Of a DNA stretch of 25,232 bases, positions 1 to 25,232 are shown piece after piece. Under the pieces are notes generated by a model that was not told where the DNA came from, did no database searches, and saw only the letters and a program-made list of their open reading frames with translations. Origin of the DNA: Synergistaceae bacterium OttesenSCG-928-I11. GTDB taxonomy: Bacteria > Synergistota > Synergistia > Synergistales > Synergistaceae. Both the position numbers and the translations under genes were made by a program. Where the stretch lies: contig JAJDHV010000020.1 in assembly GCA_030266365.1 (NCBI GenBank), positions 1 to 25,232 on the forward strand. The letters run 5' to 3'. Position 1 is the first letter of the stretch, and each line of letters begins with the position of its first letter.

Positions 1-1734
1 CGCCTGTCATGGGGCACTGTGCCTTTTGGTTCTTTGGGAAGGCCATGACGTCGCGGATGGACTTTGCGCCGCACATGAGCATGACGAGGCGGTCGAGTCC
101 GATCGCGATGCCGCCGTGGGGCGGTGTGCCGTACGAGAGGGCGTCGAGCAGGAAGCCGAAGCGCTCGCGTGCGGTCTCGGGCGAGATGCCGAGGGCCTCG
201 AAGGCCGTCGCCTGCATGAGCGGGTTGTGGATACGGATCGAACCGCCGCCGAGCTCCGTGCCGTTCAGGACGATGTCGTAGGCGCGCGAGCGGACGCTGC
301 CCGGGTCGCTGCGCAAGTTGTCGATGTCCGAATCCATCGGCGCGGTGAAGGGGTGGTGGACGGCCGACCAGCGGCGCTCGTCCTCGTCCCACTCGAAGAG
401 CGGGAACTCCGTGATCCAGACGAACTTCCAGCCGTCTGTGACGAGGCCGCGCGCGCGGGCGAGGTCGAGCCGGATCTGCCCGAGCATCTCGCAGGCCTTG
501 CGCCAGTTCTTGTCCGCCATGATGAAGAGAATGTCATCCGCGGTGAGGCCGGTCTTGTCGATGAGCGTCTTCTGGCGGTCATCGGCGAGGAACTTGACGA
601 GCGGGCCCTTGAGCGCGCCCTCCTTGATCGTGAAGTTCGCCATGCCGGCGCTGCCGAGCTCCTTGGCGCGGGCCTCCCAGTCGGAGATCTCCTTGCGGGA
701 GAGCGAGCCGCCGCCGGGGAGACGGAGCGCCTTGATGGCGCCGCCGTCCGCGATCAGGGCCTTGAACGGATTTTCGCCGTCTGCGAAGACCTCGGTCACG
801 TCGACGATCTCCATGTCGATGCGGAGGTCGGGTTTGTCGCTGCCGTAGCGCTCCATCGCCTCGTGCCAGGTCATGCGGGGCATGGGGGAGGGGATCTCGA
901 CGCCGATGACATCCTTGAAGAGGCCGATGAAGAACGGCTCCGTCAGGGACATGACGTCTTCCTCGGCGACGTAGCTCATCTCGATGTCGATCTGCGTGAA
1001 TTCCGGCTGGCGGTCGGCGCGCAGGTCCTCGTCGCGGAAGCACTTGGCGATCTGGATGTACTTGTCGCATCCGCTGATCATGAGGATCTGCTTGTAGATT
1101 TGCGGCGACTGGGGGAGCGCGTAGAACTCGCCGGGATTGACGCGGCTTGGTACGAGGTAGTCGCGCGCGCCCTCGGGCGTCGACTTGGTGAAGATCGGGG
1201 TCTCGACCTCGAGGAAGCCGTGCGCGTCGAAGTAGTTGCGCGTGTACTGCACCGTTCGGTGGCGCAGGCGGAGGTTGCGCTGCATCCCCTCGCGGCGGAG
1301 GTCGATGTAGCGATACTTCATGCGCAGGTCCTCGTTGACCTTGTCCGCCTCGTCCGGGTCGAACGGGGGGAGCTGCGAGGGGGAGAGGAGGATGAAGTCG
1401 CTGACCATCACCTCGACCTGCCCGGTCGGTATTGCCGGGTTCTCGGTGCCCTCCGGGCGCTTGCGCAATGTGCCGCGGACCGCCAGGACGTACTCGCTGC
1501 GGAGGTCCTTGGCGCGCGCGTGTACCTCGGGCGTCTCCTCCGGGTTGAGGACGATCTGCGTGACGCCCGTGTAGTCCCAGAGCTCGATGAAGATGATCCC
1601 GCCCAGATCGCGCCGTGCGCGGAGCCAGCCATTGAGGACGATGGGTTGCCCCGTGTGGTCGATCCTCGGTTCGCCGCACATCATGGTGCGCTGCCATTCT
1701 TTCGTGTATGCCGGTGTCGTCATTTCGCTCATTC
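1..1734 (-). CDS. aspS: aspartyl-tRNA synthetase, C-terminally truncated by window edge (N-terminus at 1734)
   Basis: Absent from the ORF track because it has no stop inside the window. Hand translation of the reverse complement from ATG at 1734..1732 gives [67 protein letters not shown]...[23 protein letters not shown]...[13 protein letters not shown]...[33 protein letters not shown]. This is a continuous class II AspRS signature with an OB-fold N-terminus, motif 2/3 and the GLDRLVML C-terminal motif. It lies directly downstream of hisS, the conserved hisS-aspS order. Confidence 0.9.
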
Positions 1735-1739
1735 CTTCT

Positions 1740-3020
1740 CTACTTGTGAGGGTTGCCCGTCAGGGCGACCGCGAGGTGCGCTGACGCGTCCTTGCGCGCA
1801 ACGGACTCCTGTTCGCCGGTCGTCATATCCTTGATGCCAACCGTGCCGGATTTGATCTCGTCCTCGCCGAGGATGCAGACGAAGCGCGCGCCGATCTGCG
1901 AGGCGAGCTTCATCTGCGCCTTCATGGCGCGGCCGGTGAAATCCATGTCCGCGGACAGGCCCGCGCTGCGCAGGTTGTGGACGAGGACGGCAGCGTCGGT
2001 GCTCGCCCCGGGCGTCGCCGTGACGACGAAGACGTCGGTCTTCGGGGCTTCGCCCGGGTAGGCGTTCTGCCCCTCCATCGTGATGACGATGCGCTCGATG
2101 CCGGATGCAAATCCGACGCCCGGCACATGCGGCCCGCCGATCGCCTCGGCGAGGTTGTCGTAGCGGCCGCCGCCGCACATGGCGTTCTGTGCGCCGAGTT
2201 CGCCCGCCAGAATCTCGTACGCGGTCTTCGTGTAGTAGTCGAGGCCGCGGACGAGGCGATTGTCGACGCGGACGTCCGCGCCAATGCGGTTCAGGCCGTC
2301 CGTGACGGTGTCGAAGTGTTCCCTGCACTCCTCGCAGAGCGAGTCGATCATCGACGGCGCGTTCTCCGTGAGCTCCTTGCAGCCCGGGTTCTTGCAGTCG
2401 AGCACGCGGAGCGGATTGCGGTCGAAGCGGTTCTGGCACGTCTCGCAGAAGTCGCCGAGGCGGTCTGCGATGAACTGCTTCAGCACTTCGCGGTAGACCG
2501 GGCGACACTTGGGGCAGCCGACCGAGTTGATGAGGACCTGGAGGTTCGAGAGGCCGAGCCTGCGGTAGATCTCCATCGACGTGTCGATCGTCTCGAGATC
2601 CGCGAGCGGGCTGGGCACGCCGATGATCTCGAAGTCGACCTGATAGAACTGGCGGTAGCGGCCCTTCTGCGGGCGCTCGTAGCGGAACATCGGGCCCCAC
2701 CCCCACAGTTTGAGCGGCTGGGGAAGTCGGTTCATGTCGTGCTCGACATAACTGCGCATCATGGATGCGGTCAACTCGGGGCGGAGGGTGATGCTGCGGT
2801 CGCCCTTGTCGAGGAACGTGTACATCTCCTTCTCGACGATGTCCGTCGCGTCCCCGATGCCGCGGCAGAAGAGCTCGGTATGCTCGAAGATCGGCAGCAG
2901 GATCTCCCTGAAACCGAAGTCGCGCGCGACCTCTCCGCAGACCTTGAGCACGTGTGCCCACTTCCACGACTCGTCGCCGAGTACGTCTCTTGTCCCCCTC
3001 GGGGCCTTGATCATTTCCAT
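1740..3020 (-). CDS. hisS: histidyl-tRNA synthetase
   Basis: 426-aa ORF starting [21 protein letters not shown], with HisRS motifs ([19 protein letters not shown]-terminal anticodon-binding domain). GAGGGG RBS lies 7 nt upstream of ATG 3020. The longer off-frame ORF 1729..3069 is an artifact. Confidence 0.95.
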
Positions 3021-3095
3021 GCGTTTCCCCTCTTCCGATGGTGAAGAAATATAAATTGTTTATATTCAAACGTTGCAGGCATGTATGTTATCACA

Positions 3096-3142
3096 AAACA
3101 GGCCGGATATGCAGCCTACAACGGCGCATATCCGGCCTGTTT
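3096..3142 (-). terminator. intrinsic terminator after spoVS (17-bp perfect stem AAACAGGCCGGATATGC / GCATATCCGGCCTGTTT, 13-nt loop)
   Basis: Perfect inverted repeat read directly in the sequence. On the minus strand it is followed by TTTTGTGAT, and on the plus strand by TTTTGAAAAAAA. It sits 20 nt after the spoVS stop and about 75 nt upstream of hisS. Confidence 0.7.
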
Positions 3143-3162
3143 TGAAAAAAATGTGCTTTATA

Positions 3163-3423
3163 TCAACGGGAGCAGACGTGCAGTTTGATCGCGGTCTTTT
3201 CTTCGTCGCCCAGCATAATTTTTGTGAACGCGGGGATACAGATCGGTTCGATGTCGTTTGCGGCGACATACGCGCGCGCGATGGCGATGGACTTGACGGC
3301 CTGGTTGACCGCACCGGCACCGATGGCCTGAATCTCGACACTCCCGTTGTTTCGCAGGACCGCTGCAATGGCGCCCGCGACCGATTTCGGATTGGAGGTG
3401 GACGAAATTCTCAGGATTTCCAT
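3163..3423 (-). CDS. spoVS: stage V sporulation protein S
   Basis: 86-aa protein MEILRISSTSNPKSVAGAIAAVLRNNGSVEIQAIGAGAVNQAVKSIAIARAYVA...ICIPAFTKI..GDEEKTAIKL. It is collinear with and near-identical in pattern to B. subtilis SpoVS (86 aa, recalled from memory). AGGAGG RBS lies 8 nt upstream. Confidence 0.9.
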   Translation of the reverse strand: MEILRISSTSNPKSVAGAIAAVLRNNGSVEIQAIGAGAVNQAVKSIAIARAYVAANDIEPICIPAFTKIMLGDEEKTAIKLHVCSR

Positions 3424-3525
3424 GTGCGCTACCTCCTGTCGTCAACAGGCTTACGCTGTACCGGTCCATTCGTGCCGAGGCAAAACGCTCACGCCCGCAT
3501 CGCCAAACGCTTGCGGTGCGATTCG

Positions 3526-3554
3526 ATCATATAATTTTTGGTCTATTTTGGCAA
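3526..3554 (-). promoter_or_regulatory. candidate sigma-A-type promoter for spoVS (-35 TTGCCA, 17-nt spacer, -10 TATGAT on minus strand)
   Basis: Read on the minus strand: TTGCCAaaatagaccaaaaattaTATGAT. It lies about 100 nt upstream of the spoVS ATG. B. subtilis spoVS is sigma-H dependent, so the sigma assignment is uncertain. Confidence 0.3.
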
Positions 3555-3625
3555 GTTGGAAACGTGTTTTTGTCCAGGGCCGCGGGCGGGGAAAAATTTT
3601 TCGACGGGGGCATGCGATACAAAAA

Positions 3626-3648
3626 GAACCCCGAATATTTCGGGGTTC
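3626..3648 (-). terminator. intrinsic terminator (GAACCCCG / CGGGGTTC stem, 7-nt loop) followed on minus strand by CTTTTTGTAT
   Basis: Perfect 8-bp GC-rich stem with a U-tract on the minus strand. It lies 6 nt after the stop of the 3654..3965 gene. Confidence 0.7.
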
Positions 3649-3653
3649 GATCG

Positions 3654-3965
3654 TTATTTGCTCAACTCCGCCCTCGCCATCGCGATGGCCTCCTGGGACT
3701 CCTTGATCCATTTTTCCCGCTTTTCGGGCGCAACGGCCTTGCCCTTGGGGTCGTTCAGCAGAAAATCCAATTTTTTTTCCTGAATCTTCAGCCACTCCGT
3801 CATTTTCTTGACGTGCTCCTCGTCGTCGCGAAAGCTCGTAAATTCCGCGTCATGCTCCTTCACAAAAGCCCTGCTCACTTCGCCATCCACTCCATCTTGT
3901 ATGATAATTGAAGCCGGGTCGGAATCGCACGGAACAAGAATATCAGATAACCGAGGGAATGTCAT
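3654..3965 (-). CDS. hypothetical protein (103 aa, acidic N-terminus, Lys/Glu-rich helical C-terminus)
   Basis: Clean ORF bracketed by its own terminator. The start is uncertain because GGTGG abuts the ATG with no spacer. I recognise no family. Confidence 0.45.
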   Translation of the reverse strand: MTFPRLSDILVPCDSDPASIIIQDGVDGEVSRAFVKEHDAEFTSFRDDEEHVKKMTEWLKIQEKKLDFLLNDPKGKAVAPEKREKWIKESQEAIAMARAELSK

Positions 3966-4074
3966 CCACCGCTGTGTAAACCATGTAAATGCCCATTTCG
4001 TGCTTCAAGGCCGATTTATGCGTTCGATTGCCGCCGGTCAATCGCTTATGATGTCGCGTCGATAAAGCGCGAGA

Positions 4075-4530
4075 TCAATCGGCAAAAAATTCGTGAAAGC
4101 CCGGTTCCATCTCCTGAAGCCGGATCATCAATTGCTCCAGCGTGATCGAGGCCATTTTCAGGCGCACTGCTTCGCCGATCTCCGCGTAAGGCTCTGTCAG
4201 CAAGTTGGCGATGTTCCTGCCAAAGAGGCACTGCGGCGCAGGGTGCTCGTGTACCCCGACCAGTTCGTCTAGGGACGCGGAATCCACCGCGTTGTAAACC
4301 TCCAGAAGCGTGATGTCCGCCGGTTTTTTTTTCAGCACCGCGCCGCCTGGGCCGCGGGCGACGTCGATGATGCCCGCCTTCTTCAGGCTGCTGAGCAGTT
4401 TGCGGATTTCCACCGGGTTGTTGCCCACGCTGGAGGCGAGAAATTCGCTCGTGATCTTGTAATCGGAAGGCAGCATGGCGATCATCAAGAGCACATGAAT
4501 CGCCGAGGAACACTTGACGCTGATCCGCAT
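4075..4530 (-). CDS. Rrf2 (BadM/IscR/NsrR) family transcriptional regulator
   Basis: MRISVKCSSAIHVLLMIAML...VGNNPVEIRKLLSSLKKAGII is a typical Rrf2 N-terminal wHTH. Start chosen at the second Met (4530) because GGAGGTGAGG lies 6 nt upstream of it. Confidence 0.85.
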   Translation of the reverse strand: MRISVKCSSAIHVLLMIAMLPSDYKITSEFLASSVGNNPVEIRKLLSSLKKAGIIDVARGPGGAVLKKKPADITLLEVYNAVDSASLDELVGVHEHPAPQCLFGRNIANLLTEPYAEIGEAVRLKMASITLEQLMIRLQEMEPGFHEFFAD

Positions 4531-4543
4531 TCGCCTCACCTCC

Positions 4544-4620
4544 ATGTAGAGTTTATCAAATATTTATACGAATTCAAGATGTAGGTATTGACTCTACATT
4601 ATTGCGTGATAGAATGTAGA
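4544..4620. promoter_or_regulatory. Rrf2/cupin divergent control region with four copies of half-site ATGTAGA arranged as two nested palindromes
   Basis: ATGTAGA at 4544-4550; ATGTAG at 4579-4584; CTACAT at 4594-4599 (6-bp arms, 9-nt spacer); TCTACATT at 4593-4600 paired with AATGTAGA at 4613-4620 (8-bp perfect arms, 12-nt spacer). These lie between divergent Rrf2 (minus) and cupin (plus) genes. Confidence 0.5.
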
Positions 4621-4661
4621 TATTCAAGTTACATCAAATTTATCCGATGGAGGGAAAAGCA

Positions 4662-5066
4662 ATGGCAAAAAATTACGCAGTGATGAACCTCGGCACGTTT
4701 CAACAGGATTTGGCGGTAAAAGGCAGGGTGATGGCGGGGGCGGATCTGGGGCTTACCGGCTGCGAAATATCCTTCAACCATACGCCCGCGGGGCAGTTCA
4801 CCCCGTTCGTGCACACCCACAAACTGAACGAAGAGGTTTATATCGTGATCGCCGGAAAGGGTGCATTCATGGTGGACGGCGAGGAGTTCGCCATCCGGGA
4901 GGGGAGCGTCATCCGCGTCGCCCCGGCGGGCGAAAGGGCGATCAAGGCCGGGCCCGACGGGTTGACGCATATTTGTATCCAGGCGCAGGCAGGCAGCCTG
5001 ACCCAGGCAACGAGAGACGACGGTGTAATCAGCGAGTCGAAGGCGTCCTGGATGAAGGAAGCTTAA
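4662..5066 (+). CDS. cupin-domain protein
   Basis: Cupin motifs (G..SFNHTP.G.....HTH....E.YIV..G.G...VDGEE, then ..G..IRV.P). GGAGGG RBS at 4650-4655 places the start at ATG 4662 (MAKNYAV), not the ORF-track 4647. Confidence 0.8.
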   Translation: MAKNYAVMNLGTFQQDLAVKGRVMAGADLGLTGCEISFNHTPAGQFTPFVHTHKLNEEVYIVIAGKGAFMVDGEEFAIREGSVIRVAPAGERAIKAGPDGLTHICIQAQAGSLTQATRDDGVISESKASWMKEA

Positions 5067-5100
5067 GGTTTCCGGCAAGCACTTTTTTACGACGTTGTGT

Positions 5101-5143
5101 GGAAGTCGGCCCGAATGCCAGGGGCCGACTTCCACTTTTTATT
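5101..5143 (+). terminator. intrinsic terminator after cupin gene (12-bp stem GGAAGTCGGCCC / GGGCCGACTTCC, then ACTTTTTATT)
   Basis: Perfect 12-bp stem with a U-tract on the plus strand. Confidence 0.75.
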
Positions 5144-5170
5144 CACCGCCTGGGAGTTGGATCTTGTTGT

Positions 5171-5266
5171 TTACTTCAATCTTGAGGTTGAGCCGATGCG
5201 CTCGTAATAGCGCAGTGTATCGGCGGATCGATCGAACAGTTTGCTGACCTCGGCAATCGTTGTCAT
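5171..5266 (-). pseudogene. MerR-family HTH remnant (31 codons: MTTIAEVSKLFDRSADTLRYYERIGSTSRLK*)
   Basis: Hand translation of the minus strand from ATG 5266. It matches the MerR N-terminal helix-turn-helix signature (..IGEV.KL...S..TLRYYE.IGL) and then hits a stop. The downstream frames do not continue a MerR effector domain. Confidence 0.3.
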
Positions 5267-5365
5267 TCTTTTTGCCTCGATTCTTCAATCCGCCATCCCG
5301 ATGTTTTTCAACCAGGAGGCGATTTCGTTCTTGGAGTCCGCGGCAAGCCAAGTGTCTCGATAAAA

Positions 5366-6541
5366 TTATTCTCCGAAGATCGCAGTGGCTCGCTTCATGC
5401 GATCGATCACGTTCACTGAAAACGGGCAGCGTTGTTCGCAGTTTCCGCAGGCGACGCAGTCGGAGGCGTGCGCGCCGAGCGAACGATAATGCTGCCGCAG
5501 GCTCGGCGGAATTTTTTGTTCATTTTGCCCGCCCTCTTGATCCAGCAGGGCGATGTCCAGATATTTGTTGACTGCCGCGATGTCGATGTCGGCCGGACAG
5601 GGGAGACAGTGGTTGCAGTAGACGCAGCTTCCCTTGAATCCGCCGCGCCCGTCCTCGCGGAACGAGCTGATCGCCTCGGTGTAATCGCGTTCGGCGTCGC
5701 TCGCCTCCAGGTACGATACCGCGGCCTCGACCTCTTCCACGGAGTCGTAGCCGACGAGCGCGCTCGCGACGGCGGGCCGGGTCAGCGCGTAGTGGACGCA
5801 TTGTGCGACCGTCAGGGGTTTTGCAAAGGGCGTGTGGTCCGGCGACAGCAGCTTGCCTGCGCCCAGCGGCTTCATTACCGTGATGCCGACGCCACTGCTC
5901 TGGCATAGCCGGTACAACTCGGCCCGCTTGGGGTCGATCGTCGTGACGTGGGCGGTGAACTGGTCGCCCAGCATCTCATTGATATCGGCGTTGCCCGGCA
6001 TCATGTCGAAAGCGGGGTTGATGCTGAACATGAGCATTTCGACCAATCCCTCCTCCACGAGACGCCGGGCCGTCTCCGGGTTGTGCGTGCTCGCGCCGAT
6101 CGCGCGCACACGCCCTTCGCGCTTCAGGCGCTGCGCGTATTCCACGATGCCGTTGTCGATCATGGCGTCGATGGCCTCGTGCGTATCCATAAAAAACAGC
6201 ATCCCGAAATCGATGTAGTCGGTCTGCAAAAAACGCAGCAGATCTTCGAAGTATCGTTTGCACTCCTTCAAATCGCGGCTGACGTCGAACTGTTCCCGCA
6301 GATCGACGGAGCCGATTGCCCCCTGGATCGACATTTTCTCGCGCCGCCCGCGCAAGGCGTGCCCGATGTTCGTGCGGACGTATTCGCCCGGCATGAAGAG
6401 GTCCATGATATTGATGCCGCGGTCCACTGCGGCGGATATGACCTCTTCCACGAACGTGCGCGGTTTGTCGAACAAATGCTCGCTGCCGAGCCCGATCACG
6501 CTGGCCTCGATTCCCGTGTTCCCGACGTAACGATATTCCAT
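5366..6541 (-). CDS. aldo/keto reductase fused to a C-terminal 4Fe-4S ferredoxin domain (Fe-S oxidoreductase)
   Basis: AKR N-terminus (MEYRYVGNTGIEASVIGLGSEH, ...RAIGASTHN...) and C-terminal CVYCNHCLPCP ... CVACGNCEQRCP (2x CxxCxxCxxxCP). GGAGG lies 7 nt upstream of ATG 6541, so the ORF-track start at 6604 is an overextension. Confidence 0.85.
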   Translation of the reverse strand: MEYRYVGNTGIEASVIGLGSEHLFDKPRTFVEEVISAAVDRGINIMDLFMPGEYVRTNIGHALRGRREKMSIQGAIGSVDLREQFDVSRDLKECKRYFEDLLRFLQTDYIDFGMLFFMDTHEAIDAMIDNGIVEYAQRLKREGRVRAIGASTHNPETARRLVEEGLVEMLMFSINPAFDMMPGNADINEMLGDQFTAHVTTIDPKRAELYRLCQSSGVGITVMKPLGAGKLLSPDHTPFAKPLTVAQCVHYALTRPAVASALVGYDSVEEVEAAVSYLEASDAERDYTEAISSFREDGRGGFKGSCVYCNHCLPCPADIDIAAVNKYLDIALLDQEGGQNEQKIPPSLRQHYRSLGAHASDCVACGNCEQRCPFSVNVIDRMKRATAIFGE

Positions 6542-6625
6542 CTCATGCCTCCGGATTCGCAATGCCGCACTGTATGCGACCGCGTTTTTTGTTTGGGTCA
6601 GCAAGGAGACCTTATCACTTGGAGT

Positions 6626-7210
6626 TCACTCCAAGTCAAGCCGCTTCCCAAAGCTGTAAGCCTCTTTCAAACGCCCGGTCTCCTCGATGCACCTTTTCGT
6701 CGGGGAACCGCCGCAACCGCCAACCAACACCATGCCTTTGTCATGCCAGCCGAGATAGTTGACGCAGTTGAAGCGATAGTAGGAAACGGCCTGTTCGAAC
6801 GTCCAGAAAAGATCGTCGGCTGCGGTCATCAGGAGAGCGCAATCCTTTTCGGCGTGTTTCTCGTACCTGCCCTTCGGCGGGTTGTCGTCCTCCTCCGCGA
6901 CGGCGTAAAGGCGTTCCAGAAATGCTTTCAGTCGAGCGGAAATCGTCCAGAAGTAGAGCGGCGACGCCAGGACGACCATGTCGGATTTCGCGTACAGCGG
7001 GTAGATGTCCTGCATGCCGTCCTTCTGCACGCAGGGTTTTCCCCATCGACAGGCGTTGCAGCCGATACAGCCGTTTATCGTCTTGTCGCCGAGAAACATC
7101 TTCGTCACGGAATGCCCCGCTTCGCTTGCCCCTTTGATAAAGGCATCCGCAAGCTTATCGGTGTTGCAGTTTTTCAGGCCGCTGCCGACGATGACCAAAA
7201 TATTTTTCAT
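6626..7210 (-). CDS. iron-sulfur flavoprotein (Isf)-like flavodoxin-fold NAD(P)H-dependent FMN reductase
   Basis: MKNILVIVGSGLKN...LASPLYFW is a flavodoxin-like FMN fold. It also has the compact Cys cluster GCIGCNACRWGKPC (C-x2-C-x2-C-x5-C) typical of Isf-family proteins. Confidence 0.8.
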   Translation of the reverse strand: MKNILVIVGSGLKNCNTDKLADAFIKGASEAGHSVTKMFLGDKTINGCIGCNACRWGKPCVQKDGMQDIYPLYAKSDMVVLASPLYFWTISARLKAFLERLYAVAEEDDNPPKGRYEKHAEKDCALLMTAADDLFWTFEQAVSYYRFNCVNYLGWHDKGMVLVGGCGGSPTKRCIEETGRLKEAYSFGKRLDLE

Positions 7211-7521
7211 GGCGTCGGCTCAATGGCTTCGAGCTTGAAAATGACGGGGCGCAGGCCGTCGTTACAGCTATTGATGGCGATGTTGCGTTTTTCTATCCAC
7301 TCTGTCCAGAAACCGTCCGCCCCGTGCGCAAGCGCGAAAGCGTATTTGCCGAACGCCGTCCACGCCTCGTCGCACAGCCCCTCCGGCTGTTTGCCAGCTT
7401 CAGAGAGAAAAACCTGCCCGGGCTTATGAAAAGGACAGGCCTCTAATGTCGGATTCCCATACTCCTTCGCAAGTTCTTCGTCGAGCGTCGATTTCAAAAC
7501 CGTGATTTTCACGTCTCTCAT
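7207..7521 (-). CDS. small Cys-containing protein of unknown function (approx. 104 aa, probably TIGR04076-like; paralog of 13680..13946)
   Basis: MRDVKITVLKS...CPFHKPGQVF...LCDEAW...ALAHGADGFW...INSCNDGLRPVIFKLE. AGGGAGGA RBS lies 9 nt upstream of ATG 7521. A 4-nt ATGA overlap with the downstream Isf gene suggests translational coupling. The family name is from memory. Confidence 0.65.
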   Translation of the reverse strand: MRDVKITVLKSTLDEELAKEYGNPTLEACPFHKPGQVFLSEAGKQPEGLCDEAWTAFGKYAFALAHGADGFWTEWIEKRNIAINSCNDGLRPVIFKLEAIEPTP

Positions 7522-7609
7522 AATACAATTTCCTCCCTCTGTTGAGCGACTCACGTTGCCATTTGCTTCATCAGGAGTATATAATTTTCATAAACAGATT
7601 TACAAGTAT

Positions 7610-7636
7610 GCACTTTTTTGACGCATACTTTCATAA
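7610..7636. promoter_or_regulatory. copy A of conserved 27-nt palindromic element AAGTATGC-acttttttgac-GCATACTT
   Basis: Perfect 8-bp inverted arms with an 11-nt spacer. It lies 20 nt upstream of the HxlR-type regulator ATG. It overlaps the -35 (TTGTAA) of a candidate minus-strand promoter for the 7521 operon. A plus-strand TTGCCA-N16-TATATAAT promoter lies just upstream at 7568-7595. A near-identical copy sits at 11994..12020. Confidence 0.55.
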
Positions 7637-7656
7637 AGGAAAGTGTCGTTATGAGT

Positions 7657-8016
7657 ATGAAGGGTTACGAGGGCAAGATCTCCAACATCGCGGACACGCC
7701 GTTCGGCTACACGCTCTCCCTGATCGGCGGCAAGTGGAAGATGGTTATCATGTATTGCCTCATCGAGTGTGGCGTCGTCCGTTACAACGAGTTGCAGCGG
7801 ATGATCGGAACGATTACATACAAGACCCTCAGTGCGCAGTTGAAGGAGTTGGAGGAGGGTGGTCTCGTGTCACGGACGGAATATCCACAGATTCCGCCGA
7901 AGGTGGAATACAGTCTGTCCGAGGACGGTAAATCGCTGATCCCCATCTTGGAGGCCATGTGCGAGTGGGGCGTGGATCACCAGCCGAAGAGGGCAAGGAA
8001 GAATACGCGAAAGTGA
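7657..8016 (+). CDS. HxlR-family (MarR-like wHTH) transcriptional regulator
   Basis: ...FGYTLSLIGGKWKMVIMYCLIECGVVRYNELQRMIGTITYKTLSAQLKELEEGGLVSRTEYPQIPPKVEYSLSEDG is the classic HxlR/YodB-type signature. AAAGGAAAG RBS places the start at ATG 7657. Confidence 0.85.
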   Translation: MKGYEGKISNIADTPFGYTLSLIGGKWKMVIMYCLIECGVVRYNELQRMIGTITYKTLSAQLKELEEGGLVSRTEYPQIPPKVEYSLSEDGKSLIPILEAMCEWGVDHQPKRARKNTRK

Positions 8017-8045
8017 AGGCCCCAGATGATCGAGCCATGATACGG

Positions 8046-8090
8046 CGCCGGGGCGCACGCTAAAATCGCGTGCGCCCCGGCGTTTTTCTT
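8046..8090 (+). terminator. intrinsic terminator (15-bp stem CGCCGGGGCGCACGC / GCGTGCGCCCCGGCG, loop taaaatc, then TTTTTCTT); likely bidirectional for convergent MCP gene
   Basis: Perfect GC-rich stem followed by a U-tract, lying between the hxlR-like stop (8016) and the MCP stop (8090). Confidence 0.8.
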
Positions 8091-10258
8091 CAGCTGGCGA
8101 GTGCGTGGGTTGGATCCTGGTCCTCGGTTTTGAATTGCGACAGGTGTTCCTCGAGCGTCTCGGTCCCGGCCGCGAGCGAGCGTGATTCGCGCTCCACGTT
8201 TTCGGAGACGGCGAGCGTCTGGTTGGTCGCGGTACGGATACTGCCGATGGCGTTGCGGATGCCGCTGGTCGACTCCGTCGTCCTGTGGATGATCTCCAGC
8301 ATCTCGTTGGTGCTGGCGGCCTGTTCCTGCGAGGTCGCCGCCACGCCCTGGATGGAGTCGGAGATCGTGCCCAGCTCCTCCTGCGCGCGGCGGAGATTTT
8401 CCGTCGCATGTTCCGCCTCGCTCTGAACGTCGCGCAGTGCGTCGCGGATGTTGGCGAAGACCTCCTGCGAGTTCCCCGTCTCCTGATCCAGCGAGGTCAC
8501 CAGTTCCGATATCTTCTTCGCCGCGGCGTTGGAGTCCTCGGCCAGTTTGCGCACTTCCTCGGCGACGACGGCGAAACCTCGCCCGGCTTCCCCGGCCCTC
8601 GCCGCTTCGATCGCCGCGTTCAGCGCCAGCAGGTTCGTCTGCTCGGCGATGCCGGAGATTGCGCTGACGAAGCCGGTGATCATACCGACCGAGGAGGAGA
8701 GGCTGTCGATGCTCTGGTCGCAGGCGGTCGTCTGTTCGGCGACCAGAGCGATTTTTTGCACGACCATCTCCACGTCGCGGACGGCGTCTTTGTTCAGGCG
8801 GTCCGTCTGCGCCGCGCGCTCGGCAACATTCGTGATCAACTCGGCGGCGTTGGCGGTTGCTTCGGTGATGCTCTGGGCGCCGGCGTCGATCTGCTGAATG
8901 TCGCGATCGTTGCTCTCGGAGAGGTCGTGCACGTTCTCCACCGCGGCCAGCACGGTCTGGACGTTGGCCAGCGATTCCTGCGACAAGCCGGCGAGCGTGG
9001 CGGAGGAGTGGCTGAAATTTCGCGCCTCCTCGCCGAGCGCGGCTACGGTATTGTTCAGGGAACCCTTTAGGTCGCGGATGGCTCTGCTCATGTCCCCAAT
9101 CTCGTCCGACGCCCCTTCGTAACGCGAGAGGACGTCCTTGTTTCCCGTGCCGCCGGCCGTGAGGTCGAGTTCGCCGAATCGCTTGAGGATCTCAGAGGTC
9201 GTCGTGATCGGCCGCACGATGCGGCGCACCATGATCGTCAGCACGACGCCGAGAATGGACAGTCCTGCCAGCGAAGCCAGCACGATGCGCCAGACCAGCG
9301 CCGAGCGCTCCCGATCGGCGATGATCGACGGCACGGAGAGCGAGAAGGACCAGGGCTTGCCCGTGTCCCCGATCTTGACCGGCTGGTGGCAGAAGGCGGT
9401 ATTTCCTCGCCCGTCCGGTGCGGGAATGACGAAGTACGTGGAGCCCCCCTCCTGGATCATCCGCATTGTCTCGTCGGTGTTGCTCGCCCCTAGCTCGCGG
9501 TAGTTTTTGCCGATGAACGACTTGTCGAAGCGGCTGACGATCACGCCGTCGTTGGAGAAGAGCGTGGCCCGGCCCCCCTCCGGAAGCTGAAACGACGAGA
9601 CGATGCGGTCGAGCAGCGCCAGCGAGAGGTCGATACCGGCAACCCCGATCCGTTTGTTGCCCCGCTCGATCGGGATGCCGATAGTGGTGACGAGCACATT
9701 GTCGCTGGGGTTGCCCGTGTAACTGTAGAGGAAGGGCTCGATGAGCGTCTCCGCCCCGCCCCTCAGCGCTTCGTGATACCAGTCGAACATTGCCACGTCT
9801 CTCTCGCTGATGTTCTCCGTGGTCTGCGTGATCGTGTTCCCGTTGCGGCTGAAGATGCCGATCATCCGACCGGCCTCGTTGTAGCCGTTCCTTCCAGCAT
9901 AGTCCCGGTCCAGGCCGTCGAAGGCGTCCGCTTCGTAGACGACCCAGGCGGAGGTGATGTCGGGCATGTTGATGAGGAAGTTCTTTGTGATTTGCAGCAG
10001 CTCGTCGCGCGCGCCTTCCTGATGTGGATCGAGGCTGCTCACCACGGAGGCGAACGTCCGCAGCGCTCCGATGGACGTGTTGAGGGTGGCCTCCACCATG
10101 TTGCTCGCCGAGGCCGCATTCGCCCGCACCGACTCTTCGGCAGCCCTGGCGCTCGACTGCGATACCTGAAGAACGATCAGCAGGCTCATTATGACGAAGA
10201 CAGACAACGCCACACCCAATACGCCCAACAACATTTTCTTCTGCATGTTCAATCTCAT
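8090..10258 (-). CDS. methyl-accepting chemotaxis protein with extracytoplasmic dCache-type sensor domain
   Basis: N-terminal TM helix, an extracytoplasmic domain of about 250 aa, a second TM helix, HAMP, then the MCP signalling domain ([31 protein letters not shown]). The start is set at ATG 10258 (MRLNMQKK) because GGGTGG lies 5 nt upstream. The track GTG at 10267 is less likely. The 9192..10280 ORF is an off-frame artifact. Confidence 0.9.
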
Positions 10259-10562
10259 ATTCGCCACCCTTTCGGATCATCGTGGCCCTCGCGCGCTTCG
10301 ATACGCCCGACCGGTTTCGGTTTCGGAAGCGGTTCCGGCATTATGTTTCGGCGCTTAGCATAACTGTTTGTGAAGGCATAAAAAAGGTATTTTTCTCTGG
10401 TTGAAAATCGCGCTGGCTACTGAAAATGTCACATTCTGGCATTCGCGCATAAAGTTACTCTTGACATGACGGAGTTTGCTGCTAGTGAGGAAGCGGCTTT
10501 CAGGGTAGAAGGAGCCCAGCGTGGGAAACTTTATGACAGAAGGAGTGTTTGTTTATACAAAG

Positions 10563-10602
10563 CAGGCGGGCGTTTGTTTGACAAACGCCCGCCTGTTTTT
10601 AT
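10563..10602. terminator. hairpin CAGGCGGGCGTTTG / CAAACGCCCGCCTG with TTTTTAT on plus strand and CTTTGTATAAA on minus strand
   Basis: Perfect 14-bp stem lying 19 nt after the rsgA stop (minus strand). The better U-tract faces the plus strand, where no coding gene ends. Confidence 0.6.
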
Positions 10603-10620
10603 CGATTTGCGCAAGGCCAT

Positions 10621-11715
10621 TCAGTCCGGAAATCCCTTGCGCTTCTTGTTTTTCTCCCGCGCAAACTTGCGCGCGTTCTTCATGCCGCCCACAAAGGCGA
10701 ACATTTCGTTGAGCTTCTTCGTCTCGATCTCCCTGGAGCTGAGGCCCTCGTACGACGCCTCTTTCCCGAGTTTTTGCCAGCTCTGGAAACGCTCAATCGA
10801 GAGCGCGCCTTCGTCGATCGCCCTGCGCACGGCGCAGCCCGGCTCTTTTGTGTGGCTGCAATCGTGAAACCGGCACGCGGACGCAAGTTCGTCGATGTCC
10901 GCAAAGGTCCTGGAGACGTTCGCGCGCTCCAGGCCGAGCTCCCGCATCCCCGGCGTGTCGATGAGCATGCCGCCGCCCTCCAATGGGATCAGTTCGCGCC
11001 TCGTGGTCGTGTGTCTCCCCTTGTCGTCGTTTCTCAGCCCTTTCGTGTCCTGTCTGTCCGCGCCGAGAAGACAGTTGATGAGGGTCGATTTGCCGACGCC
11101 GGAGGATCCGATGAAAGCGACCGTATGCCCCTCTTCGATATGGCGTTCGAGTGCGCGGCAGCCGTCCGCCTGCAATGCCGAGGTGACGTGGACATCCACG
11201 CCGATCGCGACCGCGTTCACCTCGCGAAGCCGCGCCTCCACATCGTCGCACAGATCCGATTTCGTCAACACGACGACGGGCGCAGCACCGCTGTCCCAGG
11301 CGATCGAAAGATAACGTTCCAGCCTGCGCAGGTTGAAGTCGTTGTTCAGCGACATGCAGATGAAGACCGTGTCGATATTGCTTGCCACAACCTGCTCGTC
11401 GTTTGACGTTCCCGCCGCTTTCCGGATGAACGCGCTCTTTCTCGGCAACACGTGGTGAATGATGGCGTTCCCGTTTGCATCCGTATCCCGGTCGAGCATG
11501 ACGAAATCGCCGACCGCCGGAAAATCCGACGCCGCCTTCGCTTCGAAGCGAAATTTTCCGGAGACCTCCGCCATCAGCTCTCCCTTTTGGCTCATGACGG
11601 TGTACAAATCCTTATACTGGGAAAAAACCCGCCCGACGAAAAGTCCCTCGTGTGTGGCGGCCTCCGCGGCGAGGCGATCCGTAAGTCCCAGTTTCTTCAT
11701 ATCTGTTCGATTCAA
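10621..11715 (-). CDS. rsgA: ribosome small-subunit biogenesis GTPase RsgA (YjeQ/YloQ)
   Basis: N-terminal OB-fold, circularly permuted GTPase motifs (VVVLTKSDL ... FIGSSGVGKSTLIN ... DTPG), and the zinc-finger CRFHDCSHTKEPGCAV. TTG start at 11715 has AGGAGGG 7 nt upstream. There is an unusual extra basic C-terminal tail of about 45 aa. Confidence 0.85.
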   Translation of the reverse strand: MNRTDMKKLGLTDRLAAEAATHEGLFVGRVFSQYKDLYTVMSQKGELMAEVSGKFRFEAKAASDFPAVGDFVMLDRDTDANGNAIIHHVLPRKSAFIRKAAGTSNDEQVVASNIDTVFICMSLNNDFNLRRLERYLSIAWDSGAAPVVVLTKSDLCDDVEARLREVNAVAIGVDVHVTSALQADGCRALERHIEEGHTVAFIGSSGVGKSTLINCLLGADRQDTKGLRNDDKGRHTTTRRELIPLEGGGMLIDTPGMRELGLERANVSRTFADIDELASACRFHDCSHTKEPGCAVRRAIDEGALSIERFQSWQKLGKEASYEGLSSREIETKKLNEMFAFVGGMKNARKFAREKNKKRKGFPD

Positions 11716-11993
11716 TGTTCTGCCCTCCTGTGAGTTATCGAAATAACCGATGGGAGGTTCGTGCCATCAGACGCCGCAAACCTCCCGGCTTGCCGCAATC
11801 CTCGTTGTACCGAACTGACACATCAACATGCATCTCCTTCTTGGTTGAAATACAAAAAACGACCACCCCAAGCATCGTGGGCACCTGGCCCACTATAACA
11901 CAACGATGCAATACGAGTATAGAAAAGCAAGGTTCGGGTGTAAATATATAAACAAATTAATTGGATGTTATTAAATGTATTGGCATAGAGCAC

Positions 11994-12020
11994 AAGTATG
12001 CGCTTTTTTGACGTATACTT
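11994..12020. promoter_or_regulatory. copy B of conserved 27-nt element AAGTATGC-gcttttttgac-GTATACTT
   Basis: Matches copy A at 25 of 27 positions, including the spacer. Flanking bases are also shared (caAGTATGC ... ACTTTtATAgA). It lies 64 nt upstream of the Crp-family regulator start, next to an unusually AT-rich stretch (11940-11990). Confidence 0.55.
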
Positions 12021-12083
12021 TTATAGATTGAAATCGCTGGCCAACGCCACTCGATAGAATAAATATGAAGCGAGGTAATTCTT

Positions 12084-12806
12084 TTGCTTGACGCCAAAGA
12101 CATCGAACTGCTTAAAGCGACGTTCCCCTTTTGGGACAAACTGTCCGATGACGAAGCCAACCTGCTTCTCTCGGGCACAAAACCCGTTTTGTACAAACAA
12201 GGCGGCCATATTCACAGCCCGGCAAACGAGTGTGTCGGGGTTCTGCTCGTGAAAAGCGGCGAGCTTCGTACCTATATATTGTCGAAGGGCGGAAAGGAGA
12301 TCACCCTGTTCCGCCTGAGCAAAGGCGAAGTCTGTGTATTGTCGGCATCCTGCCTGATCAGCAGCATCACCTTCGACGTCTTTATCGACGCGCAGCAGGA
12401 CATGCAAGTGCTGCACATCGACTCCGCAGTTTTTTCCCAGCTCCAAGCGGGCAACCTCCATGTGGAGAACTTTGCCCTCAAGGTGGCGGCAAATCGATTC
12501 TCCGACGTCGTGTGGGCCATGGAGCAAATTTTATTCATGAGCTTTGACGTCCGTCTTGCCGTTTTTCTCCTCGAAGAAACATCGAAAAACGGCACCGACA
12601 ACCTCATGCTCACCCACGAACAGATTGCAAAATATATCGGCAGCGCGCGCGAGGTCGTCTCCCGGATGCTCAAATATTTTGCAAACGAAGGAATCGTCCG
12701 GCTGCATCGCGGCAGCGTGGAGATCGTCGATAAGCATGCCTTGAAGAAACTGGTGCAGTCAAAGGCAAATGAGCGCAGGAATAATCAGGAAGCATCGCCT
12801 TCCTGA
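12084..12806 (+). CDS. Crp/Fnr-family transcriptional regulator (cNMP-binding domain + C-terminal HTH with R-E-x-x-x-R recognition helix; no Fnr-type N-terminal Cys cluster)
   Basis: cNMP-binding beta-roll (GELRTYILSKGGKEITLFRLSKGEVCV) and HTH EQIAKYIGSAREVVSRMLKYFANEGIV. TTG start at 12084 as in the track; a GAGGT RBS lies 8 nt upstream. The nearby ATG at 12065 is out of frame. Confidence 0.85.
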   Translation: MLDAKDIELLKATFPFWDKLSDDEANLLLSGTKPVLYKQGGHIHSPANECVGVLLVKSGELRTYILSKGGKEITLFRLSKGEVCVLSASCLISSITFDVFIDAQQDMQVLHIDSAVFSQLQAGNLHVENFALKVAANRFSDVVWAMEQILFMSFDVRLAVFLLEETSKNGTDNLMLTHEQIAKYIGSAREVVSRMLKYFANEGIVRLHRGSVEIVDKHALKKLVQSKANERRNNQEASPS

Positions 12807-13363
12807 TTGTCGTATTTCAGCTTGCAGATCATCTGCGTCATCGTTCCCATCGGACAAATCACGCACCAGGAGCGCGGGCGAAAGAAGACCATAAAAATCA
12901 TGCCGATCAGAACCGACGTCAGCATCAGGCTGTAAAACCCAAACGCGAACTGCGCGACCCACGGCGTCACGATTCCGTCCGCATACGCCCACTGCCAGGG
13001 CAGCCTGAATGTCCAGAACAACGTGATCATTTCAATTAAATTATGTACCCCAGAAAACACCAGGTATGTGCTGAAGAGCATGTTGCCGAACATGGCCATA
13101 AAAAAAGCCAGAAAGCCGTACCGAAACCACTTGCTGTACAAAAAATTCGGCATCTTGTTGTTCAACGAGAACTTTGACCCCAAAAGCGCGAACAGTTGCC
13201 CACGCCCGCAGTAATCGTTGCAGTATCCCTTCGTCCCCTTGATGATGGATATGAGCAGGGGAATCATAAAACAGAACACCCCAAGCCAGGCAAAGAGGAT
13301 ATTGACAAACCCCAGAACGATATAGAGCGAGGAGGTGATCCAAAGATAATCGTACCATTTCCC
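12785..13363 (-). CDS. integral membrane protein of unknown function with Cys motifs (CNDYCGRG; CVICPMG), co-operonic with ferredoxin
   Basis: The track ORF 12785..13567 is a read-through fusion; its first about 65 residues are an off-frame translation of the ferredoxin gene. The real start is probably GTG 13363 (VIKGKWYDY...), with GGAGG 10 nt upstream. The protein has about five hydrophobic helices. Its 3' end overlaps the convergent crp-like gene by 22 nt. Confidence 0.55.
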   Translation of the reverse strand, partial: GKWYDYLWITSSLYIVLGFVNILFAWLGVFCFMIPLLISIIKGTKGYCNDYCGRGQLFALLGSKFSLNNKMPNFLYSKWFRYGFLAFFMAMFGNMLFSTYLVFSGVHNLIEMITLFWTFRLPWQWAYADGIVTPWVAQFAFGFYSLMLTSVLIGMIFMVFFRPRSWCVICPMGTMTQMICKLKYDNQEGDAS

Positions 13364-13368
13364 CTTGA

Positions 13369-13560
13369 TCACTTTTCCCCAACCTCCAACCGGATCAGGC
13401 AGGCTGGGCACGCTTTGACGCACTTGCCGCACCCGACACATCCCGCTTGGTCGACAACAGCCGTAACGCCCCTGTCGATGAAGATCGCGGATTTGGGGCA
13501 GACCTTTACGCATGTACCACACGCAACACAGTGTCGCGTGTCGACGACCGCTTTTTTCAT
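13369..13560 (-). CDS. 2x[4Fe-4S] ferredoxin (63 aa)
   Basis: CVACGTCVKVCP and CVGCGKCVKACP, two CxxCxxCxxxCP motifs. GGAG RBS lies just upstream of ATG 13560. Confidence 0.85.
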   Translation of the reverse strand: MKKAVVDTRHCVACGTCVKVCPKSAIFIDRGVTAVVDQAGCVGCGKCVKACPACLIRLEVGEK

Positions 13561-13592
13561 GAGGCACGCTCCTTCACATCAATGACTTCATC

Positions 13593-13633
13593 ATAATATG
13601 TGAAAATTTAGTGTGCTTCAGTGACCTGGTCAC
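13593..13633 (-). promoter_or_regulatory. conserved promoter/operator module, copy F (minus strand): palindrome GTGACCAGGTCAC (13633-13621), -35 CTGAAG (13621-13616), 17-nt spacer, -10 TATTAT (13598-13593)
   Basis: About 58 nt are shared at about 80% identity with 14764..14818, in the same orientation relative to the downstream gene. The predicted TSS near 13586 gives a 26-nt leader to the ferredoxin ATG. Confidence 0.55.
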
Positions 13634-13679
13634 GCCCGCGAGCAAACTGTTGGAGATGGCGGACGGAAAAACATGCGGT

Positions 13680-13946
13680 TTATTCTGTGTTCACATCGAC
13701 ACGAAACACGTTTATGACATCGGGATCGGGGCAACAGACGCGGATATCTCCGTGCTCTTTGCAAGGCGGCAATTGTCCGCCATACCTCAGGATATTGATG
13801 TAGGGAAACAACACATGCATCGCCATGGGGCAGAGTTTGCCGCGGTCTTCGTCAAAATCGAAAATTTCGCCGACCCTGTGCCCTCGGTGGCAACCATGTT
13901 TCCCCATCCGTTCGACCAGTTCGATTTTTATTTTTGGCTTTTTCAT
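13680..13946 (-). CDS. small Cys-rich protein of unknown function (88 aa; probably TIGR04076-like; paralog of 7207..7521)
   Basis: MKKPKIKIELVERMGKHGCHRGHRVGEIF...CPMAMHVLFPYINILRYGG...CCPDPDVINVFRVD. It shares its architecture with the 7207..7521 protein. AAGAGG RBS sits in the 13-nt gap after the HD-GYP gene, so the two are co-transcribed. Confidence 0.65.
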   Translation of the reverse strand: MKKPKIKIELVERMGKHGCHRGHRVGEIFDFDEDRGKLCPMAMHVLFPYINILRYGGQLPPCKEHGDIRVCCPDPDVINVFRVDVNTE

Positions 13947-13959
13947 CGAACGCCGCCTC

Positions 13960-14640
13960 TTATCGATACAAGGGCAACGATTGCAAATTTATTTTTTCGG
14001 ACAGCGCCTTCTCGTGCTCCGCTTCTTTGCGGCGTTTGCAAATTTCGCAATTGCACTCCAATGCCTCCAAAAAGTCCTCATCGTAGCTCAACAGGGTTTG
14101 CACGACATTTGCGTCTAGCTGTGTCCCGGCGGCTTCTTTCAATATTCGAATCGTATCCTGTATGGATTTTGCCGGGCGATATGCGCGGTAGGTTCGCAAT
14201 GCCGAAAAAGTGTCCGCCACGGCGATAATTCTGGAAGCAAGCGGTATGCCGTCTCCCGACAAACCGTGATAACCTTTGCCATCCATACGTTCGTGATGAT
14301 AAAGAATCCAGTCGCCGATATCCTCAAACATCGTACCTTGAAGTAGGTTGCACCCACTCACAGGATGCTGCCGAATAATTTCCCACTCTTCATCGGAGAG
14401 GGAGCAGTCTTTGTTCAAGACGTTTTCCGGGACCAATATTTTGCCGATATCGTGAAGCAACGCCGCATGAGCAAGTTTTTCCCTGTCGATGGGAAAATGT
14501 CCAGCCTCAAAAATCGCCTCCGTAACGACATAGACATGGTGAGAGTGTCCCTGCGTATATTCATCGCGCGCGCCGATGATGTTGGTGCAAATTTTCAGGA
14601 TTTCGCTGCCCTGTTGCCGATCCATATTCGTTTGGCTCAT
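13960..14640 (-). CDS. stand-alone HD-GYP-type phosphohydrolase (variant motif HHERMDGKGYH)
   Basis: HD domain (ALLHDIGK ... HHERMDGKGYHGL ... VADTFSALRTYRAYR) with His in place of the Pro of GYP. AGGAGAG RBS lies 9 nt upstream of ATG 14640. Confidence 0.8.
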   Translation of the reverse strand: MSQTNMDRQQGSEILKICTNIIGARDEYTQGHSHHVYVVTEAIFEAGHFPIDREKLAHAALLHDIGKILVPENVLNKDCSLSDEEWEIIRQHPVSGCNLLQGTMFEDIGDWILYHHERMDGKGYHGLSGDGIPLASRIIAVADTFSALRTYRAYRPAKSIQDTIRILKEAAGTQLDANVVQTLLSYDEDFLEALECNCEICKRRKEAEHEKALSEKINLQSLPLYR

Positions 14641-14763
14641 TGCATCAATCTCTCCTGTGGCGAGAATTCACGTATCATTTGCGTTTAATTATATGCCATA
14701 AACAAACCGCCGATGTGACATATATCGCGCCGCTTTCTTTGGATCGGCTGTCCATTGCTTTGC

Positions 14764-14804
14764 TGTGACCAAGTCACTGAAGTTCGCGGGATTTTCACAT
14801 ATGA
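14764..14804 (+). promoter_or_regulatory. conserved promoter/operator module, copy C (plus strand): palindrome GTGACCAAGTCAC (14764-14776), -35 CTGAAG (14776-14781), 17-nt spacer, -10 TATGAT (14799-14804)
   Basis: Duplicate of the 13593..13633 module. The predicted TSS near 14811 gives a leader of about 123 nt to the CoADR ATG. The palindrome centre is about 41 bp upstream of the TSS, a class-II-activator-type position. Confidence 0.55.
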
Positions 14805-14834
14805 TGAAACCATTGATATGGAACGGGTTTTGTG

Positions 14835-14901
14835 ATGGAAACGTCGTTTTCAGCAGTTCGATATCCTTGGCGTCTAACAGGAAAATCACCTCATTCTGCA
14901 T
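14835..14901 (-). pseudogene. inverted duplicate of the crp-family gene 5' end (RBS region + first about 22 codons), embedded in CoADR leader
   Basis: Minus-strand sequence atgcagaatgaggtgattttcctgttagacgccaaggatatcgaactgctgaaaacgacgtttcc aligns at about 80% with 12064..12131 (atgaagcgaggtaattcttttgcttgacgccaaagacatcgaactgcttaaagcgacgttccc). It encodes MQNEVIFLLDAKDIELLKTTFP, against Crp MLDAKDIELLKATFP. The 70-codon ORF that follows (to 14689) has no SD and loses similarity. Confidence 0.4.
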
Positions 14902-14934
14902 TTTACTATACTCTGGTAACGGGAGGAATGAAGC

Positions 14935-16593
14935 ATGAATAAGAAAATTCTGATCGTCGGCGGTGTGGCAGGCGGCGCTTCGGCGGCAGCGAGACTTCGG
15001 AGGCTGGATGAGCACGCGGAAATCATCATGTTCGAAAAGGGCGAGTACATTTCCTTTGCCAACTGCGGCCTGCCGTACTACATCGGCGGAGAGATCGAAA
15101 AACGCGCCTCGCTCATCCTGCAAACGCCGGAGGCTTTCCGCGGCCGTTTTAACGTCGACGTCCGCATATGCAGCGAAGTTGCCGCCATCGACCGGACAAA
15201 AAAGACCGTCACGGTAAAAAACCACAAAACCGGTGAGAGCTATACCGAACGTTACGACAGCCTGATTCTGTCGCCCGGAGCGGAGCCAATCAAACCGTCG
15301 ATCGGCGGGGTCGACTCCAAAGGGGTATTCACCCTGCGGAATCTATCCGATACGGACAGGATCAAAAATTTCATCGCAGAGAACAAACCGCACACCGTCG
15401 CAATCGTCGGCGGAGGGTATATCGGCGTCGAGATGGCCGAAAATCTTCACAAGGCGGGGCTCGACGTGACGCTGATCGAGATGCTGAATCAGGTCATCGC
15501 CCCGCTCGACTTCGATATGGCCTGCGGCGTACATCGCCATATCGAAAGCAAGGGCGTGAAGTTGCTTCTTGAGACCGCCGTGAAATCCATACAGGGCCAT
15601 AATGGCAAACTCCAGGTCGAGTTGAGCAAGGGTTCGCTGGACGTCGACATGCTGATCCTCTCCATCGGCGTGAGACCCGAGACCGGCCTTGCCAGACATG
15701 CCGGATTGGAGCTGAACGAGCGCGGCTCCATCATCGTCGACGGGAACATGCGCACATCCGACAAGGACATCTACGCGGTGGGCGACGCCGTGGAGGTGAC
15801 GGACTTCGTAACGGGCCAGAGGACGTTTATCCCGCTGGCAGGGCCTGCCAACAAACAGGGGCGCATCGCCGCCGACAACATTTGCGGCATAGAGAGCCGC
15901 TACACGGGAACGCAGGGGAGCGCCATCCTGCGGGTGTTCGACATGACGGTCGCGACCACCGGGGTCAACGAGAAGACCGCCGCTCGTCTCGGCCTCGATT
16001 ACGACAAGATCTTTACACACCCCACCAGCCACGCGATGTACTATCCGGGGTTTGAATACACCGCCATCAAAACGTTGTTCGATCGGAAAACGGGCAAGAT
16101 ACTCGGGGCGCAGGTCGTCGGGTTCGAGGGCTGCGACAAAAACTGCGATGTGCTTGCAACGGCAATCCGGTTTGGGGCGACGGCAAAAGACCTGACCGAG
16201 CTGGAGCTCTGTTATGCGCCGCCGTACTCGTCCGCGAAAGACCCGGTAAACATGATCGGTTTCGCGATCGAGAATCTGCTGTCGGGGAAATACAGGCAAA
16301 TCCACTGGCACGATTACGGGAAACTGCCGCGCGACGGCAGCGTCATCTTCCTGGACACGAGGATGAAAGAGGAGTCCGAGGGTGCGCCCATCGGAGGATT
16401 TATCAATATTCCGACGAACGAGCTCCGAAATCGGCTGCACGAACTGGACAAAAACAAAACCATCTACGTAAGCTGTCGCGTCGGGTTGCAGGGATATATC
16501 ACATGCCGCATGTTAAGCCAGCACGGCTTTACCTGCTACAATTTCAGCGGAGGATACAGGCTCTACAAGGACCTGTTCGGTGTGAAAAAATAA
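14935..16593 (+). CDS. CoA-disulfide reductase with C-terminal rhodanese domain (CoADR-RHD / NADH-dependent persulfide reductase type)
   Basis: FAD fold GVAGGASAA; redox-active Cys in SFANCGLPYYIGG (CoADR/Nox signature); NAD fold VAIVGGGYIGVE. The C-terminal rhodanese module has the active-site loop CRVGLQG. GGGAGG RBS lies 8 nt upstream. Confidence 0.9.
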   Translation: MNKKILIVGGVAGGASAAARLRRLDEHAEIIMFEKGEYISFANCGLPYYIGGEIEKRASLILQTPEAFRGRFNVDVRICSEVAAIDRTKKTVTVKNHKTGESYTERYDSLILSPGAEPIKPSIGGVDSKGVFTLRNLSDTDRIKNFIAENKPHTVAIVGGGYIGVEMAENLHKAGLDVTLIEMLNQVIAPLDFDMACGVHRHIESKGVKLLLETAVKSIQGHNGKLQVELSKGSLDVDMLILSIGVRPETGLARHAGLELNERGSIIVDGNMRTSDKDIYAVGDAVEVTDFVTGQRTFIPLAGPANKQGRIAADNICGIESRYTGTQGSAILRVFDMTVATTGVNEKTAARLGLDYDKIFTHPTSHAMYYPGFEYTAIKTLFDRKTGKILGAQVVGFEGCDKNCDVLATAIRFGATAKDLTELELCYAPPYSSAKDPVNMIGFAIENLLSGKYRQIHWHDYGKLPRDGSVIFLDTRMKEESEGAPIGGFINIPTNELRNRLHELDKNKTIYVSCRVGLQGYITCRMLSQHGFTCYNFSGGYRLYKDLFGVKK

Positions 16594-16702
16594 AAAACAC
16601 CGCTCGTTGACGGATTGCCATGCCATCAAAGCACAGGTTTAGCGTTTGGGAGCCGTGCCTTGGTTGTCTCACGTTTGGGCCTTTCGCCCATATGTCGCCG
16701 TA

Positions 16703-16710
16703 TGTATAAT
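16703..16710 (+). promoter_or_regulatory. candidate -10 (TGTATAAT, near-extended) for the tlpA-like operon; small palindrome GCACAggTGTGC at 16732-16743 in the leader
   Basis: Perfect TATAAT preceded by TG, 55 nt upstream of ATG 16765. No convincing -35, and no clear terminator between CoADR and this gene, so read-through from CoADR is also possible. Confidence 0.3.
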
Positions 16711-16764
16711 GACCTTCTGCACAGGTGTGCGGACGAAAAAGACAGATGGAGAGGATGAATCAAC

Positions 16765-17268
16765 ATGAGAAAATTTGCGTTTGTGATCACACTGGCTGTG
16801 CTGGCAATTGCGATGGCTGGCACGGCTTTTGCAGCGGACGCGTTTCCCGCCTTCAAGTCCTATAATCTGGCGGGAGAGGAAGTGTCGCAGGAGATTTTCG
16901 CCGGCAAGAAGCTGACGATGATCAACTTCTGGGGGACCTACTGCCCACCGTGCATCAGTGAGATGCCCGACCTCGGCGAGCTGGGGCGGTCGATGCCGGA
17001 AGGGACGCAGCTCGTGGGGATCGTGATCGATGTCGGCGACAAGGAGACGTTCGAAAAGGCCATCGAGATCACGAAAACCGCGAATGCCGACTTCCCCAAC
17101 ATTTTGATCTCGCAGGAGATGATCCCCTATCTGGAGACGATCGTGGCCGTGCCGACGACGATCTTTGTCGACGCACAGGGCAATGTCATCGGCGAGCCGA
17201 TCGTCGGATCGCGCTCTGGAAAGGCCTATCGCGGTGAAGTCGAAAAGGCCTTGAAACTTTTGCCGTAG
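16765..17268 (+). CDS. TlpA/ResA-like thiol:disulfide oxidoreductase (thioredoxin fold), secreted/lipid-anchored
   Basis: N-terminal signal peptide MRKFAFVITLAVLAIAMAGTAFAA and the thioredoxin active site WGTYCPPC. GGAGAGG RBS. Confidence 0.85.
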   Translation: MRKFAFVITLAVLAIAMAGTAFAADAFPAFKSYNLAGEEVSQEIFAGKKLTMINFWGTYCPPCISEMPDLGELGRSMPEGTQLVGIVIDVGDKETFEKAIEITKTANADFPNILISQEMIPYLETIVAVPTTIFVDAQGNVIGEPIVGSRSGKAYRGEVEKALKLLP

Positions 17269-17275
17269 CTCGAAA

Positions 17276-17422
17276 TGTCTGACTCCAGGAGGCGCTTGCT
17301 CCGCGCGGTGCTGCTTGTGACGGCCTTTTTCTTCGTCTTCATCGGTTGGAAGAGGGGGGAAGTCGCATCTGTGCTCGTCAAGGCGATCTTCGTCTGCCTC
17401 GAGTGCATCGGGATCGGCTAGC
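17276..17422 (+). CDS. possible small membrane protein (48 aa, MSDSRRRLLRAVLLVTAFFFVFIGWKRGEVASVLVKAIFVCLECIGIG)
   Basis: An unannotated ORF between the tlpA-like stop and the napH-like start. It has basic N-terminal residues then one hydrophobic helix carrying a CxxC. No good SD, and it falls below the ORF-track size cutoff. Confidence 0.2.
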
Positions 17423-17436
17423 TCGGACACGCCGCA

Positions 17437-18306
17437 ATGCTTCGCAAGGCTGCACAGTGGTTGAACCTGTTACTCAGCAACGCCTACTTGCCGGGCTTCT
17501 GGCTGGGGCGCATCTATAAGGGCAAGCTGAAATCCGTTTGTGTGCCGGGGTTGAATTGCTACTCCTGCCCGGGGGCCGTTGCTTCCTGCCCGTTGGGCTC
17601 TTTGCAGGCTTCCTTCGGCGGGGGCGGATTTTACCCCGGTTTTTACGTCGTCGGTTTGCTGCTGGCTTTCGGCGCGCTCTTCGGCCGCTTCGTATGCGGG
17701 TTTCTCTGCCCCTTCGGCCTGATGCAGGAGCTGCTGTACAAAATGCCGATTCCACGTCCCTGCAAACGAACGGCAGGCCAAGTTCGCCACTGGTCGCGCT
17801 ACATCAAATACGCCGTGCTGATCATCTTCGTGATCGGAATGCCGGCACTGCTGGCGGGCGATTCGGGGTTGGCCTCTCCCGCTTTCTGCAAGTACATCTG
17901 CCCGGCGGGCACGCTGACCGCTGGATTGCCGCTTTTGGCCGCCAACAGCTCCCTGCGCGCGGCGGCGGGAGCCCTCTTTGTCTGGAAGTTTGCCGTGGCG
18001 GTCGCGATCGTTCTCGGCTGTTTGCTGATCCTTCGTTTTTTTTGCAAATACCTTTGTCCGCTGGGCGCAATCTACGCGCTCTTCAACCGCGTGGCTCTCT
18101 ACCGCCTGCGGTTGACGCCGGAGAACTGCGTCCACTGCGGCGACTGCATCCGCGCCTGCCCGATGGGGGTAGACCCCTCGCACGACCCCGACAGCGGCGA
18201 GTGCATCCGCTGCGGCGATTGCGCAAAAGCTTGTAAATACAACGCCCTGCACACCGGATTTGCATGCGGCGAACGAGAGGCCAAGAAAACGGCAGCCCGC
18301 TGCTGA
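17437..18306 (+). CDS. NapH/MauN-like membrane-bound polyferredoxin (4 TM helices with C-x3-CP motifs plus C-terminal 2x[4Fe-4S] ferredoxin domain)
   Basis: CGFLCPFG, CKYICPAG and CKYLCPLG in predicted TM segments. C-terminal CVHCGDCIRACP and CIRCGDCAKAC. Confidence 0.8.
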   Translation: MLRKAAQWLNLLLSNAYLPGFWLGRIYKGKLKSVCVPGLNCYSCPGAVASCPLGSLQASFGGGGFYPGFYVVGLLLAFGALFGRFVCGFLCPFGLMQELLYKMPIPRPCKRTAGQVRHWSRYIKYAVLIIFVIGMPALLAGDSGLASPAFCKYICPAGTLTAGLPLLAANSSLRAAAGALFVWKFAVAVAIVLGCLLILRFFCKYLCPLGAIYALFNRVALYRLRLTPENCVHCGDCIRACPMGVDPSHDPDSGECIRCGDCAKACKYNALHTGFACGEREAKKTAARC

Positions 18307-18455
18307 CCACCAGCAGGCTGGTGCCAACATGAACGTGGTGGCGAAGGAGACAGGCTAATACACGTCGACGGCGACGCAACACCGAGAAATATTTCAGGGT
18401 CAAAGGGACGCTATGAAGGCGGGCTACGTTAGGTCCATACAGAATAAGAAATGGT

Positions 18456-18506
18456 AATGAGACAGGCGAGCTTTGCTTTGGCAAGTGCTCGCTTGTCTCA
18501 TTTACA
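18456..18506 (+). terminator. intrinsic terminator (15-bp stem ATGAGACAGGCGAGC / GCTCGCTTGTCTCAT with one G-U, then TTTACAGGATT)
   Basis: Long imperfect inverted repeat about 150 nt after the napH-like stop. A shorter hairpin CACCAGC-agg-GCTGGTG sits immediately after the stop (18308-18324). Confidence 0.55.
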
Positions 18507-18519
18507 GGATTGAGATGCT

Positions 18520-19092
18520 GTGTTTACGCAATTCGCTACCATATTTCGTCCAGACTCGATCACGCCGGGAGCCGTTAGCTATGCGCTTCGCTCCGTCTTT
18601 TCGGAAAATACGACGATCCAGCTATGGGCCTACAACGTCGAGACGATACTGGCGGAAAAAATCGAAACGGTTCTGCGGCGAGGCATCTTCAACAGCCGAA
18701 TGCGCGACTTTTACGATATTCACGTCCTCACAAAAACCCAGAGCTACGATGTCAAAATTCTCCGAGAGTCGCTCAGAAGGGCAGCCGAGCACAGCGAGTC
18801 CGTTCAGCAGGTAATAAACGCTTCCGCGATACTTGATTCAATTGGGAACAGTAAGGAACTGGCAAAGTATTGGAGCAATTACCGGCGCGAATATGAATAT
18901 GCTCGAGACATCTCGTTCTCGGAAATTATTACCGCTTTACAAGAGTTGGCAGAGCACGTGATGTCGAGCCGCACGAATTATCCGGAGAAGAAGTTGAAGT
19001 TTCGGGTGAATCGTGCGAAGAGCCGGACAGGCAGTCCGCTGAAAGCTGACCGGCTGAAGCCGGTGGATTTAGACCGGGAACTCGGAAATTAA
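18520..19092 (+). pseudogene. 5'-truncated nucleotidyltransferase AbiEii/AbiGii-family (DUF1814) abortive-infection/type IV TA toxin gene; C-terminal about 190 aa only
   Basis: The WAYNVETILAEKIETVLRRG...RDFYDIHVL region matches the C-terminal half of the AbiEii family as I recall it. An in-frame stop lies immediately upstream of the GTG at 18520. No N-terminal nucleotidyltransferase domain, no AbiEi partner gene, and no promoter (a terminator abuts it). Followed by an AT-rich tract. Confidence 0.55.
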
Positions 19093-19140
19093 AAATAATA
19101 AGCAATATTTAATAAAATCTATAATGGCATGTCCTTTCAT

Positions 19141-19185
19141 AAATCACCCTGAAAATCACCCCATTACTGCTGACTAAAATCACCC
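19141..19185 (+). repeat. three direct copies of AAATCACCC (19141, 19153, 19177; spacing 12 and 24 nt) in an AT-rich tract
   Basis: Read directly in the sequence. Located between the abiEii remnant and the pspA upstream region. Confidence 0.35.
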
Positions 19186-19355
19186 TTAGGATGAAGACAT
19201 CCGTGATTTGAGCGGGGTATTGTAAATTGCGTTGCAGAAGAGCTTGGGGTTTTTTGAGAGAAGAGAGAGAAGAAAATTGTGGAAGGAAAGGATGGTTGGA
19301 AGGAGTATTTCGATACGAGTTTTATGTCATTCTAAAACAAGAGGGGGAAATGGTT

Positions 19356-20060
19356 ATGGGAATATTGAGCAGATTTTCGGACATCATGGGCGCGAATATC
19401 AATTCGCTTCTTTCCAAGGCGGAGGCTGGTAACGCGGATAAGCTTCTGGAAAAGTATCTGAGGGACGCGAAGGAGAACATCGCTCAGGTGAAAGCGGAGA
19501 CAGCGGCGGTGATCGCCGAGGAGACAGGGCTTGCACGCAAACTCGCCGACAACGAGGCGAACTGCAAAAAATACGAGAACTATGCCGTAGCTGCTGTCAA
19601 GGATGGCAACGACGACGACGCCAGGAAGTTTTTGACCTACAAGAGCCACCTGGAGGAGGAACGGGCGGGGTTGTCCTCCCAATACAACCGGGCGAAGGAC
19701 AACAGCGAAAAGATGAGGCAACTGCTCAAAAAACTCTCGAGCGATGTCGATGCCGCAGAGGATAAACTGGGTGAGCTCAAGCAGAAGTTGACCGTGGCAA
19801 AGCAGCAGGAGAAAATGAACAAGCTCGGAGAGAAGCTTGGCAACAACCCCCTGAGCGGCGTCGACAGCCTGTTCGACGCAGTGCAGAAGCGAGTGGATGC
19901 GGCGGATGCCGCGATGGCCCTCGACCAGGAATTTACGAAAGAGACGCTAGAGGTTGAAGATTTGGCGAAAAAATACGACGCGGGTACTCAGGAGGTCAAA
20001 GCCGACCGGGTGGAGGACCAACTCGCCATGCTGAAAGCCGGCCTCAAAAAAGAGGCATAG
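19356..20060 (+). CDS. pspA: phage shock protein A / IM30 family
   Basis: MGILSRFSDIMGANINSLLSKAEAGNADKLLEKYLRDAKENIAQVKAETA is the canonical PspA N-terminus, followed by coiled coil throughout. AGAGGGGGAA RBS lies 9 nt before ATG 19356. The track start at 19227 is a spurious 5' extension. Confidence 0.9.
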   Translation: MGILSRFSDIMGANINSLLSKAEAGNADKLLEKYLRDAKENIAQVKAETAAVIAEETGLARKLADNEANCKKYENYAVAAVKDGNDDDARKFLTYKSHLEEERAGLSSQYNRAKDNSEKMRQLLKKLSSDVDAAEDKLGELKQKLTVAKQQEKMNKLGEKLGNNPLSGVDSLFDAVQKRVDAADAAMALDQEFTKETLEVEDLAKKYDAGTQEVKADRVEDQLAMLKAGLKKEA

Positions 20061-20063
20061 GCC

Positions 20064-21152
20064 ATGGCAACGACACCCGATGTGCAGGAGCAGCAGAAAG
20101 AGGTTCATGTAGATACCGAGACGTTCATATGCCAAAATTGCGCCGGCATTATGAAGTTCAACATCGGCAAGCAGAAGTTCGAGTGTTCGGCATGTAAGGC
20201 TGAATACGACCTGGAGACGCTCTCCGACAGCGTCAAGGAAAATGACTTCAGCTTGTATCACGAGCGGGAGAAGGCGACGACCCCCTTCGAAGGCATGGCT
20301 GTTGCCGTCTGCCAGCAGTGCGGCATGGAGATTTCTTTTTCCGAATCGCAATTCTCGACGACCTGCCCCATGTGCGGCTCCACGCAGGTCGCCACAGCGA
20401 AGCAGAGCGCTGGAATTCCGCCGGACGGTGTAATTCCGTTCAAGATCGACAAACAGGACGCGCAGCAGAGGTTCAAGGCGTGGGTAAAGAGCCGCTGGTT
20501 TGCCCCGAATGATTTTAAGAACAGATATGCCGAAGGCGGTCTTGCCGGCATGTTCCTGCCCTTTTGGACGTACGATGCCTATGCGGTCTCAAGGTATACG
20601 GGCAGGGGCGGGAAAAACAGGAAGGAAAAGGACAAGGACGGTAAGGAGAGAACCGTGACGGATTGGTATCCGGTGCAGGGCGTCGTGAGTGCTTCCTTCG
20701 ACGATGTGCAGATCTGCGCCTCCCAAAAAGAGGAGAGCATCGGGGGTATTCTGCCTTACGGAACGACCAGCAACACGAAACCCTTTTCAGCGGGTTACCT
20801 CTCCGGTTATTATGCGGAAGTCTACAAAATAAAGGCGGACACGGGCTTTGAGAGCGCGAAGACGATCATGGAGAGTAAATTGCGGAGCCTGGCGGCAAAG
20901 GATATCGAAAAGAAATACGATAGATCGGACGTGCAGTCGCTCTCGACGAAATTTTCCAGAGTAACCTACAAGCACGTGCTCCTTCCCCTCTGGAGCTCAG
21001 CTTTCGGCTATAACGGAAAGACGTATAACTATATGATAAACGGAGAGACCGGCAAAGTAAGCGGCGACAGGCCCTATTCCGCAATTAAGATCGCGCTCGC
21101 GGTTCTCAGCTTCATCGCGGTGGTCGCCACCTGGTACATGATGTCTCAGTAA
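20064..21152 (+). CDS. YdjG-like protein: two N-terminal zinc-ribbon pairs and C-terminal transmembrane anchor
   Basis: CQNC...CSAC and CQQC...CPMC, then the C-terminal helix IKIALAVLSFIAVVATWYMM. It begins 4 nt after the pspA stop, the same order as the B. subtilis pspA-ydjGHI operon (from memory). Confidence 0.65.
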   Translation: MATTPDVQEQQKEVHVDTETFICQNCAGIMKFNIGKQKFECSACKAEYDLETLSDSVKENDFSLYHEREKATTPFEGMAVAVCQQCGMEISFSESQFSTTCPMCGSTQVATAKQSAGIPPDGVIPFKIDKQDAQQRFKAWVKSRWFAPNDFKNRYAEGGLAGMFLPFWTYDAYAVSRYTGRGGKNRKEKDKDGKERTVTDWYPVQGVVSASFDDVQICASQKEESIGGILPYGTTSNTKPFSAGYLSGYYAEVYKIKADTGFESAKTIMESKLRSLAAKDIEKKYDRSDVQSLSTKFSRVTYKHVLLPLWSSAFGYNGKTYNYMINGETGKVSGDRPYSAIKIALAVLSFIAVVATWYMMSQ

Positions 21153-21186
21153 CAAAGAATAAACTCGATGGAGGATTGAGCGACAA

Positions 21187-22173
21187 ATGGCTTGGTTTGG
21201 ACAGGGAAAAGACACGATCGAGTGGGAAGAGTTCAGGGACGACGTTCTGTTCTACAAATGGCCTGGAAATGAAATAAAAAAAGGCTCGAAGCTGATTATT
21301 CGCACAGGGCAGAACGCGATATTTTACTCCAACGGACAGATAGAGGGCATCTTCAAGGACGAGGGGAATTTCGACATCGAGACGCAGATCACACCATTTC
21401 TCTCCTCACTGAAGGGCGTTTTTTCTCTTCGCTCGGACACCGGCATGAGGGCGGAGGTCTATTTTGTCAACGCAAAACAGCTTCTGCTTCCCTGGGGGAC
21501 GAGGCAGCGTATCATGATCCCATCGCCGGAGGTGCCGTCGGGGATACCGGTCGGATGCAACGGAAACTTGATCGTGGAGTTCCGCGATTACTTGACCTTT
21601 ATCAAAAAAGTGGCGGGCGTTAAATCCACCTATTCGCTCGACGATATCTCCGAGCGACTGATGGGCGTCTTAAACCCCATCATCGCCGAGTGCATGCTGG
21701 GCGGGCAGCAGCAGATCGGTGTAAACGCGCTCATCGGGCTCCAGGCAAACAGCCGCGCTCTCGGCAAACAGATGACGGCGGAGCTCGACAAGGAGCTTCT
21801 CGACATCGGTCTCGGCGTGGCGAGCCTGAATATCCAATCCATCAACTACCCCAAGGAAGTTCAGGCGATGGCCGAGAAAGTGGCGGCGCAGTCTTTTGTC
21901 GGCGATGTCGGCAAGTACGCGAACATCGCCATGGCAGACAGCTTCGGCAAGGAGGGCGGCGGCGGCGCGGCCGCGCAGATGGCGCAGATGGCGATGGGGA
22001 TGCAGATGGGGCAACAGATGGCAGCGGGCATGCAGCCGCCTGCGCAGCAGCAACCCGCCCAACCGAGTGCTCCGGTGCCCCCGGCGGCCCCGGCGGGGGA
22101 CAAGTTCTGTCCCACGTGCAGGAAGATGGTCGCCACCAAATTCTGCCCGGACTGCGGAACGCCGACCGTGTGA
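21187..22173 (+). CDS. SPFH/band-7-like (YdjI-like) protein with Gln/Met/Ala/Pro-rich low-complexity linker and C-terminal zinc ribbon
   Basis: N-terminal about 230 aa has an SPFH-like fold (YdjI-like placement after the ydjG-like gene). The linker is AAAQMAQMAMGMQMGQQMAAGMQPPAQQQPAQP. The C-terminus is CPTCRKMVATKFCPDCG. Confidence 0.65.
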   Translation: MAWFGQGKDTIEWEEFRDDVLFYKWPGNEIKKGSKLIIRTGQNAIFYSNGQIEGIFKDEGNFDIETQITPFLSSLKGVFSLRSDTGMRAEVYFVNAKQLLLPWGTRQRIMIPSPEVPSGIPVGCNGNLIVEFRDYLTFIKKVAGVKSTYSLDDISERLMGVLNPIIAECMLGGQQQIGVNALIGLQANSRALGKQMTAELDKELLDIGLGVASLNIQSINYPKEVQAMAEKVAAQSFVGDVGKYANIAMADSFGKEGGGGAAAQMAQMAMGMQMGQQMAAGMQPPAQQQPAQPSAPVPPAAPAGDKFCPTCRKMVATKFCPDCGTPTV

Positions 22174-22204
22174 CCTCAAGGACACAAGTACTGACGACAG
22201 CAAG

Positions 22205-22239
22205 AGCAGGGGCCTCTCGTTGCTTGAGGGGCCCCTGCT
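22205..22239. terminator. bidirectional terminator between convergent ydjI-like and luxR-type genes (stem AGCAGGGGCC / GGCCCCTGCT)
   Basis: 10-bp GC-rich perfect stem, extendable with a bulge. Weak U-tracts on both strands. Confidence 0.5.
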
Positions 22240-22257
22240 TTCATCGGGGGACAGAAG

Positions 22258-23931
22258 CTACACGCTTTTGACGATGCTGCGGATTTTGTCGAATTGTTTT
22301 TGACGGGCATCGTCCAGCGAGCGTCCCGATGCAGTCAATACTTGCACCCAAGCCAGCAGCTCCTTCCTTGACGCCACGTTCAGCTTCGCGAAGATACGCC
22401 GGTTGTGCGTTTTAATCGTGTTGATGCTCAGGCTTAAAATGCCGGTTATCTCCTGGGCGGTGTAGCCTTCGAGGTAGAGGTTGAACACATCAGCCTCTGC
22501 CCGCGAAAGTTTTCTGGTGTTCGCTATGAAACTTTCCAACAGGTCTTCCGTGGAGTCGCCTGAACCTCTTTCTCCATTTATCTCGTTGCTCAAGGCCGCT
22601 TCCTGAACGCTGTTTCCCGGGGTGCGGGGGTCGTCCAATTGGGAGCGCATAAATTCGAGCAGGTCATCTATTTCGTGAATGTGACTTTTTGCGCTCATAT
22701 CACCCGACTGCAAAGCTTTCAAGAGTTCTTTGAACGGTTTCTCGCATCTGTCGCTCAAATACAGGGACAGCGCAACGCCGATACAGAGCAGAATTACGCC
22801 AATCAGGACCAGCCGCAGGCGCGACGCTGTGACGATGCTGTCAAAATTCTTTTTTGGTGCGACGATCGCCGTCGCAAAACGCTGATCGGCAAACGGAGAG
22901 TCGGCAGGATAGAGCGTGATGTTGCTCCAGAGTCCCACGCAGGCGCTGTTGCCTTCGCAACTGAATATTTTCAGACCGTGAAAATCTTCCTCTATGGTCA
23001 ACGCGTGCTGCATCAAGGTTCCACACACTTGGATGGCGTTGCCGGTCAACAAGGCTTTCCCAGGATAAAAAATCTTCTCGTCCGGTGCGGAAAAAGTGAA
23101 GAAGAGTCCCGTTGGATTCGGAATGCTGTGCGTATCGATCGCGTTGTCCCGCGCAAACCGCCTCGCACCGGTTTCAAACCCACATACGCCGAGAAAGCGA
23201 CCATCTCCGCCCAGCAAGGGTACGCTGCAGACACCTGTGTTTTCGCTCAATCCCGGGAAATCCTCCGAAAAATACCAGTAGTACAATCGTGAAAGGGGCA
23301 GTTCAGGGTTTTCCTCGTGCACGTTACGTATGCACTCCCAAAAGGGCTGGCCCTGTACGTCGAATTCCAGTGCCCATCGAGACTGGAGTGTGAAGCCCTC
23401 GGCTATGGCGATTTGAGTGGGCCCGCGCAAAAAGAGCTGGTCCGCATTCCGATCCATGAACCCCTGGTCGATGTTGCGGATATAAAGTCCGGCGCGGGAG
23501 GTTGCGGCACCTTCGATATCGGGGTTTACGGTTGCATCCAGTACAATGAAAACACCGCTGCTTTTGATTTTTTCCAGAGAGAATAAAAGGCGATTGATCT
23601 CGCCGTCGAGAATCTTCGTCAGAACATCCGGCTTGCCGCTGAGGTCGGACATCGAGAGGCGGTACTCGTCAAGCCTCCTCTCGAGACTCGCGGATAACTC
23701 TTTCGACAGAGAGACGGCCTGCGCCGAAATTTCCCCAACCCGCTTTTGCGTGTTCTGCGCCAAATGGTCTTTTTCCTTACTCAGTAAAATCACAGTGTCG
23801 CTGGCGGAGCGCAACCAGCTGGACAGAGAAAGCACGGCGACGACGCCCAACAGTATGAGAACCAGAAAGAGCAACATATGCAGAAAAAAGAGACGCCTTA
23901 TCGGCATGCCGTGGGCGTTCCAGGGTGGCAT
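22258..23931 (-). CDS. membrane-anchored one-component transcriptional regulator: TM1 - about 320-aa extracytoplasmic sensor domain - TM2 - cytoplasmic linker - LuxR-type HTH
   Basis: Hydrophobic segments LFFLHMLLFLVLILLGVVAVLSL and LVLIGVILLCIGVALSLYL. C-terminal LSRAEADVFNLYLEGYTAQEITGILSLSINTIKTHNRRIFAKLNV is the LuxR/GerE HTH. No receiver or kinase domain. The start may be at 23931 or 23907. Confidence 0.8.
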   Translation of the reverse strand: MPPWNAHGMPIRRLFFLHMLLFLVLILLGVVAVLSLSSWLRSASDTVILLSKEKDHLAQNTQKRVGEISAQAVSLSKELSASLERRLDEYRLSMSDLSGKPDVLTKILDGEINRLLFSLEKIKSSGVFIVLDATVNPDIEGAATSRAGLYIRNIDQGFMDRNADQLFLRGPTQIAIAEGFTLQSRWALEFDVQGQPFWECIRNVHEENPELPLSRLYYWYFSEDFPGLSENTGVCSVPLLGGDGRFLGVCGFETGARRFARDNAIDTHSIPNPTGLFFTFSAPDEKIFYPGKALLTGNAIQVCGTLMQHALTIEEDFHGLKIFSCEGNSACVGLWSNITLYPADSPFADQRFATAIVAPKKNFDSIVTASRLRLVLIGVILLCIGVALSLYLSDRCEKPFKELLKALQSGDMSAKSHIHEIDDLLEFMRSQLDDPRTPGNSVQEAALSNEINGERGSGDSTEDLLESFIANTRKLSRAEADVFNLYLEGYTAQEITGILSLSINTIKTHNRRIFAKLNVASRKELLAWVQVLTASGRSLDDARQKQFDKIRSIVKSV

Positions 23932-23933
23932 GG

Positions 23934-25232
23934 TCAGAAGTCTTTCATGAAATCGTGCTTTTTCACGACGAAGTCGAACAACTCCCCTGTCGTTGCTTCC
24001 ATCGACTCCCGATACTCCCGCTTCGCATCCTTTGCGAAACCGATGAGCCGGCCGACAAATTTTCTCTGCAATTCATCGAAGCCGCCCGACACGGGCGGAG
24101 AGTGGAACCGATAGTCATCCCGCATGGCAACGGTCGTTTTGAGCGCTTTGCGGACACATTCGTTTTCGATGCCTTTGAGCTCGTTGGCAAGAATCAGGTC
24201 GAACGCCTCTTTCATCGCGGGCATGTAGCCAGTGGATGCGGTAAATCGCAGGTTTTGAGCGGGGGTGGTCAGCCATTTGAGAAACAGGGCCGCTGCCCGT
24301 TCTTTTTCTCCATCTGACTTGAGGATGCACATGCCACCCCCACGCTGCACGACGACGCGCTCCCCGCCCTCGAACACGGGGTAGGGCAACACGTCGAAGG
24401 TGACGTCCTCCCTGGTGTTATCGGCGTAAGTGACTGTTTTGGGGTAGAACATCGCCCCGGCAGAAGTGCTTGTAGCGCAGACGATATCCCCCGTCATGGC
24501 CAGATAATTGGCGTACTTGTCGAAGATGGCGATCCGTCCGCGCACAGCATGAGGGAAATAACTGTCCCATATTTTTTCGAAGACGGGGGAATCGAAGTCC
24601 AGTACGCCATTTTTAACAAAGTGGTCGCCGAGCTGTTCGAAACCGATCATGGCATAGTTGAAGGGAACGTCCGGATAGTAAAAAGTTTTGCCGTCGCCGG
24701 GGATATCTGGCGTCTGCTCGTCCGTCCAGACATAATATTTCTCCGCCGCCTCGATTATGCCCTCGAATGTGGCGAGGATTGACGCGTCGATGCCGACATC
24801 GCGCGCGAACCGGTCGAAAAGGGTTTTATTGACGTACAGCACCTCGGTGGATTTGGCAATGGGGAGGATATAGAGAGTGTCGCCGCCCAACATGCCCTCT
24901 TCTAAAAAATTGGAGACGTAGCGGTCCAATTCTTCTTTCGAGAACAGCGTTCCCAAATCGGCCAGGGCGTTCAGGCCCGCCAGCTCGACGGCAATTTTGG
25001 GATACACCACCGCCATATCTGGGCAGGGAGACGCACCCGGATCGCGTTTGGCCGAGGCGATCAGCATCTCGTTCAGGGACGATGCGTTCGCCTCCTTTGT
25101 TACGCTGACGACGATGCCCTCTTTGGCACCCACCGTATCGTTGAACTCCCGGACGAGGACGCCGAAGCTGTCGCCCATTTGCTCAACATAGGTATGCCAG
25201 ACTGTCAGGGCGACGACTTCCCTGCGGTTCGT
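23934..25232 (-). CDS. extracellular solute-binding protein (ABC transporter family-1/sugar-type SBP), N-terminus beyond window
   Basis: The ORF continues without a stop to the window edge (...VVALTVWHTYVEQMGDSFGVLVREFNDTVGAKEGI...). Typical SBP family-1 pattern. Its stop lies 2 nt before the LuxR-type gene start. Confidence 0.8.
   Translation of the reverse strand, partial: TNRREVVALTVWHTYVEQMGDSFGVLVREFNDTVGAKEGIVVSVTKEANASSLNEMLIASAKRDPGASPCPDMAVVYPKIAVELAGLNALADLGTLFSKEELDRYVSNFLEEGMLGGDTLYILPIAKSTEVLYVNKTLFDRFARDVGIDASILATFEGIIEAAEKYYVWTDEQTPDIPGDGKTFYYPDVPFNYAMIGFEQLGDHFVKNGVLDFDSPVFEKIWDSYFPHAVRGRIAIFDKYANYLAMTGDIVCATSTSAGAMFYPKTVTYADNTREDVTFDVLPYPVFEGGERVVVQRGGGMCILKSDGEKERAAALFLKWLTTPAQNLRFTASTGYMPAMKEAFDLILANELKGIENECVRKALKTTVAMRDDYRFHSPPVSGGFDELQRKFVGRLIGFAKDAKREYRESMEATTGELFDFVVKKHDFMKDF

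Follow-up and report, generated by a model that had tools for sequence, protein, structure and literature searches.

In a 25,232-nt stretch of DNA from Synergistaceae bacterium OttesenSCG-928-I11 (the window), a 27-base palindrome occurs twice, once before a gene for an HxlR-type regulator (copy A) and once before a gene for a Crp-type regulator (copy B). What is this element, and do the two copies have the same role? The original prediction quoted both sequences and gave them as identical at 25 of 27 positions, which is correct. It also located copy B correctly, at 11994-12020 (+ strand), while its coordinates for copy A (7610-7636) are offset by 6 nt; copy A is at 7604-7630 (+ strand). Copy A reads AAGTATGC-ACTTTTTTGAC-GCATACTT (element positions 1-27) and copy B reads AAGTATGC-GCTTTTTTGAC-GTATACTT. 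With the flanks included, the two match in register at 31 of 34 bases (7602-7635 versus 11992-12025). Each copy had been described as having 8-bp inverted arms. This holds for copy A, whose arms form a perfect inverted repeat, but the arms of copy B are complementary at only 7 of 8 positions (AAGTATGC versus GTATACTT, with one G.T position).

The element is rare in the window. A search for the arms separated by 11 bases, allowing up to 3 mismatches, found only copies A and B (shuffled sequences lead us to expect 0.03 matches). We also trained a weight matrix only on sites from other organisms and then ran it on the window. Over positions 1-29, copy A scored 49.2 bits and copy B scored 38.9 bits, while the next-best site in the window scored -0.1 bits and the maximum in shuffled windows was 7.4 bits. 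The element is not scattered through the coding regions of the window: with only two copies in these 25 kb, both intergenic, it does not resemble a dispersed repeat of the REP or MITE kind. (In viral contigs we found 48 matches to the arms only; we consider these to be chance background because their spacers are all unrelated.) A full-text search of the literature for motif strings found the 13-mer nowhere, and shorter strings appeared only in human mitochondrial DNA.

The gene context is also as originally described. Copy A is followed by hxlR (7657-8016, + strand), which encodes a protein of 119 amino acids in the NCBI annotation and matches PF01638 (109 bits, E = 8e-32); there is another in-frame ATG at 7651. 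On the other side of copy A is a divergent operon on the - strand. Its first gene encodes a small cysteine-rich protein of the TIGR04076 family (7207-7521), whose stop codon is overlapped by the gene for an FMN reductase or flavodoxin-like-fold protein (6626-7210); next is an aldo-keto reductase with C-terminal 4Fe-4S domains (5366-6604). Copy B is upstream of the gene for the Crp/Fnr-family regulator (12084-12806, + strand) and lies about 280 nt upstream of the start of a divergent gene for an RsgA-like GTPase (10621-11715, - strand). A leader-like hairpin upstream of the RsgA-like gene does not fold better than shuffled sequences (z = -0.2). A gene for an Rrf2 protein lies at 4075-4545, near the repeat.

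Outside the window, the element is tied to hxlR. We found the same element next to HxlR orthologs (56-76% identical) in Hungatella, Kineothrix, and Oceanobacillus and at about 20 metagenome loci. Some of these loci were reached through homologs of the HxlR protein. Among them, in Hungatella, the element lies between hxlR and a TIGR04076 gene, at the same distance from the ATG as in the window, while in Oceanobacillus-type loci it abuts the -35 box of an arginase-arginase-hxlR operon. We also scanned metagenomes with a degenerate pattern and obtained 26 sites. Twenty-two are family members; 16 are directly 5' of an HxlR homolog. (The other four, L140, L154, L145, and L147, appear to be chance matches; L140, the one that we inspected, has no open reading frame of at least 70 amino acids in the surrounding 4 kb.) Conservation at the positions that were part of the pattern is partly circular, since the metagenome sites were found with it, but positions that the pattern left free are also strongly conserved (27-29, A34, G36, A39, G40, and T41). 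Across sites from other loci, the conservation of the spacer, which had been noticed from the two copies in the window, is real and family-wide. A9 (23 of 23 sites) and C29 (22 of 23) are nearly invariant. Finally, we scanned 80 TIGR04076 loci, and 79 of these have neither hxlR nor the element, which implies that the element follows hxlR; L162 likewise lacks both.

The conserved unit turned out to be about 42 bp long rather than 27 bp, which the original prediction had missed. The 27-base palindrome (IR1) is joined by a second inverted repeat (IR2; 7627-7645, + strand), which in copy A reads ACTTTC-ATAAAG-GAAAGT(G). IR2 shares bases with the right arm of IR1 and extends across the Shine-Dalgarno sequence of hxlR. 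The consensus for IR2 in the family is ACTATC-N6-GATAGT, so copy A has ACTTTC/GAAAGT instead. Nevertheless, IR2 of copy A scores 25.1 bits, compared to a background in the window of at most 9.5 bits, and the whole composite (7604-7645, + strand), which is conserved with HxlR orthologs, scores 66.5 bits by the same approach.

The composite is embedded between two overlapping promoters. A promoter scan predicted TTGCCA-18-TATAAT for hxlR (7556-7585, + strand; start near 7592) and TTGTAA-18-TATACT for the divergent operon (7576-7605, - strand). The -10 box of the divergent promoter overlaps the -10 box of the hxlR promoter, and its -35 box abuts the left arm and overlaps the first two bases of IR1, while the forward -10 box ends 17-18 nt before the element. 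This arrangement is widespread in the family: the gap of 17-18 nt is found at 13 of 22 sites, and the divergent -35 box begins at element position 1, 2, or 3 at 16 of 22 sites. The element keeps a fixed register with the two divergent promoters and with the start codons, across phyla. Counted from the predicted starts, it runs from about +12 to about +54 in hxlR and from about -35 to about -76 for the divergent operon.

An inverted repeat in the 5' region of a PF01638 gene, beside a divergent oxidoreductase target, and with orthologous regulators at the same position in unrelated genomes, is what we would expect of an HxlR/DUF24 operator. It is very probable, from the sequence and its conservation, that copy A serves as the operator for the winged-helix regulator of the HxlR/DUF24 family encoded beside it. 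This agrees with the original proposal of an autoregulated HxlR-type unit between divergent promoters, and the element travels with HxlR orthologs in a fixed register. Indeed, the recognition helix and the wing are nearly invariant among the HxlR orthologs that are linked to the element.

The regulator itself resembles YdzF, RrpA, and HypR; YodB is a more distant relative of it than YdzF, HxlR, and HypR are. The motif DTPFGYT is invariant across its subfamily. Its best NCBIfam model is RrpA (NF047367), with a score of 140.8 bits, which is below the curated cutoff of 185, so it is not an RrpA equivalog. The protein lacks the sensor-cysteine motif of the thiol-switch DUF24 proteins of the YodB/HypR type (CP-x-E-x-TL-x-x-IGGKW), and an alignment to 7kd3 places Thr14 where the N-terminal sensor cysteine would be. 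A paralog (P0002) is 85% identical. Exact-sequence look-ups of the 121-amino-acid form of the regulator and of P0002 gave no match.

Characterized relatives have similar operators. HypR (YybR) of B. subtilis belongs to the same protein family (E = 1e-24 to PDB 4a5n) and also has an inverted-repeat operator. Footprinting places its 7-2-7 repeat (GTATCAAAATTGATAC) both in the 5' region of the HypR gene itself (+24 to +39) and in front of its flavin oxidoreductase target, hypO, where the footprint is about 43 bp long (-53 to -95; PMC3351151). The HypR box (GTATCAA-AA-TTGATAC) has the TATC-N6-GATA geometry of the family consensus for IR2; copy A has TTTC-N6-GAAA instead, and copy B has no such repeat. 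The window also differs from the HypR system in having one site shared between divergent overlapping promoters, and in the additional, widely-spaced IR1 with its T-rich spacer; furthermore, where HypR has its Cys14 sensor, the window's regulator has threonine. In C. jejuni, RrpA is an activator of a flavodoxin-fold quinone reductase, and the sites that it protects, in front of mdaB and of rrpA itself, are inverted TATCAT repeats with a spacing of 19 or 24 nt (TATCAT-N19 or N24; PMC8765430). Such wide-spaced inverted repeats before both the regulator gene and a flavodoxin-fold target are a similarity to our element, and the RrpA sites also share the TATC half-site of the family's IR2; unit 3 of the family element is often ACTATCAT. 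In contrast, the repeats in the two systems have different spacings and sequences, and the putative targets in the window include TIGR04076 and aldo-keto reductase genes. The closest solved structure is YdzF of B. subtilis (PDB 9wvg and 9x3c; E = 2.8e-29), which also lacks the N-terminal cysteine (APFEYTLS versus TPFGYTLS) but differs in the recognition helix (ITHKMLS versus ITYKTLS) and the wing (SHTPLKVEY versus YPQIPPKVEY). A literature search on YdzF found nothing, and the paper on the structure of HxlR gave us no details of its operator. The YodB and CatR repressors of B. subtilis, from the same family, control genes for the detoxification of electrophiles and quinones and bind the YodB box (TACTATTTGTAGTA), whose half-sites abut. 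Units 3 and 4 of the family element resemble its TACTA/TAGTA-like half-sites but are 6 bp apart in the window. YodB is also the most distant PDB match of the window's HxlR (8.7e-12), which has no equivalent of its Cys6.

Taken together, we propose that IR1 and IR2 are the distal and proximal parts of a composite operator about 42 bp long. Bound there, probably as two dimers, the regulator would cover its own transcription unit from about +12 to about +54 and cause negative autoregulation. (The number of dimers is a guess because the half-sites of IR1 are about 17-19 bp apart, centre to centre, which is wide for one winged-helix dimer.) The same bound region would cover about -35 to -76 of the promoter of the TIGR04076, FMN reductase, and aldo-keto reductase genes. 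From there, the regulator might activate the divergent operon, in the manner of its relatives HxlR, HypR, and RrpA, which act as activators when bound upstream; alternatively, it might repress the operon by masking the -35 box. The signal is probably electrophile, quinone, or redox stress, which would be sensed by some means other than the classical N-terminal cysteine, as this is absent from the subfamily. We consider it likely that the model as a whole, with copy A as a composite HxlR operator and copy B as a secondary orphan site, is correct.

Several other readings of the element must be weighed. The original prediction suggested that TTGACG in the spacer is a -35 element. If so, an internal promoter with a -10 box of the form (T/A)AGT(G/A)T would give a leaderless hxlR mRNA, and the element would be both operator and promoter. 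T16, G17, A18, and C19 are indeed conserved, and A39 and T43 sit at positions 2 and 6 of a -10 box 17 nt downstream. However, the conserved G40 and T41 contradict the -10 consensus and fit IR2, which also explains the positions of the would-be -10 box. Furthermore, a better promoter is conserved upstream, and a purine-rich Shine-Dalgarno sequence persists 8-10 nt ahead of the ATG, although a leaderless mRNA would have no use for one. The would-be -10 box reads AAGTGT in the window; the promoter scan reported no such site, and copy B has none. Because the conserved promoters lie outside the spacer, we view the spacer as part of the operator, and an internal promoter as unlikely. If the predicted hxlR promoter is correct, the hxlR leader contains the entire element, and in this leader IR1 and IR2, which share positions 24-27, might form mutually exclusive hairpins that switch access to the ribosome binding site. 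The Shine-Dalgarno sequence is in the loop of IR2, which is 90% paired across the family, with a few double changes. But covariation in IR1 is not above shuffled controls, and the C.A and A.A mismatches that occur in IR1 (pairs 1/27, 6/22, and 8/20) are not compensated; the RNAalifold consensus energy is -1.26 kcal/mol, to which covariation contributes -0.06; and z-scores for single sequences range from -0.1 to -2.5, with folds that vary among sequences. Searches of Rfam gave nothing meaningful, whether with gathering or with permissive thresholds, and the element does not have the GC-rich stem and U-run of an intrinsic terminator. Also, in Oceanobacillus-type loci, the full element comes before the promoter that is regulated and is antisense to the genes on either side, and copy B is upstream of the predicted -10 box of crp. 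We think it very unlikely that the element acts as RNA, and we give just as little credence to a dual DNA/RNA switch, kept across phyla in the leaders of one HxlR subfamily, of which copy B would be a co-opted, DNA-only half that makes the Crp/Fnr regulator respond to the same signal. Rrf2 sites are long palindromes, and the half-sites of the CRP and FNR consensus are TGTGA-N6-TCACA or TTGAT-N4-ATCAA. The site might belong to the Crp-type protein, since copy B precedes its gene, to the Rrf2 protein encoded nearby, or to a third regulator, or it might be a generic repeat. But reading both copies directly, we saw no CRP- or FNR-type half-site, and there is no Crp homolog near the site at any of 24 metagenome loci, most of which have HxlR. 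We found no support for the suggestion that a third factor co-regulates both regulators, and the count of only two copies in 25 kb, both intergenic, and the unrelated spacers of the viral matches argue against a generic repeat, so this group of readings is extremely improbable.

For copy B, the choice is between a secondary site for HxlR and a relic. Copy B consists of IR1 only. It lacks IR2 (G36 and G40 are missing) and differs from the family at the nearly-invariant A9 and C29. Over positions 1-42 it scores 35.3 bits, compared to a family minimum of 52 bits. Neither of the family-type promoters is found around it, and the two closest crp orthologs (86% and 90% identity), from related Synergistaceae, have no such copy upstream. 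Given a predicted -10 box for crp that we read directly (TAGAAT at 12055-12060, + strand, which aligns with TATAAT and TATAGT of crp orthologs), copy B lies at about -47 to -73. The missing IR2 and promoters, the differences at A9 and C29, and the absence from crp orthologs might instead mean that copy B is a non-functional relic of a local rearrangement or duplication, beside the HxlR operator at copy A. There are scars of rearrangement nearby (a duplicated 5' fragment of crp, I1, and a duplicated promoter segment, I2), and elsewhere we found orphan or duplicated operators beside truncated hxlR remnants (L152 and L137). In contrast, the similarity between the copies ends 2-5 nt from IR1 on both sides, yet 31 of 34 bases are kept; it would be a coincidence if two random breakpoints framed the palindrome so tightly, and copy B is still about 30 bits above background. 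(An alignment hinted that ATATGAAGCG, downstream of copy B, is a remnant of the start of hxlR, but we rejected this because crp orthologs have a homologous stretch in their crp leaders.) A relic is possible but doubtful, and the balance tips slightly towards a functional copy B, whose link to crp, the cascade raised by the original prediction, is plausible. Copy B, some 60 bp upstream of where crp is predicted to start, would then be a lineage-specific orphan of IR1 and spacer that HxlR, or its 85%-identical paralog, most likely uses as a weaker, secondary site. If it is bound, crp or the divergent leader would share HxlR's signal.

Operators of the HxlR type are already well known, so the site is of an ordinary kind and does not change the view of these regulators. 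What our analysis offers is a concrete operator model for a widespread and uncharacterized subfamily of HxlR proteins in gut anaerobes (YdzF/RrpA-like and without the sensor cysteine). It also offers a first regulatory context for some TIGR04076 genes and for several flavin and NAD(P)H oxidoreductases. If copy B does work, then it would be an example in which two stress regulators became wired together through the recruitment of an operator.

Copy A, the first of the two 27-nt palindromic elements, lies between an HxlR-family gene (PF01638; 7657-8016, plus strand) and a divergent operon on the minus strand that encodes a TIGR04076 protein (7521-7207), an FMN reductase (7210-6626), and an aldo-keto reductase with 4Fe-4S domains (6604-5366). 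On either side of copy B are the genes for an RsgA-like GTPase (11715-10621, minus strand) and a Crp/Fnr-family regulator (crp; 12084-12806, plus strand). Both of the sequences in the original prediction are present. Copy B (AAGTATGCGCTTTTTTGACGTATACTT) is at 11994-12020, as described, but copy A (AAGTATGCACTTTTTTGACGCATACTT) is at 7604-7630, or 6 nt to the left of where it had been placed. The two copies are identical at 25 of 27 positions and, without gaps, at 31 of 34 positions (7602-7635 and 11992-12025); outside of those 34 nt, the two regions have no alignable sequence. The 8-bp arms are perfect in copy A and complementary at 7 of 8 positions in copy B. Only these two copies matched when we searched the window for the arms separated by 11 nt with up to three mismatches (0.03 matches expected).

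Redox and stress genes are abundant nearby (4075-4545, 5366-7521, 12785-13567, and 14935-18306); they include an Rrf2 regulator, the FMN reductase, the Fe-S aldo-keto reductase, Fer4_5 polyferredoxin-like proteins, and a CoA-disulfide reductase with a rhodanese domain. Separately, an inverted repeat with perfect 19-bp arms and a 13-nt loop (CAAAACAGGCCGGATATGC ... GCATATCCGGCCTGTTTTG, 3094-3144) lies just past the beginning of the gene for histidyl-tRNA synthetase (3020-1740, minus strand).

We compared copy A to loci that were retrieved via HxlR homologues rather than by the motif. In Hungatella hathewayi, hxlR and a TIGR04076 gene form the same divergent pair (72% and 58% protein identity), and the element (AAGTACGCACTTTTTCACCGCATACTAtcataaagga) and the hxlR ATG are as far apart as in the window. 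At the Oceanobacillus-type loci (L053-L055 and L001), the element (AAGTATGCACTTTTATGACACCCACTAtcgtaaaggatagc) is just 5' of the promoter of an arginase-arginase-hxlR operon. Among 80 genomic loci with TIGR04076, the element was found only in Kineothrix (L096; 25/27), which is the sole one with a divergent hxlR, and it was absent from a locus that encodes a close TIGR04076 orthologue (L162, 84% identity) without hxlR. Thus, the element tracks hxlR and not the small protein. Close homologues of this small Cys-rich protein (L056-L135, 58-66% identity) come, according to the contig labels, from Methanomassiliicoccales, Methanosphaera, Bathyarchaeia, Bacteroidales, Desulfovibrio, Gastranaerophilales, Lentisphaeria, and many Clostridia, and almost none have an adjacent hxlR; the protein appears to be widely common to gut anaerobes.

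A degenerate pattern derived from five sites of this comparison yielded 26 sites at 24 loci in a scan of metagenomes. Sixteen of these are directly 5' of an HxlR homologue (56-72% identical) and in the same orientation, and the usual divergent partners are TIGR04076, FMN-reductase, arginase-family, SIR2-like, or NmrA-like genes. Four of the 26 resemble chance matches, which is near the rough expectation; the one that we inspected (L140) is surrounded by DNA without an ORF. The other sites are either tandem duplicates beside truncated hxlR remnants or orphans. L152 (also L137 and L141, on one contig) has three tandem modules (at 7400, 9675, and 11823), each with a SIR2-like gene pair and its own full operator, and only truncated hxlR starts are found downstream in modules one and two. 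These modules show that the operator was duplicated along with its target genes.

Across this family of sites, conservation reaches past the 27-mer and past the positions that were fixed by the pattern: 27-29 (ATC), A34, G36, A37, A39, G40, and T41, counted from the first base of the palindrome, are near-invariant. The conserved unit is about 42 bp (about 7604-7645 in the window) and comprises two inverted repeats. IR1, the palindrome of the original prediction, has a family core of AGTAyG...CrTACT with the spacer CACTTTT(T/A)TGAC. Its half-sites are about 18 bp apart. Its perfect 8-bp arms are peculiar to the window: across the family, 17 of 20 sites have no base pair at 1/27, and 10 of 20 have none at 8/20. 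IR2 (ACTATC-N6-GATAGT; in the window, ACTTTC-ATAAAG-GAAAGT at 7627-7644) has positions 24-27 in common with IR1 and encloses a Shine-Dalgarno sequence.

The element is also in a fixed register with its promoters. The -10 box of hxlR ends 17-18 nt upstream of the element in 13 of 22 sites, and the -35 box of the opposite-strand promoter begins at element position 1-3 in 16 of 22. In the window, the predicted promoters are TTGCCA-18-TATAAT for hxlR (7556-7585, plus strand) and TTGTAA-18-TATACT for the divergent operon (7605-7576, minus strand), with starts expected near 7592 and 7569, respectively, so the element would extend from about +12 to +54 relative to hxlR and from about -35 to -76 relative to the divergent operon. 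These two predicted promoters overlap completely at 7576-7585, where the -10 boxes have bases in common, and each predicted start is inside the opposite promoter, so that the two transcripts would have about 23 nt in common. The same arrangement is kept across the family.

The conserved spacer had been explained by a binding site combined with a promoter element, with TTGACG as a -35 box. We do not favor a -35 box here, because IR2 accounts for the positions of the matching "-10", because a Shine-Dalgarno sequence is kept, and because a better promoter is conserved upstream. Since the spacer is conserved family-wide, we infer that it is part of the element that the protein recognizes; it may provide an extra ACTT unit or an A/T tract that is read via DNA shape. 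The element might instead act as RNA. Covariation in IR1 does not exceed that of shuffled controls, and IR1 has mismatches that are not compensated; IR2 shows only slight covariation. RNAalifold gives a consensus energy of -1.26 kcal/mol and a covariation term of essentially nil, single-sequence folds have modest z-scores and are inconsistent with one another, and a search of the element against Rfam gave no match. Furthermore, at the Oceanobacillus-type loci, the element is fully conserved even though all of it lies 5' of the promoter that is regulated and is antisense to the adjacent genes. A DNA operator is much better supported than an RNA element.

Among solved structures, the HxlR protein of the window is closest to YdzF, HxlR, and HypR from B. 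subtilis, and YodB is much more distant. Its best NCBIfam model is RrpA from C. jejuni, with a score under the cutoff. HypR protects a 7-2-7 repeat (GTATCAAAATTGATAC); at hypO, which it activates, this repeat is within a 43-bp protected region (-53 to -95), and at hypR itself, the same repeat is at +24 to +39 (PMC3351151). The family's IR2 has the same geometry (TATC-N6-GATA). The sites that RrpA protects are TATCAT repeats with a spacing of 19 or 24 nt; they lie 5' of rrpA itself and of mdaB, which encodes a flavodoxin-fold quinone reductase and is activated by RrpA (PMC8765430). The sequence ACTATCAT occurs at several family sites. In the element-linked orthologues, the recognition helix and wing (NELQR-IG-ITYKTLS and EYPQIPPKVEY) are near-invariant, and this subfamily has threonine where YodB and HypR have their N-terminal sensor cysteine. 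A paralogue on a 5.5-kb contig of the same assembly (P0002, 85% identical) has the same recognition helix and a near-identical wing. P0002 could bind copies A and B, and its locus may hold further copies of the element.

Copy B scores 38.9 bits over positions 1-29, which is slightly under the family range and far over background. The absence of IR2 lowers its score over all 42 positions to just 35.3 bits, whereas the lowest in the family is 52. It departs from the family at two positions, A9 (present in all 23 of 23 sites) and C29 (in 22 of 23), and neither family-type promoter is present. The predicted -10 box of crp (TAGAAT, 12055-12060) aligns with TATAAT and TATAGT in orthologues, which puts the crp start near 12067 and copy B between about -47 and -73, and this placement resembles activator sites of the HxlR family. 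No element like copy B is found at the crp orthologues of two related Synergistaceae (86% and 90% identical), so copy B is lineage-specific. Its surroundings have been rearranged: a 5' fragment of crp persists beside a CoA-disulfide-reductase-like gene, and in a relative (L161), an intact crp occupies the place of that fragment. Either copy B was recruited as a secondary site, where weaker binding through IR1 alone would be expected, or it is a relic; we consider it marginally more probable than not that it is functional. The proposed cascade from HxlR to Crp via copy B is no more than plausible.

Other repeats are found around crp. Its RBS and first ~14 codons are duplicated in inverted orientation (12072-12127 and 14837-14892, 80%); the duplicate adjoins the CoA-disulfide-reductase/rhodanese gene (14935-16593) and reaches a stop after about 63 codons. 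A second duplicated segment (13591-13633 and 14765-14807), 5' of a Fer4_5 gene (13567-12785), contains a palindrome with perfect arms, GTGAC-CTG-GTCAC, which reads GTGAC-CAA-GTCAC in the other copy and may be another operator. On the minus strand at 11769-11944, a promoter-like sequence (TTTACA-17-TATACT) precedes two stems, GCAUCGU/ACGAUGC and GGGC/GCCC, and a U-run, after which comes a 20-codon Cys-containing ORF (MLMCQFGTTRIAASREVCGV) ahead of the rsgA-like gene; this leader-like segment has no match in Rfam and folds no better than shuffles. In Synergistaceae OttesenSCG-928-D05 (L160, 1100-1330), about four tandem repeats of ~60 nt (…gaaattcaaacaaacgtgtgaatttcc…) lie 5' of the crp orthologue and adjoin an IS3-like transposase.

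The conservation of the element with HxlR orthologues and its fixed promoter register bear out the original prediction that copy A is the operator of an autoregulated HxlR-type unit. We propose that the regulator occupies both IR1 and IR2, probably as two dimers. When bound at +12 to +54, it should impede its own transcription. The divergent promoter has a weak TTGT-type -35 box and often an 18-bp spacer, and the regulator bound at -35 to -76 could activate it, as HxlR, HypR, and RrpA do; alternatively, it could mask the -35 box. We lean slightly towards activation of the targets together with negative autoregulation. On the sequence evidence, copy A is a well-defined further case of a known kind of system, the autoregulated operator of the HxlR type.

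What the first reader, a model, noticed from the sequence alone, without database searches (positions are those of the whole stretch)
12084..18306. Candidate thiol/persulfide-redox module: Crp-type regulator, ferredoxin operon, HD-GYP operon, CoADR-rhodanese, secreted TlpA-like thioredoxin and NapH-like membrane polyferredoxin
The gene content is functionally coherent. A CoADR with a fused rhodanese domain is the architecture of NADH-dependent persulfide/polysulfide reductases. It is followed by a signal-peptide TlpA-type CxxC thioredoxin and a NapH-like membrane protein whose C-x3-CP motifs in TM helices are associated with moving reducing equivalents across the membrane. A soluble 2x[4Fe-4S] ferredoxin with another CxxxC membrane protein, and an HD-GYP signalling enzyme, share the same upstream promoter module. 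Taken together this looks like an inside-to-outside electron or thiol-reduction pathway under dedicated transcriptional control. The particular combination of CoADR-RHD with TlpA and a NapH-like protein is one I do not recognise as a described system.
Basis: inference. Interest (0 to 1): 0.6.

Follow-up and report, generated by a model that had tools for sequence, protein, structure and literature searches.

The report
Two neighbouring redox modules, not one

Summary
The window is a contig of Synergistaceae bacterium OttesenSCG-928-I11. All the named genes are confirmed. A 48-aa CD1871A-family CXXC gene (17275-17421) was missed.

The proposed CoADR-RHD/TlpA/NapH-like trio is not conserved. It is absent from 80 genome loci, from relatives whose polyferredoxin is 80-81% identical, and from the four closest CoADR-RHD loci.

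Two independent modules are conserved instead.

**Module A** is a cassette found in several phyla. It holds a Crp-family regulator with three invariant cysteines, a ferredoxin plus a small Fer4_5 membrane protein, thioredoxin or rhodanese, and CoADR-RHD. Its operator (tGTGAC-N3/4-GTCACa) always lies 22-23 nt before a -10 box. The window carries two partial, inverted copies of the cassette. This explains the repeated promoter, which drives the ferredoxin operon and CoADR-RHD rather than HD-GYP. It also explains a crp 5' relic in the CoADR-RHD leader.

**Module B** is the operon TlpA-like thioredoxin, CD1871A peptide, polyferredoxin. The peptide gene accompanies the polyferredoxin in 79/80 loci and the thioredoxin in 67/80. 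Two-component systems and occasionally MsrAB lie nearby.

My inference is that module B carries electrons from cytoplasmic iron-sulfur clusters to an extracytoplasmic thioredoxin, in place of CcdA/DsbD. I found no functional description of either module.

The parts
12084..12806 (+). Crp/FNR-family regulator of module A (240 aa). C50, C84 and C90 are invariant in the family.
   Evidence: Pfam HTH_Crp_2 60.5 bits and Crp 37.2 bits. The closest solved structure is the uncharacterised 3dv8, E 1.6e-56. The three cysteines are 100% conserved in 33 distinct homologs that lie beside ferredoxin and Fer4_5 genes. Orthologs 68-77% identical sit next to CoADR-RHD in L165-L168.
12785..13372 (-). Small Fer4_5 membrane protein (195 aa). 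Its GTG start overlaps the ferredoxin stop codon. Invariant motifs are YCNxYCGRGQL and WCVxCPMGTMTQ.
   Evidence: Pfam Fer4_5 23 bits against a cut-off of 22. Eighty metagenome homologs are 60-68% identical. C51, C55, C170 and C173 are invariant in 63 distinct sequences.
13369..13560 (-). Ferredoxin with two [4Fe-4S] motifs (63 aa), first gene of the ferredoxin / Fer4_5 operon.
   Evidence: Pfam Fer4 and Fer4_9. A ferredoxin lies directly upstream of the Fer4_5 protein in 76 of 80 loci, and in 33 of 33 well-flanked loci.
13593..13633 (-). Ferredoxin-operon promoter: operator palindrome GTGACCAGGTCAC (13633-13621 read on the minus strand), then 22 nt, then the -10 box TATTAT (13598-13593). The centre lies at about -41.
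   Evidence: The same geometry holds at 32 of 32 operator sites upstream of ferredoxin genes in other loci. The motif occurs 84 times against 9.7 in shuffles.
13680..13946 (-). TIGR04076-family small Cys-rich protein (88 aa), second gene of the HD-GYP operon.
   Evidence: NCBIfam TIGR04076 74.7 bits against a cut-off of 33. It lies beside module A elsewhere in only one of 80 loci (L135).
13960..14640 (-). Stand-alone HD-GYP-type phosphohydrolase (226 aa). The motif reads HHExxDGxGYH.
   Evidence: Pfam HD_5 105 bits. An HD_5 gene is also in one operon with the ferredoxin and Fer4_5 genes in the Treponema locus L165.
14765..14805 (+). Second copy of the promoter module: operator GTGACCAAGTCAC (14765-14777), then 22 nt, then the -10 box TATGAT (14800-14805). 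It faces CoADR-RHD.
   Evidence: No -10 box stands at this spacing on the HD-GYP side.
14837..14892 (-). Relic of a second crp gene: ribosome-binding site plus codons 1-15. It lies antisense inside the CoADR-RHD leader and marks a deletion or rearrangement junction.
   Evidence: It is 80% identical to 12072-12127, and 14 of the 15 residues are the same; 10 of the 11 that BLASTP aligned are identical. The rest of the ORF is no more similar to crp than shuffled sequence. In L165-L168 an intact crp occupies this position.
14893..14934 (+). Native short crp|CoADR-RHD intergenic region, with the -10-like TATACT (14907-14912) and the ribosome-binding site GGGAGG.
   Evidence: It aligns by eye with the 49-52 nt crp|CoADR-RHD spacers of L165-L168.
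14935..16593 (+). CoADR-RHD (552 aa), a cytoplasmic NAD(P)H-dependent CoA-persulfide / persulfide reductase type.
   Evidence: Pfam Pyr_redox_2, Pyr_redox_dim and Rhodanese. PDB matches: 3icr E 1.9e-184, Npsr 3nta and EfCoAPR 8a56. The SFANCGLPY cysteine and the rhodanese-loop cysteine (CRVGLQG) both align.
16765..17268 (+). Secreted TlpA/ResA-like thioredoxin (167 aa) with a signal peptide ending AFA|AD and the active site WGTYCPPC. First gene of module B.
   Evidence: Pfam Redoxin 45.8 bits and AhpC-TSA 44.9 bits. It scores below all NCBIfam equivalog cut-offs. A homolog lies beside the polyferredoxin in 67 of 80 loci, and in 47 of 54 well-flanked loci.
17275..17421 (+). CD1871A-family CXXC membrane peptide (48 aa) ending in CLECIGIG.
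   Evidence: NCBIfam NF040920 53 bits against a cut-off of 32. An equivalent small ORF lies on the same strand next to the polyferredoxin in 79 of 80 loci, directly upstream in nearly all. RefSeq annotates the same pair in P. acidaminophilum.
17437..18306 (+). NapH-related membrane polyferredoxin (289 aa). It has an N-terminal Cx5Cx2Cx6C motif, three CX3CP motifs and two C-terminal [4Fe-4S] motifs. All 18 of these cysteines are invariant.
   Evidence: Pfam Fer4_5 63 bits with two stretches, plus Fer4. NapH models score below their cut-offs (64.7 against 213). The invariant cysteines come from a 79-sequence alignment. The AF2 model has pLDDT 77. Only the ferredoxin domain matches the PDB.

Best explanation
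The 6.2-kb stretch holds two independently conserved redox modules that lie side by side only in this contig.

**Module A (12084-16593)** is a cassette that moves between phyla. Its regulator is a Crp/FNR-family protein with three invariant cysteines. The regulator binds a palindrome, tGTGAC-N3/4-GTCACa, centred about 41 nt upstream of the transcription start, which is the geometry of a class II activator. Through this site it controls a ferredoxin / small Fer4_5 membrane protein operon. In other genomes it also controls thioredoxin and rhodanese genes. CoADR-RHD, a CoA-persulfide-reductase-type enzyme, is normally transcribed divergently from the regulator gene.

The window carries two partial copies of this cassette in inverted orientation, flanking the HD-GYP / TIGR04076 operon. 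Copy 1 keeps crp, the Fer4_5 gene, the ferredoxin gene and the operator. Copy 2 keeps an operator, a 56-nt relic of crp, and CoADR-RHD. A deletion in copy 2 placed an operator-bearing promoter in front of CoADR-RHD. I infer that module A responds to thiol or sulfane-sulfur stress.

**Module B (16765-18306)** is an operon of a secreted TlpA-like thioredoxin, a 48-aa CXXC membrane peptide and a NapH-related polyferredoxin. I infer that low-potential cytoplasmic electrons enter the two C-terminal [4Fe-4S] clusters. They then pass through cysteine-ligated centres of the membrane module, built from the CX3CP motifs, the N-terminal four-cysteine motif and the peptide's CXXC. Finally they reduce the extracytoplasmic thioredoxin. 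On this reading module B does the job that CcdA/DsbD does elsewhere.

What is shown: gene content, conservation, operator geometry and invariant cysteines. What is inferred: the sensed signal, the topology and the direction of electron flow.
For: **Separation of the two modules**
- No CoADR-RHD ortholog lies beside the polyferredoxin in 80 loci.
- Relatives with 80-81% identical polyferredoxins share DNA similarity only across 16746-18287.
- No polyferredoxin or CD1871A gene occurs in 80 module-A loci or in L165-L168.
- The operator is not enriched in module-B loci.

**Module A**
- Ferredoxin with Fer4_5 protein: 33 of 33 well-flanked loci. Crp: 23 of 33. Thioredoxin: 18 of 33. Secreted rhodanese: 11 of 33.
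- The operator occurs 84 times against 9.7 expected.
- A TAnnnT hexamer starts 22-23 nt after the operator at 32 of 32 sites, and at both window sites.
- One operator serves divergent promoters in L154, L166 and L167.
- C50, C84 and C90 are invariant.
- Crp and CoADR-RHD are divergent, 49-52 nt apart, in the four closest loci, which come from Treponema, Eubacteriales and two metagenomes.
- The crp relic differs from crp mostly by synonymous changes (my reading of the sequences).

**Module B**
- Small CXXC ORF in 79 of 80 loci, TlpA-like gene in 67 of 80.
- The three genes are tightly packed.
- Eighteen cysteines are invariant.
- The TlpA-like partners carry a signal peptide or lipobox and mostly CxPC active sites.
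- The only recurring neighbours are OmpR-type two-component systems (about 25 loci) and MsrA-MsrB (2 loci). This parallels the Trx-CcdA-MsrAB-ModRS system (PMC9239216) and the Etrx-CcdA-MsrAB2 system (PMC3914529).
- The role of CX3CP motifs in the NapH/NosR/RdhC module is still open, either a disulfide or an Fe-S centre (PMC5928378).
Against: - There is no experimental evidence for either module.
- The polyferredoxin topology is inferred. Helix 6-24 is only weakly hydrophobic. The loop placed outside (residues 25-65) carries 3.6 Lys+Arg on average. AF2 confidence there is 40-55. Variants with a fourth CX3CP unit break the simple four-helix model.
- I could not test whether genomes with module B lack CcdA.
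- The four closest CoADR-RHD loci have no recognisable operator within 260 nt upstream of CoADR-RHD. Its membership of the regulon is therefore shown by sequence only for the window and the L154 lineage.
- In L166 a similar operator precedes hcp, next to a second Crp-family gene. The signal could therefore be NO or oxygen rather than sulfane sulfur.
- No terminator was found between CoADR-RHD and the TlpA-like gene, so read-through into module B in this genome cannot be excluded.
Confidence: 0.6

Rival explanations
1. All the genes form one pathway. CoADR-RHD or the ferredoxin feeds reducing equivalents through the NapH-like protein to the secreted TlpA-like thioredoxin, and the whole set is under the Crp-type regulator.
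For: The genes are adjacent and face the same way in this contig. No terminator was detected in the 171-nt gap after CoADR-RHD. L013 carries both modules 2.6 kb apart. A few module-A loci hold a distant TlpA-like gene.
Against: The trio occurs in none of 80 polyferredoxin loci, none of 80 module-A loci, none of the four closest CoADR-RHD loci and none of three close-relative contigs. There is no operator upstream of the TlpA-like gene. Similarity to the relatives begins only 19 nt before the TlpA-like start codon. A -10-like TATAAT at 16705-16710 could give module B its own promoter (inference).
Confidence: 0.07
2. Module B does not reduce disulfides. It is a metal or other small-molecule reductase or trafficking system. 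The polyferredoxin would act like the related cupric reductase CcoG, and the TlpA-like protein like a Sco-type chaperone or reductase for a metal centre.
For: The polyferredoxin belongs to the Fer4_5 superfamily, which includes CcoG; NCBIfam gives a weak ccoG_rdxA_fixG match. A P-type ATPase lies directly upstream of the module in the Synergistaceae locus L001. The function of CcoG is from my own knowledge and was not checked here.
Against: The metal-transport neighbour occurs in a single locus. The recurring neighbours are two-component systems and MsrAB. The TlpA-like partners have thioredoxin-type CxPC motifs, not the Sco CxxxC...H motif.
Confidence: 0.15
3. Module B runs in the opposite direction. 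It would be a disulfide-forming (DsbA/DsbB-like) system in which the thioredoxin-fold protein oxidises secreted proteins and passes the electrons inward to the iron-sulfur protein.
For: A thioredoxin-fold protein paired with a membrane redox partner is also the layout of DsbA-DsbB and of VKOR systems (general knowledge).
Against: Electron flow from thiols (about -120 to -270 mV) to ferredoxin-type clusters (about -400 mV) is thermodynamically uphill (general knowledge). The CxPC motifs and the TlpA/ResA similarity point to reductants. The association with MsrAB requires a reductant.
Confidence: 0.06
4. The module-A regulator is an HcpR/FNR-type sensor of NO or oxygen that works through an iron-sulfur cluster. 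The cassette would then be a nitrosative or oxidative stress regulon, not a persulfide or thiol regulon.
For: There are three invariant cysteines. The operator resembles the CRP/HcpR type TGTGA-N5/6-TCACA. In L166 a 14-nt variant of it precedes hcp (Prismane), next to a second Crp-family gene. Thioredoxin and ferredoxin genes also suit an oxidative-stress regulon.
Against: The recurring partners are sulfur-handling genes: CoADR-RHD, single-domain rhodaneses (11 of 33 loci) and CoADR-RHD homologs fused to DsrE and TusA domains. The cysteine spacing (C50, C84, C90) is not the N-terminal FNR cluster motif. The hcp operator in L166 is the N4 variant and has its own regulator gene beside it.
Confidence: 0.3

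Closest known systems
CcdA/DsbD-dependent extracytoplasmic thioredoxin systems (S. pneumoniae Etrx-CcdA-MsrAB2, PMC3914529; F. nucleatum Trx-CcdA-MsrAB-ModRS, PMC9239216; S. gordonii, PMC7034828)
   Same: A secreted or lipoprotein thioredoxin-fold CxxC protein is encoded next to its membrane partner. The set is often flanked by a two-component system and sometimes by MsrAB.
   Different: The membrane partner here is not a CcdA/DsbD thiol-disulfide relay. It is a polyferredoxin with two [4Fe-4S] motifs and 10 further invariant cysteines, plus a 48-aa CXXC peptide. The electron donor would be an iron-sulfur or ferredoxin source, not cytoplasmic thioredoxin.
NapH / NosR / RdhC (PceC) membrane module (PMC5928378)
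   Same: Membrane helices followed by CX3CP motifs, with a C-terminal 2x[4Fe-4S] domain as in NapH and NosR.
   Different: It scores far below the NapH cut-offs (64.7 against 213). It has a third CX3CP motif and an N-terminal four-cysteine motif. There are no NapG, NapA, NosZ or dehalogenase partners. Its conserved partners are a thioredoxin and a CXXC peptide.
Ferredoxin:thioredoxin reductase and heterodisulfide reductase chemistry (my own knowledge, not tested here)
   Same: An iron-sulfur cluster is used to reduce a disulfide that then reduces a thioredoxin-type protein. This is the chemistry proposed for module B.
   Different: There is no sequence relationship. Those enzymes are soluble, or membrane-bound but acting in the cytoplasm, and do not span the membrane.
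cst-type persulfide-detoxification operons with CoA persulfide reductase (E. faecalis CoAPR, PMC9405070; Npsr, PMC7969121; B. anthracis CoADR-RHD, 3icr)
   Same: A CoADR-RHD with both catalytic cysteines, clustered with rhodanese genes and a dedicated regulator.
   Different: The regulator is a Crp/FNR-family protein with three invariant cysteines, not a CsoR-family CstR. The cassette core is a ferredoxin plus a Fer4_5 membrane protein of unknown role, with thioredoxin.
FNR / HcpR / CooA-type Crp-family redox regulators acting at class II promoters
   Same: The same family (Pfam; PDB matches to CooA and FNR at E 1e-4 to 1e-7). The palindromic site resembles TGTGA...TCACA and is centred near -41.5.
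   Different: The spacing is mostly N5 between the TGTGA and TCACA cores. The sensor cysteines are at positions 50, 84 and 90, not the N-terminal FNR motif. The regulon is thioredoxin, ferredoxin, rhodanese and CoADR-RHD. The closest structure, 3dv8, is uncharacterised.

Membership tests
NapH/MauN ferredoxin-type quinol dehydrogenase subunit | Score at or above the curated cut-off of TIGR02163 or PRK09477 | tested here: not met
   64.7 bits against 213, and 47.5 bits against 234. Only residues 182-275 align.
NapH/MauN ferredoxin-type quinol dehydrogenase subunit | Membrane module with CX3CP motifs plus two C-terminal 4Fe-4S motifs | tested here: met
   C87x3C91P, C151x3C155P and C203x3C207P, plus two Cx2Cx2Cx3C motifs, all invariant. 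That is three CX3CP motifs, where NapH has two.
NapH/MauN ferredoxin-type quinol dehydrogenase subunit | Encoded with NapG/NapA (or MauM, or NosG/NosZ) partners | tested here: not met
   No such genes occur in the window or among the recurring neighbours in 80 loci.
CD1871A family CXXC motif-containing protein (NF040920) | Score at or above the curated cut-off, with a C-terminal CxxC | tested here: met
   53 bits against a cut-off of 32. The protein ends in CLECIGIG.
TlpA/ResA/CcmG extracytoplasmic thiol-disulfide oxidoreductases | Thioredoxin fold with CxxC and an export signal | tested here: met
   Redoxin 45.8 bits and AhpC-TSA 44.9 bits, above their cut-offs. The motif is WGTYCPPC. The N-terminal signal sequence ends AFA|AD.
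TlpA/ResA/CcmG extracytoplasmic thiol-disulfide oxidoreductases | Equivalog-level match to ResA, TlpA, StoA or DsbE | tested here: not met
   52.7 against 170, 49.3 against 230, 46.6 against 210, and 33.8 against 123.
CcdA/DsbD-thioredoxin reducing pathway | A CcdA/DsbD membrane thiol-disulfide transporter encoded with, or available to, the thioredoxin | tested here: inconclusive
   No CcdA/DsbD family appears in the finding region (12084-18306), in the other ten window ORFs scanned, or among the top recurring neighbours. Whole genomes could not be examined.
CoADR-RHD / CoA persulfide reductase / Npsr | Pyr_redox_2, dimerisation and C-terminal rhodanese domains over the full length | tested here: met
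   The full-length alignment to 3icr covers residues 3-546 at E 1.9e-184.
CoADR-RHD / CoA persulfide reductase / Npsr | Redox-active cysteine in SFxNCGLPY and a rhodanese active-site cysteine | tested here: met
   The cysteine of SFANCGLPYY and the cysteine of VSCRVGLQG align with those of 3icr and 3nta.
CoADR-RHD / CoA persulfide reductase / Npsr | NAD(P)H-dependent reduction of CoA persulfide or polysulfide | not testable with these tools
   This needs an enzyme assay. The TIGR03385 CoA-disulfide reductase score is 526.8, below its cut-off of 578.8.
FNR proper (oxygen-sensing Crp/FNR regulator) | N-terminal Cx2Cx5C plus a central cysteine that ligate a [4Fe-4S] cluster, and a TTGAT-N4-ATCAA site | tested here: not met
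   The cysteines are at positions 50, 84 and 90. The Fnr model scores 29 bits against 228. The site is GTGAY-N3/4-RTCAC.
CstR-regulated cst operon | A CsoR-family CstR repressor encoded with the persulfide-handling genes | tested here: not met
   No CsoR-family gene occurs in the finding region (12084-18306), in the ten further window ORFs scanned, or in L154 and L165-L168. The adjacent regulator belongs to the Crp family.

The most novel reading that the evidence does not exclude
The TlpA-like thioredoxin, the CD1871A peptide and the polyferredoxin together form an iron-sulfur-driven transmembrane disulfide reductase. This would be ferredoxin:thioredoxin-reductase-like chemistry stretched across the membrane. 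It would replace CcdA/DsbD in hundreds of anaerobic species, including major gut Clostridia, Synergistota and Spirochaetota, and it would assign a function to the long-unexplained CX3CP motifs of the NapH/NosR/RdhC superfamily. Separately, the module-A regulator would be the first Crp-family sensor of thiol or persulfide stress.
Probability: 0.3. Interest if true: 0.8.

Novelty: new variant of a known kind. Interest (0 to 1): 0.55.

Why it matters
**Module B.** If it works as proposed, it is a second and mechanistically different way for bacteria to send reducing power to the outside of the cell. It would draw on low-potential iron-sulfur carriers instead of the cytoplasmic thioredoxin to CcdA/DsbD relay. 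Its protein family has more than 8000 relatives in the protein database. It also occurs in mobile contexts. It could therefore bear on how strict anaerobes repair oxidised envelope proteins. It would also give a testable role to the CX3CP motifs of NapH, NosR and RdhC, whose function is still unassigned (PMC5928378).

**Module A.** It provides a well-defined operator, regulator and regulon for a thiol or sulfur stress response whose sensor family has not been linked to this chemistry.

**For annotation.** Adjacency in a single genome was misleading here, and a 48-aa gene that is essential to the picture is easy to miss.

Tried and rejected
- An exact look-up of the 289-aa polyferredoxin found nothing, because NCBI records a 281-aa version.
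- The palindrome count inside the window alone is not significant: 2 observed, 0.73 expected, and 20 of 100 shuffles reached 2 or more. Only the cross-locus analysis made it meaningful.
- Foldseek against the PDB matched only the ferredoxin domain. No hit had E <= 0.001, so there is no structural analogue for the membrane part. The afdb50 library was unavailable. Model coordinates cannot be retrieved, so cysteine-cysteine distances could not be measured.
- I considered that the whole minus-strand ORF 14689-14868 was a decayed crp. Only the first 56 nt are related. The weak second protein match (E 0.06) has no DNA support beyond shuffles.
- I considered a structured leader or riboswitch upstream of CoADR-RHD. 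The fold has z = -0.11.
- I looked for an operator upstream of CoADR-RHD in its four closest relatives. None was found with two or fewer mismatches.
- Literature searches returned no functional description. The terms were CD1871A, CD1871/CD1872, polyferredoxin with TlpA or CcdA, '4Fe-4S binding protein' with TlpA, and 3DV8. The library is incomplete, so prior work in subscription journals cannot be excluded.
- HD-GYP and TIGR04076 are not general members of module A (0 of 33 well-flanked loci). An HD_5 gene does share an operon with the ferredoxin and Fer4_5 genes in the Treponema locus L165.

Full report
**Source and gene map.** The window is the 25,232-nt contig of Synergistaceae bacterium OttesenSCG-928-I11. 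The polyferredoxin and the CoADR-RHD are 100% identical to NCBI proteins from that assembly.

- Crp-family regulator, 12084-12806 (+).
- Fer4_5 membrane protein, 12785-13372 (-). Its GTG start overlaps the stop codon of the ferredoxin.
- 2x[4Fe-4S] ferredoxin, 13369-13560 (-).
- HD-GYP-type HD_5 protein, 13960-14640 (-).
- CoADR-RHD, 14935-16593 (+).
- Signal-peptide TlpA/ResA-like thioredoxin with a CPPC motif, 16765-17268 (+).
- Polyferredoxin, 17437-18306 (+).

Two genes were not listed. One is a TIGR04076 protein (13680-13946, -). The other is a 48-aa ORF at 17275-17421 (+), MSDSRRRLLRAVLLVTAFFFVFIGWKRGEVASVLVKAIFVCLECIGIG. It matches the NCBIfam family 'CD1871A family CXXC motif-containing protein' at 53 bits against a cut-off of 32. 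With this gene included, TlpA, the small gene and the polyferredoxin are separated by only 6 and 15 nt, so they form one operon.

**Test of the trio.** I aligned polyferredoxin homologs and fetched 80 loci from a collection of one genome per species. The loci are 44-59% identical to the query and come from Synergistaceae, many Clostridia families, Treponema and Spirochaetaceae.

- A TlpA-like gene lies next to the polyferredoxin on the same strand in 67 of 80 loci, and in 47 of 54 loci with at least 2.5 kb on each side.
- A small ORF ending in C..C[IV]G[IV]G lies on the same strand next to it in 79 of 80, directly upstream in nearly all.
- CoADR-RHD does not accompany them. The only hits are a 34% identical gene about 4.3 kb from the TlpA-like gene, on the other strand (L031), and a 25% identical partial match (L019).

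Contigs whose polyferredoxin is 80-81% identical keep TlpA, the small gene and the polyferredoxin. Their other neighbours differ: a periplasmic binding protein and a two-component system in one, an IS21 transposase in another. DNA similarity to the window spans only 16746-18287. A Pfam census of 267 flanking ORFs found only two recurring neighbour types: OmpR-type response regulators with histidine kinases (about 25 loci) and MsrA-MsrB (2 loci).

**Module A.** A metagenome scan with the 195-aa Fer4_5 protein returned 80 loci at 60-68% identity. Among the 33 loci with at least 2.5 kb on each side, the neighbours were:

| Neighbour | Loci (of 33) |
|---|---|
| Ferredoxin directly upstream | 33 |
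| Homolog of the window's Crp regulator | 23 |
| WCGPC thioredoxin | 18 |
| Secreted single-domain rhodanese | 11 |
| TrxB-like reductase | 4 |
| CoADR-RHD, divergent from the ferredoxin | 2 |

In 33 distinct regulator homologs, C50, C84 and C90 are invariant. The closest solved structure is the uncharacterised 3dv8.

Upstream of the ferredoxin genes lies a conserved palindrome, GTGAY-N3/4-RTYAC, or more fully tGTGAC-N3/4-GTCACaGAA. It occurs 84 times in 716 kb against 9.7 in shuffles. It also precedes thioredoxin genes and crp itself. In L154 it sits in the shared region between a rhodanese / CoADR-RHD operon and the ferredoxin operon. At 32 of 32 sites upstream of ferredoxin genes, a TAnnnT hexamer begins 22-23 nt after the palindrome. 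This puts the site near -41, the geometry of a class II Crp/FNR activator.

The window has exactly two such sites. Both have a hexamer at +22: TATTAT facing the ferredoxin operon and TATGAT facing CoADR-RHD. No hexamer stands at that spacing on the HD-GYP side. The shared promoter module is therefore real, but it links the ferredoxin operon with CoADR-RHD.

**Why the promoter is duplicated.** The closest CoADR-RHD homologs (70-76% identical) come from other phyla in the same sample series: Treponema, Eubacteriales and two metagenomes. All four loci share these features:

- An ortholog of the window's crp (68-77% identical) is transcribed divergently from CoADR-RHD, 49-52 nt away.
- A thioredoxin gene lies beside crp.
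- The ferredoxin and Fer4_5 genes are nearby in three of the four loci.

Window positions 14880-14934 correspond to that short spacer. Positions 14837-14892, on the minus strand, are 80% identical to the ribosome-binding site and first 15 codons of crp, with mostly synonymous differences (codon comparison from the sequences). Beyond this point the similarity stops.

The window therefore carries two partial cassette copies in inverted orientation around the HD-GYP / TIGR04076 operon. Copy 1 is crp, the Fer4_5 gene, the ferredoxin gene and operator 1. Copy 2 is operator 2, a deletion junction near 14821-14836, the crp relic and CoADR-RHD. The four relatives have no recognisable operator within 260 nt upstream of CoADR-RHD. 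Operator control of CoADR-RHD is thus specific to this genome and to the L154 lineage, while the physical linkage of crp and CoADR-RHD is general.

The CoADR-RHD matches B. anthracis CoADR-RHD, Shewanella Npsr and E. faecalis CoAPR over its full length, and both catalytic cysteines are conserved (PMC9405070, PMC7969121). Together with the recurring thioredoxin and rhodanese genes, this makes a thiol or sulfane-sulfur stress regulon the best reading. In L166 a related operator precedes hcp, next to a second Crp-family gene. An HcpR-like response to NO or oxygen therefore remains a serious rival.

**Module B mechanism (inference).** In 79 homologs the following cysteines are invariant:

- C35, C41, C44 and C51.
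- Three CX3CP pairs: 87/91, 151/155 and 203/207.
- Eight ferredoxin-type cysteines.

NapH models match only the C-terminal third and score far below their cut-offs. The AF2 model has pLDDT 77 and pTM 0.75. Its ferredoxin domain matches known structures, but the membrane part has no match in the PDB.

I place the N-terminal four-cysteine loop and the second CX3CP motif outside the cell, and the first and third CX3CP motifs inside. This rests on analogy with the four-helix NapH/NosR/RdhC module (PMC5928378) and on a ferredoxin domain that lacks an export signal. The small peptide should expose its CXXC outside: it has basic residues at the N-terminus, then one membrane helix, then a C-terminal CLECIGIG.

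The TlpA-like partners mostly carry a signal peptide or lipobox and CxPC active sites. The arrangement, the two-component systems and the occasional MsrAB all parallel the CcdA-based systems of S. pneumoniae and F. nucleatum (PMC3914529, PMC9239216). I therefore propose that the polyferredoxin-peptide pair takes the place of CcdA/DsbD and uses iron-sulfur chemistry.

Caveats on the topology:

- The first helix is only weakly hydrophobic.
- The loop placed outside is rich in Lys and Arg.
- AF2 confidence in that region is low.
- Variants with a fourth CX3CP unit do not fit the simple topology.

**Literature and verdict.** RefSeq gives the three module-B genes only generic names. The name-giving C. 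difficile gene lies in the conjugative transposon CTn5. Searches found no functional study of either module.

The unifying interpretation is not. What is present is two conserved and apparently uncharacterised modules, each a new variant of a known kind of system.

Noticed in passing
window 18520-19092 (+): A truncated AbiEii toxin gene lies directly downstream of module B. Only profile positions 112-235 of 238 are present. Module B is also followed by IS21-type transposase genes in L082, and the name-giving C. difficile gene sits in the conjugative transposon CTn5. The module therefore seems to travel with mobile DNA.
   Followed up: partly
window 14837-14892, relative to 12072-12127: If transcription starts near 14812, the CoADR-RHD leader contains 56 nt that are 80% complementary to the ribosome-binding site and first codons of the intact crp mRNA. 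This could allow antisense cross-talk. It may equally be just a relic.
   Followed up: no
window 12000-15000: G+C is 0.49-0.52 here, against 0.55-0.66 in much of the contig. The closest homologs of the cassette genes, at 68-77% identity, are in Treponema and Eubacteriales from the same sample series. Both points fit horizontal acquisition.
   Followed up: partly
L166 8432-10570: In an Eubacteriales relative, a 14-nt variant of the operator precedes hcp (Prismane), next to a second Crp-family gene. An exact copy of the 13-nt operator precedes a rhodanese gene. Two paralogous regulators may therefore read N4 and N3 variants of one site.
   Followed up: no
proteins P0129-P0240: Many close CoADR-RHD homologs are proteins of about 815 aa with extra DsrE-like and TusA domains fused at the C-terminus. 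These are larger sulfur-trafficking fusions of the same enzyme.
   Followed up: no
L005 9731-10801, and one further module-B locus: A fused MsrA-MsrB lipoprotein gene directly follows the TlpA-like gene of module B. This makes MsrA-MsrB a likely client of the secreted thioredoxin in those species.
   Followed up: partly
L001 4874-7122: In another Synergistaceae genome, a P-type ATPase gene and a small ORF lie directly upstream of module B. This is the only hint of a link to metals.
   Followed up: no
L165 4253-6512: In the Treponema relative, the ferredoxin gene, the Fer4_5 gene, an ArsR-type HTH gene and a 394-aa HD_5 gene form one co-directional string next to CoADR-RHD. HD-domain signalling proteins thus accompany the cassette in two lineages.
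   Followed up: partly
window 13960-14640: The HD-GYP protein has GYH in place of GYP (HHERMDGKGYHGL). It has no receiver domain and ends with a CNCEICKRRK cysteine motif.
   Followed up: no
proteins P0076 and P0088: Some polyferredoxin homologs carry a fourth CX3CP-helix-membrane-segment unit. P0088 stands for 24 member sequences. This does not fit a simple even-numbered helix topology.
   Followed up: no
window 4075-4545, 8090-10267 and 19227-22173: The rest of the contig encodes an Rrf2 regulator, a dCache methyl-accepting chemotaxis protein, RsgA, and a PspA / zinc-ribbon / SPFH (Band 7) cluster. None of these is linked to the finding.
   Followed up: no

Follow-up and report, generated by a model that had tools for sequence, protein, structure and literature searches.

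The window analysed here, a 25,232-nt stretch of DNA from Synergistaceae bacterium OttesenSCG-928-I11, contains a Crp/Fnr-family regulator gene, a ferredoxin operon and a CoA-disulfide reductase (CoADR) gene, the latter two each preceded by one copy of a repeated module of about 55 bases. The features are as follows.

12084..12806, plus strand: Crp/Fnr-family regulator, 240 aa, candidate operator-binding protein (Pfam HTH_Crp_2, Crp, cNMP_binding)
12785..13372, minus strand: membrane protein carrying a CxxCP (Fer4_5) motif at its C-terminus, second in the ferredoxin operon
13369..13560, minus strand: 2x[4Fe-4S] ferredoxin, 63 aa, first gene after module A (Pfam Fer4 families)
13577..13637, minus strand: module A, candidate activator-dependent promoter of the ferredoxin/membrane-protein operon (sequence, PWM)
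13633..13621, minus strand, centre 13627: module A palindrome GTGACCAGGTCAC, the operator core
13621..13616, minus strand: module A -35-like CTGAAG, followed after a 17-nt spacer by the -10 TATTAT (13598..13593)
13578-13584, minus strand: module A CATTGAT block; predicted start near 13586
13680-13946, minus strand: TIGR04076-family gene, between the two inverted modules
13960-14640, minus strand: HD-GYP-type (HD_5) gene, between the two inverted modules
14761..14818, plus strand: module B, the second copy, aimed at the CoADR-rhodanese gene (sequence, PWM)
14765-14777, plus strand, centre 14771: module B palindrome GTGACCAAGTCAC, the operator core
14777-14782, plus strand: module B -35-like CTGAAG, followed after a 17-nt spacer by the -10 TATGAT (14800-14805)
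14811-14817, plus strand: module B CATTGAT; predicted start near 14812
14822..14834, minus strand: CACAAAACCCGTT, probable second piece of the regulator-gene remnant (exact 13-mer)
14837..14892, minus strand: 56-nt remnant of a second regulator gene, comprising its RBS and codons 1-15 (repeat search, 80%)
14935..16593, plus strand: CoADR with a C-terminal rhodanese domain, 552 aa (Pfam, NCBIfam)

Both modules lie where the earlier note had placed a duplicated promoter/operator unit, in the same relative orientation and with every parsed element present. Copy A is a perfect 6+1+6 palindrome and copy B a 5+3+5 one. Block by block, the two copies agree at 17/18 positions over the palindrome and TGAAG, at 2/8 in the next block (an 8-nt filler), at 12/12 in ATTTTCACATAT, at 6/6 in GATGAA, then at 0/2, and at 7/7 in CATTGAT; the conserved blocks are identical at 42/43 positions, in contrast to the neighbouring remnant, where 5/14 third codon positions differ. 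The copies differ by a 3-nt indel (CACATAT-TAT-GATGAA in A, CACATAT-GATGAA in B), not by the single T read previously; it falls at the -10 or beyond it, which leaves 22 nt between palindrome and -10 in each copy. When the two intergenic regions are aligned locally, the score is 53, with z = 17 against 2000 shuffles (mean 16.0, sd 2.1, max 31); the highest score of an unrelated 300-nt piece of the window is 24, and the repeat search of the window recovers the pair as 43 nt at 81%. Within the 25-kb window GTGA-N5-TCAC occurs just twice, once in each module, and these are also its only PWM matches of at least 8 bits, so the claimed conservation above background holds. Module B scores 22.7 bits and module A 14.0 bits, the low score of operator A being due to its two outer positions, both off consensus (cGTGA...TCACt). 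In the related locus L081, the orthologous ferredoxin promoter has the same architecture before the same gene, and module B aligns gap-free to the L081 copy. A second palindromic operator built from ATTTTCACA...TGAA was considered and rejected, its arm spacing being unequal in A and B and the block missing from L081. A generic sigma-70 scan reports no canonical promoter at either module, and no terminator is found between module B and 14935. Rfam covariance models give no match to a known RNA family, riboswitch or leader across 11800-14959; the sole Rfam match is a sub-threshold antisense family within the CoADR coding region.

The comparison set comprised 80 loci, fetched solely for encoding an orthologue of the 12084 regulator, and 7 further loci. 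Among all 5-mer inverted repeats with spacers of 0-9, TGTGA-N5-TCACA is the most enriched in the 80 loci (27 seen, 0.9 expected), and GTGAC-N3-GTCAC ranks second. A site of at least 12 bits is present in 61/80 loci. Sites cluster less than 1 kb from the regulator gene, with a density of 3.2 per 10 kb at up to 0.5 kb versus 0.22 at 4-6.5 kb (about 15-fold), and 74/93 of them are intergenic. These results support the proposed link between the palindrome and the regulator and, by co-localisation, we infer that the modules carry the predicted docking site of the 12084 protein. The raw counts overstate independence because many loci are phylogenetically related; 76 distinct operators remain and give the consensus TGTGA...TCACA. 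Neither window copy has the canonical Crp/Fnr half-site spacing (N6 of the CRP type, N4 of the FNR type), both being N5. This spacing, 1 bp shorter than that of CRP, had been flagged as unusual if real; it proves to be the rule throughout the regulator subfamily, with GTGA-N5-TCAC seen 51 times, N6 11 times and N4 7 times, i.e., N5 is about 5-7 times commoner than either. In dozens of further anaerobes the same oddly spaced predicted site precedes genes for thioredoxin, CoADR and ferredoxin, which makes it look like part of a real, apparently undescribed regulatory circuit. Searches of full-text literature returned no account of this regulator, of its N5 motif or of such a regulon.

Scanning 90 sites in both orientations, with a background of 0-5 per spacing, gives 81 cases of a -10 hexamer at 21-23 nt beyond the palindrome: 55 at 22 nt, 18 at 21 nt and 8 at 23 nt. 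Reckoned from the predicted -10, the palindrome centre therefore falls at about -41, the class II position, in agreement with the geometry first proposed. In operators oriented by their promoter, G occupies +8 in 95% and A occupies +9 in 92%, whereas the mirror C at -8 occurs in only 21%. With a 17-nt spacer these two bases correspond to G-33 and A-32 of the -35 hexamer, and their conservation on the promoter side only bears out the reading of CTGAAG as a -35-like element. A usable -35 is absent from the 81 promoters (0-3/6 matches, evaluated mainly at spacer 16).

Genes downstream of the sites include thioredoxin in 32 loci, CoADR/TrxB in 10, the membrane protein in 6, ferredoxin in 5 and flavodiiron protein in 5. 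Thioredoxin, absent from the regulon proposed by the earlier note, is the core target elsewhere. That regulon had comprised the ferredoxin operon, CoADR and perhaps the HD-GYP operon, and its first two members are supported. Ferredoxin orthologues have a site 64-88 nt upstream in 5/8 loci (L081, L052, L055, L026 and L038); in the window, the GTG start of the membrane-protein gene overlaps the ferredoxin stop, and membrane-protein orthologues, 60-87% identical, always follow the ferredoxin gene. CoADR homologues adjoin the regulator in 20/80 loci, and 11/21 CoADR genes have a site. The HD-GYP operon is not supported as a target: 0/5 HD-GYP homologues have an upstream site, and leftwards of site B, toward this operon, a -10 at 21-23 nt is missing. 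HD_5 genes recur in the related clusters L082 and L085, and in L012 a divergent HD-GYP gene lies about 100 bp from a site but has its own -10. Ten CoADR genes transcribed divergently from an intact regulator gene lack a site, with no weak site exceeding background, and apparently rely on a -10-like element 20-35 nt ahead of the ATG. A comparable element precedes CoADR in the window (TACTATACT, about 14905-14913), and these site-less genes raise the possibility that module B is dispensable or a relic.

The recognition helix of the 12084 regulator reads AREVVSR, and GSAREVVSRMLKYF is invariant in 25 homologues. In CRP, the helix residues reading the half-sites are R180, E181 and R185, and the TGTGA/TCACA half-sites fit such an R-E-x-x-x-R helix; REVVSR is invariant in the 25 homologues, in support of the pairing of helix and half-sites suggested before. 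No specific NCBIfam family covers the protein. Its closest solved relative is PDB 3DV8 (1.6e-56; 5.7e-77 to the family profile). In the homologue alignment the only invariant cysteines are C50, C84 and C90, with none in the N-terminal 49 residues, and the C84-x5-C90 loop aligns with C75-M-H77...C80 of CooA. The 3DV8 family is distributed over Clostridia, including Acetobacterium and Faecalibacterium, and over mobile islands in Synergistota and Spirochaetota. The Clostridioides difficile orthologue locus (L025), which belongs to an atypical strain and is surrounded by a Mutator transposase, a holin and a TcdA-like fragment, has no site and is uninformative.

The remnant of a second regulator gene, which the earlier note had missed, is divergent from CoADR across a 54-nt gap and lies within the predicted 5' UTR from module B. 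Its coding part is identical to the 12084 regulator gene at 36/44 positions and to the L081 regulator gene at 40/44, and 7/8 differences are synonymous. The exact 13-mer that directly abuts module B corresponds to codons 31-35 of the regulator gene (about 12175-12187), with order and strand preserved; its chance expectation is about 1e-3 by a rough estimate, and MAFFT does not align it. It is probably a further piece of the remnant, marking a presumed deletion junction. A divergent CoADR-regulator layout with an intact regulator exists in a Treponema MAG (L082) and in other divergent loci examined. The remnant's position between module B and CoADR suggests that module B is probably a ferredoxin-type promoter that was joined to CoADR through a deletion; the pre-deletion arrangement was found in no genome. 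The reverse complement of module B, with its KPV...PAN resemblance, was rejected as a continuation of the remnant, as MAFFT homology stops at codon 15, plus the probable 13-mer. The surrounding island is mobile: L081 carries an IS3 transposase, and both L086 and L087 carry serine recombinases.

The reading that we favour, with a probability of about 0.78, is that the modules are activator-dependent class II promoters under the 12084 regulator, and that module B derives from a deleted second cassette. A regulator dimer would bind the 15-bp palindrome, consensus TGTGAYNWNRTCACA, with CRP-like half-sites and a 5-base spacer, with its centre about 41 bp before the transcription start, where it overlaps the degenerate -35 (CTGAAG), 17 nt from a good -10. 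Once bound, the regulator would recruit RNA polymerase to a promoter too weak alone, as at class II CRP/FNR promoters. Module A would drive the ferredoxin/membrane-protein operon, and module B would drive, or add regulated transcription to, CoADR-rhodanese via a leader of about 124 nt. There may be two copies because the cassette (regulator, then in the opposite direction membrane protein, ferredoxin and promoter) was once present twice; a deletion in the second cassette would have taken ferredoxin, membrane protein and most of the regulator, fusing the promoter to a regulator stub divergent from CoADR. Across anaerobes, the regulator subfamily would control thioredoxin, thioredoxin reductase, CoADR-rhodanese, ferredoxins and flavodiiron proteins. 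Given these thiol-redox targets, the regulator most likely responds to thiol-oxidative stress, whether disulfide, persulfide or oxygen-derived, and would sense it via the three invariant cysteines, located where CooA binds haem.

Four other explanations have to be weighed against this reading. Module B might be a non-functional fossil of the deleted second cassette, leaving CoADR to be transcribed only from its own short promoter beside the regulator stub, with module A the one working regulated promoter. The regulator remnant, which shows that B arrived by rearrangement, speaks for it, as do the ten CoADR genes divergent from an intact regulator, which lack a site and have a -10-like element near the ATG as in the window. 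We nevertheless consider it unlikely, since in B the operator, the -35-like element, the -10 and their spacing are all intact, B outscores A (22.7 versus 14.0 bits), the functional blocks are near-identical while the filler agrees at 2/8, no terminator separates B from CoADR, and CoADR has a site in 11/21 other loci. It is more improbable still that the regulator is a repressor occluding the -35 region of a promoter active without it. The site does overlap the -35 position, and Crp/Fnr proteins can repress, as predicted for HcpR at -10-overlapping sites of sat and apsAB (PMC545781). However, a usable -35 is found in 0/81 promoters, the generic promoter scan is empty at both modules, and a -10 at a constant 21-23 nt from the palindrome is the signature of activation, as repression would not require such precision.

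A slightly smaller chance goes to a different factor, e.g., one of the ArsR/HxlR type carried by such islands, binding the palindrome while the Crp/Fnr gene is a frequent neighbour of the targets. ArsR/HxlR-like genes do occur in L082 and L085, and an HxlR gene in the window, yet the latter has a different palindrome of its own and no other regulator gene is common to the loci. Moreover, the loci were chosen by the Crp/Fnr orthologue alone and the motif still ranked first; its half-sites fit the CRP-like helix, and the -41 position is typical of the Crp/Fnr family. That the modules are a dispersed, MITE- or REP-like repeat with no connection to promoters was raised by the earlier note as an alternative, and we regard a mobile repeat of this kind as barely tenable. 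Two inverted copies flank a 1.1-kb segment on an island that shows marks of mobility, but there are only two copies in 25 kb, the pattern GTGACCNNGTCACTGAAGN8ATTTTCACA has 0 matches in the JGI metagenome collection, and the unit is without terminal inverted repeats or target duplications. In addition, conservation follows the promoter elements, both copies stand at a fixed promoter distance from a gene, and the orthologous position upstream of the same gene is kept in L081.

To our knowledge, how strict anaerobes switch on thioredoxin and CoA-based thiol repair is largely unknown. A 2024 study of thioredoxin in Clostridioides difficile invokes "a common still uncharacterized regulator" (PMC10880999). 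The window and its 87 related loci offer a candidate regulator family with a crystal structure (3DV8), a predicted operator, TGTGAYNWNRTCACA at -41, and a defined putative regulon. We tentatively suggest, at somewhat below even odds, that the widespread, as yet uncharacterised 3DV8 family of Crp/Fnr proteins is dedicated, in strict anaerobes, to activating the genes for thioredoxin, thioredoxin reductase, CoA persulfide reductase and ferredoxin. It would act at a 15-bp palindrome with half-sites one base pair nearer to each other than for any characterised member, and would sense thiol-oxidative or sulfane-sulfur stress by a site of three cysteines located where CooA has its haem pocket. If true, the closer half-sites imply a different dimer-DNA geometry, and the odd spacing becomes a test of how far the Crp/Fnr scaffold can shift its DNA-binding geometry. 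The regulator stub by module B would clearly exemplify how a deletion can let a gene capture a promoter on an island that moves horizontally.

At class II CRP/FNR promoters of E. coli, e.g., galP1 and FNR-activated promoters, the site is centred at -41.5. The predicted promoters described here resemble them in the TGTGA/TCACA inverted repeat, its overlap with a poor -35, the fixed phasing to the -10 and the R-E-x-x-x-R helix. Unlike them, they have a 5-bp spacer and a 15-bp palindrome with a central base pair, whereas the spacer is 6 bp for CRP and 4 bp for FNR; the sensor domain has neither a cAMP-type nor an FNR-type signature (N-terminal Cys cluster), and the regulon consists of thiol-redox enzymes. 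The protein is not FNR proper, as it lacks the N-terminal Cys cluster, scores 29 bits against the NCBIfam Fnr cutoff of 228, and goes with sites that are not TTGAT-N4-ATCAA. PDB 3DV8, a structural genomics entry from Eubacterium rectale, belongs to the same subfamily, with the three cysteines and the REV(I/V)(T/S)R helix kept; no function, ligand or DNA site was found reported for it in the literature searched, where it was used solely as a modelling template for PgRsp (PMC6955866).

By sequence, the closest characterised relative is CooA, the haem CO sensor of Rhodospirillum rubrum and Desulfovibrio (E = 5.7e-15), whose haem-ligand loop aligns with the Cys-rich loop of the 12084 regulator. 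The CooA operator is the 16-bp TGTCGGCnnGCCGACA (PMC545781). No CO dehydrogenase genes are found in the window, and motif, cysteines and gene content all argue against identity with CooA. HcpR, an anaerobe Crp/Fnr regulator of the hybrid-cluster protein, is predicted to activate the small ferredoxin gene frdX from a site near -35, and its motifs are of the TTGTGA-N6-TCACAA or TTGAC-N4-GTCAA types, unlike the N5 motif here (PMC545781). There is no hcp gene in the window or among the site-linked targets, which, together with the differing motif, rules out an HcpR regulon. Dedicated control of CoADR-rhodanese, rhodanese and thioredoxin-type genes under thiol or sulfur stress is exerted elsewhere by CstR (CsoR-like, Firmicutes CoA persulfide reductase) and BmoR (MarR-family, Bacteroides fragilis), both repressors; unlike these, the regulator described here is of the Crp/Fnr type and a probable activator.

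Two intergenic segments, module A (13577-13637, minus strand; upstream of a ferredoxin and membrane-protein operon) and module B (14761-14818, plus strand; upstream of a CoA-disulfide reductase (CoADR)-rhodanese gene), lie among the following genes:

12084-12806, plus strand: Crp/Fnr-family regulator
13372-12785, minus strand: membrane protein with a CxxCP motif
13560-13369, minus strand: 2x[4Fe-4S] ferredoxin, 63 aa
13946-13680, minus strand: TIGR04076-family protein
14640-13960, minus strand: HD-GYP-type (HD_5) protein
14935-16593, plus strand: CoADR fused to rhodanese

The region of this regulator cassette (11.5-15 kb) has a G+C content of 0.48-0.53, versus mostly 0.53-0.68 elsewhere in the window. 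The modules (13577-14818) are inverted repeats on either side of the 1.1-kb HD-GYP/TIGR04076 operon. An Rrf2-family regulator (4075-4545) and, downstream, AbiEii-type toxin-domain, PspA/IM30 and SPFH/Band-7 genes (18520-19092, 19227-20060 and 21187-22173) were not linked to them.

The module A palindrome (GTGACCAGGTCAC, 13633-13621, minus strand) is followed by TGAAG, 8 variable bases, ATTTTCACA, TATTAT and, further on, CATTGAT; that of module B (GTGACCAAGTCAC, 14765-14777, plus strand) is followed by the same blocks, with TATGAT for TATTAT. Block-by-block identity is 17/18, 2/8, 12/12, 6/6, 0/2 and 7/7. Aligned locally, the two intergenic regions score 53, against 16.0 +/- 2.1 (maximum 31) for shuffled controls (n = 2000; z = 17) and at most 24 for the remaining 300-nt pieces of the window. 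The repeat search recovers the pair as repeat I2, and GTGA-N5-TCAC occurs at these two sites only in the 25 kb. The duplication that an earlier note had read from the sequence is thus real and lies where it was placed. The single extra T reported between the copies is wrong: copy A is longer by three bases (TAT), located at or after the -10, so that the palindrome-to-(-10) distance is exactly 22 nt in both.

Homologues of the regulator number in the thousands, and in 25 that were aligned, down to 60% identity, the helix GSAREVVSRMLKYF and C50, C84 and C90 are all invariant. Using this alignment, 80 genomic loci were fetched on the sole criterion that they encode a regulator orthologue, and all 5-mer inverted repeats in them were counted at spacers 0-9. 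TGTGA-N5-TCACA ranks first (27 observed versus 0.9 expected), GTGAC-N3-GTCAC second and GTGAT-N3-ATCAC fourth. Since GTGA/TCAC pairs are spaced by N5 in 51 cases, N6 in 11 and N4 in 7, N5 is the rule for this regulator subfamily; the spacing noticed as one base too short is there, but is no oddity within the subfamily. A position weight matrix (PWM) finds a site of at least 12 bits in 61 of the 80 loci. Sites are intergenic in 74 of 93 cases, and their density drops from 3.2 per 10 kb close to the regulator gene (up to 0.5 kb away) to 0.22 per 10 kb at 4-6.5 kb. At locus L014, TTTGAC-TAC-GTCAAA, which precedes the CoADR start by ~75 nt (near 2417) and lies between CoADR and the regulator gene, shares the N3/N5 geometry but has an FNR-like T for G, and may be a variant operator. 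Loci L083 (~6000-6056) and L085 (~8640-8696) have a second palindrome, GGTGACATAT(A/G)TCACG, that lies ~20 nt away from the main operator, where a DsbD/AhpC-fusion gene diverges from an unannotated gene upstream of a ferredoxin gene (in L085 a CGGC-domain gene intervenes between the latter two); tandem operators are possible there.

For 90 sites, scanned in both orientations for TAnnnT hexamers (at least 5/6 matches) at spacings of 10 to 39 from the 13-bp core, the distance from core to -10 is 22 nt (55 cases), 21 nt (18) or 23 nt (8), with 0-5 cases at each of the remaining spacings. With the predicted -10 set at -12 to -7, the palindrome is centred at -41, the class II position that had been proposed. 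No usable -35 is found in any of 81 promoters (0-3 of 6 matches, mainly at spacer 16, the others overlapping the palindrome). In oriented operators, position +8 is G in 95% and position +9 is A in 92%; this conservation is confined to the promoter side, the mirror positions lacking it (C at -8, 21%). With a -35 hexamer placed 17 nt from the -10, the conserved G and A become its G-33 and A-32, exactly where CTGAAG had been read as a -35-like element. A generic sigma-70 scan found no promoter at either module, and a terminator scan found none between module B and CoADR. Class II activation by CRP and FNR has an architecture like this. A regulator dimer would bind the 15-bp operator at -41 and recruit RNA polymerase to a promoter whose -35 is degenerate, activating transcription; the comparative loci argue for such an activator-type module under the Crp-family regulator, as had been suggested.

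Clusters of genes directly downstream of sites
Thioredoxin: 32 loci
CoADR-rhodanese and TrxB-like reductases: 10 loci
CxxCP membrane protein: 6 loci
Small ferredoxins: 5 loci
Flavodiiron proteins: 5 loci
DUF255 thioredoxin-domain proteins: 2 loci

Both proposed targets find support among orthologues. The site precedes the ferredoxin start codon by 64-88 nt in 5/8 loci (67 nt in the window). CoADR has a site in 11/21, lying immediately before it or separated from it by another gene that begins next to the site, a thioredoxin judging from gene clustering. The HD-GYP operon, named as a further possible target, finds no support, with a site upstream of 0/5 homologues. HD_5 genes nevertheless recur in related clusters, as in L082 (ferredoxin - membrane protein - ArsR - HD_5 operon) and L085; their association with regulator clusters is conserved, though no operator precedes them.

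Module B does lie upstream of CoADR as described, but a regulator remnant beside it had been overlooked. By the repeat search (I1), 14837-14892 is an inverted copy (80%) of 12072-12127, the regulator ribosome-binding site and first 15 codons; it sits on the minus strand and is separated from the CoADR start by 54 nt. Its coding part is identical at 36/44 positions to the resident regulator and at 40/44 to that of L081, and 7/8 differences from the resident gene are synonymous, which points to a gene that had long been working. A second exact 13-mer, matching regulator codons 31-35, abuts module B; because MAFFT left it unaligned, it is only probably a further piece. The divergent CoADR-regulator layout with an intact regulator occurs in L082, a locus of a Treponema MAG (52 nt), and in other divergent loci examined, and the arrangement regulator -> <- target <- promoter is recurrent. 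The simplest account of module B would be that a second ferredoxin operon lost by deletion everything from its 5' leader into codon 36 of its regulator, leaving the promoter to read through the regulator stub into CoADR; we can only infer this history, because no intermediate (pre-deletion) genome was found among the relatives.

The site is absent before 10 CoADR genes divergent from an intact regulator, and these, like CoADR in the window, have a -10-like element close to the ATG, which suggests that module B is an added, lineage-specific input. For the same reason module B could be a relic; against this, operator B is better than A (22.7 versus 14.0 bits, PWM), and the functional blocks of B are all intact where the filler has diverged. 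Transcribed from module B, the predicted CoADR 5' leader (14812-14934) would be antisense to the start of the resident regulator mRNA (12072-12127; ribosome-binding site and first 15 codons), with a duplex energy of -76 kcal/mol versus -39 +/- 5 for shuffled sequences; trans-acting feedback is possible, if entirely speculative. An Rfam hit to V_AS7 (Vibrio antisense RNA AS7; 14960-15128, minus strand; 82.4 bits, below the gathering score of 90) is antisense to the 5' part of the CoADR coding sequence and, because many predicted pairs are non-canonical, probably reflects coding conservation rather than an RNA gene.

In the closest relative, Synergistaceae MAG locus L081, the regulator is 86% identical, the layout is IS3 - regulator -> <- membrane protein <- ferredoxin, and the ferredoxin promoter, TGTGACTAAGTCACAGAA-N18-TATGAT-GTAAC-CATTGAC, aligns to module B gap-free. 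Further relatives have trxA-trxB-ferredoxin operons, DsbD/AhpC fusions, rhodanese or a P-type ATPase beside the regulator, and the closest homologues come from Synergistaceae, Treponema and Clostridia of the same termite-gut data set. Since some relatives' contigs also include serine recombinases (mobile neighbours are an IS3-type transposase, L081 1-1066, and large serine recombinases, L086 95-4432 and L087 1104-2249), the cassette looks like a horizontally moving island that travels between phyla on mobile DNA. In Clostridioides difficile (OX244046.1; L025 6001-12642), a regulator orthologue has as neighbours a Mutator-family transposase, a holin gene and a TcdA/TcdB-like fragment containing choline-binding repeats, and no operator could be detected in its vicinity.

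Because the regulon is made up of proteins for thiol repair and low-potential electron transfer, a sensor of thiol-oxidative or sulfane-sulfur stress is the most likely reading, at a probability of roughly two in five; sensing could use a cofactor or a cysteine switch. The protein falls under no NCBIfam model. Among solved structures, its nearest relative is 3DV8 of E. rectale, a structural-genomics entry with no function reported, which serves only as a modelling template in the one citing paper found (PMC6955866). Next is CooA, whose haem-ligand loop (C75-M-H77...C80) aligns with the C84-x5-C90 loop. A second palindromic element, with arms AAGTATGC-N11-GCATACTT, is duplicated at 11992-12025 and 7602-7635 (31/34 identical; weaker copy at 4962-4983). 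One copy precedes the start of the Crp/Fnr regulator by ~60 nt; the other lies 18 nt upstream of an HxlR-family gene (7654-8016) divergent from FMN-reductase and aldo/keto-reductase genes. This sharing suggests that the Crp/Fnr gene is itself under an HxlR-type, typically thiol-sensing, regulator.

Compared with known systems, the modules share the working architecture of class II CRP/FNR promoters and fail one defining feature of canonical CRP/FNR operators, the half-site spacing. HcpR was rejected as the regulator's identity, as its motifs have N6 or FNR-like spacing and its marker gene is hcp (PMC545781). FNR was rejected on its different cysteine pattern, and identity with CooA is not demonstrable. 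Full-text searches of the literature (RegPrecise excepted) turned up no description of this regulator, motif or regulon. Elsewhere, CoADR-rhodanese and thioredoxin genes are controlled by repressors such as CstR and BmoR, which are functionally analogous but unrelated. The evidence thus supports a real cis-regulatory module and a new, well-defined and widespread Crp/Fnr-subfamily regulon, unsurprising in principle, with an oddly spaced operator.
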